A stretch of DNA of 64,000 nucleotides from Rhodospirillales bacterium (GCA_965247705.1 CBDFHV010000059.1:3879-67878), one strand, 5' to 3'. Counted from the stretch's first letter, positions 1-64,000 are shown. Notes: a model not told the origin generated them from the sequence alone. Program-made: numbers and translations.

Positions 1-702
1 ACGGAGGAGGGACAGCGCCTGATCCTCGCCCGCGGCGGCCGTGGAGGCCGCGGCAACGTCCACTTCAAATCTTCCACCAACCGGACGCCCCGGGAGGCCG
101 AACCGGGCGCGCCCGGCGAGGAGATGTGGATCTGGCTGCGGCTCAAGCTGATCGCCGACGCCGGCCTGGTGGGCCTTCCCAATGCGGGTAAGTCGACCTT
201 CCTATCCGCGGTCTCCCGGGCCCGGCCCAAAGTGGCCGACTATCCTTTCACCACCCTTTACCCCCACCTGGGCGTGGTTCTGGTGGACGACCGGGAATTC
301 GTGCTGGCCGACATCCCCGGCCTCATCGAGGGCGCCCACGAGGGTGCCGGCCTGGGCGACCGTTTTTTGGGGCATGTGGAGCGCTGCGCCGTGCTGCTGC
401 ATTTGGTGGACGGAACGGCCGCCGACCCGGTCGCCGCCTATCGCATGGTGCGCCAGGAGATGAAATCCTACGGCGCCGGTCTCGCCGGAAAACCGGAGGT
501 GGTGGCCCTGAGCAAACGGGACGCCGTGGCAGCGGAAGATCTGGCGGCACGATGCGGCGCCCTCGCCGCCGCCTGCGGCCGCGACGTGTCCGCCGTGTCC
601 GCGATCACCGGCGAGGGCGTGCGGGACCTTCTGGAGGTCCTTCTGGCCCACGTGGTCCGGCAAGGCGAGGACGCCGGACGGGCGCCAGTGTATGCCCCAT
701 GA
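1..702 (+). CDS. obgE: GTPase ObgE/CgtA (5' end outside window)
   Basis: Frame is open from base 1 ([30 protein letters not shown]), then G1 [16 protein letters not shown] and G3 DIPG motifs. Confidence 0.97.
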
Positions 703-1319
703 AGGACCCTGTTGTGGCGGCGGACGGCGCGCGGCGGATCGGCATTCTCGGCGGTTCCTTCAACCCCGCTCACCAAGGCCACCTCCATGTCACCCACCAG
801 GCCCTCGACCACTTGAACTTGGACCAGGTGTGGTGGCTGGTATCGCCCCAGAACCCGCTCAAGGCCGCCGACGGCATGGCGTCCCTGGCGGCACGGATGG
901 CGGAAGCCCGCCTCGTGGCCACGGACAGGCGGATCCGCGTCACCGACCTGGAGCGGGACCTGGGCACCCGCTATACCGTGGATACTCTCAGGGCCCTGAA
1001 GCGACGGTTTCCTCAGATCCGCTTCGTCTGGATCATGGGCGCCGACCTGTTGATGGAGGTGCCCCGCTGGAAGGACTGGCGCGAGCTGTTTCGGTGCGTT
1101 TCCGTTGCGGTGTTCGCCCGTCCGACATATTTTAGTCGTGCCTTGTCGAGCCATGCGGCACGGCGGTTCGCCCGCCATCGCGTGCCCGCCGCGAAAGCCC
1201 GCGGGCTGGCGGATCGCCGACCTCCGGCCTGGGCCTTCTTTCGCACCCGGGTCAACGCGGCTTCGGCGACCAAGATTCGGGCACGGCGGGAGGTCGGGCA
1301 AGAGAGGCACGGCACATAA
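699..1319 (+). CDS. nadD: Nicotinate-nucleotide adenylyltransferase
   Basis: [14 protein letters not shown] (HxGH motif), WIMGAD, SATKIR. ATGA overlap with the obgE stop. Confidence 0.95.
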
Positions 1320-1372
1320 GCAAGGAGCAGACCATACAGACGAACAGAGGCGGTCCACCGGCGAGCGAAGCG

Positions 1373-1738
1373 TTGCTTTCGCTGGTGACGAAGTCCCTCG
1401 ACGATGACAAGGCGCGCGACGTGGTCGTCATCGAACTCGCCGGCAAGTCCACGATGGCCGACTACATGGTCATCTGTTCCGGCACCTCGCAACGCCAAAT
1501 TCATGCCATGGCGGATCATCTGCGCGATCGCCTCAAGGCTGCGGGCGCCAAGCGGTTCGCGGTGGAAGGGCGGTCCCAAGCGGACTGGGTTCTTCTCGAT
1601 GCCGGAGACGTGATCGTTCACATCTTCCGCCCCGAAGTCCGGGATTTTTACAGTCTCGAAAAGATGTGGGGAGACGCGGCGTCACCGGTCGCGGCCGGGG
1701 AGGTGCCCGAAACATCGCCGAGCGGCATGATCGCCTGA
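1373..1738 (+). CDS. rsfS: Ribosome silencing factor RsfS (Iojap); true start may be upstream at 1334
   Basis: SLDDDKARDVVVI, ADYMVICSGTSQRQI, DWVLLDAGDVIVHIFRPEVRDFYSLEKMW. Lies in nadD-rsfS-rlmH order. Confidence 0.95.
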   Translation: MLSLVTKSLDDDKARDVVVIELAGKSTMADYMVICSGTSQRQIHAMADHLRDRLKAAGAKRFAVEGRSQADWVLLDAGDVIVHIFRPEVRDFYSLEKMWGDAASPVAAGEVPETSPSGMIA

Positions 1739-1769
1739 CCGAAACTCTCGCCAAACGCCTGATCCGGCC

Positions 1770-2237
1770 ATGCGCATCGCCATCGTCGCCGTAGGACGCT
1801 TTGGCGCCGGTCGAAAGCGCCCGGAAGCCGCCCTCTACGACCACTTCGCCGGCAGAATTCGGCCACCCCCGGTGCTTCGCGAGATTGCCGAAGCGCGCGG
1901 TCGCGGCGCCGCGGAACGAAAGCGCCGTGAAGGCCAGGCTCTGTTGAAGGCGATCCCCCCAGGCGCCGTCGCCGTCGCCCTGGACGCCGCTGGCGATCCC
2001 GTGGACAGTCCGGCCTTCGCGGCGTGGCTTGCCGCCCAAGAGGACGCCGGCGTCGATGCGCTGTGTTTCCTGATCGGCGGCGCCGACGGTCATGACGGCG
2101 CGGTGTTGGCGGCGGCCCGGCGCCGCCTGTCCCTCGGCACCATGACGTGGCCACATCTTCTGGTTCGGAGTATGCTGGCCGAACAGATTTACCGTGCCCA
2201 GACCATTCGCGCCGGTCACCCGTACCACCGTGCGTGA
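1770..2237 (+). CDS. rlmH: 23S rRNA (pseudouridine1915-N3)-methyltransferase
   Basis: FLIGGADG, LSLGTMTWPHLLVRSMLAEQIYRA, GHPYHR C-terminus. Confidence 0.96.
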   Translation: MRIAIVAVGRFGAGRKRPEAALYDHFAGRIRPPPVLREIAEARGRGAAERKRREGQALLKAIPPGAVAVALDAAGDPVDSPAFAAWLAAQEDAGVDALCFLIGGADGHDGAVLAAARRRLSLGTMTWPHLLVRSMLAEQIYRAQTIRAGHPYHRA

Positions 2238-2287
2238 CCCATGGTATAGGGGCGACGCGCCATGGAACATTCCATCCACGGACCCAT

Positions 2288-3877
2288 ATGACCGCCATGA
2301 CCAATCAACACAGCAGGACCTCTCGCCGCTACCGTCCCGTCGTTCTCTGTATCCTCGACGGTTGGGGCGAGCGCACCGAGCGCACCGAGAATGCCATTGC
2401 CCTTGCCGACACGCCCAATTGGGATCGGTTCAAGGCCGAATGCCCCCATTCGCTGCTTCAGGCTTCGGCCGACGAGGTCGGATTGCCCGCGGGGCAGATG
2501 GGAAACTCGGAGGTCGGGCACATGAACCTGGGCGCCGGTCGCATCGTGCAGCAGGACCTTCCCCGCATCGACTCGGCCATTGCCGACGCCACGCTGGCGA
2601 CCAACCCGGCGATGAAGGAATTCGTCGCCAGGATGACCGACAGCGGCGGTGCTTGCCACTTGCTCGGACTCCTGTCTCCGGGCGGTGTCCATTCCCATCA
2701 GCGCCATATCGCGGCCCTGGCGCGGATCCTCTCGGAAGCCCGCATCCCGGTTCGGATTCATGCCTTTCTGGATGGCCGCGATACGCCGCCCCGATCGGCG
2801 GCGGGCTATATGCGGGAATTCCTCGACGCTGTCCGGGACCTGGACGGGGTTGGCGTGGCCACGGTCAGCGGCCGCTACCACGCCATGGACCGGGACAACA
2901 GGTGGGATCGTGTCGCCAATGGCCATGGGGCCCTGATGAATGCCGAAGGCGAGCGGGTCGATGACCCCGTGGCCGCCATCGAGGCATCCTACGGGGCGGA
3001 CGTGTCGGACGAGTTCATGGTCCCCGTGGTCGTCGGCGAATACGGCGGCATGGCCGACGGCGACGGAATTCTCATGGCCAACTTCCGGTCCGACCGGGCG
3101 CGGGATATCCTGATGTCGCTGGTCGACCCGGCGTTCGCGGAATTCGAGCGGCAACGGGATGTGAGCTTCGCCGCCTTGCTGGGCATGGTCAGCTACTCCG
3201 AAGCCCTCGATTCGCGCTTTCCCGCGTTGTTTCCACCGGAGATGCCGACCGCTGTTCTGGGGGAGTTGGTGGCTGAAGCCGGCCTCAAACAGCTCAGGAT
3301 CGCCGAGACTGAGAAGTATGCCCACGTCACCTTTTTCTTCAACGGCGGCCGGGAGAGCGTGTTCGAAGGCGAGGAACGAATTCTGGTCCCGTCCCCGAAG
3401 GTCGCCACCTATGACCTCCAGCCCGAGATGTCGGCGCCCGAGGTGACGGACAAGCTCGTCGCCGCCCTCGACTCGGCAACCTTCGATCTTGTGGTGGTCA
3501 ACTACGCCAACGGCGACATGGTGGGACATACGGGAAACCTGAACGCGGCCAAGAAGGCCGCCGAGGCAGTGGACCAATGCCTGGGGCGCCTGGCCGAGGC
3601 CATCGGCCGGGCCGGCGGCGTACTGCTGATTACGGCCGATCACGGCAACGCGGAGATGATGCAGGACCCAGAGACCCACGAGCGCCATACGGCGCACACC
3701 ATGAACCCGGTCCCCTTTGTCGTCGTTGGGCCCGCGCGGTCGTGGCACGTGCGTGACGGTCGGCTGGCCGACGTGGCGCCGACCGTGCTCAGCCTGATGG
3801 GGTTGCCGAAAGCCGAGCCGATGACCGGTACGACGTTGATTGACGAGGGACCGGTTGCCTCCGTTGCCGCCCAATAG
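2288..3877 (+). CDS. gpmI: 2,3-bisphosphoglycerate-independent phosphoglycerate mutase
   Basis: PVVLCILDGWG, VGLPAGQMGNSEVGH, AETEKYAHVTFFFNGG, TADHGNAE. Confidence 0.97.
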   Translation: MTAMTNQHSRTSRRYRPVVLCILDGWGERTERTENAIALADTPNWDRFKAECPHSLLQASADEVGLPAGQMGNSEVGHMNLGAGRIVQQDLPRIDSAIADATLATNPAMKEFVARMTDSGGACHLLGLLSPGGVHSHQRHIAALARILSEARIPVRIHAFLDGRDTPPRSAAGYMREFLDAVRDLDGVGVATVSGRYHAMDRDNRWDRVANGHGALMNAEGERVDDPVAAIEASYGADVSDEFMVPVVVGEYGGMADGDGILMANFRSDRARDILMSLVDPAFAEFERQRDVSFAALLGMVSYSEALDSRFPALFPPEMPTAVLGELVAEAGLKQLRIAETEKYAHVTFFFNGGRESVFEGEERILVPSPKVATYDLQPEMSAPEVTDKLVAALDSATFDLVVVNYANGDMVGHTGNLNAAKKAAEAVDQCLGRLAEAIGRAGGVLLITADHGNAEMMQDPETHERHTAHTMNPVPFVVVGPARSWHVRDGRLADVAPTVLSLMGLPKAEPMTGTTLIDEGPVASVAAQ

Positions 3878-3878
3878 G

Positions 3879-5126
3879 GTGGGCGCCTCGGCGGCGGCCC
3901 GCGCGCTGGCCCCGGCCGTCCTGACAGCGGCTGTTCTCCTTGTCGGACTCGGACCCGCCGGCGCCGAGTCCGAAACGGATGCGCGCGCGCGCCTGCGGGC
4001 CGTGGAAGCGAACGCCCAGGCCAGCGAATCCCGCGCCAAGGTGCTTCGAAACAAGGCGTCTGAACTTGCCGAGTCGGCGCGGCGCGGCAGGCGGGCCCTC
4101 GTCGAGCTTGCCCGCGAAGTTCAAGAGCAGGAATCAACCCTCGCCGGCCTGGATCGGGAGATCGCCGATCTCGCCGACCACGAAGCCCGTGTCGCCCGCA
4201 AGATCGCCGGCAACCGAGAATCGTCGGCCCGCGTGCTGATGGCGCTGCAGCGGGTGGCGCGACGGCCGTCTGAAGCCCTGATCGTCGACGCCGCGACCCC
4301 GGTTGAGACCGTACGCTCGGCGATCCTGTTGCGTAGCGTGGTACCCCGTCTGGAGGCGCGGGTCGATCGGCTGCGCCAGGAAATGGCCGACTTGAAGAAA
4401 ACGCGGCGCGCACTGGTGGCCAGGCGCGCGGAGCGGACGGATATGGCCGGCGTCCTCGCCGGGCAACGGAAACGCCTGGAATCCCTGATCGAGGACTACG
4501 CCACGGGAAGCAGCGAAGCCCGAATAGCCGGGGCCGCGGCGGCGGAACGGGCCAACGATCTGGCGCGGGAGGCCGCCGACCTTCGCGATCTCCTGGGCCG
4601 CCTGGATACCCAACGACGGGACCGGGAAGCCCGTGAACGGGAAGCGCGGAAGACACGCCAGCGGGTGCCTCGGGAAGCCGGCGCAGTTCCACCGCCACCG
4701 CCGGCGGCGCAACGCCCGATCGCCGAATCCCGAGGCTCTCTGCCGTTCCCCGCCGTCGGGCGAATCGTCGGCCAATATGGTCAGAGAACGGGCCCCGGCA
4801 TGACACGCAAGGGTCTGCTCCTACGCACCGTGGACGGCGCCCAGGTCATCGCTCCTTACGGCGGTCGGGTCGTTTACGCCGGGCCCTTTCGGGGGTATGG
4901 GCTTCTCTTGATCATTGAGCACGGCGCCGGATATCATACCCTGCTCGCCGGAATGGCCCGGGTCGATGTGGCTATCGGGCAATGGGTGCTGGCCGGGGAA
5001 CCGGTGGCGACAATGGGGGCCGCCACTTCGGAACCGCCGGAATTATACGTGGAACTGCGCCGCAACGGACAGCCCATCAACCCGCTACCGTGGCTGGCAA
5101 ATCGCAAGGGAAAGGTAAACGGATGA
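3879..5126 (+). CDS. envC: Murein hydrolase activator EnvC-like (coiled coil + M23 domain); start uncertain (3840 or 3879)
   Basis: Signal peptide, long coiled coil, C-terminal M23 fold (YAGPFRGYGLLLIIEHG, LYVELRRNGQPINPLPWL) with degenerate Zn ligands. Confidence 0.88.
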   Translation: MGASAAARALAPAVLTAAVLLVGLGPAGAESETDARARLRAVEANAQASESRAKVLRNKASELAESARRGRRALVELAREVQEQESTLAGLDREIADLADHEARVARKIAGNRESSARVLMALQRVARRPSEALIVDAATPVETVRSAILLRSVVPRLEARVDRLRQEMADLKKTRRALVARRAERTDMAGVLAGQRKRLESLIEDYATGSSEARIAGAAAAERANDLAREAADLRDLLGRLDTQRRDREAREREARKTRQRVPREAGAVPPPPPAAQRPIAESRGSLPFPAVGRIVGQYGQRTGPGMTRKGLLLRTVDGAQVIAPYGGRVVYAGPFRGYGLLLIIEHGAGYHTLLAGMARVDVAIGQWVLAGEPVATMGAATSEPPELYVELRRNGQPINPLPWLANRKGKVNG

Positions 5127-6415
5127 CGCATCGCAGGTCTTGTTTGGCCGTCTATATGACCGTTGTCGTCGGTCTCATGCTCGCCCCCGTGGCCTATGCC
5201 GCCGAGGACGATAAGAAGAGCGTCGACACCTACCGGCTGCTCAACCTGTTCGGCGATGTGTTCGAGCGCGTTCGATCCGACTACGTCGAATATCCCACCG
5301 ACCAGGAACTCATCGAATCGGCGATCACGGGCATGTTGAGCTCGCTGGACCCGCACTCCAGCTACATGAACGCCAAGAATTTTCGCGAGATGCAGGTGCA
5401 GACTAGGGGTTCCTTTGGCGGCCTGGGCATCGAGGTCACGATGGAGCGCGGCCTGGTGAAGGTGGTGTCCCCCATTGACGACACGCCGGCCCACCGCGCG
5501 GGCGTGGAACCCGGCGACTTCATCACCCATCTCGACGGTGACGCGGTGATGGGACTGACCCTGTCCGAGGCCGTGGAGAAGATGCGTGGCCCCGTGGGCA
5601 CCGACCTCAAGCTCACCATTCGGCGCGGCACTCAGGACGCCTTCGATGTCACCCTCACCCGCGCCGTCGTCAAGATCGAAAGCGTGCGTTCCCAGATCGA
5701 GGGAACGATCGGCTACGTCCGGGTCACATCGTTCAGCGAGCAGTCCGACAAGGGGATCAAAAAAGCGTTCGGAAAGTTTGAAAAGGAGCTCGGGGACAAG
5801 CTCCAGGGGGTCGTGCTCGATCTGCGCAACAATCCGGGCGGCCTCCTCGATCAGGCCGTGGCGGTATCCGACACGTTCCTGGACAAGGGCGAAATCGTCT
5901 CCACCCGGTCTCGGCGGTCAGAAGATACCCAGCGCTTCAACGCCCGTCCCGGCGACCTGGCGGAGGGCCTGCCCATGATCGTGCTGGTGAACGGCGGATC
6001 GGCCTCGGCCTCGGAGATCGTTGCCGGCGCCCTGCAGGACCACCGGCGCGCCATCATCATGGGCACCAAGACCTTCGGCAAGGGTTCGGTCCAGACCATC
6101 ATACCGTTGCCCGGCCACGGCGCGATGCGGTTGACCACGGCGCGCTACTTCACTCCCTCCGGCAGGTCAATCCAGGCCAAGGGAATCGACCCGGATATCG
6201 AGGTGATGCAGGCGAAGTTGGAAGCCCTCGACGCGCCCAGCCGCCGTCGCGAAGCCGATCTGCGCGGTGCACTGGATACGCCGAAAGATGGCGACGCGAA
6301 GGGGGAATCGCCCGAGGCTGATGCCAAACCGGACACCCCGCAGGATTACCAGTTGGCTCGGGCCATCGATCTGTTGCGCGGTATCGGCCTCTACCGCAAC
6401 GGTACCACGGAGTAG
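5123..6415 (+). CDS. ctpA: Carboxyl-terminal processing protease (S41 family, PDZ domain)
   Basis: LDPHSSY, GGLGIEV (PDZ), DLRNNPGGLL, SASASEIVAGALQD, KTFGKGSVQ. ATGA overlap with envC. Confidence 0.96.
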   Translation: MTHRRSCLAVYMTVVVGLMLAPVAYAAEDDKKSVDTYRLLNLFGDVFERVRSDYVEYPTDQELIESAITGMLSSLDPHSSYMNAKNFREMQVQTRGSFGGLGIEVTMERGLVKVVSPIDDTPAHRAGVEPGDFITHLDGDAVMGLTLSEAVEKMRGPVGTDLKLTIRRGTQDAFDVTLTRAVVKIESVRSQIEGTIGYVRVTSFSEQSDKGIKKAFGKFEKELGDKLQGVVLDLRNNPGGLLDQAVAVSDTFLDKGEIVSTRSRRSEDTQRFNARPGDLAEGLPMIVLVNGGSASASEIVAGALQDHRRAIIMGTKTFGKGSVQTIIPLPGHGAMRLTTARYFTPSGRSIQAKGIDPDIEVMQAKLEALDAPSRRREADLRGALDTPKDGDAKGESPEADAKPDTPQDYQLARAIDLLRGIGLYRNGTTE

Positions 6416-6472
6416 CGGGACCATAGGCGCCGTCGGCGGACACCGTTCCGCCGACGGGTAGCGAGGGATGGC

Positions 6473-8116
6473 GTGAAGCTTCCCTTCAATCTGGGGCGGC
6501 GCCGAAAGTCGGACGCCGAGGACGAAGAGGACCCGGAGTTCGCCGGGGATCCCGACGACCTCTACGATCCGGACGATCCCGACCGGGAATCCTCGACCGC
6601 TCCGCCAGACGATAGACCGGCGGCGGCCGACGGCGAGGATTCGGAAGCGGAGCCAGTGGGCGGGGAAACGGACGCCGGCGAAGACGATCTCGAAGACCCG
6701 GCCGATTTCGATGATGATGACGACGATGGCGCCAGGGACGACAAGCCGTCCCGTCGCCTATGGCCGCCGCCGCGGGTGGCGGTATTCGCGACCATCGGTG
6801 TGGCTGGTGTGCTGGTGGTGGGCGGCATCGTCTGGTGGCTGATGGGCACCCCCGACGACGGCATGGCCGCGGACCACGGCGCCCCGAAGGGCCCCCGGGT
6901 GGTCGTGCCCCTGGCGCCCAAATCGGCCGCCGGTAGCCTGAACCAGCTAGTGGAGTCCAAGCCCGGAAACCCTGCCACGCCGCCGGCTGGTGGGCTCACG
7001 CCGTCACCGATGGGGCTTACGCCGTCACCTGCCGGGCTTGCGCCGGCACCCGCCGGACTTGCGCCGCCGCCGACATCGCCGGCAATGACCGAGGAGTCCG
7101 CCCCAGGGCAGTCCCTGGACGGCCCGAGCACCGCCATGGTCGAATCTCCCACGACCTCGCCGGCGGGGGAAGAGGTTCCCCAAGGGTCGACGGCGACATC
7201 GGAAGCGCTGCCCGCGGCCGCCGAGTCGACGCCGGGCGCCGGAATCGTCGTCGCATCCGTCGCTCCCGGCGCTTTCGGCGGTCTGGCGCCAGACGCCGAC
7301 GTCGTACCCCTCGATCCGGTGCCGGATGCGGCCCTAATCGAAGAACGGGACGGAGGGAATCTGCCGAAGACCGGAGAAGACGGGCGGCGGCCGTGGCAGG
7401 TCTACGCGAAGGCTTTCCAGCCGCCCGAGAACGTGCGCGGATTGATCGGCATTGTGGTGGTGGAGATGGGGTTGAGCCCCACGGCCACCGAAGCCGCCAT
7501 TCGCTACCTGCCATCACCGATAACCCTGGCATTCGATCCCTATGCACAGGATCTGGAGTCCTGGGGTCGCCGCGCCCGGGAGGCGGGCCATGAGTTCCTG
7601 GTTTCCCTGCCCATGGAGCCCGAGGGCTTCCCGGCGGTGGATCCGGGGCCGTTCGCGCTGCTGACGTCGCAGGAGCCGGCGGAACGTCGTGAGCGCCTCG
7701 AAACCGTCATGGGCCGGATGGCGGGCTACGTGGGGATGTTGGGTTTGCACGGGTCGCGTTTCATGGCCGAAGAAGAACTTGTGACCCCTGTCCTGACGGC
7801 CATGAAATGGCGCGGCGTGCTGTTTGTCGATGCGAGCCTGACGGCCCAATCCCAGGGTCCCGTGCTGGCCGCCAAACTCAAACTGCCATGGGCGAAGGTG
7901 GACTTGGCGCTGGATGACGATCCCCTGGCCAACCAGATCGACAGCGCCTTGGCCAACTTGAGCGCGCTGGCGGGCAAGAACGGTGTGGCCATCGCAATGG
8001 TTCGGCCGTATCCCACCACCCTGAAACGCCTGGCTGCTTGGATTCCAGGCTTGAAGGACCAAGGCCTGACCCTGGCGCCGGTGTCCGCCCTGGCCGGCCG
8101 GCAGGCGCTTCCTTGA
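6473..8116 (+). CDS. Divergent polysaccharide deacetylase family protein with acidic N-terminus, one TM helix and Pro-rich linker
   Basis: C-terminal domain ITLAFDPY, GHEFLVSLPMEP, DPGPFALL, RGVLFVD. Typical position between ctpA and rppH. Confidence 0.85.
   Translation: MKLPFNLGRRRKSDAEDEEDPEFAGDPDDLYDPDDPDRESSTAPPDDRPAAADGEDSEAEPVGGETDAGEDDLEDPADFDDDDDDGARDDKPSRRLWPPPRVAVFATIGVAGVLVVGGIVWWLMGTPDDGMAADHGAPKGPRVVVPLAPKSAAGSLNQLVESKPGNPATPPAGGLTPSPMGLTPSPAGLAPAPAGLAPPPTSPAMTEESAPGQSLDGPSTAMVESPTTSPAGEEVPQGSTATSEALPAAAESTPGAGIVVASVAPGAFGGLAPDADVVPLDPVPDAALIEERDGGNLPKTGEDGRRPWQVYAKAFQPPENVRGLIGIVVVEMGLSPTATEAAIRYLPSPITLAFDPYAQDLESWGRRAREAGHEFLVSLPMEPEGFPAVDPGPFALLTSQEPAERRERLETVMGRMAGYVGMLGLHGSRFMAEEELVTPVLTAMKWRGVLFVDASLTAQSQGPVLAAKLKLPWAKVDLALDDDPLANQIDSALANLSALAGKNGVAIAMVRPYPTTLKRLAAWIPGLKDQGLTLAPVSALAGRQALP
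6992..7075 (+). repeat. Intragenic 21-nt tandem repeat, 4 degenerate copies (GLTPSPM GLTPSPA GLAPAPA GLAPPPT)
   Basis: gggctcacgccgtcaccgatg / gggcttacgccgtcacctgcc / gggcttgcgccggcacccgcc / ggacttgcgccgccgccgaca. Confidence 0.8.
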
Positions 8117-8631
8117 ATCGATCGACGGGCGAGACAGGGACTTACCGGCCCTGCGTCGGCGCGGTTGTGTTCGCCCGCGACGGCCGAGTCCTGATGGGGC
8201 GACGGACCGGCATGGCGGGTGAATTCTGGCAGTTCCCCCAGGGTGGCATCGATGCGGGCGAGACCCCGCGCGAAGCCCTCCTTCGCGAAGTAGAGGAGGA
8301 GATTGGCACCGATCAAGTCACCATTGTCGCCGAATGCGGGGACTGGCTGAGCTACGACCTGCCGCCCGAGATTGCCGATCGCATGTGGGGCGGGAGGTAT
8401 CGCGGCCAACGACAGAAGTGGTTCGCGCTGCGATTCACCGGCGAGGACGATGACATCCGTCTCGACGCGCACCAACTGCCGGAGTTCGATGCCTGGCGCT
8501 GGGTTCGCCTGTCGGAGGCGCCGACGCTGATCATCGAATTCAAGCGCCCGGTTTACGAACGCATCGTTGCCGCCTTCTCCGCCCTCGCCGAAGGCTCACC
8601 GCTCAGCGGAGACGAACCGCCGTCCCATTAG
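8113..8631 (+). CDS. rppH: RNA pyrophosphohydrolase (Nudix)
   Basis: YRPCVG, WQFPQGGID, Nudix box ALLREVEEEIG, YRGQRQKWF, EFDAWRW. TTGA overlap with the upstream stop. Confidence 0.95.
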   Translation: MNRSTGETGTYRPCVGAVVFARDGRVLMGRRTGMAGEFWQFPQGGIDAGETPREALLREVEEEIGTDQVTIVAECGDWLSYDLPPEIADRMWGGRYRGQRQKWFALRFTGEDDDIRLDAHQLPEFDAWRWVRLSEAPTLIIEFKRPVYERIVAAFSALAEGSPLSGDEPPSH

Positions 8632-8926
8632 CCACGACCATCCACATGGTGCGGCTTTCGCCGCCAATGGACTGGTAGTCGATGTCGATGGCGACCACCG
8701 CGTCGGCACCCATGGTCTCGGCCCGTTCCCGCAGTTTCCTCATGGCGCGGTCCTTGGCGTAGACGAGTTCGTCCTCGTAGCCCGAGAGGTGTTCCTCGCT
8801 CAAGTTGCGTACGTCGTCGATATAGGTTCGGAAAATGCTTGCACCCATGATTGCCTCTCCTGAAATCACGCCCAGGTAGGTCTCAATAGGACGTCCCTCG
8901 ATGAAGTCCGTGGTCGTGGTCAGCAT
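8603..8926 (-). CDS. YbjQ/UPF0145 family putative heavy-metal-binding protein
   Basis: MLTTTTDFIEGRPIETYLGVISGEAIMGA, GADAVVAIDIDY, MVVANGTAV. Confidence 0.9.
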   Translation of the reverse strand: MLTTTTDFIEGRPIETYLGVISGEAIMGASIFRTYIDDVRNLSEEHLSGYEDELVYAKDRAMRKLRERAETMGADAVVAIDIDYQSIGGESRTMWMVVANGTAVRLR

Positions 8927-9079
8927 GGGTGTTCCTTTTCTGGCGCATCGTCGTGCCGTGACGGAACGCGCAGAATACACCATCGTTCCTTGGTGTTATC
9001 CCCTCCCGCAGGGCAACGGATTGCGTGTCCGCCGCGCCTTCGCCACCATGGGGCATTCACCAGCCGGGCGGGGGCGGCC

Positions 9080-9322
9080 ATGAAGACCGTGGGACAGGAA
9101 CCAGCGAAGCGTGAGGCCAGTGTGTCCCGCGAAGAGGAGATCGCGGTGCTGCGGCGCGAACTGGCGGCCCTCGGTCTGACCATTCCGAATGGTTTGGAAG
9201 GCCAGTGGGCCGATGCCTGGATGCGTATCGAGGTCCTTACCCGCCGCGTACGGCAACGCGCGGGGCGGGAGGGTGGGGAGCCGGCGCACCTGTTTTCCGT
9301 GGATCGGACCCCCCGCCCATGA
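9080..9322 (+). CDS. Small amidase-associated protein (AtzG/GatC-like), 80 aa
   Basis: Helical protein ending in EPAHLF. Its stop overlaps the amidase start (ATGA). Confidence 0.6.
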   Translation: MKTVGQEPAKREASVSREEEIAVLRRELAALGLTIPNGLEGQWADAWMRIEVLTRRVRQRAGREGGEPAHLFSVDRTPRP

Positions 9323-10713
9323 CGCCGCCGCTTCATCCCCTGACCATCGCCGAGGCGGGACGCCGGATTGCCGACGGGTCCCTGTCGCCGGTGGACCTCG
9401 TGGACACCGTGTTCGCGCGCATCGAGGCCCTGGAGCCTGAACTCCACGCCTACGCCACGCCCATGGTCGAGTCGGCGCGGACCGCTGCCCGGCAGGCGGC
9501 GGAGGACATCGCCGGCGGCCGCTACCGTGGCCCCTTACATGGCATTCCCCTGGCCATCAAGGACATCTACGACACGGCGGGGGTGCGCACCGCCTACGGC
9601 TCGCCACGGCATCTCGACCGGGTCCCCGACCGCGACGCCACCACCGTGGGGCGCCTGAAGGCCGCCGGCGCCATCGTCGTCGGCAAGGCCACCACCCACG
9701 AGTTCGCCATGGGCGGGCCCGAATTCGACGGGCCCTTTCCGCCGGCCCGCAATCCCTGGGACCGGACACGGTTCACCGGCGGATCCAGCAGCGGTTCCGG
9801 GGCCGCCGTGCCGGCCGGCCTGGCGCTGGGGGCCATGGGCAGCGACACCATGGGCTCGATCCGTATTCCCGCCGCCTATTGCGGCATGGCGGGCCTCAAG
9901 CCAACCTACGGGCTGGTGAGCCGCGCCGGGGTGGCGCCCCTGGCCTGGTCCCTGGACACTTGCGGGCCCATGGCCTGGACCGCCGAGGACTGCGCCATCA
10001 TGCTGGAGGCCCTGGCCGGCCCCGATCCGCAAGACCCCACCACGGCCAAGTCCGTGGCGTTCGATGCAGACACGCTGCATGAACGCTCCGTCGCCGGGCT
10101 TCGCCTCGGCGTCGTCCGCCATTTCCATGAAGTGGATGAGAAGGCCGCGGACACCACCTTGGCGGCCCTGGAGGCGGCTCTGCGGACGTTTGCCGACTTG
10201 GGGTGCAAGGTTGTCGACGTGCGCTTGTCGCCGCTGTGGGACTACGGGGCCGCCACCTACGTCATCTGCCTGTCGGAGGCCTATGCCTTTCACGCGCCGG
10301 CCCTGCGGGAGGATCCCAGGGCCTACGGACCGCGCAACCTGGAGAAGTTCAGCCTGGGCGGCACCATCAAAGCCGGCGCCTACGTGGATGCCCTGCGGGT
10401 TCGCGCCTCCCTGTCAGCGGAAATGGGCGCCGCGCTGACCGACGTGGACGCCTTGATCACCGTAGGCGCCTGGGACGTGGCGCCGCCGATCGATTCCGTT
10501 TCCACGCTGGGGAGTCTGGAAACGCCATCGATTACCGCGCCCTTCAACCTGACGGGCGTGCCCGCGGCATCGGTCTGCACCGGGTTTGATTCAAATGGCA
10601 TGCCCCTCGGCATGCAGATCGCCGGCCGGGCTTTCGACGAGGCCACGGTGCTGGCCCTGGCCCATGCCTACGAACAGGCGACCCCGTGGCGAGAGCGTCG
10701 GCCAGCCGGGTGA
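9319..10713 (+). CDS. Amidase-signature family enzyme (GatA/AtzE-like)
   Basis: GPLHGIPLAIKD (Lys), TGGSSSGSG and GSDTMGSIRIPA (Ser-cisSer-Lys triad), GLKPTYGLVSR. Confidence 0.93.
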   Translation: MTPPLHPLTIAEAGRRIADGSLSPVDLVDTVFARIEALEPELHAYATPMVESARTAARQAAEDIAGGRYRGPLHGIPLAIKDIYDTAGVRTAYGSPRHLDRVPDRDATTVGRLKAAGAIVVGKATTHEFAMGGPEFDGPFPPARNPWDRTRFTGGSSSGSGAAVPAGLALGAMGSDTMGSIRIPAAYCGMAGLKPTYGLVSRAGVAPLAWSLDTCGPMAWTAEDCAIMLEALAGPDPQDPTTAKSVAFDADTLHERSVAGLRLGVVRHFHEVDEKAADTTLAALEAALRTFADLGCKVVDVRLSPLWDYGAATYVICLSEAYAFHAPALREDPRAYGPRNLEKFSLGGTIKAGAYVDALRVRASLSAEMGAALTDVDALITVGAWDVAPPIDSVSTLGSLETPSITAPFNLTGVPAASVCTGFDSNGMPLGMQIAGRAFDEATVLALAHAYEQATPWRERRPAG

Positions 10714-11786
10714 GTGGCGCGGCGTCCCCGCGGGCGGTGAAGGACGCCATCGGGTTGCGGGCCCGGCACTTGGGCTTCGATGCGGTGGGTTTGTGCACCG
10801 CCGTTAGGGATGCTGGAAACGCCGCCGACCTGGCCACCTTTCTCGACCGGGGTCTGCAGGGGGATATGGACTGGCTTGCGCGCCATCGGGCGCGCCGTAC
10901 CGATCCCCGGACCCTGTGGCCCGAAGCGCGGACGATCGTCGCCCTCGGGGTCAACTACGGACCCGGCGGGACGGGTGTTTCGGGCGATCCCCTGGCCATC
11001 CTGAAGCAACGGGACCGGGCCGCCATCAGCGTCTATGCCCGGGGCCGGGACTATCACGACGTGGTCAAGAAGAAGCTGAAGGCCCTCGGCCGATGGATGG
11101 TCGAAACCCTCGACTGCCAGGTCAAGGTCTTCGTCGATACCGCGCCGGTGATGGAGAAGCCCGCGGCCGCAAGGGCGGGGATCGGCTGGCAAGGCAAACA
11201 TACCAACCTGCTGAGCCGGGAATTCGGTTCCTGGCTGTTTCTGGGCGAGGTGTTCACCGATCTCGATTTGCCGGCGGACGACCCGGCGGTGGACCACTGC
11301 GGGTCTTGCGACGCCTGCCGGCAGGCCTGCCCGACCGATGCCCTGCCGGCGCCCCGCCGCATCGATCCCACCCGCTGCATCTCGTACCTGACCATCGAGC
11401 ACAAGGGCCCCATTGCGGCGGATCTCATGGCCGCCATGGGCAACCGGGTCTACGGCTGCGACGACTGTCTGGCCGTCTGCCCGTGGAACAAGTTCGCCAC
11501 GCCGACCACGGAACCGGGCCTGATGCCCCGGGTGGAACTTACCGCTCCCCGCCTGTCGGACCTGGCGACGTTGGACGAGGCCCAGTTCCGCCGCCTGTTC
11601 GCCGGCTCGCCCATCAAGCGCACCGGCCGCGACCGTTTCCTGCGCAATGTGGCCATCGCCGTCGGCAACAGCGGCGACCCATCATTAGGACCGACCGCCC
11701 GGCGCCTCGCCGAGGATGCGTCCCCGCTCGTCCGCGAGGCCGGCGGCTGGGCGGAGCGCAGACTCCGCGTCGGAGAGGACGATTAG
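10710..11786 (+). CDS. queG: Epoxyqueuosine reductase
   Basis: ISVYARGRDYHD, FVDTAPVMEK, CGSCDACRQACPT, CISYLTIEH, YGCDDCLAVCPWNK. GTGA overlap with the amidase stop. Confidence 0.96.
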   Translation: MSGAASPRAVKDAIGLRARHLGFDAVGLCTAVRDAGNAADLATFLDRGLQGDMDWLARHRARRTDPRTLWPEARTIVALGVNYGPGGTGVSGDPLAILKQRDRAAISVYARGRDYHDVVKKKLKALGRWMVETLDCQVKVFVDTAPVMEKPAAARAGIGWQGKHTNLLSREFGSWLFLGEVFTDLDLPADDPAVDHCGSCDACRQACPTDALPAPRRIDPTRCISYLTIEHKGPIAADLMAAMGNRVYGCDDCLAVCPWNKFATPTTEPGLMPRVELTAPRLSDLATLDEAQFRRLFAGSPIKRTGRDRFLRNVAIAVGNSGDPSLGPTARRLAEDASPLVREAGGWAERRLRVGEDD

Positions 11787-12106
11787 CGTTTGGCCTCGAA
11801 GAAGGGGGCGGCCACCAGAATCTTGTTTTCCTGGCGCAGCAGATATCCCAACTCCCCGGCTTTCTTGATATAGGCCTGCCACGAGGGATCGGCCTGCATG
11901 GCGGCCCGCTTGGTGGCCCGGTCGGCCGCGTCCTCGTAGGCCCAGACATGGACGAAGGTGTTGATCTCGCCCACGTCCGTGAAGGCCCACAGGACCGGCT
12001 CGCCAAGATGGCGCTTCTGGGTCGCCATCCCTTCCTTCTCGTAAAACTCCATGTAGGCGTTCAGGGTGCCGGGGTGGACGGCATAGGTGCGGTGATCGAA
12101 GATCAT
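11783..12106 (-). CDS. NIPSNAP family protein
   Basis: MIFDHRTYAVHPG, GEINTFVHVWAYED, RAAMQADPSWQAY. Confidence 0.92.
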   Translation of the reverse strand: MIFDHRTYAVHPGTLNAYMEFYEKEGMATQKRHLGEPVLWAFTDVGEINTFVHVWAYEDAADRATKRAAMQADPSWQAYIKKAGELGYLLRQENKILVAAPFFEAKR

Positions 12107-12215
12107 GGCGCGGTCTCCCAATATGGATCGAGGCGGAAGGCACGCCGGCCAGCGTGCCCGGTTCCGTTAAAGCATGCCCGGATAGCAGGCGCATGGGAAA
12201 ATCCGTGACCGGGAT

Positions 12216-13106
12216 TCAAGGCCTCGGTAACGGGGGCGGCGACACGCTTCCTCGGTTCTGGAACCGGTGGCGGGCGATGACCTCGCCGATGCCGGGTACC
12301 GCGGCGCGGGCCACCGCGCTGGCGATGGGACCCCAGGCGCCTTCCAGGCTGCCGGCCGCGACCTGGTTGGCCTGGGAGGCACGGCCCACGCTGTTGCCGG
12401 CCGGGTCACGCACCTCCCACACGATGCTGACCCGCTGGCGCCCCTGGGATGGCGGGTCGACGACGATTGTTCCCGCCACCCGGTAGGGCGCGGTTCGGGG
12501 GTCATTGGACACGATCAGCCCGGCCGCGCGCAGGGCCTTGCCGAGAGCCGCGGCGAGGGCGCGATTGCCGTCGCCCGGCGCCCCCTGCGCCCCGACGACG
12601 TGCACATCGGGGGTGGCGGTCGCCGCGTCGTCGTCCGCCTCCGCGTCGCGAAGAAGCGCGGCCACGATCCGCGATCCTTCGCTGCCGACCCGGGACAGCA
12701 GCCGAGGGTCGCCGTAGTCCCATTGCCAGCGGGGGCCCAGGATGCCTTGGGTCTGGAAGCCGATGGGCGCGCGGTCTCCGTCGAGCAGGGTCCAGTGGAT
12801 CAGCATGATGTAGGGCAGGGACGGGTCGTCCCGATTCGGCTCGGCTCGGCCGGTCACCACGAATCGGGTCTGCGTGCCGCCGCCTACCGTCGCCTGGACG
12901 TTTTCCTTGGTGAGGGCACGGGCCAGGGACTCCGCGAGCAGTCGCGACAGGGGCTCGGCGGCGCCCGCTACGGGCTCGACCCGCACCTCGACGGGGTCTG
13001 TCGGCGTGGCCAGGGGCGGGGGAGCCCCTCGGAACGGTTTTGGCAGGGGCGCGCAGGCCGCGATCAGCGCGACAAGGGCCAGGGAAGGCGCCACCAAGCC
13101 TTTCAT
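12216..13106 (-). CDS. Conserved hypothetical lipoprotein (two similar alpha/beta domains)
   Basis: Lipobox LIAAC. Motifs GAQGAPGDGNRALAAAL, VSIVWEVRDPAG, GSLEGAWG. Confidence 0.75.
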   Translation of the reverse strand: MKGLVAPSLALVALIAACAPLPKPFRGAPPPLATPTDPVEVRVEPVAGAAEPLSRLLAESLARALTKENVQATVGGGTQTRFVVTGRAEPNRDDPSLPYIMLIHWTLLDGDRAPIGFQTQGILGPRWQWDYGDPRLLSRVGSEGSRIVAALLRDAEADDDAATATPDVHVVGAQGAPGDGNRALAAALGKALRAAGLIVSNDPRTAPYRVAGTIVVDPPSQGRQRVSIVWEVRDPAGNSVGRASQANQVAAGSLEGAWGPIASAVARAAVPGIGEVIARHRFQNRGSVSPPPLPRP

Positions 13107-13284
13107 CTCGCATTCCCTGGATGGCCGAGTTGGCGGCACCGCTCGACCTGTTTCGTCGCATCCTGGAGATGATCAACGACCTCAGACCGGCACCGCCCGA
13201 TCGCTCATCCACACACTTTGGTTATTAGAGGCATGGCGCCTTTCCGCCCCGCTAAGGTGGATTTGGGCGGCGACCACGAAAGCG

Positions 13285-13644
13285 TCATTTCGCCGGCGGC
13301 GCCGCCTCCAAGGCTTCAACGACGGTCAACGCGCACGCCTCCGCGACCGCGGAGCGGTATCTTTCGCTCACGTTGGCGACCCAGCCGGCCTCGACGACAA
13401 ACTTGTCGCGCGCCCAGGAACTCGCCTCCTTCAGGCGCGCGATCTGTTCCGGCTGCAGGTCCGCCTTGGCAACGCAGAGTGGCGCAAATGCCAAGACGAT
13501 AGCCGACTCGGCGCCTGCCGAGGCCATCTGTCCGGCCGTCCCGCCCGTCACCCAGCCACCCCAGACGAAACCGACGATCATTGCGGCGATCACGCCGCCG
13601 ATCGCGCCCCATATCGCGGGTTTTACCGATGCTGGTACCTTCAT
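13285..13644 (-). CDS. Conserved hypothetical membrane-anchored protein (KPAIWGAIGG...GFVWGGWVTGGTA...APLCV...AEACA)
   Basis: GGAGG RBS upstream, N-terminal TM segment, two Cys in a conserved-looking context. Confidence 0.75.
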   Translation of the reverse strand: MKVPASVKPAIWGAIGGVIAAMIVGFVWGGWVTGGTAGQMASAGAESAIVLAFAPLCVAKADLQPEQIARLKEASSWARDKFVVEAGWVANVSERYRSAVAEACALTVVEALEAAPPAK

Positions 13645-13664
13645 TGCGAGTCCTCCCAATTCTA

Positions 13665-14751
13665 ATTAACGTCCCTATCCGGTTAAAGCAGGTAGCGCAC
13701 CCTGCGGTTGAAGACTGTCGACCAGCTCCTTGTAGGTGATGGTGGGTTGGTCCATGGCGCGGCGGAGGACGAAGTCGGCCAGATCGGTGATGCGTGTGCG
13801 GCGGTTGAAGCGGTAGCTCCATTCCCGGGCATAGCGCGGCAGGTGCTTGGCGCCGACACCGTGATAGGTGCCGTTGAGCCAGGTCTTCACGTTGGAAAAC
13901 AGGACATGGACGACCGGCATCAAGCGCTCGGCATTCTTGCCTTCGCCTTGCACGACGGGGTGGTGGCGATAGGTGTCGCGGAGTCCGGCGTACCCCTTGA
14001 AGGCGTCGCTGGCGAGGCGGCTTCCGGGCCTGACCGAAGCGCGCACGAAGCCGCCCAGCTCGCGGGCGGTGGCCGCCGGGAGGATGGCGAGCCGCGCCCG
14101 GCCGGCGACGAAGCCGCTTCCCTTGATGCCCTTGCCCGGCCCGACCGGCCGCTTCTCGACGGCCATCACCAACAGGCTCTTGTTCGGGTTGGAAAGGCCC
14201 CGGCCCCGGCTCTCCGGCTTGCCGCGCCCGCCATAATAACTCTCGTCGACCTCGACCAAGCCCTCGAGCGGAAATTCCGAGCGCTCCGTCAGGGCATGAC
14301 GCAGCTTATGAGCCATCAGCCACGCTGTCTCGTAGCGCAGATCCAACTCGCGGGACAGCAAAAGGGCCGAGACCCCACGCTTGTCGCGCGCCATCCACCA
14401 CGCCGCCAGGAACCATTTGCGGAGCGGCGTGCGGGTGCGGTGGAAGATCGTCCCCGCCGTCACCGATTCCTGATGACCGCAACGGGCGCATTCGAAGATC
14501 CTGGGCCGCGCCGTCATTCGGTAGCTCCGCCGTTCGCCGCAGCGGGCACAGACATAGCCCTGCGGCCAGCGCAGCCGGGCCAGCGCCTCGATGCAGGCCG
14601 CTTCCGATCCGTGCCGTTCTTGAAACGCCAACATCCTGCCCATCGCACCGCCCTCCAAAAGCCCGAGACAATGCGATCAGCCTACATCCTCTACGTGAAC
14701 ATAACAAGAACATTTGGGCCGATCCTGTTTTAACCGGATAGGGACGTTAAT
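13665..14751 (-). mobile_element. IS1595-family insertion sequence (probably ISSod11 group)
   Basis: Terminal inverted repeats 13665-13692 and 14724-14751 match at 27/28 positions (attaacgtccctatccggttaaa.cagg) and enclose a single transposase. Confidence 0.92.
13675..14643 (-). CDS. IS1595-family DDE transposase with N-terminal Zn ribbon
   Basis: RWPQGYVCARCG, FECARCGHQESVTAGTIFH, VEVDESYYGG, SD, TYHGVGAKHLPRYAREWSYRFNRR. Confidence 0.95.
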   Translation of the reverse strand: MGRMLAFQERHGSEAACIEALARLRWPQGYVCARCGERRSYRMTARPRIFECARCGHQESVTAGTIFHRTRTPLRKWFLAAWWMARDKRGVSALLLSRELDLRYETAWLMAHKLRHALTERSEFPLEGLVEVDESYYGGRGKPESRGRGLSNPNKSLLVMAVEKRPVGPGKGIKGSGFVAGRARLAILPAATARELGGFVRASVRPGSRLASDAFKGYAGLRDTYRHHPVVQGEGKNAERLMPVVHVLFSNVKTWLNGTYHGVGAKHLPRYAREWSYRFNRRTRITDLADFVLRRAMDQPTITYKELVDSLQPQGALPALTG

Positions 14752-14956
14752 GATTAAACCGATATCTCCCAGATGGCGAATTATCCGTCCCATATCGCAC
14801 TCAGGATAGTCTGAACGGCTGACATAGTGAAGGTCGGGAGCCGTCTCTGGTTCCAAGGCACCCCTTTGGGCTGCTCCTGGAGTCATCGATATCCCAGCCA
14901 GCGAAATCAGTGAGGCCGCGTCACCGAGTTCACGGAAACCGAGCCATCGGTCCGAT

Positions 14957-15028
14957 TCAAACCGCCAGGACGCAGGTGACCAGGGAGATCAGGATCAGGG
15001 CGAAGCACAGGATGATCATGTGGGGCAT
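14957..15028 (-). CDS. Putative 23-aa single-TM microprotein MPHMIILCFALILISLVTCVLAV
   Basis: Starts 12 nt after the pgeF stop. Nearly all codons end in G/C and the peptide is essentially all hydrophobic. Confidence 0.5.
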   Translation of the reverse strand: MPHMIILCFALILISLVTCVLAV

Positions 15029-15040
15029 GGCGGGTGTCGG

Positions 15041-15823
15041 CTATCCAGTGTGCGCCGCCGCGAGGGCGATGGCCGACAGGCCACGGCCATAGTCCTTCTC
15101 GCCGCGAAGGGTGTTGCGCCGGTAGCTGAAGAACAAGTCCTCCTCGGCGCACGTATCCCGGTCGACGCGGGAAACGGCGGCCAGGTCGAGAGTCCGCAGC
15201 CGCGCCGCCACGTAACCCGGCAGGTCGAAGCGGAAATGGTCGGCCCGGTCCGAGGCAACGAAATAGCGTTCGTTGTCCGCCGCGGCGGCCACGAACCGCT
15301 CCTTGTATTCGGGACCGACCTCGTAGGAGCTCTGGTGGATGCAGGGGCCCGTCACGGCCACGATCCCCGAGCGGTTGGCGCCCAGGGCTTCCATGGCGCG
15401 GACGGTGGCCTCCAGCACGCCGTTCATCGCCCCCTTCCATCCGGCGTGGGCCGCTCCCACCACGCGCCCGTCCCCATCGGCGAACAGAATGGGCACGCAG
15501 TCGGCGGTGAGGATTCCCAAGGCGATGCCCGGCCGGTCCGTCACCAGGCCGTCCACCCGGGGCGCGTCCTGCCCGCCCGGCCACGGCGCCTCCACGGTGC
15601 GGACCGCCGCCGAATGGACCTGATAGGCGGTGGTCAGGCGTTCGGCATCCAGATCGAGCCGCGCCGCCGCCCGTCGCCGATTTTCCGACACCCGGGCGGT
15701 GTCGTCGCCGGAACCCAGCCCGCAGTTGAGGGAGGCGTATATTCCCTCGCTGCAGCCGCCACGGCGGGTGAAGAAGCCGTGGCGAACGCCGGGCAGGTCG
15801 GCGAGAAGTTCGTCGGTGAGCAT
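15041..15823 (-). CDS. pgeF: Peptidoglycan editing factor PgeF / YfiH purine nucleoside phosphorylase
   Basis: HGFFTRRGG, SLNCG, YQVHS, LTADCVPIL, AAHAGWKGA, FFSYRR. Confidence 0.94.
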   Translation of the reverse strand: MLTDELLADLPGVRHGFFTRRGGCSEGIYASLNCGLGSGDDTARVSENRRRAAARLDLDAERLTTAYQVHSAAVRTVEAPWPGGQDAPRVDGLVTDRPGIALGILTADCVPILFADGDGRVVGAAHAGWKGAMNGVLEATVRAMEALGANRSGIVAVTGPCIHQSSYEVGPEYKERFVAAAADNERYFVASDRADHFRFDLPGYVAARLRTLDLAAVSRVDRDTCAEEDLFFSYRRNTLRGEKDYGRGLSAIALAAAHTG

Positions 15824-15866
15824 GGCGCCGATTATCGGAGGGAAAGGGGGCGGCTGCCAAGGCCGC

Positions 15867-16973
15867 TTAGGCCTGTTCGGCTCCTACGAAGCCGGGGGGC
15901 GGTTTCAGACCCGGCGCCGTCAGGGCGAGCGCCTTGAACAGACCGCCCATGCCGCCCGGAGACGTGAGGCGGTGCAGGGCGGCGCGGATGTCCTGGTTCT
16001 GGCGGGGGGTGGCCGTGGCCATCAGTTTCTTGGCTCGGGCTTTGATGCCGAGCGCGCTCAGGAACGGGCCCAGGGGTACGGGCCCGTGAACGTCGGCACC
16101 CCGCGCGGCCGCCGTCTCGGCAAGTCCAAGGAAATCCACGTGGGCGGTCAAGTCGGCCTCGCCCGGAGTCTCCAATACCGGGTGGTATCGATGCTGCCGC
16201 ACGGCTTGCAAGGTATCGCCCGCCGCCCGGTGGCTGTGACCGTAGTCCACGATCAGGGCCGCGCCCCCATCGCGGTGCGATCGATCGGCAATGGCGGCGG
16301 CAAGCGCCGTCCCGGCGGCGCCGACCTCGACGATGCCGCCCGGCGGCACGTCACCTAGCTCGGGTGGCAAGCCCATGTCACCGGCGGCAATGGGCCCGAG
16401 GACGAAGGCGAACCGGTCGCCCTCTTCCACGGCGACCTGGCGCTCCCGCCAGCCATGTTCCGTGCGTTGGAACTGTTGGATGGGCAGGGCATCGAAGAAC
16501 TCGTTGGCGATCAGGATCAGCGGCCCGTCGGGGACGGAAGCGAGTCCGTCGTGCCACGTGGGCGCGGCCTCCGCCAGGACCTTCTCCTGGCGCCGCCGCA
16601 GGACCGGCGAGGCTTCCACCAGATGGAGGCGAACCGCATCATGGAATTCGGGCACCCGGGACGCGGCCCGCAACGCGTCTCCCATCAGGGTCCCGCGGCC
16701 CGGGCCCAGTTCCACCATCAGGACCGGGTCGGGGCCGCCCATGGACCGCCAAACGACCACCGCCCACAGGCCGATCAGCTCGCCGAACATCTGGCTGATT
16801 TCCGGGGCCGTGGTGAAATCCCCGTCGCCTCCCAACGGATCCCGCGTCACATAGTAGCCCCACCGGGGGTGGGCCAGGCAATCGGCCATGAACTGGGCCA
16901 CGGTCAGGGGCCCTTCGCGGGCGATGCGGTGCTTGAGATGTTCGCTCAGGGAGCCGGCGGGCGCCAACCTCAT
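15867..16973 (-). CDS. SAM-dependent methyltransferase, MidA/NDUFAF7 family
   Basis: GDFTTAPEISQMFGELIG, ELGPGRGTLM, ANEFFDALP, VDYG, ADLTAHVDF. Confidence 0.93.
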   Translation of the reverse strand: MRLAPAGSLSEHLKHRIAREGPLTVAQFMADCLAHPRWGYYVTRDPLGGDGDFTTAPEISQMFGELIGLWAVVVWRSMGGPDPVLMVELGPGRGTLMGDALRAASRVPEFHDAVRLHLVEASPVLRRRQEKVLAEAAPTWHDGLASVPDGPLILIANEFFDALPIQQFQRTEHGWRERQVAVEEGDRFAFVLGPIAAGDMGLPPELGDVPPGGIVEVGAAGTALAAAIADRSHRDGGAALIVDYGHSHRAAGDTLQAVRQHRYHPVLETPGEADLTAHVDFLGLAETAAARGADVHGPVPLGPFLSALGIKARAKKLMATATPRQNQDIRAALHRLTSPGGMGGLFKALALTAPGLKPPPGFVGAEQA

Positions 16974-17773
16974 GGGTCGCGCGTTCGGCGCAGGGCCATA
17001 CCGATGAGCACCAGTCCGGCCGCCAGCATGGGCAGCGACAGCCACTGGCCCATGGTGGTGCCGCCGGTCAGAAAACCGATGTGGGCGTCGGGCTGGCGAA
17101 ACAGCTCGACGGTGGCCCGGGCCAGGGAATAGCCAATCAGGAAGACGCCCGTCAAAAGGCCGGGTCGCCTGACGATTTCCTCCCGGCGCGCCATCAGGGA
17201 AAGAACGACGAACAGCAGCAGGCCTTCGAGCAGGGCTTCGTATATCTGGCTGGGGTGGCGCGGCTCCGGCCCGCCGCCCGGAAATATGACGCCCCAGGGG
17301 GCGTCGGTCACCCGACCGAACAGTTCGGCATTGATGAAGTTGGCCAGGCGCCCGAGGAACAGGCCGATGGGCGCCACGCCGGACAGAAGGTCGGCGAAAT
17401 GCAGCGCCCGGATGCCCCGCATTCGGACAAACAGAAGGCCCGCCGCGACGACGCCCAAGAACCCGCCGTGAAAGGACATCCCGCCCTGCCAGACATAGAG
17501 GATGGCCATGGGATTGGCGGCGAAATAGGTGGGATTGTAGAACAGCACGTAGCCAATTCGCCCGCCGAGGATCACGCCCAAGGTCGCCCAGACCAGAAAG
17601 TCGTCCACATCCCGCGCCTCGATGGCGTAGGGGGATCGGCGGGCCCGGGACAGCATCAGTCGCCAGCCGATCACCAGTCCGCCGATATAGGCCAGCGCAT
17701 ACCAGCGGATGGCGAAGGGGCCGATCTGGATCAGAATCGGATCGAAGGCTGGAAAGGCGATGGCGAAGGTCAT
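16970..17773 (-). CDS. lgt: Prolipoprotein diacylglyceryl transferase
   Basis: IRWYALAY, GGRIGYVLFY, GGMSFHGG, GRLANFINAELFGR, RHPSQIYEA. Confidence 0.97.
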   Translation of the reverse strand: MTFAIAFPAFDPILIQIGPFAIRWYALAYIGGLVIGWRLMLSRARRSPYAIEARDVDDFLVWATLGVILGGRIGYVLFYNPTYFAANPMAILYVWQGGMSFHGGFLGVVAAGLLFVRMRGIRALHFADLLSGVAPIGLFLGRLANFINAELFGRVTDAPWGVIFPGGGPEPRHPSQIYEALLEGLLLFVVLSLMARREEIVRRPGLLTGVFLIGYSLARATVELFRQPDAHIGFLTGGTTMGQWLSLPMLAAGLVLIGMALRRTRDP

Positions 17774-17785
17774 GGGGCGGGGAAC

Positions 17786-18766
17786 TCAGCGATAGGGGTC
17801 CGCTGTGTCCAGGTAGTCCCGCACATAGCGGAAGACGCCTTCCTCCAGGTCCGTCCAGTCGTCGAACAGGCTGGAGACGCGGCTCGTCTCCGCCTGGGTG
17901 AAGTACTGGTAGTGGTCCCTGAGCTCCTCCGGCATGGGCCCATACTCGACCCGCGGTTCCCGGTCGAGGGCCCTGAACACGGCACTGGCCAGGTCGGCGA
18001 AGCTGCGGGCCCGCCCGGTGCCGCAATTGAACAGACCGCAAACCTGGGGTTGGTCCAGAAGGGCCAGGACCACGGCCACGCAGTCGCCGACCCAGACGAA
18101 ATCCCGTAGTTGACCGCCGTCCGCGTAGTCCGGGTTGTGGGATTGAAACAGGCGTACCACGCGGCCCGCTCGGGCGTCGGGAAACATATGGGCGATGACG
18201 CTTTTCTGGCCTCCCTTATGGTACTCGTTGGGGCCATAGACGTTGAAGAATTTCAGGCCTGCCCATTGGGGCGGCGCCGGATCGCCCCGGGCGATAAAAC
18301 GGGCGACCCGCCGGTCGAACAGATGCTTGCTCCAAGCATAAGGATTGCGGGGCCGCAGCCGGGCCAGGGCGGCAACCGTCCCGTCATCGTCGAATCCCTG
18401 CCCGCCGTCCCCGTAGGTGGCGGCCGAGGACGCGTAGAGGAAGCGTACTCGATTCGCCGCGCACCAAGTCCACAGGTCCAAGGACAGTCTGAAGTTCGAG
18501 CGGACGATCAGGTCCGCGTTGGTTTCCGTGGTGGTTGAGACGGCGCCCAGGTGGACGATCGCCTCCACCTTGCCGGCGGTCGACTCCAGGAAGGGCAGGA
18601 GATCGGTCGGCGAAATGAGGTCGGCGAGGTCGCGCTTGGCGATGTTGCGCCATTTGTCGCCGTCGCCGAGGGTATCGCAGACCACGATGTCGCCCCCGTC
18701 CCGGGCTTCGAGCCCGGCAACGATGTTGGAGCCGATAAACCCGGCGCCACCGGTGACGATGAACAT
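17786..18766 (-). CDS. rfaD: ADP-L-glycero-D-manno-heptose 6-epimerase
   Basis: MFIVTGGAGFIGSNIV, YASSAATYG, YAWSK, KFFNVYGPNEYHKG, YQYFTQA. Confidence 0.93.
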   Translation of the reverse strand: MFIVTGGAGFIGSNIVAGLEARDGGDIVVCDTLGDGDKWRNIAKRDLADLISPTDLLPFLESTAGKVEAIVHLGAVSTTTETNADLIVRSNFRLSLDLWTWCAANRVRFLYASSAATYGDGGQGFDDDGTVAALARLRPRNPYAWSKHLFDRRVARFIARGDPAPPQWAGLKFFNVYGPNEYHKGGQKSVIAHMFPDARAGRVVRLFQSHNPDYADGGQLRDFVWVGDCVAVVLALLDQPQVCGLFNCGTGRARSFADLASAVFRALDREPRVEYGPMPEELRDHYQYFTQAETSRVSSLFDDWTDLEEGVFRYVRDYLDTADPYR

Positions 18767-18810
18767 GCCGCTCCTCCGCGCTGCGTCCTTATAGGTACGC
18801 CGCCCCAGGT

Positions 18811-18873
18811 GGGCAAGGCGGGCAAGGCGGGCAAGGCGGGCAAGGCGGGCAAGGCGGGCAAGGCGGGCAAGGT
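18811..18873 (+). repeat. Tandem 9-mer (GGGCAAGGC)x7 in the divergent rfaD/ubiK intergenic region
   Basis: Six perfect copies plus a seventh ending in T. Confidence 0.95.
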
Positions 18874-18883
18874 GGTGGGCCGG

Positions 18884-18912
18884 TTGCGCCAACGGGTTGC
18901 GGCGCTCATACT
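18884..18912 (+). promoter_or_regulatory. Putative sigma70 promoter for ubiK (TTGCGC-N17-CATACT)
   Basis: Hexamer match and 17-nt spacing; ends 8 nt before the GTG start, so the transcript may be leaderless. Confidence 0.45.
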
Positions 18913-18920
18913 CCGCCACC

Positions 18921-19223
18921 GTGCAAAGTCGCAGTCGAATCCTCGAAGATCTGGCCCGGGTGGCCGGTGGCGCGGCGACCACCGTCCTCGGCATGCGCCA
19001 GGAGTTGGAGACCCTGCTCAAGCAGCGGGTCGAACGGGCATTGGCGCGCATGGACCTGGTCACCCGTGAGGAGTTCGACGCCGTTCGCGACATGGCGGTC
19101 AAGGCCCGGATGGAACAGGATCGCCTGGAAAAACGCCTACGGGCGCTGGAGCGGCCGTCGGGCGCCCGACATACCGCCGGTCGGGGCCGCGGCAAGGCCG
19201 GGACCGCCAAAACCGGGAAATAA
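18921..19223 (+). CDS. ubiK: Accessory factor UbiK family (BMFP) protein
   Basis: RILEDLARVAGGA, MDLVTREEFDAVRDMAVKAR, coiled coil. Divergent from the lgt operon. Confidence 0.85.
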   Translation: MQSRSRILEDLARVAGGAATTVLGMRQELETLLKQRVERALARMDLVTREEFDAVRDMAVKARMEQDRLEKRLRALERPSGARHTAGRGRGKAGTAKTGK

Positions 19224-19434
19224 CCCACCCCGTCCGGTCGGACTGCGCGAATTGCGGTCCCGGTACGGCCTGTGTGCATTCTTCTCTTGCTTCACCAAAT
19301 TCTATTTGGCAGGCTACCCCTGGTATGGAGGGGGAAGCAAAACCGCAATATTTCGTCTAACCGACAATATGTTGTGGTATTCCAGGCTTTCACCCCCTGT
19401 TCAATCGTCTGGTGCTCCACGGGAGGATCCAGCC

Positions 19435-19938
19435 ATGGTCGCCAACCTTCTCCAAAGCGCCGAATCGATCGGCAAGCCTCTCGACATCGTCGAGAGAATC
19501 GCCGCCGCGAACGACTGGATATTCGACCGCCGCAACGACGAAGAGATGGCGGTCCAGGTGCCGGGCCGCTGGTGCGACTACAGCCTATTTTTCGCCTGGA
19601 ACGAGGAAGCCCGGGCGATGCACTTCACCTGTGCCTTCGACATGCGCATCCCGGAGGATCGGCGCCGGTCCGTTCACGAGCTTCTGGCCAGGGTCAATGA
19701 AAAGCTGTGGCTGGGGCATTTCGGGATGTGGGACGAGGACGGCATGCCCCTGTTCCGGCACGCCTTGCCCCTGAGGGGCATGGCAGGACCGACCACGGAG
19801 CAGATGGAGGATATCGTGGATACGGCGCTGATGGAGTGCGAACGGTTCTACCCCGCATTCCAGTACGTGATCTGGGGCGGCCGCACCCCGATCGACGCCA
19901 TGAGCCTGTCGATGATCGAAACCGTGGGAGAGGCGTAA
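19435..19938 (+). CDS. YbjN domain-containing protein
   Basis: PLDIVERIAAANDWIFDR, GRWCDY, NEKLWLGHF, ECERFYPAFQYVIWGG. Lies between ubiK and proC. Confidence 0.88.
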   Translation: MVANLLQSAESIGKPLDIVERIAAANDWIFDRRNDEEMAVQVPGRWCDYSLFFAWNEEARAMHFTCAFDMRIPEDRRRSVHELLARVNEKLWLGHFGMWDEDGMPLFRHALPLRGMAGPTTEQMEDIVDTALMECERFYPAFQYVIWGGRTPIDAMSLSMIETVGEA

Positions 19939-19943
19939 TTTCG

Positions 19944-20759
19944 ATGGCCATTGACCTGATCCTCGTCGGCTGCGGCAAAATGGGCAGCGCCATGCTTGCC
20001 GGCTGGCTCGACCGGGGCATGGAACGGGCGAGTGTCGCCGTTGTCGAGCCCAACGGGGAACAGGCCCAGGCGCTTCGCGACAGCCATGGGGTTGCCGTGG
20101 TTGGCGATCCGACCGATCTGCCGGGGGACGCCGAGCCCTCGGTGGTCCTGTTCGCGGTCAAGCCGCAAGTGATGGATTCCGTCGTGACCGCCTATGGCAA
20201 GTTCGTGAATCCGGCCACCGTGTTCTTGTCCATCGCCGCCGGCAAGACCATCGCCGCCTACGAGGCGGGCCTCGGCGGCGATGCCGCGGTGGTCCGCGCC
20301 ATGCCCAACACGCCGGCCGCGGTGCAGCGGGGGATCACGGTGGCCTGCCCCAACGGGCGCGTGAGAGACGAGCAAGTGAAGCGTTGTCACGACCTTCTGG
20401 AGGCCGTGGGCGAAGTGGGTTGGTTGGATGACGAGGGACTTATGGACGCGGTCACCGCCGTGTCGGGGAGCGGACCCGCCTACATCTTCCTGCTTGCCGA
20501 ATGCATGGCCAGCGCCGGGGTCGCGGCCGGCCTTCCGGAGGACCTGGCGACGCGCCTGGCGCGGGCCACGGTATCCGGGTCGGGCGAGTTGTTGCGGCGC
20601 TCGACCGAGCCTGCGGCGGTCCTGCGCCAAAACGTGACCAGTCCCGGCGGCACGACCGCCGCCGCCCTGGAAGTCCTGATGGGCGACAATGGTTTGCCAC
20701 ACCTGATGACCGAAGCCGTGGCGGCGGCAACCCGGCGGGGCCGCGAACTCGCCGGATAG
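19944..20759 (+). CDS. proC: Pyrroline-5-carboxylate reductase
   Basis: VGCGKMG, AVKPQ, RAMPNTP, TAVSGSGPAY, VTSPGGTT. Confidence 0.97.
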   Translation: MAIDLILVGCGKMGSAMLAGWLDRGMERASVAVVEPNGEQAQALRDSHGVAVVGDPTDLPGDAEPSVVLFAVKPQVMDSVVTAYGKFVNPATVFLSIAAGKTIAAYEAGLGGDAAVVRAMPNTPAAVQRGITVACPNGRVRDEQVKRCHDLLEAVGEVGWLDDEGLMDAVTAVSGSGPAYIFLLAECMASAGVAAGLPEDLATRLARATVSGSGELLRRSTEPAAVLRQNVTSPGGTTAAALEVLMGDNGLPHLMTEAVAAATRRGRELAG

Positions 20760-20780
20760 CCGGTGGCTTGACTTAGACCA

Positions 20781-21653
20781 CTAGGACCACAGGTGCTCGC
20801 GCAGCGCCGGTTGCAGCACCTCGCGCAACTTGTCCATCGCCGCCCGTTCCAGTTGCCGGACCCGATCCTTCGACAGGCCGATCTCGCGGCCGATGGAATC
20901 GAACGTATGTTTGGCCTCGGCGAGATAGCGGCGCTGAATGATCAGGCGCTCCCGGGGCGGCAGTTTACCCAGGGCCAGGGTCACGATCTCGGTGAAGAAC
21001 CGGCGCTCGCTGGCCTCGGCGACGTCTTCCTCGGGCGTCGGGGCGGGACTCGGAATGCTTTCCAACAGGCTGCGTGGGCCGCTTCCCGCGGGCCCCGCGG
21101 ACACGAGCGTTCGATCCAGGGATTGGTCGCCGCCGCCGGCCATGCGGCGGGCCAGGGAGCGGACTTCGCTGGCGGTGGTGTCGAACCGCTTCGCCAGCTT
21201 GCCGATGAGGTCGTCGCTCAGCCCCTCGGCCCCATCCAGAAACTCGGCCGTCATCCGCCGCAGACGTAGAAACAGCGCTTTCTGGGCATTGGTCGTGCCG
21301 ACGCGGACCACGGACCAGGAGCGCACCACATGGTCCTGGATCGATGCCCTGATCCACCACGCCGCGTAAGTCGACAGACGCACGCCCTTTTCCGGGTTGA
21401 ATTTTTGCACCGCATGAATGAGGCCGAGCGTTCCCTGCTGGATCAGGTCGCTCATGGGCAATCCCGATCCGCGATAGCCGCGCGCCACCTTAATGACGAC
21501 TCGCATGTGGCTGAGAATCAGGCGCCCCGCCGCCTCGAAGTCGCCGGCACCCGCCTTGCGCGCCAGACGCAACTCCTCGTCCCGTTTCAGGAACGGCTGT
21601 CGGGCCGCAATTCTGACAAGTCGGGTTGCGGGGTTGGTGAGATCGCGTCCCAT
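20781..21653 (-). CDS. RNA polymerase sigma factor, RpoH/sigma32 family paralog
   Basis: Region 2 DLIQQGTLGLIHAVQKFNPEKGVRLSTYAAWWIRA, RpoH-box-like SWSVVRVGTTNAQKALFLRLRR, region 4 GLSKDRVRQLE. Confidence 0.9.
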   Translation of the reverse strand: MGRDLTNPATRLVRIAARQPFLKRDEELRLARKAGAGDFEAAGRLILSHMRVVIKVARGYRGSGLPMSDLIQQGTLGLIHAVQKFNPEKGVRLSTYAAWWIRASIQDHVVRSWSVVRVGTTNAQKALFLRLRRMTAEFLDGAEGLSDDLIGKLAKRFDTTASEVRSLARRMAGGGDQSLDRTLVSAGPAGSGPRSLLESIPSPAPTPEEDVAEASERRFFTEIVTLALGKLPPRERLIIQRRYLAEAKHTFDSIGREIGLSKDRVRQLERAAMDKLREVLQPALREHLWS

Positions 21654-21770
21654 GCTCGTCCGTCGCCGGTTACGAATTCCGTGTCGCGGTGGGGGCTTGC
21701 GTCCCCGGTTCCGCTCCACTGGGGCGTTGTAGTATAGTTCGTTCTCCCGTTGAAGGCCCGAGGAAACGTC

Positions 21771-22415
21771 ATGGCCGTGCGTCGTACCACCGCCGGCCGC
21801 CGGGGCCGCCGTCCGGTGCCGGATCCCGCGGAACGCTTGATGACCGCGGCCCTGGCTTTAGCCGCGGCCCGTGGCTGGCGGGATTTGTCCCTGGCCGAGA
21901 TCGCCGACGAGGCCGGCCTCTCCCCCATGGAGGCCTGGCAGGCCTTTCCCACCAAGTCGGCCATCCTTGTGGCCCTGATTGCCAAGATCGAATCGGCGGT
22001 GCTCGCCGGCGGCGCGGCAGCCGCCGACGAGTCGGCCCGGGACCGGCTGTTCGATCTGATCATGCGCTGCTTCGACGGACTGCAGGAACACCGGGCCGCG
22101 GTCGCCAACATCGCCTGGGACTGTCGCGCCGATCCGGCGACGGTTCTCATTCTGGCCCCACGCGTCCTCTGCTCCCTGGCCCTCGTCTTGGAAATGGCCG
22201 GTCTGTCGTCGGTCGGCCTTCGCGGCATTGCCCGGGTCAACGGCCTCGGCCTCGTTTTCGCCCAGGCTGTCCGAACCTGGCTGGGAGACGACAGCGCCGA
22301 CATGGCAAAGACCATGGCGGCGCTGGATCTTGCCTTGCGCCGGGCCGAACAGGTGGCCCGAATGGCCGGAGATGCGCCGTGGCGACGGGCTTCGGAGGAG
22401 GCCGGCGAGGCCTGA
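21771..22415 (+). CDS. TetR/AcrR family transcriptional regulator
   Basis: N-terminal HTH AALALAAARGWRDLSLAEIADEAG; RDRLFDLIMR and DMAKTMAALD in the C-domain. Confidence 0.85.
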   Translation: MAVRRTTAGRRGRRPVPDPAERLMTAALALAAARGWRDLSLAEIADEAGLSPMEAWQAFPTKSAILVALIAKIESAVLAGGAAAADESARDRLFDLIMRCFDGLQEHRAAVANIAWDCRADPATVLILAPRVLCSLALVLEMAGLSSVGLRGIARVNGLGLVFAQAVRTWLGDDSADMAKTMAALDLALRRAEQVARMAGDAPWRRASEEAGEA

Positions 22416-22427
22416 TTCCGAGATTTG

Positions 22428-22490
22428 TGCACTGCACAATTATTCTTGACACATCCATAATTTTAGCTATAAATTGCGTTGTGCAATGCA
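22428..22490 (+). promoter_or_regulatory. Phasin promoter (TTGACA 22446-22451, TATAAA 22468-22473) flanked by two inverted PhaR-type boxes
   Basis: TGCACTGCACAA at 22428-22439 and TTGTGCAATGCA (reverse complement TGCATTGCACAA) at 22479-22490 both fit the rhizobial PhaR consensus TGCRNYGCASMA as I recall it. Confidence 0.7.
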
Positions 22491-22536
22491 AATCGACCAG
22501 TCCCCTCTCAGGGGGCCCTCTAAAGGAGCGCGTGTT

Positions 22537-23016
22537 ATGACCAAGAATGCAACAACGACGCCGGTGGAGGACGTAGCGCGCTTGTGGGCGATGTTCGATC
22601 CGGCGAAATTCTTCAAGACGTTTGGCGATCTGGGCAATGGGTTCGGCCTGCCGGGCTACGATCCCAAGGCGCTGATGGAAACCCAGCGACTGTCCGTGGA
22701 GACCTGGGCCAAGGCCCAAAAACAGGCCATGGACGGTATGCAGGCGTTAGCGCGCCGCCAGTCGGAATTGGTTCGCGACGGCATGAAGGACATGAGCGTG
22801 GCGATGACGGCCGTCACCAAGGCCGGCTCGCCCAGCGAAGCCGCGCAGTTCCAGAACGAGTTCGCGAAAACGGCCTTCGAGCGGTTCGTCGAAGGCAGCC
22901 GCGAAATGAACGAGTTGGCCGTCAAGGCGAATACCGAGGCTTTGTCCCTGCTCACGGCCCGCACCGTCGCGGCCATGGACGAGATGAAGACGATGGCCGA
23001 GAAACCGGCCGCCTGA
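22537..23016 (+). CDS. phaP: Phasin (PHA granule-associated protein)
   Basis: DPKALMETQRLSVETWAKAQKQAMDGMQALARRQSE, ELAVKANTEA. AAGGAG RBS and PhaR-type boxes upstream. Confidence 0.88.
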   Translation: MTKNATTTPVEDVARLWAMFDPAKFFKTFGDLGNGFGLPGYDPKALMETQRLSVETWAKAQKQAMDGMQALARRQSELVRDGMKDMSVAMTAVTKAGSPSEAAQFQNEFAKTAFERFVEGSREMNELAVKANTEALSLLTARTVAAMDEMKTMAEKPAA

Positions 23017-23056
23017 CACGGTTCCACCTATCCGACGGGTCCGTCCCGTCGCCGGC

Positions 23057-23082
23057 AAGCCGCCCTTCGAGGCGGCTTTTTT
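23057..23082 (+). terminator. Rho-independent terminator after phasin
   Basis: AAGCCGCC-cttcga-GGCGGCTT followed by a T-run. Confidence 0.85.
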
Positions 23083-23147
23083 CTTGCGGTGGGCGGCTGC
23101 CCTCGCCTATGCCGGGCCCAGTCGGGCCACGGCAAAAGGGGGCGGCA

Positions 23148-23483
23148 ATGACCATTTCCTACGACGACTTCCAGAAGGTGGACATCCGGGTGGGCACCAT
23201 CGTCCGGGCGGAGCCCTTTCCCGAGGCCCGCAAGCCCGCCTTCAAGCTGTGGATCGATTTCGGCCCCGAGGTGGGCCAACGGAAAAGCTCCGCCCAGATT
23301 GTCGAGCGATACGACCTTGAGAGTCTGGTCGGCCAGCAAGTGGCGGCGGTCGTCAATTTCGCTCCCAAGCAGATCGGCCCCGTCATGTCGGAATGCCTGG
23401 TCCTTGGATTTCCCGACGGCGAAGGGGCCGTCGTGATGATCAGGCCTTCGCTGCCGGTCCCCGACGGCGGGCGGCTGTTCTGA
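23148..23483 (+). CDS. csaA: tRNA-binding protein CsaA/Trbp111
   Basis: DFQKVDIRVGTI, FPEARKPA, KSSAQI, VVNFAPKQIG, SECLVLG. Confidence 0.93.
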   Translation: MTISYDDFQKVDIRVGTIVRAEPFPEARKPAFKLWIDFGPEVGQRKSSAQIVERYDLESLVGQQVAAVVNFAPKQIGPVMSECLVLGFPDGEGAVVMIRPSLPVPDGGRLF

Positions 23484-23484
23484 C

Positions 23485-24183
23485 ATGGGCCCACCCACCA
23501 TCGATGAGATCGCCGCGGCGGCGGCCCACGACCGGACCCTGGCGCCGCCGGTCCTCAAGGCGAAGCATGTGCGCCAATTCGATGCCCAGGTATGGAACCC
23601 GGCCCGTTGCACGGCGGCCATGTCGTATCTGGAGCTGGGCTGTGGGACCGGCCTGTTCCTCGCTTACCTCCTGTCGAAGGGGGTCCGGCGCATGATCGGC
23701 ATCGATCGCGAGCCCCTGGTTCTCGACCAAACGCTGCCGGCCGTGGCGACCCACATGCGGGTGGCGGAGGTCGATGCCTTCCTCGCCGATCCGCCCGCCG
23801 AGCCCGTCGACCGAATCGTCATGCTGGACGTCCTCGAGCATTTCACGCCGCAGACCGGGGTCGCGCTGCTGGCAGCACTGCGCCGGCGCCTGGCGCCGGG
23901 CGGCAAGGTCGTGGTGCGCGTGCCCAACGCTTCGTCGCCGTGGGGCCTGCGTCACCAGTTCGGGGATCTCACCCACCGGGCGACCTATACCCCCGACAGT
24001 CTTCGCCAGGCCGCCGTCGCCGCCGGCTACGCGCCGCCCCTGTGTCTGCCCGTGCGGCGTCATCGGGGCCTTCGGGCCTGGTTGCACGTGGCGGTGGAAA
24101 AGATGGCGCGCCTGGCCTTCGACGAGGTGCCTGTCATCTGGACCGCGACTTTCGTCGCCGTCCTGGAACCTCGGAAGAGTTAA
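23485..24183 (+). CDS. Class I SAM-dependent methyltransferase
   Basis: YLELGCGTG, DVLEHF, LAPGGKVVVRVPN, DLTH. Confidence 0.85.
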   Translation: MGPPTIDEIAAAAAHDRTLAPPVLKAKHVRQFDAQVWNPARCTAAMSYLELGCGTGLFLAYLLSKGVRRMIGIDREPLVLDQTLPAVATHMRVAEVDAFLADPPAEPVDRIVMLDVLEHFTPQTGVALLAALRRRLAPGGKVVVRVPNASSPWGLRHQFGDLTHRATYTPDSLRQAAVAAGYAPPLCLPVRRHRGLRAWLHVAVEKMARLAFDEVPVIWTATFVAVLEPRKS

Positions 24184-24201
24184 GGTATGTCATGGTTTGG
24201 C

Positions 24202-24280
24202 GGGACCAGCCCGCTCCCCCTCCCGGCCACCCATAGCGTACGATCCCGTGGGTGGCCGGGAGGGGGAGCGGGCTGGTCCC
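24202..24280. repeat. Long perfect palindrome (32-bp arms, 15-nt loop) between convergent genes; REP/MITE-like or bidirectional terminator
   Basis: gggaccagcccgctccccctcccggccaccca (24202-24233) is the exact reverse complement of 24249-24280. Confidence 0.9.
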
Positions 24281-24304
24281 GATCTCGCGCCAGCGGAAAA
24301 TGGC

Positions 24305-25621
24305 CTAGACCGGGACCCGCACCCGGGCCCGCAGGCCGCCGAGGGGGGAATCGGACAATTCCACGTCGCCGCCGTGGCCACGGGCCACGTCCCGGGCGAT
24401 GGTGAGGCCCAGGCCGACGCCGCCGGTGCCGACATTGCGGGAGCCTTCGACGCGGAAAAACGGTTTAAACACGTCCTCCCGGCGATCCTCCGCGATGCCG
24501 GGGCCGTCATCGTCGATGGTGATCTCCACCGCGTCGCCGCGCCGGCCAACCCGCACCGCCACGTGATCCCCATGGCGCGCCGCGTTCTCGATCAGGTTCG
24601 TGACACAGCGCCGGAAGGCATCGGGCCGCACGGGGACGGCGAGCGTCTCTTCGCAGTGAAGGTCGATGCCGTTGCCGTCGCGACGGGTTCTGCTCACCAC
24701 GTCGAAGAGCATTGAGGCCAGTTCGACGGGTTGCGGCGCTTCCGTGCCCTCGCCCCGGGCGAAGGCCAGGTAGCCTTCCAACATGCGTTCCATTTCGGCC
24801 ACGTCCTGGGACAATTCCTCCACGTCGCCGTCGCCGCCCAGGGCCAACTGAAGCTTCATGCGGGTCAATGGGGTTCGCAGGTCGTGGGAAACGCCGGCCA
24901 GCATCTCCGTGCGCTGCTGAATCTGGCGCTGGATGCGATCGCGCATGGCCAGATAGGCGGTCGTCGCCTGACGCACCTCCTGCGCCCCTTCCGGCTTTAG
25001 CCGCGGCGCATCGCGTCCCTTGCCCAGTTCATCGGCGGCCAGGGCCAGGCGCCGGATGGGCTTGACCTGGTTGCGCATGAACACGGTGGCCAAGCCGAAC
25101 AGGATCATCGAAGTCCCGACCATCCACATTACGAAGATGTAGGTGGTGGAACTGAACAGCCGCTTTCGGGTGGTGATCACTTCCAGGACACCGTCCGTGA
25201 GCTGGACCTGAATTCTGAGATCGCGGGCCAGGGATCGGGTGTCCAGGCGGTAGGGTCGGGCGACGAAATCGGCCATGGCCTTGTCGACGACCGCCTCCAG
25301 GACGCCGTTATCCTCGGACGGCGTGTTGGGGAGGATCGCGCCTTCCTCGAACCGCGCCCGGATCTGCATGTGATGATCGGCGATCTGGAAGGCTCGGGCA
25401 TGGCCTTCGGGGGTCGGGTCCTCCCGCATGACCTCGATAACCACTGCGATGTCGCCGGCCAGCCCCCGGGCCAGGCTCAGACTCACTTTGTCCCAGTGGC
25501 TCTCGTAGAAGATGAAGGCCGAGACCACCTGCAGCAACACCAGGGGCATCACGACGATCATCAGGGATCGCCCGAGGAGGCTCTTGGGCAAAACCCGCTT
25601 GATCAAGGCATCCCCGATCAT
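24305..25621 (-). CDS. envZ: EnvZ-like sensor histidine kinase
   Basis: Two TM segments, HAMP, H-box GVSHDLRTPLTRM, N-box NLIENA, DDDGPGI, GLGL. Confidence 0.88.
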   Translation of the reverse strand: MIGDALIKRVLPKSLLGRSLMIVVMPLVLLQVVSAFIFYESHWDKVSLSLARGLAGDIAVVIEVMREDPTPEGHARAFQIADHHMQIRARFEEGAILPNTPSEDNGVLEAVVDKAMADFVARPYRLDTRSLARDLRIQVQLTDGVLEVITTRKRLFSSTTYIFVMWMVGTSMILFGLATVFMRNQVKPIRRLALAADELGKGRDAPRLKPEGAQEVRQATTAYLAMRDRIQRQIQQRTEMLAGVSHDLRTPLTRMKLQLALGGDGDVEELSQDVAEMERMLEGYLAFARGEGTEAPQPVELASMLFDVVSRTRRDGNGIDLHCEETLAVPVRPDAFRRCVTNLIENAARHGDHVAVRVGRRGDAVEITIDDDGPGIAEDRREDVFKPFFRVEGSRNVGTGGVGLGLTIARDVARGHGGDVELSDSPLGGLRARVRVPV

Positions 25622-25740
25622 GATTCCGGCTCCCGACTTTTCCGACTAGTGTTGCGATTCTAACATTTGGTTCCTGAGCCCGGGGGTGAAGGTCGCAGTT
25701 TGCGTAGATTTAATGGGAACGAAATGTCTCGATCGGAACA

Positions 25741-26424
25741 CTAGTCCGGATGAAGAACGTAGCCGCGGCCGCGCACGGTCTGAAGATAACGCGGCAGGCG
25801 CGGGTTCGGTTCGATCTTGCGGCGCAGGCGGGTGACCTGCACATCGACGGCCCGCTCGCCCCCGCCGGCGCCGGTCCGCTCGATCAGCTCGTCCCGGTCC
25901 AGCACGAGGCCCGGGCGCTCGGCCAGGGCCCGCAGCAGGGCCACCTCCACCGACGTCAAGCGAATGTGGGCGCTTCCCTTTCGCAGTTCACCCCGTTCCG
26001 GATCGAAGGAGACATCGCCGAGGCGGATCTGGATGGGGGCCGACTCCTCGGCGGGCACCCGTCTTAGAATGCCGCGAATTCGCAGGAGCAGCTCCCGAGG
26101 CTCGAACGGTTTTACCAGATAGTCGTCGGCCCCGGCTTCAAGGCCGGAAATGCGGTCCTCTGCTTCGCCCATGGCGGTCAGCATCAGGATTGGCACGGTG
26201 CCCTTGCGCCGCAAACTGCTCGCCAGGTCGAGGCCGCTTTCTCCAGGCATCATCAGGTCCAGCACGATCAAGTCGAAGGCGAAGCGGGCCAGTTGATCGC
26301 GGGCGTCCACGGCATCCTTCGCGGAGGAGACAACTAATTGGTTCTCGCTCAGATACGCGCGCAGAAGCTCCCGAAGCCGGGTGTCGTCGTCCACCACCAG
26401 GATGTGGGGGAGGGACTCCTCCAT
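25741..26424 (-). CDS. ompR: OmpR-family response regulator (PetR/OmpR-like)
   Basis: ILVVDDD, LDLMMPGESG, ADDYLVKPF, winged helix RAVDVQVTRLRRKIE, LQTVRGRGY. Confidence 0.85.
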   Translation of the reverse strand: MEESLPHILVVDDDTRLRELLRAYLSENQLVVSSAKDAVDARDQLARFAFDLIVLDLMMPGESGLDLASSLRRKGTVPILMLTAMGEAEDRISGLEAGADDYLVKPFEPRELLLRIRGILRRVPAEESAPIQIRLGDVSFDPERGELRKGSAHIRLTSVEVALLRALAERPGLVLDRDELIERTGAGGGERAVDVQVTRLRRKIEPNPRLPRYLQTVRGRGYVLHPD

Positions 26425-26517
26425 GCGGTCATCGCCCCGTTCCGGAATGCCAAGCGTCGATTTTACCACAGGCCGCTCTACCGCAGGCCGTCCAGTATCG
26501 ACCTTTCGTTCGGTGCG

Positions 26518-27015
26518 TCACTCGCTGTCCGAATTGGAGTCCCTGAACCGGCCGCGGTCGTCGTCGTTGACGATGCCCCGCATGATGGCGCGAAAGCCGG
26601 CCACCGCCTCGGCGCCGGCCGCCTCGTAGGCCCGCGCGATGCGGCGGCATTGGGTCTGGGTCAGCAGCGTTTCCAGTTCCCGGCCCGTCGCGGTGAGGTA
26701 GAGCCGGCGCCGCCGACGGTCGTGCTGGTCGACGTCCTGGCGAACGAATTCCTCGTCGATCAATTGGCCAAGCACCCGCGACAGGCTCTGCTTGGTGATC
26801 TTCAGGATCTTGAGAAGACCGCTGACGGTCATGCCCGGGTGACGCCCGACGAAGTAGACAACCCGGTGGTGGGCGCGTCCGAATCCATGGCGAGTCAGGA
26901 TCGCGTCCGCCTCGCCGGTGAAATCGCGGTAGGCGAAGAACAAGAGCTCAATCGCCTGGCGCAAATCCTCCTCGCGCAGGAACAGAGGATTGGCGCGAGG
27001 GCGGTGCGGGGACAT
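26518..27015 (-). CDS. MarR-family transcriptional regulator (PetP-like)
   Basis: NPLFLREEDLRQAIELLFFAYRDFT, GRAHHR, LKITKQSLSRVL, DRRRRRLYLT. Divergent from ilvE. Confidence 0.92.
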   Translation of the reverse strand: MSPHRPRANPLFLREEDLRQAIELLFFAYRDFTGEADAILTRHGFGRAHHRVVYFVGRHPGMTVSGLLKILKITKQSLSRVLGQLIDEEFVRQDVDQHDRRRRRLYLTATGRELETLLTQTQCRRIARAYEAAGAEAVAGFRAIMRGIVNDDDRGRFRDSNSDSE

Positions 27016-27040
27016 GACCGATCGGCGACCCGACTGATTT

Positions 27041-27080
27041 AGTCAGCTATATTGACTTATATGCCGGGCGGTGCTAGCAA
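27041..27080 (+). promoter_or_regulatory. ilvE promoter (TTGACT-N17-TAGCAA) overlapped by dyad AGTCA-N7-TGACT, candidate MarR operator
   Basis: Dyad at 27041-27057, -35 at 27052-27057, -10 at 27075-27080. Confidence 0.55.
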
Positions 27081-27155
27081 TGCAACCCTGTTCTTCAATC
27101 GCGAGCAGCCAGCTAGAAATCTTCCCGCCAACCATCAGCCAGGGACACAACGGTC

Positions 27156-28058
27156 ATGGCCGAACAGCCCTTTCATGATCGCGACGGAGAGATCTGGTAC
27201 GACGGCGCCCTGGTCCCGTGGCGCCACGCCAATCTCCACGTGCTGTCCCATGGCCTCCATTATGCCTCCTGCGTCTTCGAAGGCGAGCGGGTCTACGGCG
27301 GCAAGATATTCAAGCTGACCGAGCATAGCGAGCGCCTGTTCACTTCCGCCCGCACGCTGGGGTTCGACATCCCCCATACGGTCGCCGACATCGACGCGGC
27401 TTGCGTGGAAACCTGCAAAGTCAACGGCATCATCGACGGCTACGTACGGCCCGTCGCCTGGCGGGGTAGCGAGATGATGGGCGTTTCGGCCCAGGCGAGC
27501 AATATCCACGTGTCCATCGCCACCTGGCCCTGGCCGTCCTACTTTTCCCCCGAGGCCCGCATGAAGGGGATCAAGCTGCAGACGTCGTCCTGGCGGCGTC
27601 CGGCCCCCGAGACGGCGCCGGTCCACGCCAAGGCCGCCGGCCTCTACATGATCTGCACCATGTCCAAGCACGCCGCCGAGGCGGCCGGCTTCCACGATGC
27701 CCTGATGCTCGACTGGCGGGGCCGCGTGTCAGAGGCGACGGGCGCCAACATATTTCTGACTTTCGGCGATACGACCCTGCATACGCCGACGCCGGACTGC
27801 TTCCTGGACGGCATTACCCGACGGACGGTGATCGAGCTTGCCCGCCGGCGCGGCTGGGAGGTGGTGGAGCGCACCGTCATGCCCGACGAAGTGGCCAAGG
27901 CCACGGAGATTTTCCTTACCGGCACCGCCGCCGAGGTGACGCCGGTCGGCCAGATCGACGACCTCACCTTCACCCCGGGCGAGGTCTGCCGCGCCATGAT
28001 GGAGGACTACGAGCGGGAAGTGGGCAAGGCGCCCGCCGACGCCGCCTCGGCGGCATAA
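27156..28058 (+). CDS. ilvE: Branched-chain amino acid aminotransferase
   Basis: [20 protein letters not shown] (PLP Lys), [31 protein letters not shown]. Confidence 0.96.
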
Positions 28059-28081
28059 AGGGCAGGCCGCATGGCGCTGGC

Positions 28082-30136
28082 CTATTCGGCCGCCGCCGCT
28101 TCAGCCGGGAAAATCTCCGCTATCGCTTGCCGCAACTTCGCACGCAGGGCGTCCGGGTCCGTCATGACCTCGTTCAGGGGGATCGAACCGGCCACGGGGA
28201 GGGGGCCCATGGTGCGTTCGAAGACGGCGCGTCGGGTCTGTTGGCGCACCGGCTTGGGGACGGCGGCCAGGCGGCGGTTCAGGTCCAGCATGGTAGCGTC
28301 GTCGAAAACGCTTTCCCAGGCCTCCCGTTCCGGGCCGAAGTCGAAGAAGGCCCGGCGGTTGTCCCGGGGGCGTCCGGACCTCAGCCTATTCGTTGCCGCC
28401 GCATCCACCCGCCCGGTCTGATCCACCGCCACGCCGTAGTCCCGCGCCGCGCCGGTGGTGGTGACGAAGCCGGTGCGCACGTCCTCGGCGACGCTGGCGG
28501 GATCCCGTTCGAGGGGATCCCCGTAGCCGCTGCCGCCGGGCATCATGATGGTCAGCGTGTCGCCACGGTTGACGGGCAGCTCGTCGATCTTGGGCAAGTC
28601 CCGTTCGCTGGCCTGACCGCGGTTGAAGATGGCGCGGAAGCGGGCCGCCGGCCGGCCGCCGTTGAAGCCCCAGGGCTGGAACCGCAGACGCTCCATGCCG
28701 CGGGCGAGGATGGTGCCGCCGTCGCGCAGTACCTCCACCGTCATCACCTGTCCGACGCCGCCCCGCCACCGGCCCGGGCCGCCCGAATCGGCGCGGATGT
28801 CGTATTCGCGCACGATCGCCCCGGCGTCGCATTCGATGGTTTCGATGGGGTGGTTCTTCATGTTGTTGAGGGTGGCGTCGCGCACCTCCACCCCGTCCTG
28901 GCCACGGATCGCACCCATGCCCCCCTTCATGGGCTCGATCACCTGGACCGTACGCCGGTCCGAGCCCGGCACGTGCTCGGCCAGCACGAAGGGACAGCTC
29001 GACCCACACGACGGCCCCGCCATGCGGTCGGGCACCGCCTTGAGGATGGCGCCGGTCATGGCGTCGTTGAGCCGCCGCGCCGTTGCGTGGCGGATACCCA
29101 CGGCGTCGGGGAATTCGGCATGCATCACGGTGCCGGGGGGATTGGTGGCGGTGATGTATCGGTAGAGTCCCGCGTTCATGACCAAGCTCGGATCGTGGGT
29201 GGTCATGAAGGTGGTGATCCGCATGCTGAGCCAATAGTTGCGATTGCCCATGGTGGGCACGTTGTAGGCGGCCATGACCTGGGGATCGGTGCCGGAGACG
29301 TCGATGTCGACGGTGCCGTCCTTTACGGTCAGGCGGACCCGCACCCGAAGCGGGATGGTGGTCACAAGGTCGTCGTCCAGGTAGTCCCAGAATTCGTAGG
29401 TGCCGTCGGGAATCAAGCGCAATACGGTGCGCGCCTTTTCCGCCGTGTAGTCTTGCAGGGCTTTTGGCGCGGCGAGGAGGGTCTCCACCCCATACTGCGC
29501 AATGATGTCCGCCACCCGCGCGGCGCCGATGCGCATGCCGCCGACCATGGCCCGGATATCGCCCATGTTCATGTCGGGCATGCGGCAGTTGGTCTCGATG
29601 ACGTTGACCAGATCCTGGTCGTAGACCCCCTGGTGGCACAGTTTCAGGGGTGGAATGCGCAGCCCTTCCTGAAAGATGTCGTGGGACGACGGCGAGATGG
29701 AGCTGGGCACCCGACCGCCCACGTCCGTGCAATGGATAAAGCACCAGCCGTAGGCGACGATCCGGCCATCATGAAAGTAGGGCATGATGACATGGATGTC
29801 CGGCAGGTGGGTCACTAGGCCATCGGTGGTGTAGGGGTCGTTGGTAAGGACCACGTCGCCCTCTTCCAGCGGCCCGGCGGCCCGGATGGCTTCCGCGCAA
29901 TCCAGGTCGATGAGGAACTGGCAGGTGGCCGACGGCGGATAGCCGAACACGCTGCCGTCGGGAGCGATCAGCGCGGTGCCGAAGTCGGCGCCCTCCTTGA
30001 CATAGGTGGACCGGGACGCCCGCTGCAGGGCGAAATACATCTCGTCGGCGATGGCCGCGACTTTGTTGTTGAAGATCTCCAGCAGGATCGGGTCGAAGGC
30101 CGTTCCGCTGTTGCCTGTGCCGTTTTCAATCGACAT
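28082..30136 (-). CDS. Hydantoinase B/oxoprolinase family protein (stand-alone B subunit), paralog 1
   Basis: DPILLEI, RASRSTYVKEGADF, NDPY...THLPD, HCTDVGGRVPSS, QEGLRIPP, DSGGPGRWRGG, GGSGYGDPLERDP. Confidence 0.93.
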   Translation of the reverse strand: MSIENGTGNSGTAFDPILLEIFNNKVAAIADEMYFALQRASRSTYVKEGADFGTALIAPDGSVFGYPPSATCQFLIDLDCAEAIRAAGPLEEGDVVLTNDPYTTDGLVTHLPDIHVIMPYFHDGRIVAYGWCFIHCTDVGGRVPSSISPSSHDIFQEGLRIPPLKLCHQGVYDQDLVNVIETNCRMPDMNMGDIRAMVGGMRIGAARVADIIAQYGVETLLAAPKALQDYTAEKARTVLRLIPDGTYEFWDYLDDDLVTTIPLRVRVRLTVKDGTVDIDVSGTDPQVMAAYNVPTMGNRNYWLSMRITTFMTTHDPSLVMNAGLYRYITATNPPGTVMHAEFPDAVGIRHATARRLNDAMTGAILKAVPDRMAGPSCGSSCPFVLAEHVPGSDRRTVQVIEPMKGGMGAIRGQDGVEVRDATLNNMKNHPIETIECDAGAIVREYDIRADSGGPGRWRGGVGQVMTVEVLRDGGTILARGMERLRFQPWGFNGGRPAARFRAIFNRGQASERDLPKIDELPVNRGDTLTIMMPGGSGYGDPLERDPASVAEDVRTGFVTTTGAARDYGVAVDQTGRVDAAATNRLRSGRPRDNRRAFFDFGPEREAWESVFDDATMLDLNRRLAAVPKPVRQQTRRAVFERTMGPLPVAGSIPLNEVMTDPDALRAKLRQAIAEIFPAEAAAAE

Positions 30137-30186
30137 GTTCGACCCTATTGTGCGGCTTCGACCGTTGAGCAGGGGGAAGGTAACTG

Positions 30187-30618
30187 ATGCGCGCGACTTA
30201 TGCCTATCCTGCGGATATTGAAACCGATGAAGACGGGGCGGTCATCGTCACCTTCCCCGATTTCGGCTGGGGGGTGACCGATGGCGACACCCTCGCCGAG
30301 GCCTTGGTCCAAGCCGAGGACTGCCTCGGCACCTTGATCGCCACCACAATGTGGGAACGGAGGGAACTGCCCATCCCATCGGCCGCCCAAGGCCGGCCGG
30401 TGGTGCCTGCCCCGCCCCTGATCGCGGCCAAGGCGGCGCTGTATCAGGCGATGCGGGACGAAGGCTTGACCAACGTCGCCCGGGCCGAACGCATGCACAC
30501 CTCTGAAACCGAGGTCTGCCGCTGGCTCAACCCCCGCCTTGCCACCAAGATCGCCGCCCTCGACGAGGCCCTGCGCGCCCTTGGACGGCGCCTGGAAGTG
30601 TCTGTCAGGGCAGCATGA
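30187..30618 (+). CDS. hicB: HicB-family antitoxin (orphan)
   Basis: YAYPADIETDEDGAVIVTFPDF, TDGDTLAEALVQAEDCL, ELPIPS, C-terminal HTH. Confidence 0.85.
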   Translation: MRATYAYPADIETDEDGAVIVTFPDFGWGVTDGDTLAEALVQAEDCLGTLIATTMWERRELPIPSAAQGRPVVPAPPLIAAKAALYQAMRDEGLTNVARAERMHTSETEVCRWLNPRLATKIAALDEALRALGRRLEVSVRAA

Positions 30619-30658
30619 ATCAGGAATCCCGGGATCAGGCATCGGAATCGGTTGTCCC

Positions 30659-32695
30659 CTACTGGGCCGCTTCGGCCGTGACGGCGGGACCGGGCAGGGT
30701 AGCCATGACTTGCTTGAGGCGCGCCCGCGCCGCGTCCGCCTCGCCGATGGCCTCGGCCAGGGGGATGCCGGGGCGGTCCCACAGGTCCGGCACCGCCTCG
30801 CGGAAGACCCGCCGGCGGGTGGCGATACGGGTCGACCTGGGGAGAGCGAACAGGCGGCGGTTGAGGTCCAGCATGGTGGCGTCGTCGAAAACCGCTTCCC
30901 AGGCCTCCCGGTCGGGCCCGAAATCGAAGTCGGTACCCAGGTTCTCCCGCACCCGGCCCCGGCGCAGAGCCTCGGTCGCTTCCCGATCCAGGGAACCGTC
31001 CTCCCGAAGCGCGACGCCGTAATCCTCGCGGGCCGACCGAATGGACACGAATCCCCAGGCCGCGTTGTCGCGCACCCGGTCCGGGTCGCGCAGGAAGGGA
31101 TCCCCATAGCCCGGCGCGCCCGGCATCAGAAGGGTGAGCGTATCGCCCGCATCCACCCGTAGCTGGTCGATCTTGCCCAGCACCTGCTCGTCCGGGCGGC
31201 CCCGGTTCTTGATCGCGCGCAAGGGGCGGGAGCGTTTGCCCCCCGACACGCCCCAGGCGGGAAAGCGCTGCCGCTCCATGCCTCGGGCGAGGACAATGCC
31301 GCCGTCCTTCAGCACCTCGAAAGTGAGGGTCTGGCCGCAGCCGCCTCGCCACCGACCGGGCCCGCCGGAATCCGTGTGCACGTCGTAAGCGCGGACCGTG
31401 ATGCCGGCGTCCATCTCGATGGATTCGATGGGGTGGTTGTTCATGTTGTTGACGCTGACGTCGCGGGCGTCCACCCCGTCGACCCCCGGCGCGCCGCCCA
31501 TGCCGCCCCGCATGGGCTCGATGACGACCACTTTGCGGCGGCCGCTGTCGGCGTCGAATTCGGAGATCACGGCCGAGACGCTGGCGCCGCAGGTGGGCGC
31601 GGCCATGATGTCGGGCACCGCCTTGGAAAGGGCGCCGCTGACCGCGTCGTTCAAGCGCCGGGCGCTGGCCGAGCGGATGCCCACCGGGTCGGGAAACTCG
31701 GCGTGGAGGATGGTGCCCGGCGGGCTGGTCACCGACATGGGGCGATAGAGGCCGGCATTCAGCGGCGTCGAGCTGTCTCGGGTGCAGATGAAGGTGGTCA
31801 GGCGCATGGTCACCCAGTAGTGGACCATGCCCATGGTGGGCACGTTGTAGGCGGACTCCACCGCCGGGTCCGTGCCCGTGAAGTCCAGATGCACGGTGTC
31901 GCCGGCGATGGTCATGACGACCCGCAGGCGCACCGGAATGGGACTGAAGAAATCGTCGTCCATGTAGTCCCAGAATTGGTAGCTGCCATCGGGGATGGTG
32001 CGGATCACCGCCCGTGCCTTGGTCTCCGCGTAGGCTTGAAGCTGCTCCTGGCAGGCCATGAAGGCGTCCACGCCTTGGCTCTCGATCAGGTCCCGCACCC
32101 GCGCCGCGGCGGTTTCCAGGGCACCCAGCAGCGCCCGAACGTCGCCCATGTTGGCATCGGGCGTGCGCACGTTGGCCCGGAACAGGGTGACGAAATCCTG
32201 ACTTATCCGTCCCTCGCGGACGATTTTCAGGGGCGGAAAACGGATGCCCTCCTGGAACAGTTCGGTCAGCGAAGGCGCGATGGAACTGGGCACCGAACCG
32301 CCCATGTCCGTGAAGTGAATGAAGGCCCAGGCGTAACAGACGATGCGGCCTTGGTGGTAGATGGGCCGTAGCATGTGCAGGTCCGGCAGGTGGGTGGACA
32401 GGCCCTTGGACAGGAACGGATCGTTGGAAAAGATGACGTCGCCTTCTTCCACGTCCGGCACGGCCTCGATCAAGGCGCCGCAAGGCCGGTCGATGGAGAA
32501 CATGTTGGCGCCTCGGGGATAGGCGAACATCTTGCCGCCCAAGTCGGCCAGTCCGACCCCGAAGTCGGCCGCCTCCTTCACGTACATGGACCGCGACGCC
32601 CGCTGCAGATGGGCCGACATCTGCTCGGCGATGGAGGCCACCTGCTGGTTCATGACCTCCAAGAGCACCGGGTCGAGGGCCATGGTCCCGGTCAC
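30659..32695 (-). CDS. Hydantoinase B/oxoprolinase family protein (stand-alone B subunit), paralog 2
   Basis: LDPVLLEV, VKEAADF, THLPD, HFTDMGG, DSGGPGRWRGG. GTGA overlap with paralog 3. Confidence 0.93.
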   Translation of the reverse strand: MTGTMALDPVLLEVMNQQVASIAEQMSAHLQRASRSMYVKEAADFGVGLADLGGKMFAYPRGANMFSIDRPCGALIEAVPDVEEGDVIFSNDPFLSKGLSTHLPDLHMLRPIYHQGRIVCYAWAFIHFTDMGGSVPSSIAPSLTELFQEGIRFPPLKIVREGRISQDFVTLFRANVRTPDANMGDVRALLGALETAAARVRDLIESQGVDAFMACQEQLQAYAETKARAVIRTIPDGSYQFWDYMDDDFFSPIPVRLRVVMTIAGDTVHLDFTGTDPAVESAYNVPTMGMVHYWVTMRLTTFICTRDSSTPLNAGLYRPMSVTSPPGTILHAEFPDPVGIRSASARRLNDAVSGALSKAVPDIMAAPTCGASVSAVISEFDADSGRRKVVVIEPMRGGMGGAPGVDGVDARDVSVNNMNNHPIESIEMDAGITVRAYDVHTDSGGPGRWRGGCGQTLTFEVLKDGGIVLARGMERQRFPAWGVSGGKRSRPLRAIKNRGRPDEQVLGKIDQLRVDAGDTLTLLMPGAPGYGDPFLRDPDRVRDNAAWGFVSIRSAREDYGVALREDGSLDREATEALRRGRVRENLGTDFDFGPDREAWEAVFDDATMLDLNRRLFALPRSTRIATRRRVFREAVPDLWDRPGIPLAEAIGEADAARARLKQVMATLPGPAVTAEAAQ

Positions 32696-34719
32696 TGGGT
32701 GGCCTGACGGTCGGCGGCACTATCGAAGGCCTCCGCCATGGCCGCCTCCAGGCGCCCCCGCACGGCGTCCGGATCGGCCAGGGCCGCGGCGATGGAACCG
32801 CTGCCCGGCTTGGGCAGGTCGGGCACCGCCGTCTCGAAGATGCGCCGGCGCGTATCCTTGCGCACGGAACGGGGCAGGGCGTAGAGGCCCCGGTTGAGGC
32901 GCCGCATGATGTCGTCGTCGAAGACCGCCTCCCAGGCTTCCCGGTCGGGTCCGAAGTCGAAATGGGCGTGGCGGTTGTCCTTGACCCGGGCGGCCCGCAG
33001 GTCGCCGGTCGCGGCCTCGTCCACCCGCCCATCCCGGTCGAGGGCGACGCCGTAGTCCCGCGCCGCTCCCTCCGCGGTGACGAACCCTTCCACCAGGTCA
33101 TTGCGGACGTGCGCCGGATCGCGAACGAAGGGATCGCCGAACCCGCTGCCGCCTGGGCTGAGGAAGGTGATCGAATCGCCCCTGTTCACCGGATGGGCGT
33201 CGAGCTTGCCAATGTCGCGCTCGCTGTCTTGCCCCACGTTGAGGATGGCGCGGAACATTTCGGCCGGTTTGGCGCCATGGACGCCGAAGGCGGGAAACCG
33301 CAGCCGGTCCATGCCGCGGGCGAGAATTGTGCCGCCGTCGCGCAGGAACTCTACCGTCAGCCGCTGGCCGACGCCACCGCGCCAGGTGCCGGCGCCGCCG
33401 GAATCGGGGCGCGCGTCCCACTCGCGGATGATCACCGCGGCCTCGCTTTCCACCTGCTCGATCGGGTGGTTGCTCATGTTGGTATTGGTGACGTCGCGCA
33501 CGTCCACCCCGTCGCGGCCCATCAGGGCGCCCATGCCGCCGCGCAGGGGCTCGATCACCTTGACGTCCCGTTTGGCGCCGGCGGCGTCGTACTCGGCCAG
33601 GGCGAAGGGCGCGCCGGAGCCGCACGAAGGGGCGGACATCTTGTCCGGCGCCGCCTTGAGCAGCGCGCCGACCATGGCGTCGTTGATGCGCCGCGCCGTC
33701 GCCTGGCGAATGCCCACCGGGTCGGGGAATTCGGCGTTCATGATCGTGCCGGCTGGGCTGGTGACCGAGATGTGCCGGTACATGCCGGCGTTCTGGGCGA
33801 TGGTGGGGTCATGGGTGAGCAGGAAGTTGGTCAGGCGCATGGTGAACCAGTAGTTGCGCCGACCTTGTGTGGGAACGTTGTAGGCGCCGCCCACCTGCGG
33901 GTCCGAATCGGTGACGTCCAGGTCCACCTGGCCGTCGCGCACCGTCATCCGCACCCGCAGCCGGACGGGGATGGCGCTGACCGCGTCGTCGTCCATGTAG
34001 TCCCAGAATTCGTAGGCGCCGTCGGGGATCAACCGCAGCACCGCGCGGGCCTTGTCGGCCGCATAGTCCTGAAGCGCCGTCTGGGCGTCGATAATGGTAT
34101 CGCCGCCATAACGCTCCACCACGTCGACGACGCGCCGCTCGCCGATACCCAGCGCCCCGATCATGGCGTGGATGTCGCCCATGTTGACCTCGGGGATGCG
34201 GCAGTTGGCGCTGAAGATGGTCACGAAGTCCTGGTTCAGACGTCCCCGCCGCACGATCTTCATGGGCGGGATGATGATCCCTTCCTGAAACAGGTCCGTG
34301 TTGGTCGGCGAGATGCTGGACGGGACCCGGCCGCCGATGTCGGTGAAGTGGCAGAAGCACCAGCCGTAGGCGACGATGCGGTCGCCATGGAAATAGGGCT
34401 TCAGCATCTGGATGTCGGGCAGGTGGGTGGCGAAGCCTTCGGTGCGATAGGGGCAGTTGGCGACGATGACATCGCCCGGTTCCAGGTCCGGCACCCCGCG
34501 CAGGGTCGCCTTGGCGTCGCTGTCGATGACGAACTGGGTGGACGCCGAGGGCGGATAGCCGAAGATATGCCCGTCCAGTCCGATCAGCCCGACGCCGAAG
34601 TCCTCGGCCTCCTTGACGAACATGGAGCGTGAGGCCCGCTTCAGCGACGTCTTCATCTCGTCCGCGATGGCGGCCACGCGGTTGTTGAGGATCTCCAGCA
34701 GGACCGGATCGAAGGACAC
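32692..34719 (-). CDS. Hydantoinase B/oxoprolinase family protein (stand-alone B subunit), paralog 3
   Basis: AGGAGG RBS then GTG; FDPVLLEI, VKEAEDF, THLPD, HFTDIGG, DSGGAGTWRGG. Confidence 0.93.
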   Translation of the reverse strand: MSFDPVLLEILNNRVAAIADEMKTSLKRASRSMFVKEAEDFGVGLIGLDGHIFGYPPSASTQFVIDSDAKATLRGVPDLEPGDVIVANCPYRTEGFATHLPDIQMLKPYFHGDRIVAYGWCFCHFTDIGGRVPSSISPTNTDLFQEGIIIPPMKIVRRGRLNQDFVTIFSANCRIPEVNMGDIHAMIGALGIGERRVVDVVERYGGDTIIDAQTALQDYAADKARAVLRLIPDGAYEFWDYMDDDAVSAIPVRLRVRMTVRDGQVDLDVTDSDPQVGGAYNVPTQGRRNYWFTMRLTNFLLTHDPTIAQNAGMYRHISVTSPAGTIMNAEFPDPVGIRQATARRINDAMVGALLKAAPDKMSAPSCGSGAPFALAEYDAAGAKRDVKVIEPLRGGMGALMGRDGVDVRDVTNTNMSNHPIEQVESEAAVIIREWDARPDSGGAGTWRGGVGQRLTVEFLRDGGTILARGMDRLRFPAFGVHGAKPAEMFRAILNVGQDSERDIGKLDAHPVNRGDSITFLSPGGSGFGDPFVRDPAHVRNDLVEGFVTAEGAARDYGVALDRDGRVDEAATGDLRAARVKDNRHAHFDFGPDREAWEAVFDDDIMRRLNRGLYALPRSVRKDTRRRIFETAVPDLPKPGSGSIAAALADPDAVRGRLEAAMAEAFDSAADRQATQ

Positions 34720-34862
34720 GAAAAGACCTCCTGGCCGCACGGCCCGAAGGCCCGCGGAACGCCGAAAAATCTGTCCGCGACCCTATCGCCGGCTCCTGGA
34801 ACAAGTCAAACCGCCACACCAACGAAACCCTGGGTACGGCCGCAACATCCCTGCTACAACGG

Positions 34863-35855
34863 ATGTCACAGTGTCCTGACAGCGGAGACGAGGCCGTGAT
34901 CCCCAATCCCTATCCCATTGAAGTGCAAACCCCCGACATCACCCCCTACCGGCAAGGGAATGTGGGCGTTGACTACGTCTCCGTCTTCGACAGCGGCCAT
35001 GACGGCCCGACGGTGATGATCGCCGCTGTCACCCATGGTAACGAGATCTGCGGCGCCGTGGCCCTGGACCTGCTGTTCAAGGAGAACGTGCGCCCGACTC
35101 GCGGCCGGTTGATCCTCACTTTCAACAACCACGCCGCCTATCACGCCTTCGATCCGGAAGACCCCAACGCGTCGCGCTACGTGGACCAGGACCTGAACCG
35201 GGTGTGGTCGGCCGACAAGCTCGACGGCGCGGGAGACACGGTGGAGCTGCGGCGGGCGCGGGAGCTTCGGCCCTTCGTCGAACAGGCCGACTACCTGCTC
35301 GACATCCACTCCATGTTTTATCCGATCGCGCCGTTGATGTTGTGCGGACCGTTGGCCAAGGGTCGGGACTTCGCCCGATCCCTGAGGATTCCGCGCTACG
35401 TGGCGTCCGACGGCGGCCACGCCGAGGGCGTGCGGATGCGGGACTATGGCGGCTTCAGCGCGCCCGACAGCGCCAAGAACGCGCTGCTGATCGAATGCGG
35501 GCAGCACTGGTCCCGCCACTGCTCGGACGTCGCCGTCGAGACCTCGGTTCGGTATCTCGAGTCCCTGGACGTGGTCGATGGGGATTGGGCGGCTTCCCAC
35601 ATACCGACCGACCCGCCGCCACCCCAGGATGTGATCGAGGTGACCCATCCCATCACCATCGAGTCCGACCGCTTTGCCTTCGCCGAGGACTATCAGGGGT
35701 ACGAAGTGATCGCCAAGGCGGGCACGGTGATCGCCCAAGACGGCGACGATCCGGTGACCACGCCCTACGACGACTGCGTCCTGGTCATGCCGTCCATGCG
35801 CCTGGAAGCGGGTCGAACGGCGGTGCGCCTGGGGCGCTATGTCGGGGAAGGCTGA
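34863..35855 (+). CDS. Succinylglutamate desuccinylase/aspartoacylase (M14 AstE/AspA) family protein; start 34863 or 34896
   Basis: THGNE (HxxE Zn ligands), DLNR, LDIHS, IECG. Confidence 0.9.
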   Translation: MSQCPDSGDEAVIPNPYPIEVQTPDITPYRQGNVGVDYVSVFDSGHDGPTVMIAAVTHGNEICGAVALDLLFKENVRPTRGRLILTFNNHAAYHAFDPEDPNASRYVDQDLNRVWSADKLDGAGDTVELRRARELRPFVEQADYLLDIHSMFYPIAPLMLCGPLAKGRDFARSLRIPRYVASDGGHAEGVRMRDYGGFSAPDSAKNALLIECGQHWSRHCSDVAVETSVRYLESLDVVDGDWAASHIPTDPPPPQDVIEVTHPITIESDRFAFAEDYQGYEVIAKAGTVIAQDGDDPVTTPYDDCVLVMPSMRLEAGRTAVRLGRYVGEG

Positions 35856-35870
35856 CCGACGGATCTGGTG

Positions 35871-36824
35871 CTACGGCGCCGGTCGGGACTCGAGGTTCAA
35901 CAACGATCGCGCGCCGGGCCAGATGCCCGCCGCGTGGCTTTCCCGCACCTGTTCCAGGATCAGTTCCGAGGCGCTTTGTGTGAGCAGGGGGCGCCGTCGG
36001 GTAATCGGCATGGCGAGGCCAATGCGCCGATGGATGGACGGGTCGATTATCGGTAGGGCTTGCAGGTCGTCGGCCGCCTGTCCGCCGAGGACCACCGACG
36101 CCGGCAGAATGGCGAAACCCACATCGGCGCGAATGAGGCTGCGTTGCACGTGCACGGAATTGGCCTCGGCGACGACTTTCAGATCGACGCCCGCGCCGTG
36201 CACCACATGGTCGATCCAACCGCGCAGGCCGAAGTCGGAGCTGGGCAATATCAGCGGGTAGTCTGAAAGTCGGCGAAGGGGCACGGCGCCAGCCGCGCGG
36301 GCCTCAAGGGAATGGGGCCCGACGAGGAAAAGCGGCTCCTCGATCAGGGGCTGAAATTCCAGGTTCGTCGGTACCAGCGGCTCCGACACGATCGCCACGT
36401 CGATCTCCTGCTTCTCCAACCATTCGAGCAGGTGGGTGGCCAGGCCGGTGACCACCCGCAGCCGGACCCGGGGGTAGCGCTGGCGCATGGCGCCCGCGAA
36501 CCGGCCGGTCATCAGATCGCTGACGCTGGGCAGCAGCCCGACCGCGATCTGGCCCGTTACTTGCCCGGACAGGGCCATCAGATCCGATTTGGCCTGGTCC
36601 AGCTCGCGAAAGGCGCCGCGGGCGCGCTCGACCAGGATTTCGCCGCCCTCCGTCAGGGCCATCCCACGGGCGTGGCGGGTGAACAATGGGGTGCCCACCT
36701 CCGTCTCCAGGAGGCGGATCTGGCGGCTGAGCGCCGGCTGGGCGATACGCAACCTCTTGGCGGCCCGGCTGAGGCTTCCGGTCTCCGCCACCAGGAGGAA
36801 GGTGCGCAGTTGCCGAAGATCCAT
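35871..36824 (-). CDS. LysR-family transcriptional regulator
   Basis: MDLRQLRTFLLVAETGSLSRAAKRLRIAQPALSRQIRLLE. Confidence 0.96.
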   Translation of the reverse strand: MDLRQLRTFLLVAETGSLSRAAKRLRIAQPALSRQIRLLETEVGTPLFTRHARGMALTEGGEILVERARGAFRELDQAKSDLMALSGQVTGQIAVGLLPSVSDLMTGRFAGAMRQRYPRVRLRVVTGLATHLLEWLEKQEIDVAIVSEPLVPTNLEFQPLIEEPLFLVGPHSLEARAAGAVPLRRLSDYPLILPSSDFGLRGWIDHVVHGAGVDLKVVAEANSVHVQRSLIRADVGFAILPASVVLGGQAADDLQALPIIDPSIHRRIGLAMPITRRRPLLTQSASELILEQVRESHAAGIWPGARSLLNLESRPAP

Positions 36825-36843
36825 GGTCGCTCCGTTCGGAGAC

Positions 36844-36862
36844 CTATAACAATTCTTGATAG
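36844..36862. promoter_or_regulatory. LysR-type operator, dyad CTAT-N11-ATAG (T-N11-A)
   Basis: ctataacaattcttgatag lies just upstream of lysR in the divergent lysR/tctC gap. Confidence 0.6.
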
Positions 36863-37013
36863 ATGGTAGAACCATTATCGAATTGCGGCAATCGAGCGGT
36901 TCCGTTTTAGTTGCCGGACGACCCGCCGGTGGGGTCGCCATAATGACACTGCCCGCGCCTTGCCCGATGACACACGGCGGCCGGTGGTGGAACACGAACC
37001 TGAGGAGTGAACG

Positions 37014-37982
37014 ATGTTGAAACGGTTTTCGATGCTGTTGGCGGTGGCCATCATGGCCGTCGCCGCACCGTTGGCGGCGCAGGACAAATTCCCGTCGCGG
37101 CCGATAACGATGATCATCCCCACTCCGCCGGGCGGCGGCGTGGACACCATCCACCGCATGCTGGCCGAGTTCGCCGAGCCCGTGCTCGGCGTTTCGTTCG
37201 TGATCGAGAACAAGCCGGGCGCCGGGGGCAGCATCGGCGTGTCGACCATGGTCACCGCCAAGCCCGACGGTTACACCATCGCCGCGGTGTGGAACGCGCC
37301 GGTCACCATCGTGCCCCACTCGCTGAAGGTGCCCTACAGCATCGCCGACATTACGCCGGTCATCCAGTCCACTGGCGGCACACCGTTGATCTTCTGTGTG
37401 CGCCCGGACTTTCCGGCCGGCAACGGCAAGGAGTTCGTGTCTCACGTCAAACAGAACCCGGGCAAGTACACCTACGGTACGGACGGTGTCGGTGCCATTA
37501 TCCAGCTTTCGGGCGAGCGCCTGTTCCAGCCCCTCGGCCTCAAGCTGCGACCGGTGCCGTTCGGCGGCGCGTCGGAGACCCTGAAGAACTTCCTCGGCGG
37601 TCATATCGACATTTATGGGGGCAGCATCCCGCCCATTCTCGGCCAGATGCAGGCCGGCAAGACCAAGTGCCTGCTCGCCACCACCGCCAGCCGGCCCTCG
37701 ACCATGCCGGATTCGGCATCGGCCGGCGACCTGGGCCTGGCGGAACGGGCGACGGAATTGTGGCGCGGGCTGATCGCGCCCAAGGGAACCCCGGCCGACC
37801 GCGTCAAGACCCTCGCCGACGCCTTCCGCAAGGCTGCCCAGGCGCCGAAGTTCCAAGCCTACGTGAAGAAGCGGAACGAGCGCGCCGTGGCCGGAACACC
37901 CGCGGAGTTCGCCGCCGTGATCAAGGCCGAGAACAAGGCCTTCGCGGACGTCGTCATGAGCATCGGCCTGACCAAGAAATAA
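37014..37982 (+). CDS. tctC: Tripartite tricarboxylate transporter substrate-binding protein (Bug/TctC)
   Basis: Signal peptide, FPSRPITMIIPTPPGGGVD, ENKPGAGGSIG, AKPDGYT, VPFGG, WRGLIAPKGTP. Confidence 0.93.
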   Translation: MLKRFSMLLAVAIMAVAAPLAAQDKFPSRPITMIIPTPPGGGVDTIHRMLAEFAEPVLGVSFVIENKPGAGGSIGVSTMVTAKPDGYTIAAVWNAPVTIVPHSLKVPYSIADITPVIQSTGGTPLIFCVRPDFPAGNGKEFVSHVKQNPGKYTYGTDGVGAIIQLSGERLFQPLGLKLRPVPFGGASETLKNFLGGHIDIYGGSIPPILGQMQAGKTKCLLATTASRPSTMPDSASAGDLGLAERATELWRGLIAPKGTPADRVKTLADAFRKAAQAPKFQAYVKKRNERAVAGTPAEFAAVIKAENKAFADVVMSIGLTKK

Positions 37983-38067
37983 TCCCGAGGCCGAGCCTAC
38001 ACGGACCATCGGGGCGCCGCGTTCCGGCGGCGCGCCGCATTGCACCGTTGCGAACGGAGTCCCTCCC

Positions 38068-39420
38068 ATGCCGCGTATCCCCGTGTTCTCGCCCGAGGAG
38101 GTGACGTCCTTCCGCGCCGCCCTCGACGAATATCGCGAGCCCGGCGCCTACGAGCCGGGCAAGTGGTCGGTGAGCCCGCTGAACCGCCGGGCCGACGTGG
38201 TCGGGACCCTGCCCCACAAGGTGATCCTGCGGGATATCGCGATCCGCACCACCGAACAGATGCCGGGGGTCATCCTGCCGCCGGAAGATCGTCGGCGCCT
38301 TATGCGGGCTGTGGTCGAAGCCGGCGTGCCCTCGGTGCAGACCGGCGCCTTTGGCCGCGACCGGGACCCCGAAGAGATTCGGGCCGACGTCACCCTGATC
38401 AAGGACATCAATGCCGATTGCGAGATCGTTTTCGGTGGCGTCACCGGCACCGGCGACATCGAGACCGCGGCCGCGTTGGGAATCGATAGCGTCCAGTTCT
38501 GGGCCGCGCCTTACGTGGAGGCGGCGGCGATCACAGCGGCGCACAGCATCTACCGCATGGCCTGGAAGGACGAGGCCTGGCAGAACCTGAGCCTGCCCGA
38601 CAGCGTCGAGGAGCAGCTCGACAAGGCGGCCGAACTGGTGGAATGCGGCAACCGTCTCGGCGTTCTGGTGTCGCCCGGGATCAACCAGGTCGCCTTCGCG
38701 CCCGAGGGTTATGTGGAGCGCTATTGCCGCGCCATGGAGTCGGCCGGCGCCCGGGAGATCGTCCTCTACGATGGGTCCAGCGGTATGGGGCCGGAGGCCT
38801 ATGGCCACATGGTGGCCCTGGCCAAGAAGCACGCGCCAGGCGCGCGCATCGGCGTTCACACCCACAACATGTTCGACCTGGCCGTGGCCTGCGCCACGAC
38901 TGCCGCCCGCGCCGGGGCGGAAGTGCTGGAAGTGTCGGTCAACGGCTATTGCTCGGCCTCGGGCCAGGCCGACCTTGCCGCCACCGCGCTGGCGCTTGAG
39001 GCGCTCTACGGCGTCAAGACGGGGATTGCGCTTGAAAAGCTGACGCCGCTCGCCCGCCTCGGCGAGGAGGTGACCGGCTACAAGGTCGCCTGGAACAATC
39101 CCGTCACCGGACCCGAGGTGCACAACTGGGGCGGCACGGAGTTCGTGATCCAGGAGCTGAAAATCGATCCGCTGATCCACTGGCCCATCGAGCCGACCAT
39201 GGTCGGCAACGAGCGCCGCTGGGACATCACCTTCGACAGCGGCCCCTATACCATGCTCGACAAGCTGCGGGCCCTGAACATCGAGGTGGCCATGGACCAG
39301 GTTGAGACGATCCTCGCCGCCGTGAAGGACGAGATGCGCCGGCGGCGGCGGGTGCTCGGGGACGACGAAGTCCGCGCGATTGCCACCGGCGCCCCAGCGC
39401 GGCAGGACGCCGACGACTAG
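38068..39420 (+). CDS. Divergent DRE-TIM metallolyase (LeuA/homocitrate synthase/HMG-CoA lyase-like)
   Basis: ILRDIAIRTTEQMPG aligns with DTTLRDGEQ; IVLYDGSSG, GVHTHNMFDLAVA, AARAGA, EVSVNG. Confidence 0.8.
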   Translation: MPRIPVFSPEEVTSFRAALDEYREPGAYEPGKWSVSPLNRRADVVGTLPHKVILRDIAIRTTEQMPGVILPPEDRRRLMRAVVEAGVPSVQTGAFGRDRDPEEIRADVTLIKDINADCEIVFGGVTGTGDIETAAALGIDSVQFWAAPYVEAAAITAAHSIYRMAWKDEAWQNLSLPDSVEEQLDKAAELVECGNRLGVLVSPGINQVAFAPEGYVERYCRAMESAGAREIVLYDGSSGMGPEAYGHMVALAKKHAPGARIGVHTHNMFDLAVACATTAARAGAEVLEVSVNGYCSASGQADLAATALALEALYGVKTGIALEKLTPLARLGEEVTGYKVAWNNPVTGPEVHNWGGTEFVIQELKIDPLIHWPIEPTMVGNERRWDITFDSGPYTMLDKLRALNIEVAMDQVETILAAVKDEMRRRRRVLGDDEVRAIATGAPARQDADD

Positions 39421-39477
39421 GGGGAATTCTGCCGACCGCCGGTTGAAACGCGGTATGCTCCCGCGGCTTGCGACGGT

Positions 39478-39550
39478 GGACGGGCGGGTCTGAGACCCGC
39501 CCCTACGCAACCAAGGACCAATCGCGTAGGGGCTGGTCTAAGACCGGCCC
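39478..39550. repeat. GTAG-type REP doublet (REPIN-like), copy 1
   Basis: gggcgggtctgagacccgccc-ctac followed by inverted gtag-gggctggtctaagaccggccc. The first 33 nt are identical to 53590-53622. Confidence 0.88.
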
Positions 39551-39634
39551 GCTTCGCAGGCCTTCGGCCGCCAGGAGACGACTAAGGGTCCGACCTCGAA
39601 TCCTCCGGGCTCATCTGAAGCGCAGGAGTCGGCG

Positions 39635-40096
39635 ATGCCACGATGGTCGGGATACCGCCGCGGCGAGGCGGCGATCGCCGCGGCACTCCTGGCGCTCGGC
39701 CTCTACGTGGTCTGGGCATCGAGCGAGATGCCGGCCGGTTCCATTTCCCTGCCCGGGCCCGGATTCTTTCCGACAGCGCTCGGCGTCCTCCTGGTCATTT
39801 CGGCGCTGGGTATCATGGCCGGCGCGGGCGGCGGCGATGGGGCTAGCCAGCCGGTGATTTGGGCGCGACGGGAGTTCGCCGTCACCATGGCCGCCCTGGT
39901 GCTGGCGGCGGTGGCGTTCCAGCCCCTCGGCGCCATTCCGACCCTGGCCCTGTTCCTGGCAATGATGATTCGCACCCTCGCCCGGGTCCCGTGGTGGCGG
40001 GCGGTCCTGGCTGGCGTCATTGGCGCGGGCGCGGGCCGCATCGTTTTCGTCGACCTGCTGGACGTGCGGCTGCCGGCCGGACTGATGGGGTTCTGA
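39635..40096 (+). CDS. tctB: Tripartite tricarboxylate transporter TctB
   Basis: Four TM segments, PGPGFFP, C-terminal FVDLLDVRLPAG. Confidence 0.9.
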   Translation: MPRWSGYRRGEAAIAAALLALGLYVVWASSEMPAGSISLPGPGFFPTALGVLLVISALGIMAGAGGGDGASQPVIWARREFAVTMAALVLAAVAFQPLGAIPTLALFLAMMIRTLARVPWWRAVLAGVIGAGAGRIVFVDLLDVRLPAGLMGF

Positions 40097-40097
40097 G

Positions 40098-41601
40098 GTG
40101 GAAACCCTCGACTATCTGGGGCAGGGGTTCGCCGTCGCCCTCACCTGGGAGAACCTGCTCTACTGCCTGATCGGCTGCGTATGGGGCACCATGGTCGGCG
40201 TGTTGCCGGGCCTGGGGCCGCTGGCCGGCATGACGTTGCTGTTGCCGATCACCTACGATCTGGAGCCGACCGGCGCCCTGATCATGTTGGCCGGGATCTT
40301 CTACGGGGCCATGTATGGGGGGTCCATTACCTCGATCCTGGTGCGCATCCCTGGAGAGGCCGCCTCGGTCATCACCTGCATCGACGGCTACGAGATGGCG
40401 CGGTCGGGGCGCCGGGCCGGCGCTGATGGTGTCGGCGGTGGGCAGCTTCATCGGCGGAACGCTGTCGGTGCTGGGGCTGGTGGCCTTTGCGCCCCCCCTG
40501 GCCGAAGCCATGCTGACGGTGGGGCCGGCCGCCGAGTTCATGCTCATGGCGCTGGCCCTGGTCATCGTCAGCTTCGTTTCCAGCGGCCGGCCGATCAAGA
40601 CCCTGGCCATGGTCCTCTTGGGCATGCTGATCGCGGTGATTGGCCTGGATCCCCTGACCGCATGGCCGCGGTTTACCTTCGGTCGAATCGAGCGTGCCGA
40701 CGGCATCGGCTTCGTGCCGCTGGCCATCGGCCTCTTCGGAGTGTCGGAGATCTTGCTCAGCTTCGAGAAAATGACCGACATGAAGCCGATCACGCCAAGC
40801 CTGCGGGCCTTGCTGCCACGGCGCTCGGACGTGCGAGAATCGGCGCCGGCGGTGGCGCGCGGCTCGCTGATCGGCTTCCTCTTCGGCGTCATTCCCGGGA
40901 TCAGTCACGTGATCTCCACCTTCGTATCCTATGCGGTGGAGAAGAGGTTCGCCGCGCGGCCGGAGGAATTCGGTCGCGGCGCCATCGCCGGCGTCGCCGG
41001 GCCGGAGACGGCGAACAACGCGACCACCGGATCGTCGCTGATCCCGCTGTTGGTCCTTGGAATTCCCGCCATCCCGGCGACCGCGATCTTGTTGTCGGCG
41101 ATGCTGATCCATGGGGTGCAGCCGGGCCCGCAGCTGATCACCGATCACCCCGATATCTTCTGGGGCCTGATCGCCAGCATGTATGTGGGCAACGTCATCC
41201 TGCTGCTTTTGAACCTGCCCCTTGTCGGGCTGTTCGTCAGCCTGCTGCGCATCCCCTATGCCTACCTGGCGCCGGCCATCCTGCTGATCTCGTTGATCGG
41301 GGTCTATTCGGTCAAATCGAGCATCCTCGACCTGTGGATCATGATCGGGTCGGGGTTGCTGGGCTATGGGCTGCGCAAGTTCGGCTATGACGTGGCGCCG
41401 CTCTTGCTGGCCCTGGTGCTCGGGCAGCGGGTCGAGCTCAATTTCCGCCGTTCCCTGGTCGTCTCCGACGGCGATTACGGGATCTTCATCGAGGGCGTGG
41501 CGGTGAAGGTCTTCGTCGCGGCGCTCGTCGTCGTCCTGGTGCTGCAGGCACTGGCCCGGGTGTTCGGCTACCGCCGCGGCGTCGTCGACGAGCCGGACTG
41601 A
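40098..41601 (+). pseudogene. tctA: Tripartite tricarboxylate transporter permease TctA, frameshifted near 40410 (or sequencing error)
   Basis: First frame gives GTMVGVLPGLG...YGAMYGGSITSILVRIPGEAASVITCIDGYEMARSGR. The continuation AGPALMVSAVGSFIGG...GPETANNA is in another frame; 2 nt are missing in gggcgc[gc]cgggccg. Confidence 0.88.
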
Positions 41602-41682
41602 GGATTCGGCTGGCTTGACTCGTCCGCGTGGCCGCGCGCTACACTGGCGGCACTAATTCACGCCTTGGGAGGACCCTCATCC

Positions 41683-43260
41683 ATGCGACATAATCTGATT
41701 ATCGCCAGCGCCCTGACCGCCGCCGTGTTCACCGGCGTGGCCGGGGCCGAAACCCTGACCCTGGGCATCGCCACCGAGCCCACGTCGGTCGATCCCCACT
41801 ATTACAACTTCCCCCAGAACCACGCGGTCGCCGACCACGTGTTCAACACCCTGATCATCAAGGACCACCGCCAGCAGCCGACGCCTGGCTTGGCACTGTC
41901 GTGGAAGCCCATCGATGACAAGGTGTGGGAGTTCAAGCTGCGCCAGGGGGTGAAATTCCACAACGGCCAGCCGTTCACCGCCGATGACGTGCTGTTCAGC
42001 CATGAACGCGCCATCGCCATGAAGACCGCTTCGCCGCCCGGCCGCTACCAGAAGAACAAGACCATCACCAAGGTCGACGACTACACCATCCACATCACCA
42101 CGGGCGAGCCCTACCCGTTGATGTGGAAGGAAATGCAGATGGTACACATCGTCTCGCGCACCGCTGCCAAGGGCAAGACGACCGAAGACATGCACAAGGG
42201 CGACGGGATGATCGGCACCGGCGCCTACAAGTTCGTCGAATGGGTGTCCGGAGATCGGGTCGTCATGGAGCCCAACCCCGATTTCTGGGGCGAAAAGGCC
42301 AAGTGGAGCAAGGTCGTCTTCAAGCCTATCAAGTCGGCCCCCTCGCGGGTGGCGGCGCTGTTGAATGGGGACGTGGATATCATCGACTATGTGCCCACCC
42401 CCGACGTCAAGTCTCTGAAGGCCAACCCCAAGGTGGCGATCACCGAAAGCCCCTCCAACCGGGTCATCTACTTCTGGACCGACATCGGCCGCCACATCTC
42501 GCCGTACGTGAAGGACAACGATGGCAATCCGCTGTTCCCCAACCCGTTCCAAAACTGGAAGGTACGCAAGGCCATTTCCAAGGCGATCAACCGCGACGCC
42601 ATCGTCGATCGGGTAATGGAAGGGGCGGCAATTCCCGCCGGACAGATGTCGCCCGACTTCATCTTCGGCAGCAACCCGGACCTGAAGCCCGACACCTACG
42701 ATCCGGAGCTGGCCAAGAAGCTGTTGGCCGAGGCCGGCTATCCCGACGGCTTCCGCCTCACCGCCCACGGCCCCAACGACCGCTACGTCAACGACGAGAA
42801 GCTGGTGCAGACGGTCGCTGCCATGTTGACCCGAGTCGGTATCAAGACCGAGGTGCAGACCTTTCCCCGGTCGGTCTATTTCTCCCGGTCCAGTCGCGGT
42901 GGCGAGTACGGACTGCCCGAGTTCAGTTTCTATCTCATGGGTTCGGGGTCCAATCTCGGCGACGGGCTTTCGCAGCTCCAGTTCAGTCACGGCACCAACG
43001 GCCTGAAAGCCAACTACGGGGTGGGTAACCGGGGTCGGTACAGCAATCCCATCGTCGACTACTTCTTACTGACCGCCTTCACCACCATCGACGACGCCAA
43101 GCGCGAAAAGCTGGTTCAGCAGGCGGTCGCGGTCGCCGTAAAGGAATATGCCTTCATCCCAACCCACTATCAGAAGAACATCTGGGCCCACCGGCCCGAC
43201 CTGACCTACGTCGGTCACACCAACGAAAAGACCAAGGCCATGCTGGTCGGCAAAAAGTGA
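41683..43260 (+). CDS. ABC transporter substrate-binding protein, family 5 (DppA/OppA-like), copy 1
   Basis: Signal peptide, EPTSVDPH, WEFKLRQGVKFHNG, FTADDV, IGTGAYKF, GPNDRYVND. Confidence 0.93.
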   Translation: MRHNLIIASALTAAVFTGVAGAETLTLGIATEPTSVDPHYYNFPQNHAVADHVFNTLIIKDHRQQPTPGLALSWKPIDDKVWEFKLRQGVKFHNGQPFTADDVLFSHERAIAMKTASPPGRYQKNKTITKVDDYTIHITTGEPYPLMWKEMQMVHIVSRTAAKGKTTEDMHKGDGMIGTGAYKFVEWVSGDRVVMEPNPDFWGEKAKWSKVVFKPIKSAPSRVAALLNGDVDIIDYVPTPDVKSLKANPKVAITESPSNRVIYFWTDIGRHISPYVKDNDGNPLFPNPFQNWKVRKAISKAINRDAIVDRVMEGAAIPAGQMSPDFIFGSNPDLKPDTYDPELAKKLLAEAGYPDGFRLTAHGPNDRYVNDEKLVQTVAAMLTRVGIKTEVQTFPRSVYFSRSSRGGEYGLPEFSFYLMGSGSNLGDGLSQLQFSHGTNGLKANYGVGNRGRYSNPIVDYFLLTAFTTIDDAKREKLVQQAVAVAVKEYAFIPTHYQKNIWAHRPDLTYVGHTNEKTKAMLVGKK

Positions 43261-43299
43261 TCGGCGTGCTCTTGACCAAGAAAACCGTGCTCTAGGCAT

Positions 43300-43330
43300 G
43301 CCGGCCCCGGTTTTCCGGGGCCGGCTGTTT
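43300..43330 (+). terminator. GC-rich hairpin between the two binding-protein genes (terminator or mRNA stabiliser)
   Basis: gccggccccgg-tttt-ccggggccggc followed by tgttt. Confidence 0.65.
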
Positions 43331-43377
43331 GCCCGATGATTTACACAGGCCCGCACAATTCAAGGAAGGACGACACG

Positions 43378-44946
43378 ATGCAAAGAACGATTGCAACAGC
43401 ACTGACCGCGTTCGCCGCGGTCGCTTTGATGGGGGCGGCCTCGGCCGACAACCTGACCATCGGCGTGCGGGTGGAGACCAGCTCCATCGACCCGCACTTC
43501 TTCAACAGCCCGCCCAACCTGCAAATCGGCAGTCATATCTTCAACAAGCTGGTCCGCCGGGACAAGGACGAGCAGCTGCAGCCCGACCTGGCGGTCTCGT
43601 GGAAACCCATCGACAAGACGGTCTGGGAGATCAAGCTGCGCCAGGGCGTGAAATGGCACGACGGATCGCCGTTCACCGCCGATGACGTTCTGTTCACGGT
43701 GGAACGCTCGCCCAACGTCCCGGGATCGTCGTCGACGCCGGGGCGGTTCTTCCTGGCCAAGGAATTCACCAAGGTCGACGACCACACCCTCCACATCAAG
43801 ACCGAGAAGCCCTACCCGACCATGGCCAACGACCTGTCGGTCGCCCACATCGTCTCCAAGAAACACGGCAAGGGCGCCACCACCGAGGACTACAATTCGG
43901 GCAAGGCGGCCATCGGCACCGGGCCTTACAAGTTCGTCGAATGGGTGCCCGGCGATCGGGTGGTCATGGAAGCCAATCCCGGCTACTGGGGCGGCAAACC
44001 CAAGTGGGACCGTGTGGTTTACAAGAAGATCGTTTCCGGCCCGTCGCGGGTAGCGGCGATGCTGAACGGCGACGTGGACCTGATCGACTTCGTGCCGCCG
44101 GAGGATCTGAAGAAGCTCGAACAGAACCCCAAGGTGGCGATCCACAAGGGGCCGTCGAACCGCATCATCCAGTTGGTTCCCGACGTGTGGCGCGACCTCA
44201 CGCCCATGGTCTTCGACAATGACGGTAATCAAATGTGGCCCAACCCGCTTCGCGACTGGCGGGTCCGCAAGGCCTTCTCCAAGGCGATCAACCGCCAGGC
44301 CATCGTCGACCGGGTGATGGAAGGGGCGGCGATTCCCGCCGGCCAGCCGGTCGCGCCGGGCATGCACGGCCACACGCCGGACCTCAAGGCGGAACCGTTC
44401 GACCCCGAAGGCGCCAAGAAGCTGCTGGCAACTGCGGGCTATGGTGACGGCTTCAGGGTCAAGCTTCATGGACCCAACGACCGCTACGTCAACGACGCCA
44501 AGATCGTCCAGACCCTGGCCCAGATGCTGACCCGGATCGGCATCGTTTCCGAGGTTGAGACCATGCCCAAGAGCGTCTACTTCACCCGGGTGAAGAACGG
44601 CCTCTACAGCCTGAGCCTGCTGGGCTATGGGTCCGACACCGGCGACGCCTCCTCGGCCCTGAACGGCCTGATCCACAGCCTGCAACCGTTGCGGGGTCTT
44701 GGTCGCATCAACCGGGGCGGCTACAGCAACCGTCGCGTCGACGACCTGGCCGACAAGGCCCTCTTCGAGCTTGACCAGGGCAAGCGTCTGGAACTGATCC
44801 AGGAAGCCTACCGGATCACCATGAAGGACGTGGGCTCGATCCCGCTTCACTGGCAGGTCAACGTCTGGGCGTCCAAGCCGGGACTGGTCTATGAGCCCCG
44901 GAAGGACGAGAACACCATGGCGATGTCCACGTCCAAGAGAAAATAG
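43378..44946 (+). CDS. ABC transporter substrate-binding protein, family 5 (DppA/OppA-like), copy 2
   Basis: Signal peptide, SSIDPH, WEIKLRQGVKWHDG, IGTGPYKF, GPNDRYVND. Clear paralog of copy 1. Confidence 0.93.
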   Translation: MQRTIATALTAFAAVALMGAASADNLTIGVRVETSSIDPHFFNSPPNLQIGSHIFNKLVRRDKDEQLQPDLAVSWKPIDKTVWEIKLRQGVKWHDGSPFTADDVLFTVERSPNVPGSSSTPGRFFLAKEFTKVDDHTLHIKTEKPYPTMANDLSVAHIVSKKHGKGATTEDYNSGKAAIGTGPYKFVEWVPGDRVVMEANPGYWGGKPKWDRVVYKKIVSGPSRVAAMLNGDVDLIDFVPPEDLKKLEQNPKVAIHKGPSNRIIQLVPDVWRDLTPMVFDNDGNQMWPNPLRDWRVRKAFSKAINRQAIVDRVMEGAAIPAGQPVAPGMHGHTPDLKAEPFDPEGAKKLLATAGYGDGFRVKLHGPNDRYVNDAKIVQTLAQMLTRIGIVSEVETMPKSVYFTRVKNGLYSLSLLGYGSDTGDASSALNGLIHSLQPLRGLGRINRGGYSNRRVDDLADKALFELDQGKRLELIQEAYRITMKDVGSIPLHWQVNVWASKPGLVYEPRKDENTMAMSTSKRK

Positions 44947-44965
44947 CGCGTATTGAACGTGTTGC

Positions 44966-45003
44966 GGCGGGCGAACCCATGCTGGGTCGCCCGCCATTTT
45001 CTT
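44966..45003 (+). terminator. Putative rho-independent terminator
   Basis: ggcgggcga...tcgcccgcc stem followed by attttctt. Confidence 0.65.
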
Positions 45004-45062
45004 GCCGGCCATGTGTCGTCGCCCCCGGGCGAGACGTGAATAGCGCCAGGAAGGTGTGACCG

Positions 45063-47093
45063 ATGAAACTGGATCCTATTCTCCTCGAGATCCTGGCCAA
45101 CAAGTTCGTCGCCGCCACCGAGGAAATGGCGTCCGCCCTGCAGCGGACGGCGCGCACGCTGTTCGTCAAGGAGGCGGCCGACTATGCCTGTGCGCTTTTG
45201 AACCTGGACGGCCGGGTGATCGCCCATCCGCGGGCCATGGGCGTGACCATCCTGATCAACCTGGACGCCAGCGCCGCCATCCGCGCGGTGCCCGACCTGG
45301 AGCCGGGGGACGTCATCCTCACCAACGATCCCTATGCCACCGAGGGCATGGTCAGCCACACCCCCGACCTGACCCTCATCCAGCCCTATTTTCATGACGG
45401 CAAGATTGTCTGCTACGGCTGGTGCTTCATCCATTCCACCGACGTTGGCGGCTCGGTGCCGTCGAGCATCGCGCCGTCGTTGAACGAGATCTATCAGGAA
45501 GGCATCCGCATCCCGCCGGTGAAACTGATGCGCCGGGGCGAGATGAACCAGGACGTGGTCGGCCTGCTCAAGGCCAACTGCCGCATCCCCGAGGAAAACA
45601 TGGGCGACGTCCGCGCCATGCTGGCCGGGCTCCATACGGGCCAGAAGCGGACGGGGGACATCATCGCCCGCCACGGCCTCGAGACCTACTTGGCCTCCCA
45701 CGGGGCGCTGCTGGATTACTCGGAGGCCAAGGCGCGGGCGGTGCTCAAGCGCCTCAAAGACGGCACTTACGAGTTCTGGGACTACATGGACGACGACCTG
45801 GTCAGCCCCATCCCGGTGCGCCTGCGCATCCGCATGACCGTCGCCGACGGCGCCGTCCACGTGGACCTGACGGGGACCGACCCGGAGGTCGACGCGGCCT
45901 ACAACACCGCCACCTTCAGCCGCTTCCACGAGTGGTTCACCATGCGGTTCACCTCCTTCATGTGCACCCATGACAAGACCATCGTGCTCAATTCGGGCAT
46001 GTACCGCCCGATCACCGTGATCAATCCGGTGGGCACCGTGCTCAACGCCCAGTTCCCGGCCGCGGTAGGCCTGCGCTCCAACCCGGCGCGGCGTTTCAAC
46101 GACGCCATGACCGGGGTCCTGCTCAAGGCGGCGCCGGACCAGATGGCGGCGCCGACGCCGGGCACCGGCCTGATCTTCGTGCTCAGCGAATACGACGAGA
46201 CGGGAACGCGGAAGCTGGTCAACGTGCTCGAGCCCCTGGGCGGCGGCATGGGCGCCTATGCGGGCCACGACGGGGTCGATACCCGCGACACCACCATGTC
46301 CAACATGGCCAACCACTCGCTTGAATCCATCGAGGCCCAGTGCGGGGTGCTGGTGCGGGAATACGACGTGCGCCCCGATTCCGCCGGCGCCGGTCAGTGG
46401 CGGGGCGGTGTCGGCCAGACTTTCGAGGTGGAGATCCTGCGCGACGGCGGGGTCATCGTGCCCCGGGGCATGGAGCGCATGCGCTTCCCCGCCTGGGGGG
46501 TCATGGGCGGCCGGCCGGCGAAACCCTTCCGCATGCACCTCAACCGGGGCACCAAGGACGAATGGTTCATCCCCAAGATCGATCAGTTCCCGGTCAACCG
46601 GGGCGACGTGGTAACGGTGCTGATGCCCGGCGCGTCGGGCTACGGCGACCCCCATCTGCGCGACCCCGGGGCCGTGTGTCGCGACGTGATCGAGGGCTTC
46701 GTCAGCCGCGAGGCGGCGCGCGAAGACTACGGCGTGGTCCTGACCGCCGACGACCATGTCGACAAGGCGGCGACCGAAGCGCTGCGCAGCACCCGCACCC
46801 CGGACAACGCCCGCGCCGCCTTCGACTTCGGCCCCGAGCGGGAGGCCTGGGAAGCGGTGTTCGACGACGCCACCATGTGCGCCCTGAACGCCAAGCTGAT
46901 GACCCTGCCCCGCGCCACCCGCTACGCCAAGCGCCGGTGGATCTTCGAACAAGCCGTCCCCGACATGCCCAAGGCCGGCGAAACCCCCCTGGTCGAGATC
47001 CTGGCCGACCCCGACGCCGCCCGAGCCCGCCTCCACACCGCCATGGACGCGGTGTTCGGCTACCTCCGGACGCGGGACCAGGCGGCCCAGTGA
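45063..47093 (+). CDS. Hydantoinase B/oxoprolinase family protein (stand-alone B subunit), paralog 4
   Basis: LDPILLEI, VKEAADY, SHTPD, HSTDVGG, DSAGAGQWRGG, same C-terminal extension as paralogs 1-3. Confidence 0.93.
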   Translation: MKLDPILLEILANKFVAATEEMASALQRTARTLFVKEAADYACALLNLDGRVIAHPRAMGVTILINLDASAAIRAVPDLEPGDVILTNDPYATEGMVSHTPDLTLIQPYFHDGKIVCYGWCFIHSTDVGGSVPSSIAPSLNEIYQEGIRIPPVKLMRRGEMNQDVVGLLKANCRIPEENMGDVRAMLAGLHTGQKRTGDIIARHGLETYLASHGALLDYSEAKARAVLKRLKDGTYEFWDYMDDDLVSPIPVRLRIRMTVADGAVHVDLTGTDPEVDAAYNTATFSRFHEWFTMRFTSFMCTHDKTIVLNSGMYRPITVINPVGTVLNAQFPAAVGLRSNPARRFNDAMTGVLLKAAPDQMAAPTPGTGLIFVLSEYDETGTRKLVNVLEPLGGGMGAYAGHDGVDTRDTTMSNMANHSLESIEAQCGVLVREYDVRPDSAGAGQWRGGVGQTFEVEILRDGGVIVPRGMERMRFPAWGVMGGRPAKPFRMHLNRGTKDEWFIPKIDQFPVNRGDVVTVLMPGASGYGDPHLRDPGAVCRDVIEGFVSREAAREDYGVVLTADDHVDKAATEALRSTRTPDNARAAFDFGPEREAWEAVFDDATMCALNAKLMTLPRATRYAKRRWIFEQAVPDMPKAGETPLVEILADPDAARARLHTAMDAVFGYLRTRDQAAQ

Positions 47094-47303
47094 GGGTCCT
47101 TTGTGCATCACCGCCGATGGTCCGGTTGCGAAGGCAGTGCGGTCGTATCCAACGACGGCTCCGGGTGGGAAAAAGTAGCCAAATGCGGTCATGGTCCCGT
47201 TGCCCAAAGGTGAAGTAACGTCTACGGCCTGAGTGTCGATCTTTCGTTGGTACGGACTCCCCTGATAGCCAAGACCGGGCGGAACGATACGGTGAGTGAG
47301 CCC

Positions 47304-48308
47304 ATGATGTCAGATGCCAGCGCAATTGCATCTGCCTGGCAGGCCCTCGAACGGAGGCAGGCGGAAAAGGCCGAGCGCCTGTCACTGGCCCTGGTCAGTA
47401 GCGGGTCTGCTCGTCTTGACGAGGTCCCGCTCGCCCAGTGCTGGGCAATTCGGGCTCGCCATCTAGTCGACTCCGGCGAGCGGCCGGCGGCAGCGACTCT
47501 GCTGCTTAATTCGCTTGCCACTTATCCCAACGATCCGTTGGCCCAGGCACTGTTAATTCGTGCACTTCAGGAAGAAGTCGCGGCCAGACGCAATGGAATG
47601 AAGGGACTGCATGATGGGAGCCAGGGCACGGCGATTGGCAACGGTCGGCTGATCTTGGGCATGGGGACGGGCCGGTCCGGGTCGACCAGCCTGACTTGGC
47701 TCCTTCAGGCGCAAATCGGCACGTACTGCTCCCACGAGCATCCGCCGATCCTGCCCTGGGCGGCCGAAGTGGAGCCGGTCTTGTTCCATTTACGGCGGTT
47801 CGAGCTGATGCTGCAACTCTTCGACTGGGTCGCAGATGTTTCGCATTGGTGGCTTCCACTGATCCCACGGATCGTCGAGTCCTCACCCGGTGTCCGGATC
47901 GTTGTCCTCAAGCGGGACAAAGCCGAAACGGTCGACTCATTTCTCAGGATGAAAGGCGGCGACAGAAGAGGGGCTATCAACCACTGGACATCCCACGACG
48001 GGACCATCTGGGCGAGGAACGCGTGGGACCCCTGCTATCCGAAATTCTCCGTCAACAGCGTAAGATCCGGTATCGAGCGGTACTGGGACTATTATTACCA
48101 AGAAACGGACAGGCTGACGGCGCTTTATCCGAACAACGTCAGGGCTTTCGGTATCGAGGCACTGAATGAGCGCGGGGGACAGAAGGAGATCTTGGATTTC
48201 TGTGGTTTCGATGAATCGGTGACCTTGAACCGCGTGCATGCCAATCGCGGTCACGGCGGGGACGGCATCGCCCTATGGCCGAACCCAATCCTGCAACCCG
48301 TCAGCTGA
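47304..48308 (+). CDS. Sulfotransferase-family (P-loop) protein with N-terminal TPR-like helices; start uncertain
   Basis: 5'-PSB motif GMGTGRSGSTSL, HE, 3'-PB motif VLKRDKAETVDSF. Visibly lower GC3 than neighbouring genes. Confidence 0.75.
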   Translation: MMSDASAIASAWQALERRQAEKAERLSLALVSSGSARLDEVPLAQCWAIRARHLVDSGERPAAATLLLNSLATYPNDPLAQALLIRALQEEVAARRNGMKGLHDGSQGTAIGNGRLILGMGTGRSGSTSLTWLLQAQIGTYCSHEHPPILPWAAEVEPVLFHLRRFELMLQLFDWVADVSHWWLPLIPRIVESSPGVRIVVLKRDKAETVDSFLRMKGGDRRGAINHWTSHDGTIWARNAWDPCYPKFSVNSVRSGIERYWDYYYQETDRLTALYPNNVRAFGIEALNERGGQKEILDFCGFDESVTLNRVHANRGHGGDGIALWPNPILQPVS

Positions 48309-48493
48309 CCGGAGCCCGTCGAAGGCGGCCGGGAACTGGGGCGGCGTGACCGTGGGCAAGTTCGGATTCCAGCTTTGGGTCAAAACTCCCCGTCCAGACC
48401 CCAATCGGTGGCGGTCCGGTGCCGGTGATACATCCACCATCGACGGTGACGAGATAAAGCGCCCATCGCCACACCACGTAAGAGGCCCCACGG

Positions 48494-49576
48494 ATGACGT
48501 CCACCTGCGACGTGCTCATCGGCGGCACCGGGCTCTACGCCCAGAAGATCGCTTTCGCCATGGGCATGACCAGCCCGCGGCCGCTGACCGTCGCCATCGC
48601 CGGGCGAAATCGAGAGCGCATGGCCTGGCTGGCCCGGTCGACCAATGCCCGGGCGTTCCTGTTCGAACGCCAGGTGCGGGCCTTTCCCCACCCAATCGCC
48701 TGGGATTCGGCGGAGGGCATCGCCGAAAGCCTATCGGTGCTGCGTCCCCGGGTGGTGGTGCAGGCCGCCTCGGTCCAGTCGCCCCGCGCCCTGGACGCGT
48801 CGGCCACGCCGTGCGCCCGGATGATCCGCGAGGCCGGCGGCTTCGGCGTCACCGTGTTCCTCCAAGCCCTGCTTGCCGCCCGCATGGCCCGGGCCCAGGC
48901 CATGTCCGGCATCGGCGGGGCGCTGATCAATGCCTGCTATCCGGACACCGCCAACCGGGTGCTGGCCCTCCTCGGCCTGACCATTCACTGCGGGTCGGGC
49001 AATATTTCCTCCATTGCCGCCCTCCTGTCGGCGGAGCTGGGCTTCCGGCGGGCCGGGCGCCTGCACCTGCTTTATCAGCATCAGAGCCCGACCGACTGGC
49101 GCAAGCCGGCCGCCGAGCGCCGTGGCGTGCCGCCCCGGGTATGGGTCGACAATGTGGAGATGGACGATGTCTACGACCGCTTCGCCGACGTGATCATGCC
49201 CGTCGATCCGGGCCAGTCCATCGCCGGCACCACCACGGTGCCGATGATTTACGCCTTTCTCGGCTGGGGCGACTACCAGGGCCACGCGCCGGGCCCCAAC
49301 GGGCTGCCGGGCGGCTATCCGATCACCATCCGGGACGGCCGGGTGGCCCTGGACCTGCCGGCTTCCCTGTCGGAGGACGACGCCATCGCCTGGTACGGGG
49401 GGTTTCGTGACCACGAGCCCCTGTGGATCGAGGACGATGGCCGGGTCGCCTATTCCGAGCGCGCGCGACGGGCCTTCGACGCCCACGGCGCGGGCCACCT
49501 GGGCGATGCCCATGTCAACGACCTGGAGGCCGTGGCCGCCGCCTGGCTGGAGGCGAAGGAACGCCTGGACCGGTAG
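48494..49576 (+). CDS. Putative NAD(P)-binding oxidoreductase of unknown function (saccharopine dehydrogenase/LDH-like fold)
   Basis: N-terminal VLIGGTGLYA Rossmann motif, IAGRN, INACYPD, HAPGPNGLPGGYP. Confidence 0.6.
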   Translation: MTSTCDVLIGGTGLYAQKIAFAMGMTSPRPLTVAIAGRNRERMAWLARSTNARAFLFERQVRAFPHPIAWDSAEGIAESLSVLRPRVVVQAASVQSPRALDASATPCARMIREAGGFGVTVFLQALLAARMARAQAMSGIGGALINACYPDTANRVLALLGLTIHCGSGNISSIAALLSAELGFRRAGRLHLLYQHQSPTDWRKPAAERRGVPPRVWVDNVEMDDVYDRFADVIMPVDPGQSIAGTTTVPMIYAFLGWGDYQGHAPGPNGLPGGYPITIRDGRVALDLPASLSEDDAIAWYGGFRDHEPLWIEDDGRVAYSERARRAFDAHGAGHLGDAHVNDLEAVAAAWLEAKERLDR

Positions 49577-49657
49577 GGGGCTGGTTCCGGCAGCCCCGTG
49601 CGAACGCTCGTTGGTATATAACCAGCTGGCAACGACCAAGGCCCGGAGAAAGCAACG

Positions 49658-52600
49658 ATGTCCAACAGCCAGAATCCCTATCGGATCGGGTTCGATATCG
49701 GCGGCACTTTCACCGATTTCGTGCTCCTCGATTCCACGTCGGGGGCCATCCGCCTTCACAAGTGCCTGACCACCCCCGACGATCCGTCCCGGGGCGCCTT
49801 GGAGGGCCTGGGCGCCCTGTTGTCCGAAGCCGGCCTGACGTTCGCCGATATCGGCCATCTGGTGCACGGCACGACCCTGGTCGCCAACGCCATCATCGAG
49901 CGCCGGGGCGCCACCACGGGCCTGATCACCACCCGCGGTTTCCGCGACATCCTGGAGATGGGCACCGAGCAGCGCTACGACATCCACGACCTGTTCCTCC
50001 AGTTCCCCGAGCCTCTGGTCCCGCGAGCCCGCCGCCTGGAGGTGGACGAGCGCATGGACCGGGACGGCAACGTGGTGGTGCCCCTGGACCTCGATCAGGT
50101 GCGCCATCGGGCCGATCGCCTGGTGGCGGCGGGCGCCGAAGCCATCGCCGTCTGTTTCCTCAATGCCTACAAGAACCCGGATCACGAGCAGGTGGTTGGC
50201 GATCTCCTGCGCCGGACCTACCCCGATCTGGCGGTGTCGTTGTCGAGCGACGTCCAGCCGCAGATCCGCGAGTACGACCGCTTCTCCACCACGGTGGCCA
50301 ATGCCTACGCGCAGCCCCTGATGGGCCGATATGTGGAGCGCCTTGTCACCGCCTTCGCGGACCACGGGTTCGCCGGCCGGTTCCACCTGATGCAGTCCTC
50401 CGGCGGACTGGCGGCGCCCCAGACGGCGACGCGGTTCCCGGTGCGCTTCATCGAGTCCGGGCCCGCCGGCGGCGGCCAGGCCACCGCCTTCATCGGCGCC
50501 ATGGTGGGCAAGCCGGACGTGATCTCCTTCGACATGGGCGGCACCACGGCCAAGGCCTGCCTGATCGAGGACGGCACGGCGGCGGTGGCGCCGATGATGG
50601 AGGCGGCGCGGGTGCACCGCTTCAAGAAGGGAAGCGGCCTGCCGATCAAGGCGCCGGTGCTCGACATGATCGAAATCGGCGCCGGCGGCGGCTCCGTCGC
50701 CCGCATCGACACCCTGGGCCTGATCAAGGTGGGACCCGGCAGCGCCGGCGCCGACCCGGGGCCCGCCTGCTACGGCCAGGGTGGCACCGAGCCCACGGTG
50801 ACCGACGCCAACCTGATGCTGGGCTACTTGAACCCGGACTACTTCCTGGGCGGGCGGATGTCACTCGACGCGGACGCGGCGGAGGCCGCCATGGCGCGCC
50901 TTGCCCAACCCCTGTCCCTGAAGCCTATCGAGGCCGCCTGGGGCGTCTATGAGATCGTCTGCGAGAACATGGCCGGCGCCGCGAGGGTCCATATCGTCGA
51001 AAAGGGCCACGACCCGCGCCGCTATGCCATGGTCGCCATGGGCGGCGCCGGGCCGGCCCATGCCGCCCGGGTGGCCCGCAAGCTGGGCGTCGGCGAGGTG
51101 ATCGTGCCGCCGGCCTCGGGCGCCGCCTCGGCGCTGGGTTTCCTGGTCGCGCCGATCGGCTTCGAGCGCACCCGCTCCCTGCCGGGCCTGCTCGACAGCC
51201 TCGATTTCGGCGATGTGAACAGACTGCTCGGCGAGTTGGAAGAGGAGTGCCAGGCGCTGCTGAAGGAAGCCGGGAACCGGGACGGGGCGATCACCGTCAC
51301 CCGGGCCGCCGACATGCGGCTTTATGGGCAGATGCACGAGATCACCGTGACCCTGCCGGCCGCGCCCATCGGCCCCCACTCAATGGAGGCCATCGAAACC
51401 GCGTTCGAGGCGGAGTACACCCGGCGCTACAGCCATCTGTTTGAAGGCGCCCAAATCCAGGTCCTCAACTGGCGCGTCACTTGCGCCGGCACGACGCCGG
51501 AGGTGTCGGCGCACCTGACCGCCGGCGACGCCGCGGCGGCGGCCCAAAAGGGCACCCGGCCGGCCTACTTCCCCGAGGCCGGCGGCTTCGCGGACGCCCC
51601 GGTCTACGATCGCTATGCCTTGAAGCCGGGCCTGCGCATCGACGGTCCAGCCATTGTCGAGGAGCGGGAGTCCACCACCATCGTCCCGCCCGGCGATTGG
51701 GTCAGGGTCGACGACGACCTGAACCTGCGGCTGCATATCTCCCAGACCAGCCGCCTCGACGCCGTGGTGCCCCGGGGCCTTCCCCTGGACGACGCGGTCC
51801 GGCGTATCGAGAGCGACCCCATCGGCCTGGAAATCATGTGGAGCCGGCTGATCAACATCGCCGAGGAGTGCTGGCAGACGGTCATCCGCACGGCCTTCTC
51901 GACGATCATCGGCGAATCCCAGGACTTCGGCTGCGATCTGCTGGATGCCAAGGGCCGCCAGCTCGCCCATTCGCCGCGGGCCATGCCGGTGTTCAGCCTG
52001 ACCCTGCCCATTGCCGTCAACGCCATGATCACCAAGCATCCCCCCGAGTCCCTGAAGCCGGGCGACGTGCTGATCACCAACGATCCCTGGGTCTGCGCCG
52101 GCCACCTGTTCGACATCGCCATCGCGACGCCGGTGTTCCGGGATGGTCGTGTGGTGGCCTTCTCCGGCAACGTGGGCCATGTCACGGATATCGGCGGTTC
52201 CAAGGAGCGCCTGTTCTCGCGCGAGCTCTACGAGGAGGGACTGCAGATCCCGCCCATGAAGCTGTTCAAGGCAGGGGTTCTCAACCAGGACCTGGTGGAC
52301 ATCATCACCGAGAACGTGCGCAGCGCCGATCAGGTGCTGGGCGATATCCATGCCCTGGTGGCGGCCAACGCCTCGGGCGCCCGGCGCCTGGAAGCGTTCA
52401 TGGACGAATACGGGATGCACGACCTGGAGGCGCTGACCATCGTCGTCCAGAGCCGAGCCGAGAAGGCCATGCGCGACGCCATCTCGGAGCTGTCCGACGG
52501 CACCTACGAGGGCGCCATCCTGGCCCGGCCCCTGCGCGAGGTGGAGCGCTTCCCCATCAAGATCACTGTCGAGGGCGACACCATCGAGGTGGACTTCGAG

Positions 52601-53542
52601 GGCGCGCCGCCCCAGACCTGGGAAGGTACCGTCAACTGCACCCTCAACTACGTCCGCGCCCACAGCACCTATCCCCTCAAGTGCATGCTATCGCCGGAAA
52701 TTCCCGGCAATGCCGGGGCCTACCGGCCGTTCGTGGTCAAGGCCCCGCCCAAGAGCCGCTATAACTGCGATAAGCCGGTGGCGGTCAACATGCGCACCCG
52801 CAGCGGCTGGTACATCGCCCCCAACATCTTTTCCGCCATCGCCGGGGCGGCGCCGGACAAGGTGCAGGCGTTCACCGCCCTGCCCAGCACCGCCCGCTTC
52901 TACGGGGTCGGTCCCGACGGCGTCCCCTTCACCGACCACCTGTTCCAGGGCGGCGGCCAGGGCGGTTCGGCCCATGGGGACGGCAAATCGGGCATCCAGT
53001 TCCCCAACAGCGCCTCCAACACCTCGATCGAGATCTTCGAAAGCCGGGTGCCCATCCTGGTGCTGGAAAAGGCCTACATCGCCGATTCCGGCGGCGCGGG
53101 CCGCAATCGGGGCGGCCTGGGCCAGGCGGTGCGGACCCGCAAGCTGCTCGACGATGGCCGGCCGACCCAAGCCGGCCTCTATCCGAACAGCGTGGGGATT
53201 GCCACCGATGGCCTGTTCCGGGGCCAACCCGGGGGGCCCGGCGCGGCGATGATCACCGACCTCGACGGCAACGTGCTCAGCGATCTGGGCACCGGCGCCC
53301 TGGCCCCGCTCGCTTCGTCCCGGGAGGTGGCGGTCATCCACCTGGCCGGCGGCTCCGGCTTCGGCGATCCCTTGGAGCGTCCCATCGAGACCGTCCAGAG
53401 GGACCTGGACGAATACTATGTCACCCTCGAGGGGGCGCGCCGGGACTATGGCTGTGTGGTCGGCGCCGACGGGCGCATCGACGCGGCGGCGACCCGCCGG
53501 CTGCGCGAGAACCGGGAACGGACCCTCGAGCCGGCCGAGTGA
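49658..53542 (+). CDS. Fused hydantoinase A+B / ATP-dependent 5-oxoprolinase-like enzyme (1294 aa)
   Basis: IGFDIGGTFTD, HGTT, ESGPAGG, FDMGGTT, GPGSAGADPGPACYG; B half with DPIGLEI, NDPW, GHVTDIGG, DSGGAGRNRGG. Confidence 0.94.
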   Translation: MSNSQNPYRIGFDIGGTFTDFVLLDSTSGAIRLHKCLTTPDDPSRGALEGLGALLSEAGLTFADIGHLVHGTTLVANAIIERRGATTGLITTRGFRDILEMGTEQRYDIHDLFLQFPEPLVPRARRLEVDERMDRDGNVVVPLDLDQVRHRADRLVAAGAEAIAVCFLNAYKNPDHEQVVGDLLRRTYPDLAVSLSSDVQPQIREYDRFSTTVANAYAQPLMGRYVERLVTAFADHGFAGRFHLMQSSGGLAAPQTATRFPVRFIESGPAGGGQATAFIGAMVGKPDVISFDMGGTTAKACLIEDGTAAVAPMMEAARVHRFKKGSGLPIKAPVLDMIEIGAGGGSVARIDTLGLIKVGPGSAGADPGPACYGQGGTEPTVTDANLMLGYLNPDYFLGGRMSLDADAAEAAMARLAQPLSLKPIEAAWGVYEIVCENMAGAARVHIVEKGHDPRRYAMVAMGGAGPAHAARVARKLGVGEVIVPPASGAASALGFLVAPIGFERTRSLPGLLDSLDFGDVNRLLGELEEECQALLKEAGNRDGAITVTRAADMRLYGQMHEITVTLPAAPIGPHSMEAIETAFEAEYTRRYSHLFEGAQIQVLNWRVTCAGTTPEVSAHLTAGDAAAAAQKGTRPAYFPEAGGFADAPVYDRYALKPGLRIDGPAIVEERESTTIVPPGDWVRVDDDLNLRLHISQTSRLDAVVPRGLPLDDAVRRIESDPIGLEIMWSRLINIAEECWQTVIRTAFSTIIGESQDFGCDLLDAKGRQLAHSPRAMPVFSLTLPIAVNAMITKHPPESLKPGDVLITNDPWVCAGHLFDIAIATPVFRDGRVVAFSGNVGHVTDIGGSKERLFSRELYEEGLQIPPMKLFKAGVLNQDLVDIITENVRSADQVLGDIHALVAANASGARRLEAFMDEYGMHDLEALTIVVQSRAEKAMRDAISELSDGTYEGAILARPLREVERFPIKITVEGDTIEVDFEGAPPQTWEGTVNCTLNYVRAHSTYPLKCMLSPEIPGNAGAYRPFVVKAPPKSRYNCDKPVAVNMRTRSGWYIAPNIFSAIAGAAPDKVQAFTALPSTARFYGVGPDGVPFTDHLFQGGGQGGSAHGDGKSGIQFPNSASNTSIEIFESRVPILVLEKAYIADSGGAGRNRGGLGQAVRTRKLLDDGRPTQAGLYPNSVGIATDGLFRGQPGGPGAAMITDLDGNVLSDLGTGALAPLASSREVAVIHLAGGSGFGDPLERPIETVQRDLDEYYVTLEGARRDYGCVVGADGRIDAAATRRLRENRERTLEPAE

Positions 53543-53589
53543 GCGTTTGTAGTGTCTCGCCCCGCCTCTTGGATGCCACTCTGGGACGG

Positions 53590-53661
53590 GGACGGGCGGG
53601 TCTGAGACCCGCCCCTACGCAAGTATATTCGAGTGCGTAGGGGCCGGTCTCAGACCGGCCC
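53590..53661. repeat. GTAG-type REP doublet (REPIN-like), copy 2
   Basis: ggacgggcgggtctgagacccgcccctacgcaa, spacer, then gcgtaggggccggtctcagaccggccc. Confidence 0.88.
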
Positions 53662-53713
53662 GCCTTTGAAGCCGGTTACGGTTCGGGGGCGTTGGTTCAG
53701 TTGTTCATCGGTA

Positions 53714-54706
53714 TCAAGCCCGGCCGGCCTCCTGGATCATCGCCGCCGTCGCCTTGAGCACGTCCATGTCCACCGGGTGACGGATGACGCAGGCGGGGGA
53801 CAGAAGCAGGGGTCCGCCGGCGTTTTCCTCGATGGACCGGTCGATGTCGGCGCGCACCGCGTCGAGGTCGCGGTTGGTCAGATTGCTGCGCACGATGCCG
53901 CCGAAAACGGGGCGGGTGCCGCCGCTCCGGCGGTAATGGCCGAGGCTGGGCTCGGTTTCCCCGAAGTGCCAGTTCAGGGCCGTCACCGGGTAGGCCTTCA
54001 ACATATCGAACATCACGTTCTCGCCGTGCATGTGCAGGACGTTGAGCCAGGCGGCGGGCGGCAGTGAGTCGAGTACAATCCGGTCGTAGGCCAGGCCGAA
54101 GGTCTCGTAGGCGGCTTGGTCCATCTGGTCGTAGGTGGATTGCTGGGTGGCAAACAGGACGCCGGCGCAGCCCGCCTCGACGGTGACCCGGGCGAAATCC
54201 GCGGTGACTTGGGCGATAGTTCCCAAGCCCCGGTGCAGGGCCTCCGGCGATCCCTCCATATGGCCGGCCAGGGGGCCGCCGATGGCCTTGGCGGCCGTGG
54301 TCAGGGGCGAGAACACCGTTGCCAGGACGGGCGCCTCCCCGTCCACCAGGCGAACCAGCCGCGACAGATGGTCCAGCTCGCGCCCATAGGCGCCCAGGGT
54401 CACGTCCAGGCGATCGAGCGTGTCCCAGCCCTCCGGCGATGTCACCGCGGGCGTGATGACTTCCGACTGTCCGCCTTCGGCGACCGAGGAATGGTCGGGA
54501 ACGCAGCGCCAGTCCTCGACGCAATAGAGGCCATTGGACATGGACTTGATCAGGTCCATCCCCGTTTCCCGGAAGAAGCTGGCGGTTTCCACCGCCAAGC
54601 GGACCGGGTCCTGGTCGACGTGGGGCAGGTGGGTCCAAAAGGCGAAGGGGATGCGGTCCACTGGATCGCCGGCCAGCATTGCCTTGATGCGTTCGACACG
54701 GTCCAT
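53714..54706 (-). CDS. Uroporphyrinogen decarboxylase-fold (URO-D/CIMS) protein, not a canonical HemE
   Basis: DRIPFAFWTH, TVFSPLT, LHMHG, LLLSPACVI. Lacks the HemE WxMRQAGR motif. Confidence 0.8.
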   Translation of the reverse strand: MDRVERIKAMLAGDPVDRIPFAFWTHLPHVDQDPVRLAVETASFFRETGMDLIKSMSNGLYCVEDWRCVPDHSSVAEGGQSEVITPAVTSPEGWDTLDRLDVTLGAYGRELDHLSRLVRLVDGEAPVLATVFSPLTTAAKAIGGPLAGHMEGSPEALHRGLGTIAQVTADFARVTVEAGCAGVLFATQQSTYDQMDQAAYETFGLAYDRIVLDSLPPAAWLNVLHMHGENVMFDMLKAYPVTALNWHFGETEPSLGHYRRSGGTRPVFGGIVRSNLTNRDLDAVRADIDRSIEENAGGPLLLSPACVIRHPVDMDVLKATAAMIQEAGRA

Positions 54707-54799
54707 GTGTTGATTCCTCGCTGGCGGGGAGGGATCTCGGGGGATACAGGGAGCGGGGAGCGCTGACAAGGCCCGGCGGGGCCCGCACGGGGCGAATCG

Positions 54800-56161
54800 T
54801 CAGCCGGCGCCCATGACGGCGGGTTCGCAGTACTGGCGCCGTCGCTTGAGCCGGTCGCACAGGTTCTTTGCCGACCGGGCGCCCTCGATTGGGCCGGCGA
54901 TAAGGCGGAAGTAGACACCTTTGCCGCGCCCCAGATCGATACGGCTGATCTGGTGCTCCAGGTTGCCGATGAGGGCCGAATGGGCCCGCCGGAACTGAGT
55001 CCAGCCCCGTTCCGCCGCCTGGCGGGAGCGGTAGGAGGCCAGATGGACGGCCGCTTGGGATCCCGAAGCCATGGTGGCCTTGCCTTCCGAGGACGCCTTC
55101 GGCGCCGCGGCGGCCCGCGCCCCTGGGGGCTGCATTCCCTTTTCGATCGCTTGGCGCTCGCGGGCATACTCGTCTGACGTGATCAGCCCGGAACCTTGAA
55201 GCTGCTCCAGGCGGCGCACCGAATCGGCGGCTTCCATCAAGCCCTTGGGCGGCTGGGCCGGCGGGGCCACGGCCACGGGCGCGGCGGGCATCAGGGCGTC
55301 AAGGATCATCGATCGCTCGGCCGAATGCTGGCTGATGGTGATCGCCCGCATCTCGAGCGCCCTGCCGATGGCCCTGAGGCGGCCAGTGATCTGCGCGGCA
55401 TTGGGAACCGGCCGATCGAGCCCGGCGGCGGGCGGCGGCGTGGTCAGGGGCACAAGCGCCCCCAGATTGGACTGTCGCCGGGTGCCGAACTCTTCCGGCG
55501 TGATGAGCCCTTGATCGCGCAAGGCGCGCAGGGTGTTGAAGCGGCTGACGATGGTCGCGTCGGCGTTGCCCAATTGGGGGACGCTGTTGGCGTTCTGCAT
55601 CGCCGGGCTCGCGGATCCGGTGGCGGCCCGGGGCGGCATCCGCCCCAGCATGGGACTGCTGGCCGGCTGGCCGGAAACCATGCCCATTGTGGGCGCATTG
55701 GGCGGCGGGTTGAACGGCATGGCACCGCTGGCGCCGGTGGCGGCGGACGTCGGCATGACGCCGCCGCCTTCGAGGAGCGCCAGGTTGACGCTGGCCAGCT
55801 CGGAGATGGGACGGTGGGACAATTCCCGGAGGACGAGCATCTGCTGGGTGTTGCTGGGGCGGATGGCCAGGACCGCCTCGTAGGATTGCCGCGCCTTGGT
55901 CAACTGGCCCGTGTTCTGGTAGAGGACACCGAGCCCCATGAGGGCCTGCACGTCCCGGTCGTCCCGGCTCAGCGCCTTGTTGAAATGGGCCTCGGCCATG
56001 CCGTAGTTGCCCTTGGTAAGCTCGGCCAAGCCCAGTTCGGCCTCGTCGTTGCCGACAAATATGGGGCTGCTTACCCAGAACGTGGGATCGGCGACGCCGC
56101 CGGCGCCGCAAGCACCGAGGAGGCCCATGAGGCAACAGGCCGTCGCCAGACGCAGGGCCAT
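54800..56161 (-). CDS. TPR + SHOCT-like + SPOR domain lipoprotein
   Basis: Lipobox LLGAC, TPR helices (AEAHFNKAL, ARQSYEAVL), two GLIT..E(F/Y) SHOCT-like motifs, C-terminal SPOR (VHLASYRS, YFRLIAGP, CDRLK..YC). Confidence 0.8.
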   Translation of the reverse strand: MALRLATACCLMGLLGACGAGGVADPTFWVSSPIFVGNDEAELGLAELTKGNYGMAEAHFNKALSRDDRDVQALMGLGVLYQNTGQLTKARQSYEAVLAIRPSNTQQMLVLRELSHRPISELASVNLALLEGGGVMPTSAATGASGAMPFNPPPNAPTMGMVSGQPASSPMLGRMPPRAATGSASPAMQNANSVPQLGNADATIVSRFNTLRALRDQGLITPEEFGTRRQSNLGALVPLTTPPPAAGLDRPVPNAAQITGRLRAIGRALEMRAITISQHSAERSMILDALMPAAPVAVAPPAQPPKGLMEAADSVRRLEQLQGSGLITSDEYARERQAIEKGMQPPGARAAAAPKASSEGKATMASGSQAAVHLASYRSRQAAERGWTQFRRAHSALIGNLEHQISRIDLGRGKGVYFRLIAGPIEGARSAKNLCDRLKRRRQYCEPAVMGAG

Positions 56162-56319
56162 CCGCGGGCAGGGATTTCGCCGGATCACGCCGTCCTCATC
56201 CTCCAACCATCGGCCCCAGACCGCCGGGTCCCTCCGGACCCACCGATTCCCGAAGCCGAATCCTAGACCAAGTACGCCGTCCCGGCTAACAATTCCTTAA
56301 GCGCGTCCCGTTCCCCCGG

Positions 56320-57288
56320 TTATTCGCCGCCGCCGAGACAGCCCGTGCCGGGTCCCTTCGTCCGCATCCTCAGGTAGTGAGTGGAAAAAATTCCGTGCTC
56401 GCCGAGCAGGCACGGAATGCCAGAAATAATGGGAAACACCAGTGCGTCGTCGTCGCTGTAGAGGGCTTCTCCGGTGTCGATGAGCGGGGTTTTGGCGAAC
56501 GGCGAGGCGTAGGGTGGGTCGGGGAACGGGGTGTCCGGGTCCGTGCTCAGGTCTTGGGGCCGCTTCGCGACGATGGTCAGGGCGGAGCGGTTGCGGGTGT
56601 TGACGTCGCCTTCGAACGGGCCGTGTTCGACCACGTCGTAGCCCAAGTCCTTCAAGGCGCCGGGAATATCCTTGATGTAGCGGTGGTGTTCGATCTGGGC
56701 CCGGGTCGCGTCGTCGCCGAACTGCCAGGACGGTTCGCGCAGCACCAGATAGCGCCGCGAGACCCGATAGAGTTCGGCCAGGATTTCCCGCTCCTTGTCC
56801 CGGTTGGGCTCGATGGCGTGGTTGGTGAACACGACGTCGAAGGCATCGGTGAGAATGGGGACGGCGAACAGGGAGCCTTGGAACAGCTTCAGGTCCGGCT
56901 GGCCATGGTCCCGCGCCCAGGCCTGCCCGTAGAGCAAACGGGACAGGACGATGTCGAAGCCGTAGCGGTGCCGGGGTGGCCGCTCCATGGCGTTGAGGAC
57001 GTTGCAGGCCAGGGTGGCTTCGCCAATGCCGGCGTCGAGGAGGGAATCCGGCCCAAGCCGGTCGAACATCTGAGCCAGTTTGCCGGCCGAGATTCGGTGC
57101 TGCTCGGCGACGAAGGCCTCCTTGGTGGTGCGCTGGATGTAGGAGCCCGCCTGCAGATCGTAGGACAGCATGATCGATAGCTCGTCGTTGCCGTCCAGGC
57201 CGCGGCTGTCGCGTACATGGGCAAGGATGTTGCGCCGTTCCGCATACAGCTTGCGCAGTTCCTCCGGGTCCAGGGTATAGCGGCTCAA
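56320..57288 (-). CDS. Class I SAM-dependent methyltransferase with C-terminal Trm112-like domain
   Basis: SYDLQAGSY, LLDAGIGEAT, FDVVFTNHAIEPN, ELYRV, C-terminal SPFAKTPL...FPIISGIPCLL. Confidence 0.8.
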   Translation of the reverse strand: MSRYTLDPEELRKLYAERRNILAHVRDSRGLDGNDELSIMLSYDLQAGSYIQRTTKEAFVAEQHRISAGKLAQMFDRLGPDSLLDAGIGEATLACNVLNAMERPPRHRYGFDIVLSRLLYGQAWARDHGQPDLKLFQGSLFAVPILTDAFDVVFTNHAIEPNRDKEREILAELYRVSRRYLVLREPSWQFGDDATRAQIEHHRYIKDIPGALKDLGYDVVEHGPFEGDVNTRNRSALTIVAKRPQDLSTDPDTPFPDPPYASPFAKTPLIDTGEALYSDDDALVFPIISGIPCLLGEHGIFSTHYLRMRTKGPGTGCLGGGE

Positions 57289-57306
57289 ATGTCTGCTCCC
57301 TCAGGA

Positions 57307-57357
57307 TTCTGCGGGGTTCATGAACATGGTGTCGAACGGGGCCATTACCCGGTTGAC
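57307..57357 (-). repeat. Remnant copy of a GSCFA gene 3' end (direct repeat of 58196-58246)
   Basis: 43/51 nt identical by hand alignment. Encodes VNRVMAPFDTMFMNPAES versus VGRVMALFDAMFVDPAET. Confidence 0.8.
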
Positions 57358-58145
57358 GATTTCGGCCCGCCGGCCAAACGGAAGATGACCATGATGTTGC
57401 CCACCCTGTCCGTCATGGACGGGTGGATGTCGTGGCGGAACAGCACCTCTCGGGGCACGCCGTCGAACAGCATCAGGATGTCGTCGGCGCTCTCGAACCG
57501 GGTGCCGTCCAGCTTGATCGTCTTGACCCTGTTCAGTTCCTCGTTGCTCCAAGGGCTGTAGTAGCAGCCGATGGCCACGTAGGCGCCGGGCGCCGCCACG
57601 CGCAGGATCTCCCCGGCGACTCGGGGGTTGTCGCTGCTGTAGCCGAGGACGCCGCTGAGGATGACGACGTCGAAGCTTGCGTCCGGGTAGGGCATGTCGT
57701 GCATGTCCCCCAGGTCCACCAGGGCCGAATAGGAGATCAGGTCCAGTCCCCAGATATTGCGCGGCTCGAACCCCAGGGCCATGAGCGCGAAGAGTTCCGC
57801 CTCGGTGCGGGGGCCGACGGTCAGCACCCGCATGGTCTTGTGGTTCTTCACGATGTGATCGATGCTGCGCAAGGGGCCGATAAGACGGCTTGGCCGGTCC
57901 AGGGTCACCGTGTCGGAAAGATTGTTCAGGTTGTGGGCAAGGGCGTTTTTGATCACTCCCGGCCCCATCGCCTCCACAGTCTGGACGTCCTCCTCTCGAA
58001 GCCGCTTTAGGCGGACGGCGGACAGGAGGGCGCGGACATGGGGGATATGGAGCAACTGCGCCGGGTACTTGGACAGGAAGGCATTGATCATCCCCAGGTC
58101 GTCGGGCGTCAGTTCCAAGGAAAATCCCCGCTCGCCAGTGGTCAT
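57345..58145 (-). CDS. Methyltransferase type 11-like protein
   Basis: VLTVGPRTEAE, GLDL, GDMHDMPYPDASFDVV, EILRVAAPG. ATGA overlap with the upstream GSCFA gene. Confidence 0.78.
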   Translation of the reverse strand: MTTGERGFSLELTPDDLGMINAFLSKYPAQLLHIPHVRALLSAVRLKRLREEDVQTVEAMGPGVIKNALAHNLNNLSDTVTLDRPSRLIGPLRSIDHIVKNHKTMRVLTVGPRTEAELFALMALGFEPRNIWGLDLISYSALVDLGDMHDMPYPDASFDVVILSGVLGYSSDNPRVAGEILRVAAPGAYVAIGCYYSPWSNEELNRVKTIKLDGTRFESADDILMLFDGVPREVLFRHDIHPSMTDRVGNIMVIFRLAGGPKSSTG

Positions 58146-59494
58146 GAACGCAACTCCGATTCCTTCACAAGATGTGGTTCGTCGTCGAGGGGTGTTTCTG
58201 CGGGGTCCACGAACATGGCGTCGAATAGGGCCATCACCCGGCCGACCGCGTGGGCCGAAACATGGCGCTGATCGGCCTCCCAGGCGTCCCGGGTGCAGGT
58301 CGTCACCAGTTCGTAGCTGGGGAAGTAGTGGACATCGGGCACGGTGTCGACCAGGGACTCGGCGGCCGTGCGCAGCACCGCCTTCGAATGGGCGTTGGCG
58401 CTGATCACATGGTGTTCGCGGGCCCGGGTGGTGGCCATCAGGGGCACCGGCGAAACGCTGAGAATGACCGTGAAGTCGGGGTTGTGGGCGCGGACGATCT
58501 CGACGAACCGGCGGATGTTGGCGACGTTCTCGGCAACCGTCAGGACCCGGGGCCGGATGAACGGCAGCAGGGCGCCGCCCCGCGGGTTGCGGGACAGGAC
58601 GCTGCCGTCGGGGACGTACTCCCAGCATTCATTGAGGCCGAGGGTCAGGACGAACACGCGGCAGGCCTGCAAGGCCTCACGGCAGGAGGCCAGGTGCTGC
58701 TCGTAATCGGCGGCGTAGGCTTCGGGCGACACGAAGCCGACGCCCTCTCGGAACGGGTCGCAGTAGACACACGGATGCGGGGGGCCGCGATGGAGGGGCA
58801 CCAGGAGGCGGGGCGTGGCCCGCTCGCCGAAGGCGCGCTCGGCCAGTTGGCGGAAGCTGGGGGTGTTGAACAAAGGGCCCCAATTGGCGCAATAGCGGGC
58901 GTCGACGCGGGCCGCGTCGTAGTCGCTCATGATCACCCCCCGGGCGATCCCTTCGCTTTCTTCCTCGCGCCTCACGTAGGCGAATCCCCGCCGCTGCAGG
59001 GCGACGGCGATTTCCGTGGCGAAACAGCTTCCCGCCGAGCCGACAGGGGTTCGCCGGTTGACGAGCGCCTTGTTCTGTACGACCGGTAAGGTCGCGTAGA
59101 GATCGTGGGCCGGGTTTCGTCGCGGGTTCGGCCAGAACACCGCGTCCGGGTTGGGCTTGGAGGCCGGGTTGTAGGTGTCGGCGTTGGCCGTCAGTTGGGT
59201 CCGGAATCCGGCCAGCTCTCTCAGCAGATGGGCCGGATCCAGTCGGAGGGCCGCCGGGTCGCGGCCGAGATCGCGCAACGTCTCGCCAATGGCGGCGATC
59301 AGGGTGCCGTGGGGATCGCCACCGTCCAGGCGGTCGCGCAGACGTGCCTTGACCGCCATTCGGCTCGCCGGGTCGGCGAAGATGGCGTCGACGATCAGGA
59401 AGGCGAGCGGCGGCTCGATGGCGCCTTGTCGCCGGCCGATGACGAAGGTTGGAGGTGCGGCCTCCGTTGGGATACTGCGGACGGTCGGGCTCAT
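58142..59494 (-). CDS. GSCFA domain-containing protein (SGNH hydrolase-like), copy 1
   Basis: GSAGSCFA, TLGLNECW, LSVSPVPL, ANAHSKAVLR, YFPSYE, DQRHVS. Confidence 0.9.
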   Translation of the reverse strand: MSPTVRSIPTEAAPPTFVIGRRQGAIEPPLAFLIVDAIFADPASRMAVKARLRDRLDGGDPHGTLIAAIGETLRDLGRDPAALRLDPAHLLRELAGFRTQLTANADTYNPASKPNPDAVFWPNPRRNPAHDLYATLPVVQNKALVNRRTPVGSAGSCFATEIAVALQRRGFAYVRREEESEGIARGVIMSDYDAARVDARYCANWGPLFNTPSFRQLAERAFGERATPRLLVPLHRGPPHPCVYCDPFREGVGFVSPEAYAADYEQHLASCREALQACRVFVLTLGLNECWEYVPDGSVLSRNPRGGALLPFIRPRVLTVAENVANIRRFVEIVRAHNPDFTVILSVSPVPLMATTRAREHHVISANAHSKAVLRTAAESLVDTVPDVHYFPSYELVTTCTRDAWEADQRHVSAHAVGRVMALFDAMFVDPAETPLDDEPHLVKESELRS

Positions 59495-60612
59495 GGCGGG
59501 CTGACGAACAGGCGGTTTACGTAGTCCCGGGGTGGCGCCAGCAGGCGCGGCGACAGGTGGTGGAGAAATCCCTGTCCCAAGGTCGCCGGAAACAGGGTCA
59601 CCTGACGGCGCGGCGGCTGCATGTACGGAGAAACCCCATAGACCACCTGGCACACCAGGCGATCCCGCGACACCGGCGCCAGCCCCTTGTGAATGCCCCG
59701 CGTGTTGACCAGCAGACGGCTGCCCTCGGGGCCGCAAAACAGGGTCGGCGATCCTTCCAGACGGACGCGGGTCTCGTCGTCGGTCTTGCGCAATTGGTGG
59801 AAGAACCACTTGTGAAATTCCAGCCGACCGCCCGGCCAGCGCTCCCTGAGCGCGGCCACGTGACGCGGGTCGTGGGTGCGCGGATAGAAGGCGTGCGGGC
59901 CGCCGTCCTCGTCCACGTCGGTCAGATACACGAACAGTTTGCAGAACTGGTAGTCGGCCAGGTCGCGATGGAAAAGCTGTTCGTCGCACGCCACCCCCCA
60001 GCCGGCGAAGGACCACCATGCGGACATTCCCAGGATGGTGGGCGTCGCGCCCAGGTGATGGGCGACGAGGGCGAGGGTCGCGGGATCGTTGGCGATATTC
60101 AGCAGATGGGGGCAGCCGACGACCGTCGAGGTGAGGAAGTGGGCCCGGTGGTACTGGCGTGCATCGGCCAGCGAACAGGTCTCGAATTCCTGGTCGTCGA
60201 GAACCACGGAGCCTTCGAAGTGGCTGGCCATGTCGTCGGCGGTTGCTTGCGTCAGTGGCGGCAGACGAACAAAGCCTTCCCTGTCCATATCCGCCGTCAA
60301 GCCCGAAACGTCCGCATCGGTCGTCGGCGAACGGATCCCCATATCCTCGCGTACCAGACCGTCGACGGCGGACACGACCAGCGCTAGCAACTCGGCGCTC
60401 AGACTCTCAGCCACCCGGCTCATGGCCAATATCTGGCCGTTCCACATGTAACCGAAGTCGGTGAGCCGCCTTGGGTCCAGGTCCAAGATGGCGCGCAGCG
60501 GCGCCAATTCCCTTTGGGTCAGCACCCGCCGCTGAAGACCCAGGTACCAGGACAGGATGGCGTCCCGATTGGGGACGTTGTCGTAAAGATTTGCGTCGAC
60601 GGCGGCAGTCAC
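59491..60612 (-). CDS. Phytanoyl-CoA dioxygenase (PhyH)-like Fe(II)/2-oxoglutarate oxygenase
   Basis: QLFHRD (HxD), KLFVYLTDVDEDGGPH, TRGIHKG (distal His), RDRL. Confidence 0.87.
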   Translation of the reverse strand: MTAAVDANLYDNVPNRDAILSWYLGLQRRVLTQRELAPLRAILDLDPRRLTDFGYMWNGQILAMSRVAESLSAELLALVVSAVDGLVREDMGIRSPTTDADVSGLTADMDREGFVRLPPLTQATADDMASHFEGSVVLDDQEFETCSLADARQYHRAHFLTSTVVGCPHLLNIANDPATLALVAHHLGATPTILGMSAWWSFAGWGVACDEQLFHRDLADYQFCKLFVYLTDVDEDGGPHAFYPRTHDPRHVAALRERWPGGRLEFHKWFFHQLRKTDDETRVRLEGSPTLFCGPEGSRLLVNTRGIHKGLAPVSRDRLVCQVVYGVSPYMQPPRRQVTLFPATLGQGFLHHLSPRLLAPPRDYVNRLFVSPP

Positions 60613-61904
60613 GAAGTCTCTCCCTGCACGAACATGGCATCGAACAGGGCCATGACCCGTCTGACGGCATCCCGGGACACATGGCGCTGGTCGCTATCCC
60701 ACGGCTCGGACGTGCACTCGGTCACCGTCTCATAGCTGGGGAAATAGTGTACGTCTCGATTGGATCGCACCACCTCCTCCGCCGCCACCCGCAGAACCGC
60801 CTTGGAGTGGGCGTTGGCGGTGACGACGTGATGGCTGTCGGCCCGGGTGGTGACCAGGAACGGCACGGGAGAGACGCTGACGATGACGGTGAAATCCCGG
60901 TTGTGGCCGCGAACCACGTCGATGAAGCGCTGGACCGCGGCGACGTTCTCCTCGACCGTCAGAACCCGGGGGCGCACCAGGGACAGGAAGTCCCTGTCCA
61001 GTGGGTTCCGCGACAATACGCTGCCGTCGGGGATGAACTCCCAACACTCGTTCAGTCCCAGGGTGATGACGAACACCCGGCTGCGAAGAAGCGCCTCGCG
61101 GACCGCGTTCGTGTGCCTGTCGTAGTTGGCCTCGTAGGCTTCCGGCGAGGCGAAATAGACGCCCTCCCGATAGGGGTCGGCGTAGAGGGTGCGGCCGTCA
61201 GGACCGGGAACCGCGATCAGCAGGCGGGGCAGGGCGCGCTCGCCGAAAGCCTTTTCGGCCAAGTGGGCGAAGCTTGGGGTGTTGAAAAGCAGCCCCCAGT
61301 TGGCGGGAAAGCGGGCGTAGGGGTTGTCGGCGTCATAGTCGCCCATCATCACCCCGGTGGGGATGTCGTCCTCCTTTTCCGTCACCACGTAGTTGAACCC
61401 GCGCCGCTGCAGGGCGTAGGCGATTTCCATGGCGAAGCAGCTTCCAGCCGAGCCGATGGGAGTCTCCGGTCCCACCAGTCCCAGATTCTCGACTACGGGT
61501 AGGATGTCGAACAGGCCCTTGCCGCCGCGTTTCGGATTGGGCCAGAAGACGGCCTCGGGATTGGGCTTGCCGGTGGGGCGATAGGTCTCGGCGCTTTCCA
61601 CAAGGCGGCGGCGCAAGTGATGGAGCGCCCGCCGGCGACCCGGCGGATCGAAGCGCAGGTTCTCCGGCAGCCGGCCAAGGCGGTCGAGGATCGCGTCAAG
61701 CCGATCGAATAGATGGGCGTAAGACGGAACCCCCTGTCCGCCGGCGGAAATCTCGTCGCGCAGCCGCGTCATCAGGGCGGGCTCGCCTAAAGCATTAAGG
61801 ACTTCGTTGACCGTATCGTCGGTCAGGGCACCGTCCATGTGGCCCAACAGCCGGACCTCAGCGTCGTCGTCGCGGCGATGGGGTGCGTCGTCCATTCTTG
61901 CCAT
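60609..61904 (-). CDS. GSCFA domain-containing protein (SGNH hydrolase-like), copy 2
   Basis: GSAGSCFA, TLGLNECW, VSVSPVPF, ANAHSKAVLR, YFPSYE, DQRHVS. Confidence 0.9.
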   Translation of the reverse strand: MARMDDAPHRRDDDAEVRLLGHMDGALTDDTVNEVLNALGEPALMTRLRDEISAGGQGVPSYAHLFDRLDAILDRLGRLPENLRFDPPGRRRALHHLRRRLVESAETYRPTGKPNPEAVFWPNPKRGGKGLFDILPVVENLGLVGPETPIGSAGSCFAMEIAYALQRRGFNYVVTEKEDDIPTGVMMGDYDADNPYARFPANWGLLFNTPSFAHLAEKAFGERALPRLLIAVPGPDGRTLYADPYREGVYFASPEAYEANYDRHTNAVREALLRSRVFVITLGLNECWEFIPDGSVLSRNPLDRDFLSLVRPRVLTVEENVAAVQRFIDVVRGHNRDFTVIVSVSPVPFLVTTRADSHHVVTANAHSKAVLRVAAEEVVRSNRDVHYFPSYETVTECTSEPWDSDQRHVSRDAVRRVMALFDAMFVQGETS

Positions 61905-61906
61905 CC

Positions 61907-63042
61907 TCACGCCGCCGAAAGGAACAGACGATTGACGTAAGCCGAGGCCCGATCGGCGACGAAGCGGGATGTCTCCCCCTCCAGGGGCGGCTCGCCCGCC
62001 GGCAGGGGAAACACGCATCCGCGGGCGAGCCGGACTTGATTGATCGGCGTGATGCCATAGAGCACCTGGCAGATCAGCCGATCCCGCTTTCGCGGCAGCA
62101 GGCCCTTGTGAATGCCTCGGGTGTTGGCGATGAATCGGCTGCCCGCCGGTCCCGTAAAATAGACCGGGTCAGCCCCCAGATAGCGGCGGGTATCCTCGTC
62201 GGTCTTGCGCAGGGTCAGGAAGTACCACTGGTTGAAGGCGTCCGCGCCCTCCGGCCAAGAGTCCCGCAACCGGCCCACATGGTTCGGGTCGTGGGTCCCG
62301 GCCATGAAGGCGTGGGGCCCGGAATCCGCGTCCACGTCCGTCAACTGAATGAACAGTTTGCAGAAGTAGTAATCGGCATTGTCCAGGTGGAAGAGCTATG
62401 CGTCCCTGGGATCGGCGGGGACCGGCGAAGGACCACCAGCAACTGAACCCGAGGATCATGGGCGCGGCCCCCAGGTGGCGCGCCACCGCGCCGAGGGTCG
62501 CCGGATCATTGGCGATCTCCAGCAGATGGGGGCAGGAGACCACCGTCTCGGTGGGAAAGTTGGCGATGTTGGAATCCCGGGACTCGGCTACCGTGCACAG
62601 GTTCCCCTCGCCCGTATACATACCGCGGCAGGACCTGCTTGTCGGCGAAGTAGTCCTTCATCTCGGCGATGACGTCCGCCTCGACCGGAGGCCGGTGCAG
62701 GTAACCGACCCGGTCGAAATCGTTCTTGGCGCAATCCATGCCCAAAACCGGCGGAACGCCCAGCACCTCGCGGGCGTAGGCGTCGACCGCCGTCCGAAAG
62801 GCATTCAACAGCGCCGGGTCCAGGCTGTGATGGATATGGCACATGACGGCGTAGTGGAGCTGCCGCATGCGATCCACGTTGGCGAGTTCGGCCGGATCGG
62901 TGCGGTAGAGTGGGCGCAAGGGCGCCCAACGGTCGTCGCTCAGGATGAAGCGATGAAAGCCCAAATACCACAGCAGCATGTATTCGGCATTCTCCAGGGG
63001 AGCCTGCCAGGGCGCCCGTTGCGCCGTCGCGGCGGCCGTTAT
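61907..63042 (-). pseudogene. PhyH-like Fe/2OG dioxygenase pseudogene, paralog of 59491-60612
   Basis: Homology is spread over three frames. Start decayed to ATA at 63042, frameshifts near 62620 and 62418, in-frame TAG at 62396-62398 (DA*LFHLD where the paralog has DEQLFHRD). Confidence 0.85.
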
Positions 63043-63806
63043 GGCGCGCCTCCGGCCAGCGCCGTGGCCGGGCGATCGCCCGCCTCGCCCGCCGCCAGAA
63101 ATCCGCGACCCGCGAGCAGCGCCAGGGAGGCCAGATCCACACGGCCGGCATTCCGGCGGACGAACAGGGCGATGTCTCCGGGGGCGATGACGACCAGGTC
63201 GTCGTATTCCCGGTTGGCGCGGCGGTTGAAGCACGCGCGCAGCTCGGCTTCCGGACAGGTGAAGTGGGCCGCGATGGCCACCTCCGTGACCCGTGTCTGG
63301 CCGTTGGTCCAAAGTCCAAAGGGCATCGGATCGACCACCCGGTCGCGGGGAACGTTGAGTTCCTCTTCCACTTCCAGCAGCAACTGTCCCACGTAATCCA
63401 CCCCGCCGTCAGCCTGGAGGCAACCCCGTTCCACCGATCCCGAGGGCACCAGTTCCCACAACCCTCGATCGGAGCCCACGACCGCGCTTCGCTGGCCCAG
63501 GACCAGGTTCCCATCGACGGTGATCAAACCGCTTACCGCCAGGGGCCGAAGGTTCAGGAGGTTGGCCAGGTCCGGCTCCCTGCGTTGGGCGACGAACCGG
63601 CGATAGGGGGTGAATCGGCCCTCTAGCACGCCGTCCCCCCAGCGCTCGACGCTAAAGATCCGCCCGTCGTAAAGAATGCCGTCGGATTGGCGCAGTGCCT
63701 GGTCCCAGATCCCATCGACCTGCCGCGACAAATCGGGCGGCAGGGCGGGCGGATCGCCCAGGGAGCGAACCCGCAGGTCTGGGCCGATGGAGCGCCAGGC
63801 CGCCAT
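63039..63806 (-). CDS. NUDIX-like hydrolase
   Basis: LYDGRIF, PLAVSG, LVLGQRS, WELVPSGSVE, degenerate Nudix box QLLLEVEEELNV. Confidence 0.7.
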   Translation of the reverse strand: MAAWRSIGPDLRVRSLGDPPALPPDLSRQVDGIWDQALRQSDGILYDGRIFSVERWGDGVLEGRFTPYRRFVAQRREPDLANLLNLRPLAVSGLITVDGNLVLGQRSAVVGSDRGLWELVPSGSVERGCLQADGGVDYVGQLLLEVEEELNVPRDRVVDPMPFGLWTNGQTRVTEVAIAAHFTCPEAELRACFNRRANREYDDLVVIAPGDIALFVRRNAGRVDLASLALLAGRGFLAAGEAGDRPATALAGGAP

Positions 63807-63807
63807 T

Positions 63808-64000
63808 TCAGAGCACCTCCGCCACGTCGTCCAGTCCCGCCACGGGCCGGGCCTGGGGCGGGAAAGCGCCACTGTCGTAAAGCGGCGAGGCGACCGCATA
63901 GGTGACGAGCCCCGCGGCCAGGGCGGAGGCCACGCCGGCCGGGGAATCCTCCACCGCCAGCGATACCGCTGCTCCACAGTCGAGATGTCGCAGGGCGCAC
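63808..64000 (-). CDS. HAD-family phosphatase, C-terminal part (5' end outside window)
   Basis: Manual translation ...AVSLAVEDSPAGVASALAAGL... shows HAD motif IV; stop TGA at 63808-63810, 1 nt before the NUDIX ATG. Confidence 0.8.
   Translation of the reverse strand, partial: CALRHLDCGAAVSLAVEDSPAGVASALAAGLVTYAVASPLYDSGAFPPQARPVAGLDDVAEVL

Follow-up and report, generated by a model that had tools for sequence, protein, structure and literature searches.

Introduction

The GSCFA family (PF08885) is large, and the sole clue to its function comes from one peptide pathway. In the sections of a 2025 study that deal with late pseudotetraivprolide biosynthesis in Pseudomonas entomophila by PipE and PipDFG, genetic evidence shows that the hydroxyl installed by the 2-oxoglutarate (2OG) dioxygenase PipE is O-acetylated only if PipG, a protein with a GSCFA domain, is present; the substrate is a peptide proline, the cluster is of the NRPS/PKS kind, and PipG also needs PipD and the SGNH-like protein PipF (PMC12828459). 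An earlier note on the DNA analyzed here described GSCFA as a family with no known function, a view outdated by the role of PipG in O-acetylation as given in those sections. The passages on GSCFA in a review of carbohydrate-active SGNH enzymes list the family as one without known activity or structure (PMC9487903). Among nine papers found to contain the word GSCFA, none concerns nonulosonic acids (NulOs) or flagellin. In Maf-dependent flagellin glycosylation islands (Campylobacter, Aeromonas, Shewanella and others), Maf, PseB/PseC/NeuB/CMP-synthetase, methyltransferase and accessory tailoring genes cluster with flagellin genes; a word search of two papers on such islands found neither a dioxygenase nor a GSCFA/SGNH gene.

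The locus described below resembles the PipE/PipG system, as far as those sections describe it, in that a 2OG dioxygenase would set a hydroxyl and a GSCFA protein would act after it, both in the cytoplasm. It differs in that the dioxygenase is PhyH-like and sometimes fused to its partner, whereas that of a cluster related to PipE's is TauD-type, and in that the GSCFA proteins carry an N-terminal extension of 150 aa and the setting is one of NulO and flagellin.

Results

A NulO synthase gene heads the operon

The window (the whole stretch of 64,000 nucleotides that was analyzed) ends within an operon whose first gene lies beyond position 64000. The earlier note had proposed looking there for nonulosonic acid genes, and a NulO synthase gene was indeed found. 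In the direction of transcription, the features are as follows.

Equivalent to 64457-66028 (outside the window, upstream of HAD), minus strand: GNAT–NeuB–SAF fusion (Pfam)
63808..64000, minus strand: HAD-type phosphatase, 3' part (HAD_2, E 1.5e-27); the gene continues to about window-equivalent 64467-64596
63039..63806, minus strand: NUDIX-like protein, 255 aa, a distant superfamily member (PF00293, 12.6 bits, E 0.14)
61907..62979, minus strand: PhyH-like copy 1, broken in this assembly, in three frames
60609..61904, minus strand: GSCFA1, 431 aa, N-terminal extension of ~150 aa ahead of the SGNH-type domain (PF08885, 139 bits)
59491..60612, minus strand: PhyH-like copy 2, Fe(II)/2-oxoglutarate dioxygenase by motifs and relatives, 373 aa, GTG start
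58142..59494, minus strand: GSCFA2, 450 aa (PF08885, 147 bits)
57345..58145, minus strand: MT1, class I SAM methyltransferase, 266 aa (Methyltransf_11, 35.8 bits; cut-off 21.2)
57307..57352, minus strand: 46-nt copy of the GSCFA2 3' end, 87% identity, overlapping the MT1 end and the MT1–MT2 spacer
56320..57288, minus strand: MT2, class I SAM methyltransferase, 322 aa, TTG start (Methyltransf_25, 28.2 bits; cut-off 27)

The eight co-oriented genes reported previously are real, and all lie on the minus strand behind the GNAT–NeuB fusion. The HAD and NUDIX-like genes are separated by 1 nt, and about 59 nt lie between the NUDIX-like gene and the first ATG of PhyH-like copy 1. From there the genes are tightly packed, with a 2-nt gap (PhyH-like copy 1/GSCFA1), a GTGA overlap (GSCFA1/PhyH-like copy 2) and two ATGA overlaps (PhyH-like copy 2/GSCFA2 and GSCFA2/MT1), followed by 56 nt between MT1 and MT2. 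The contig ends 4.6 kb upstream, at a transposase gene.

The family labels given earlier stood for GSCFA, HAD and the two methyltransferases, which Pfam supports; PhyH-like copy 2, the NUDIX-like protein and the Trm112 tail of MT2 score below the Pfam cut-offs, so the PhyH, NUDIX and Trm112 labels rest on relatives and motifs.

In Pfam searches the fusion gave 241.9 bits for NeuB, E 2.3e-15 for Acetyltransf_1 and E 1.4e-08 for SAF. It scored 229 bits with the PseI model (cut-off 340) and 245 bits with the NeuB model, both below the equivalog cut-offs, and 18 bits with the PseH model. The NUDIX-like protein falls below the PF00293 cut-off of 21.1 bits and its Nudix box reads as degenerate (LLEVEEELN), and a NUDIX cluster is among its nearest neighbors by language-model features. 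Its family has 1151 representatives; PF00293 matches at E<=0.01 in 11 of 31 unfused members, three of them above the cut-off. All six 446-489 aa forms are HAD_2 fusions, and in two long forms the fusion partners are CTP_transf_3, Glyco_tran_28_C or GNAT domains. The HAD and NUDIX-like pair keeps company with Pse genes.

Two old dioxygenase–GSCFA pairs

Both GSCFA proteins score well above the PF08885 cut-off of 25 bits. The GSCFA (here GSAGSCF), DQRH and KPNP.AVFWPNP motifs pointed out in the earlier note are present, as is GLNE, and all are invariant or nearly so in 30 relatives. GSAGSCF occurs in both copies; at its Ser/Cys, at the Gly and in GLNE and DxRH, these 30 show no variation. Nor do the residues of SGNH blocks I, II, III and V (S156, G206, N288, D408 and H411) vary among 30 GSCFA sequences, and GSCFA1 keeps every family-invariant residue. 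The Ser block, Gly, Asn block and DxxH are thus kept, as in the SGNH O-acetyltransferases and esterases covered in the consulted part of the SGNH review (PMC9487903). The proteins here read as lacking a signal peptide and have a dioxygenase partner, in contrast to SGNH carbohydrate enzymes. The known carbohydrate SGNH enzymes are mostly extracytoplasmic.

PhyH-like copy 2 has the 2-His-1-carboxylate triad (HxD...H) and the Arg for 2-oxoglutarate; H215, D217, H308 and R318, together with W22, are invariant in 30 PhyH-like sequences. Complete catalytic motifs are therefore kept in both families. Its nearest language-model clusters are PhyH, and it shares the HxD...H...R pattern with PF05721, yet it reaches only 15.7 bits (E 0.019; cut-off 22). 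The cut-off is passed by a paralogue (C45, 31 bits), a fused relative (P0143, 33.5 bits) and a further relative (L018, 28.1 bits). What these proteins add to the PhyH family is an N-terminal WYxG domain of ~150 aa (WYLG in copy 2), the extension already recognized in the earlier note and invariant or nearly so in 30 relatives. Sequence search found no solved structural relative of the PhyH-like protein.

PhyH-like copy 1, earlier called a pseudogene, is broken in this assembly by two frameshifts, one extra base lying near 62630 and another near 62417, and by a stop codon, TAG, that replaces an invariant Gln (A on the plus strand at 62398). Over its C-terminal part it shares 61% identity with the PhyH-like protein encoded at the related locus L005. 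None of the three lesions occurs in near-identical contigs from two other studies (X1 and X2), and a further contig (X6), whose coverage excludes 62630, has the TAG as well as the 62417 insertion. The polymorphism of the broken copy suggests that close strains differ through switching or loss of the proposed decoration.

The two-gene unit was rightly seen as duplicated in that the pairs are paralogous, but the duplication is old: GSCFA1 and GSCFA2 are 56% identical, and a relative has a separate orthologue of each. In L005, GSCFA1 pairs with GSCFA a (support 91/87) and GSCFA2 with GSCFA b (99/97). An MT2 orthologue occupies the same place in L005. The last 79 residues of MT2 alone are weakly Trm112p-like (14.8 bits, E 0.028; PF03966 cut-off of 22 not reached). 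The MT1 family lies within 1.4 kb of a PhyH-like gene in 10/24 close loci, and the 46-nt copy of the GSCFA2 3' end looks like a scar of MT1 insertion.

The pairing is conserved and the partners are fused in other lineages

Adjacency of the two families, which the earlier note proposed to check across genomes, is conserved to the point of fusion. Among 301 genomes of the order, eight encode a full-length PhyH-like protein, ten the GSCFA type and five both; the genes are adjacent in all five, with one pair split over contig ends. The 24 closest PhyH-like loci include nine with GSCFA within 500 bp or in the same frame. In three Bacteriovoracaceae genomes (GC 44-47%), a single frame of 785-800 aa encodes PhyH-like and GSCFA parts, and the P0143 fusion matches PhyH as well as GSCFA. 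The same GSCFA subfamily is also fused, in proteins of ~705 aa, to an unrelated 2OG-oxygenase-like domain (2OG-FeII_Oxy_3-like, 26.5 bits). Fusions of 704-788 aa account for 15 among the best 120 GSCFA relatives listed, and 12 of these 15 have a different N-domain with its own WHxD...H...R. In metagenome loci of at least 8 kb, a dioxygenase-like part is fused or within 1.5 kb in 43/49 and a NulO, Maf or flagellin gene is present in 24/49; these counts lean to fusions because the scan was seeded with the fusion alignment, and the relatives counted include kin and so are not independent. Adjacency holds in several phyla and at GC contents of 33-70%.

Chance does not account for the PhyH-like/GSCFA pairing: the genes are adjacent in 5/5 genomes, occur as two fusion types and lie in flagellin islands, and a third PhyH-like copy of this genome (C45) has a methyltransferase gene on one side and two Maf genes on the other.

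Flagellin glycosylation genes surround the module in relatives

Many metagenome contigs carry the module within flagellin glycosylation islands (Maf, PseB/C, NeuB, flagellin, FliD/FliS). Maf and flagellin lie beside it in the relatives L015, L088, L129, L132 and L139. In L088, NeuB/CTP_transf_3 adjoins two GSCFA genes, FlbT and flagellin; L132 has four flagellins, FliD, FliS, Maf, a fusion and NeuB; and L139 has flagellins, NeuB, an oxygenase-like gene, GSCFA, Maf and FlbT. The order in L129 is flagellin, fusion, fusion, flagellin, FlaG, Maf, FliS, FliD, NeuB. Maf is found in 9/10 genomes with this GSCFA type versus 123/301 overall, and in 5/5 genomes bearing L011, L013, L014, L016 and L019 versus 0/14 control genomes; no Maf match was found in three of the eight genomes with a full-length PhyH-like protein (G026, G020 and G045).

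Unlike in the known islands, Maf and flagellin genes do not flank the module in this window or contig, and Pfam found no flagellar gene in the scanned part of the window (28-56 kb) or on the rest of the contig. In this genome PseB and PseC score above the curated cut-offs, CTP_transf_3 genes are present, Maf matches lie on C45 (two) and C85, and a Leg-type cluster lies on C86. The best PseG match has 22.8 bits (cut-off 153.55), and the genome is 89% complete. Several observations count against a flagellar NulO as the target: the flagellin match of this genome is on C80, away from the operon; the three genomes named above gave no Maf match; PhyH-like copy 2 and the NUDIX-like protein fall below the Pfam cut-offs; PipG, the one GSCFA protein studied, acts on peptide hydroxyproline and depends on two partners; and the pair, a fusion or a PhyH-like gene with MT1 also occurs amid unrelated housekeeping genes (L007, L011, L014, L018, L024 and L091).

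Discussion

We propose that these genes form the far end of an operon that serves a pseudaminic/legionaminic-type NulO, a kind of sugar that Maf enzymes place on flagellin. A PseH/PseI-like GNAT–NeuB fusion opens it, followed by the HAD and NUDIX-like pair, the two paralogous pairs of PhyH-like dioxygenase and SGNH-fold GSCFA protein, and finally the methyltransferases. In the cytoplasm, the dioxygenase would place a hydroxyl on an unactivated carbon, either in the sugar or in one of its N-acyl groups; the GSCFA partner, in physical contact with it, would cap the new hydroxyl by acyl transfer through a Ser-His-Asp site, or alternatively remove an ester; and the methyltransferases would add methyl groups. 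Judged from sequence, such a cytoplasmic unit for hydroxylation, then O-acylation (or de-esterification), then methylation of a flagellar sugar is the probable one, with a good share of doubt. The surface-glycan assembly line imagined in the earlier note gains from this a NulO synthase, a conserved pairing and a flagellin glycosylation setting; as for its chemistry, we infer the steps, their order, the acyl donor and the sugar, not protein, as substrate.

The pair might instead modify the flagellin polypeptide, with a side chain (e.g., Pro, Lys or Asn) hydroxylated and O-acylated and the methyltransferases acting on protein. We regard this as rather unlikely, though several observations favor it: the one studied GSCFA protein, in the sections seen, acts on peptide hydroxyproline (PMC12828459), two fusions lie between flagellin genes in L129, and modules far from sugar genes fit a substrate made elsewhere. 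The second fusion class has a domain like 2OG-FeII_Oxy_3, a family rich in protein hydroxylases. Against modification of protein stand the NulO synthase gene at the head of this operon and the HAD/NUDIX-like genes that accompany Pse genes. In 14/18 loci of shorter PhyH-like relatives, a NeuB gene is found no more than 7 kb away; most of these loci are from Bacteroidota, which mostly lack flagella. Dioxygenase relatives in NeuB clusters of Bradyrhizobium and Bacteroidota are equally what one would expect if the operon decorated the NulO of a capsule or LPS, as are the C86 NulO cluster beside sulfotransferase and ABC-transporter genes and the lack of flagellar genes in the scanned 28-56 kb and the rest of the contig. 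This destination appears improbable, given that the GSCFA subfamily tracks Maf across genomes and lies within flagellar clusters of several lineages, and that the C45 paralogue adjoins Maf genes.

GSCFA and a dioxygenase also co-occur in detoxin/rimosamide-like clusters, where the module would tailor a secondary-metabolite peptide. There the dioxygenase is of the TauD type, and here the setting is NulO and flagellin, neither the operon nor its flanking DNA containing an NRPS or PKS gene; a peptide product is accordingly very hard to credit. Least credible of all is that adjacency reflects inherited gene order without shared function: tight packing is common in GC-rich operons, but independent fusions with two unrelated oxygenase-like domains and adjacency across phyla of such different GC content speak against it.

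Returning to the flagellar sugar, a broader and more tentative idea is that the N-extended GSCFA proteins are dedicated partners of 2OG oxygenases and that C-hydroxylation followed by O-acylation takes place on flagellin-bound NulO or on flagellin side chains; this is possible, with the doubts outweighing the support. If true, it would mean a new flagellar decoration in Alpha- and Gammaproteobacteria and Bdellovibrionota and, for much of PF08885, the first role in a pathway. One GSCFA subfamily, beside or fused to a 2OG oxygenase, is now placed in flagellin glycosylation islands, which gives a concrete predicted job to two families annotated "hypothetical", and biochemists could use the naturally fused proteins as they stand. 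The prediction is of extra mass on the flagellar sugars, or on flagellin itself, of marine and soil bacteria, and flagellar decorations influence motility, recognition by phages and detection by the immune system.

Gene layout of the operon

The eight genes are co-oriented on the minus strand, and the observation made in the earlier note is confirmed in this respect.

Genes of the operon, from upstream to downstream
63808-64000 (3' part, continues past the window), minus: HAD phosphatase, HAD_2 match in Pfam
63039-63806, minus: NUDIX-like, PF00293 at 12.6 bits, below the Pfam cut-off
about 62979-61907, minus: PhyH-like copy 1, in three reading frames
61904-60609, minus: GSCFA1, Pfam GSCFA (139 bits)
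60612-59491, minus: PhyH-like copy 2, GTG start, PhyH at 15.7 bits, below the Pfam cut-off
59494-58142, minus: GSCFA2, Pfam GSCFA (147 bits)
58145-57345, minus: MT1, Pfam methyltransferase domain
57288-56320, minus: MT2, TTG start, Pfam methyltransferase domain

Pfam upholds the labels given to both GSCFA genes, the HAD_2 phosphatase and the methyltransferase domains, but PhyH-like copy 2, the NUDIX-like protein and the Trm112-like tail of MT2 (14.8 bits) fall below its cut-offs. The tight coupling that had been described holds for the GTGA overlap between GSCFA1 and PhyH-like copy 2, for the ATGA overlaps that join PhyH-like copy 2 to GSCFA2 and GSCFA2 to MT1, and for the gaps of 1 nt (HAD/NUDIX-like) and 2 nt (PhyH-like copy 1/GSCFA1); it does not hold for the roughly 59 nt between the NUDIX-like end and the first ATG of copy 1, nor for the 56-nt spacer between MT1 and MT2. 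Promoter and terminator scans returned sites no more commonly than in shuffled sequences.

A gene for a TPR–SHOCT–SPOR lipoprotein-like protein (54800-56206, minus) lies 113 nt downstream of MT2; nothing was seen to tie it to the operon. Elsewhere in the window (28082-53542), four Hydantoinase_B/oxoprolinase paralogues (28082-30241, 30659-32719, 32692-34782 and 45060-47093) lie among TctABC transporter genes and two SBP_bac_5 genes, and the same region holds a 1294-aa ORF (49658-53542).

The dioxygenase and GSCFA genes are paired more often than by chance

The pairing of PhyH-like with GSCFA genes is more than chance, since it recurs as adjacency in the closest loci, as fusions of two classes, in a sample of 301 genomes and in metagenome loci. 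The 24 closest PhyH-like loci taken from species genomes are L005-L027 and L035. A GSCFA gene is at most 500 bp away or shares the frame in 9 of them, MT1 is no further than 1.4 kb off in 10, and one or the other is near in 15; of the nine loci with neither, three are flanked on one side by less than 800 bp.

The pair also exists as single proteins. Three genomes of Bacteriovoracaceae (44-47% GC) have a single frame of 785-800 aa in which a PhyH-like domain is followed by an entire GSCFA protein, including its extension. At E <= 0.001 the relatives of GSCFA2 number 551, and the best 120 of these include 15 fusions of 704-788 aa, of which 3 are of the PhyH type and 12 carry a different N-domain. 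The latter is unrelated by hhalign to the PhyH-like copy 2 family, matches 2OG-FeII_Oxy_3 at 26.5 bits in one fusion protein (P0192), and has its own invariant WHxD and nearly invariant H229 and R240. Another contig of this genome carries, near its start (G000:C70:1264-1779), a homologue (E 1e-24) of the oxygenase-like domain that the ~705-aa proteins combine with GSCFA.

Of 301 genomes sampled evenly from the order, 8 have a full-length PhyH-like protein (E < 1e-100), 10 have this type of GSCFA (E < 1e-60) and 5 have both. As the earlier note had expected of other genomes, adjacency is conserved: the two genes are neighbours in all five (the pair in G012 being divided over two contig ends), and the natural fusions bear this out. 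More distant pairs are adjacent too in G132 and G292. Cultured carriers among the recovered loci and proteins include Aestuariispira insulae CECT 8488, Hwanghaeella grinnelliae Gri0909 and Litorilituus sediminis. Among 78 metagenome loci with this type of GSCFA, a dioxygenase-like part is in the same frame in 34 and is fused or within 1.5 kb in 61, counts that lean towards fusions because the scan was seeded with an alignment of fusion proteins. This alignment recovered relatives; queried on its own against the metagenomes, P0192 gave none.

Conserved residues of the two protein families

Across 30 N-extended GSCFA relatives, the Ser and Cys of GSAGSCF, G206, G286/N288/E289 (GLNE), D408/R410/H411 (DQRH) and W121/P122/P124 (FWPNP) are invariant, and GSCFA1 and GSCFA2 retain every one of these residues. 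The Ser motif, DQRH and N-terminal FWPNP motif that had been pointed out in both proteins are shared with these N-extended relatives. By our own reading, both proteins appear to lack a signal peptide.

With E <= 0.001 as threshold, the relatives of PhyH-like copy 2 number 92, of which about thirty are full-length (360-383 aa) and mostly from Rhodospirillales MAGs; PF05721 is carried by shorter, more distant relatives. The PhyH cut-off is passed by a paralogue on contig C45 (31 bits) and by a fused relative (33.5 bits), and by language-model features the closest clusters are PhyH. Thirty aligned sequences all share H215, D217, H308, R318 and the WYLG-motif residue W22, and the first four are the predicted iron triad and 2-oxoglutarate Arg. 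Single hypothetical neighbours of GSCFA genes in loci L088, L089 and L092 align weakly with the family in hhalign (E 0.0007-0.03), with the HxD and H motifs aligned; in Pfam, the L092 neighbour is PhyH (25.6 bits) and the L089 neighbour 2OG-FeII_Oxy_3 (E 0.003). Searches of solved structures by sequence with the PhyH-like copy 2 and GSCFA2 families gave no significant match.

Nonulosonic acid, Maf and flagellar genes in the neighbourhood

The earlier note had proposed looking past position 64000 for nonulosonic acid (NulO) genes, and one is there. The contig extends 4.6 kb beyond the window (G000:C59:3879-67878), and directly upstream of the HAD gene, on the same strand, lies a gene for a 523-aa GNAT–NeuB–SAF fusion (NeuB 241.9 bits). 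Against the equivalog models it scores 229 bits for PseI and 245 bits for NeuB, both below the cut-offs, and its PseH match is weak. Further upstream come a Pro/Ala-rich ORF on the opposite strand and, where the contig ends, a gene for an IS630-like transposase.

The NUDIX-like family has 1151 representatives. In all six examined forms of 446-489 aa the domain is fused to HAD_2 (Pfam), Glyco_tran_28_C and GNAT domains are also present in a 745-aa form, and they occur together with CTP_transf_3 in a 1008-aa form (proteins P0246, P0263, P0295, P0302, P0309, P0347, P0284 and P0357). Because of these HAD_2 and Pse-domain fusions, HAD plus NUDIX-like is taken as a coupled unit that travels with pseudaminic acid (Pse) genes; it resembles a conserved accessory module for Pse pathways, the two long proteins having PseF/PseG/PseH-like domains. 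No PseG was found above cut-off in this genome, which is 89% complete. The idea that NUDIX-like plus HAD substitutes for the missing PseG is weakened, since the NUDIX-like protein has relatives in which a PseG-like domain, Glyco_tran_28_C, is fused on.

Maf proteins are flagellin NulO glycosyltransferases. A third PhyH-like copy (C45:6140-7219) is flanked by a methyltransferase gene and two Maf genes on a contig that also holds PseC and a CMP-sugar synthetase gene. Contig C86 holds PseB, a legionaminic (Leg)-type set (LegB/C/G-like genes, NeuB, a PtmE-like gene and CTP_transf_3) and a further PhyH gene. In relatives, L015 repeats the C45 arrangement with PhyH-like adjoining Maf, L093 has PhyH-like and GSCFA attached to a Leg cluster, and L012 reads DegT, CTP_transf_3, three PhyH-like genes, GSCFA, MT1, HisF/HisH. 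In L088 the order is GFO/CTP_transf_3/AsnB/NeuB, two hypothetical genes, GSCFA, GSCFA, FlbT, flagellin. In this genome (L084, G000:C45:1-16000) and in G051 of the same family (L015), the methyltransferase/PhyH-like/Maf cluster also adjoins type III polyketide synthase-like and YdbH-like genes.

The ~705-aa fusions of low-GC marine contigs lie amid PseB/PseC, NeuB, CTP_transf_3, LegB/LegG and Maf. L129 runs flagellin, fusion, fusion, flagellin, FlaG, Maf, FliS, FliD, NeuB; L132 runs four flagellins, FliD, FliS, Maf, fusion, GNAT, HisF/H, NeuB; and L139 runs flagellins, TPR-GT41 protein, DegT, CTP_transf_3, NeuB, FlaF, oxygenase-like gene, GSCFA, Maf, FlbT. Adjoining the fusion in the flagellar island of L132 is a DUF4910/DUF2172/M28-like gene (11731-13101), of the family kind to which the Campylobacter flagellin-glycan modifier Cj1295 presumably belongs.

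A NulO, Maf or flagellin gene occurs in 24 of the 49 metagenome loci of at least 8 kb (single-sequence queries). Of the 10 sampled genomes that have this type of GSCFA, 9 have Maf, versus 123 of 301 overall; Maf is also present in all five genomes holding L011, L013, L014, L016 and L019 versus none of 14 control genomes. On the contrary side, the pair, the fusion or PhyH-like with MT1 stands amid unrelated genes in L007, L011, L014, L018, L024 and L091; Maf had no match in 3 of the 8 genomes with a full-length PhyH-like protein; and no flagellar genes were found beside the window's own operon.

A broken dioxygenase copy and an old duplication

PhyH-like copy 1 reads in frame as far as KQVLPR and shifts frame near 62630 and near 62417, the latter just past WWSFAG; a TAG stands where all relatives carry Gln. 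Its description as a pseudogene thus fits the window, but not two public sequencing runs of other studies (X1 and X2), whose Logan contigs are at least 99% alike. There the gene is whole, since G replaces A at 62398 (TAG to CAG) and one base fewer is present at both 62417 and 62630. A further run, X6, which may be the sample behind the window's assembly, equals the window over 61900-62419, with the TAG and the additional base at 62417 both retained; breaks in its contigs fall at 62419 and 62632, and in those of run X7 near these positions too. With the gene whole in X1 and X2 and lesions kept in X6, the broken allele seems real but recent and polymorphic, at depths of only 2-5. The X1 and X2 contigs also break at the same two places (62059-62067 and 62355-62370), with the same unrelated 19-28-nt ends on both sides, which may be a library or assembly artefact.

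The two-gene unit is duplicated, as had been noticed. GSCFA1 groups with the first GSCFA of L005 in G026 (support 91/87) and GSCFA2 with the second (99/97), so the GSCFA duplication predates the split of these genera. In L005 (1565-5038; same as G026:C129; same family), one PhyH-like gene precedes two GSCFA parts that share an 858-aa frame free of stops, which looks like a GSCFA–GSCFA tandem protein. Copy 1 is closer to the L005 dioxygenase (61%) than to copy 2 (53% identity, C-terminal part). Where MT1 ends, ahead of MT2 (57307-57352), there is a 46-nt copy of the GSCFA2 3' end, 87% identical, probably the scar left when MT1 inserted into an earlier junction of GSCFA with MT2; L005 still has a junction of this older type.

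A proposed tailoring pathway

The earlier note knew of no function for GSCFA, and a 2022 review, in the part consulted, gives the family no activity and no structure (PMC9487903). This is superseded by the pip system: in the part of the source consulted, removing pipD, pipF or pipG leaves a non-O-acetylated product whose proline-ring hydroxyl is set by the dioxygenase PipE (PMC12828459). PipG is the sole experimental handle on GSCFA. On the analogy with PipE/PipG and the natural fusions, we propose that the oxygenase would hydroxylate, that GSCFA would then cap the product or exchange an ester, and that methylation would follow.

There are at least two possibilities for the substrate. The likeliest, by analogy, would be a Pse/Leg-type sugar of flagellin, which we favor with moderate confidence; the hydroxyl O-acetylated in the PipE/PipG system, as described in that part of the source, is instead on a proline ring. 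The main rival, in which flagellin side chains are modified, we consider rather unlikely. Of the interpretation in the earlier note, the genomic context and protein coupling are supported by the upstream NulO gene, the adjacency and the fusions, but the surface-glycan chemistry stays a proposal.

In the literature searched, none on GSCFA concerned NulO or flagellin, none linked phytanoyl-CoA dioxygenase or PhyH to flagellin glycosylation or NulO, and SGNH did not occur in Maf, flagellin or nonulosonic texts, with word checks in two flagellin-island papers likewise giving no link. Searches for dioxygenase or hydroxylation with Pse/Leg gave no link (PMC6120980 has "dioxygenase" solely in its reference list), and those for Nudix with Pse gave nothing. 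Within this same scope, we found no earlier report of a coupling of dioxygenase and GSCFA to NulO or flagellin. Flagellin-glycan tailoring is known, as is a dioxygenase with GSCFA, and the case here is a variant of both.
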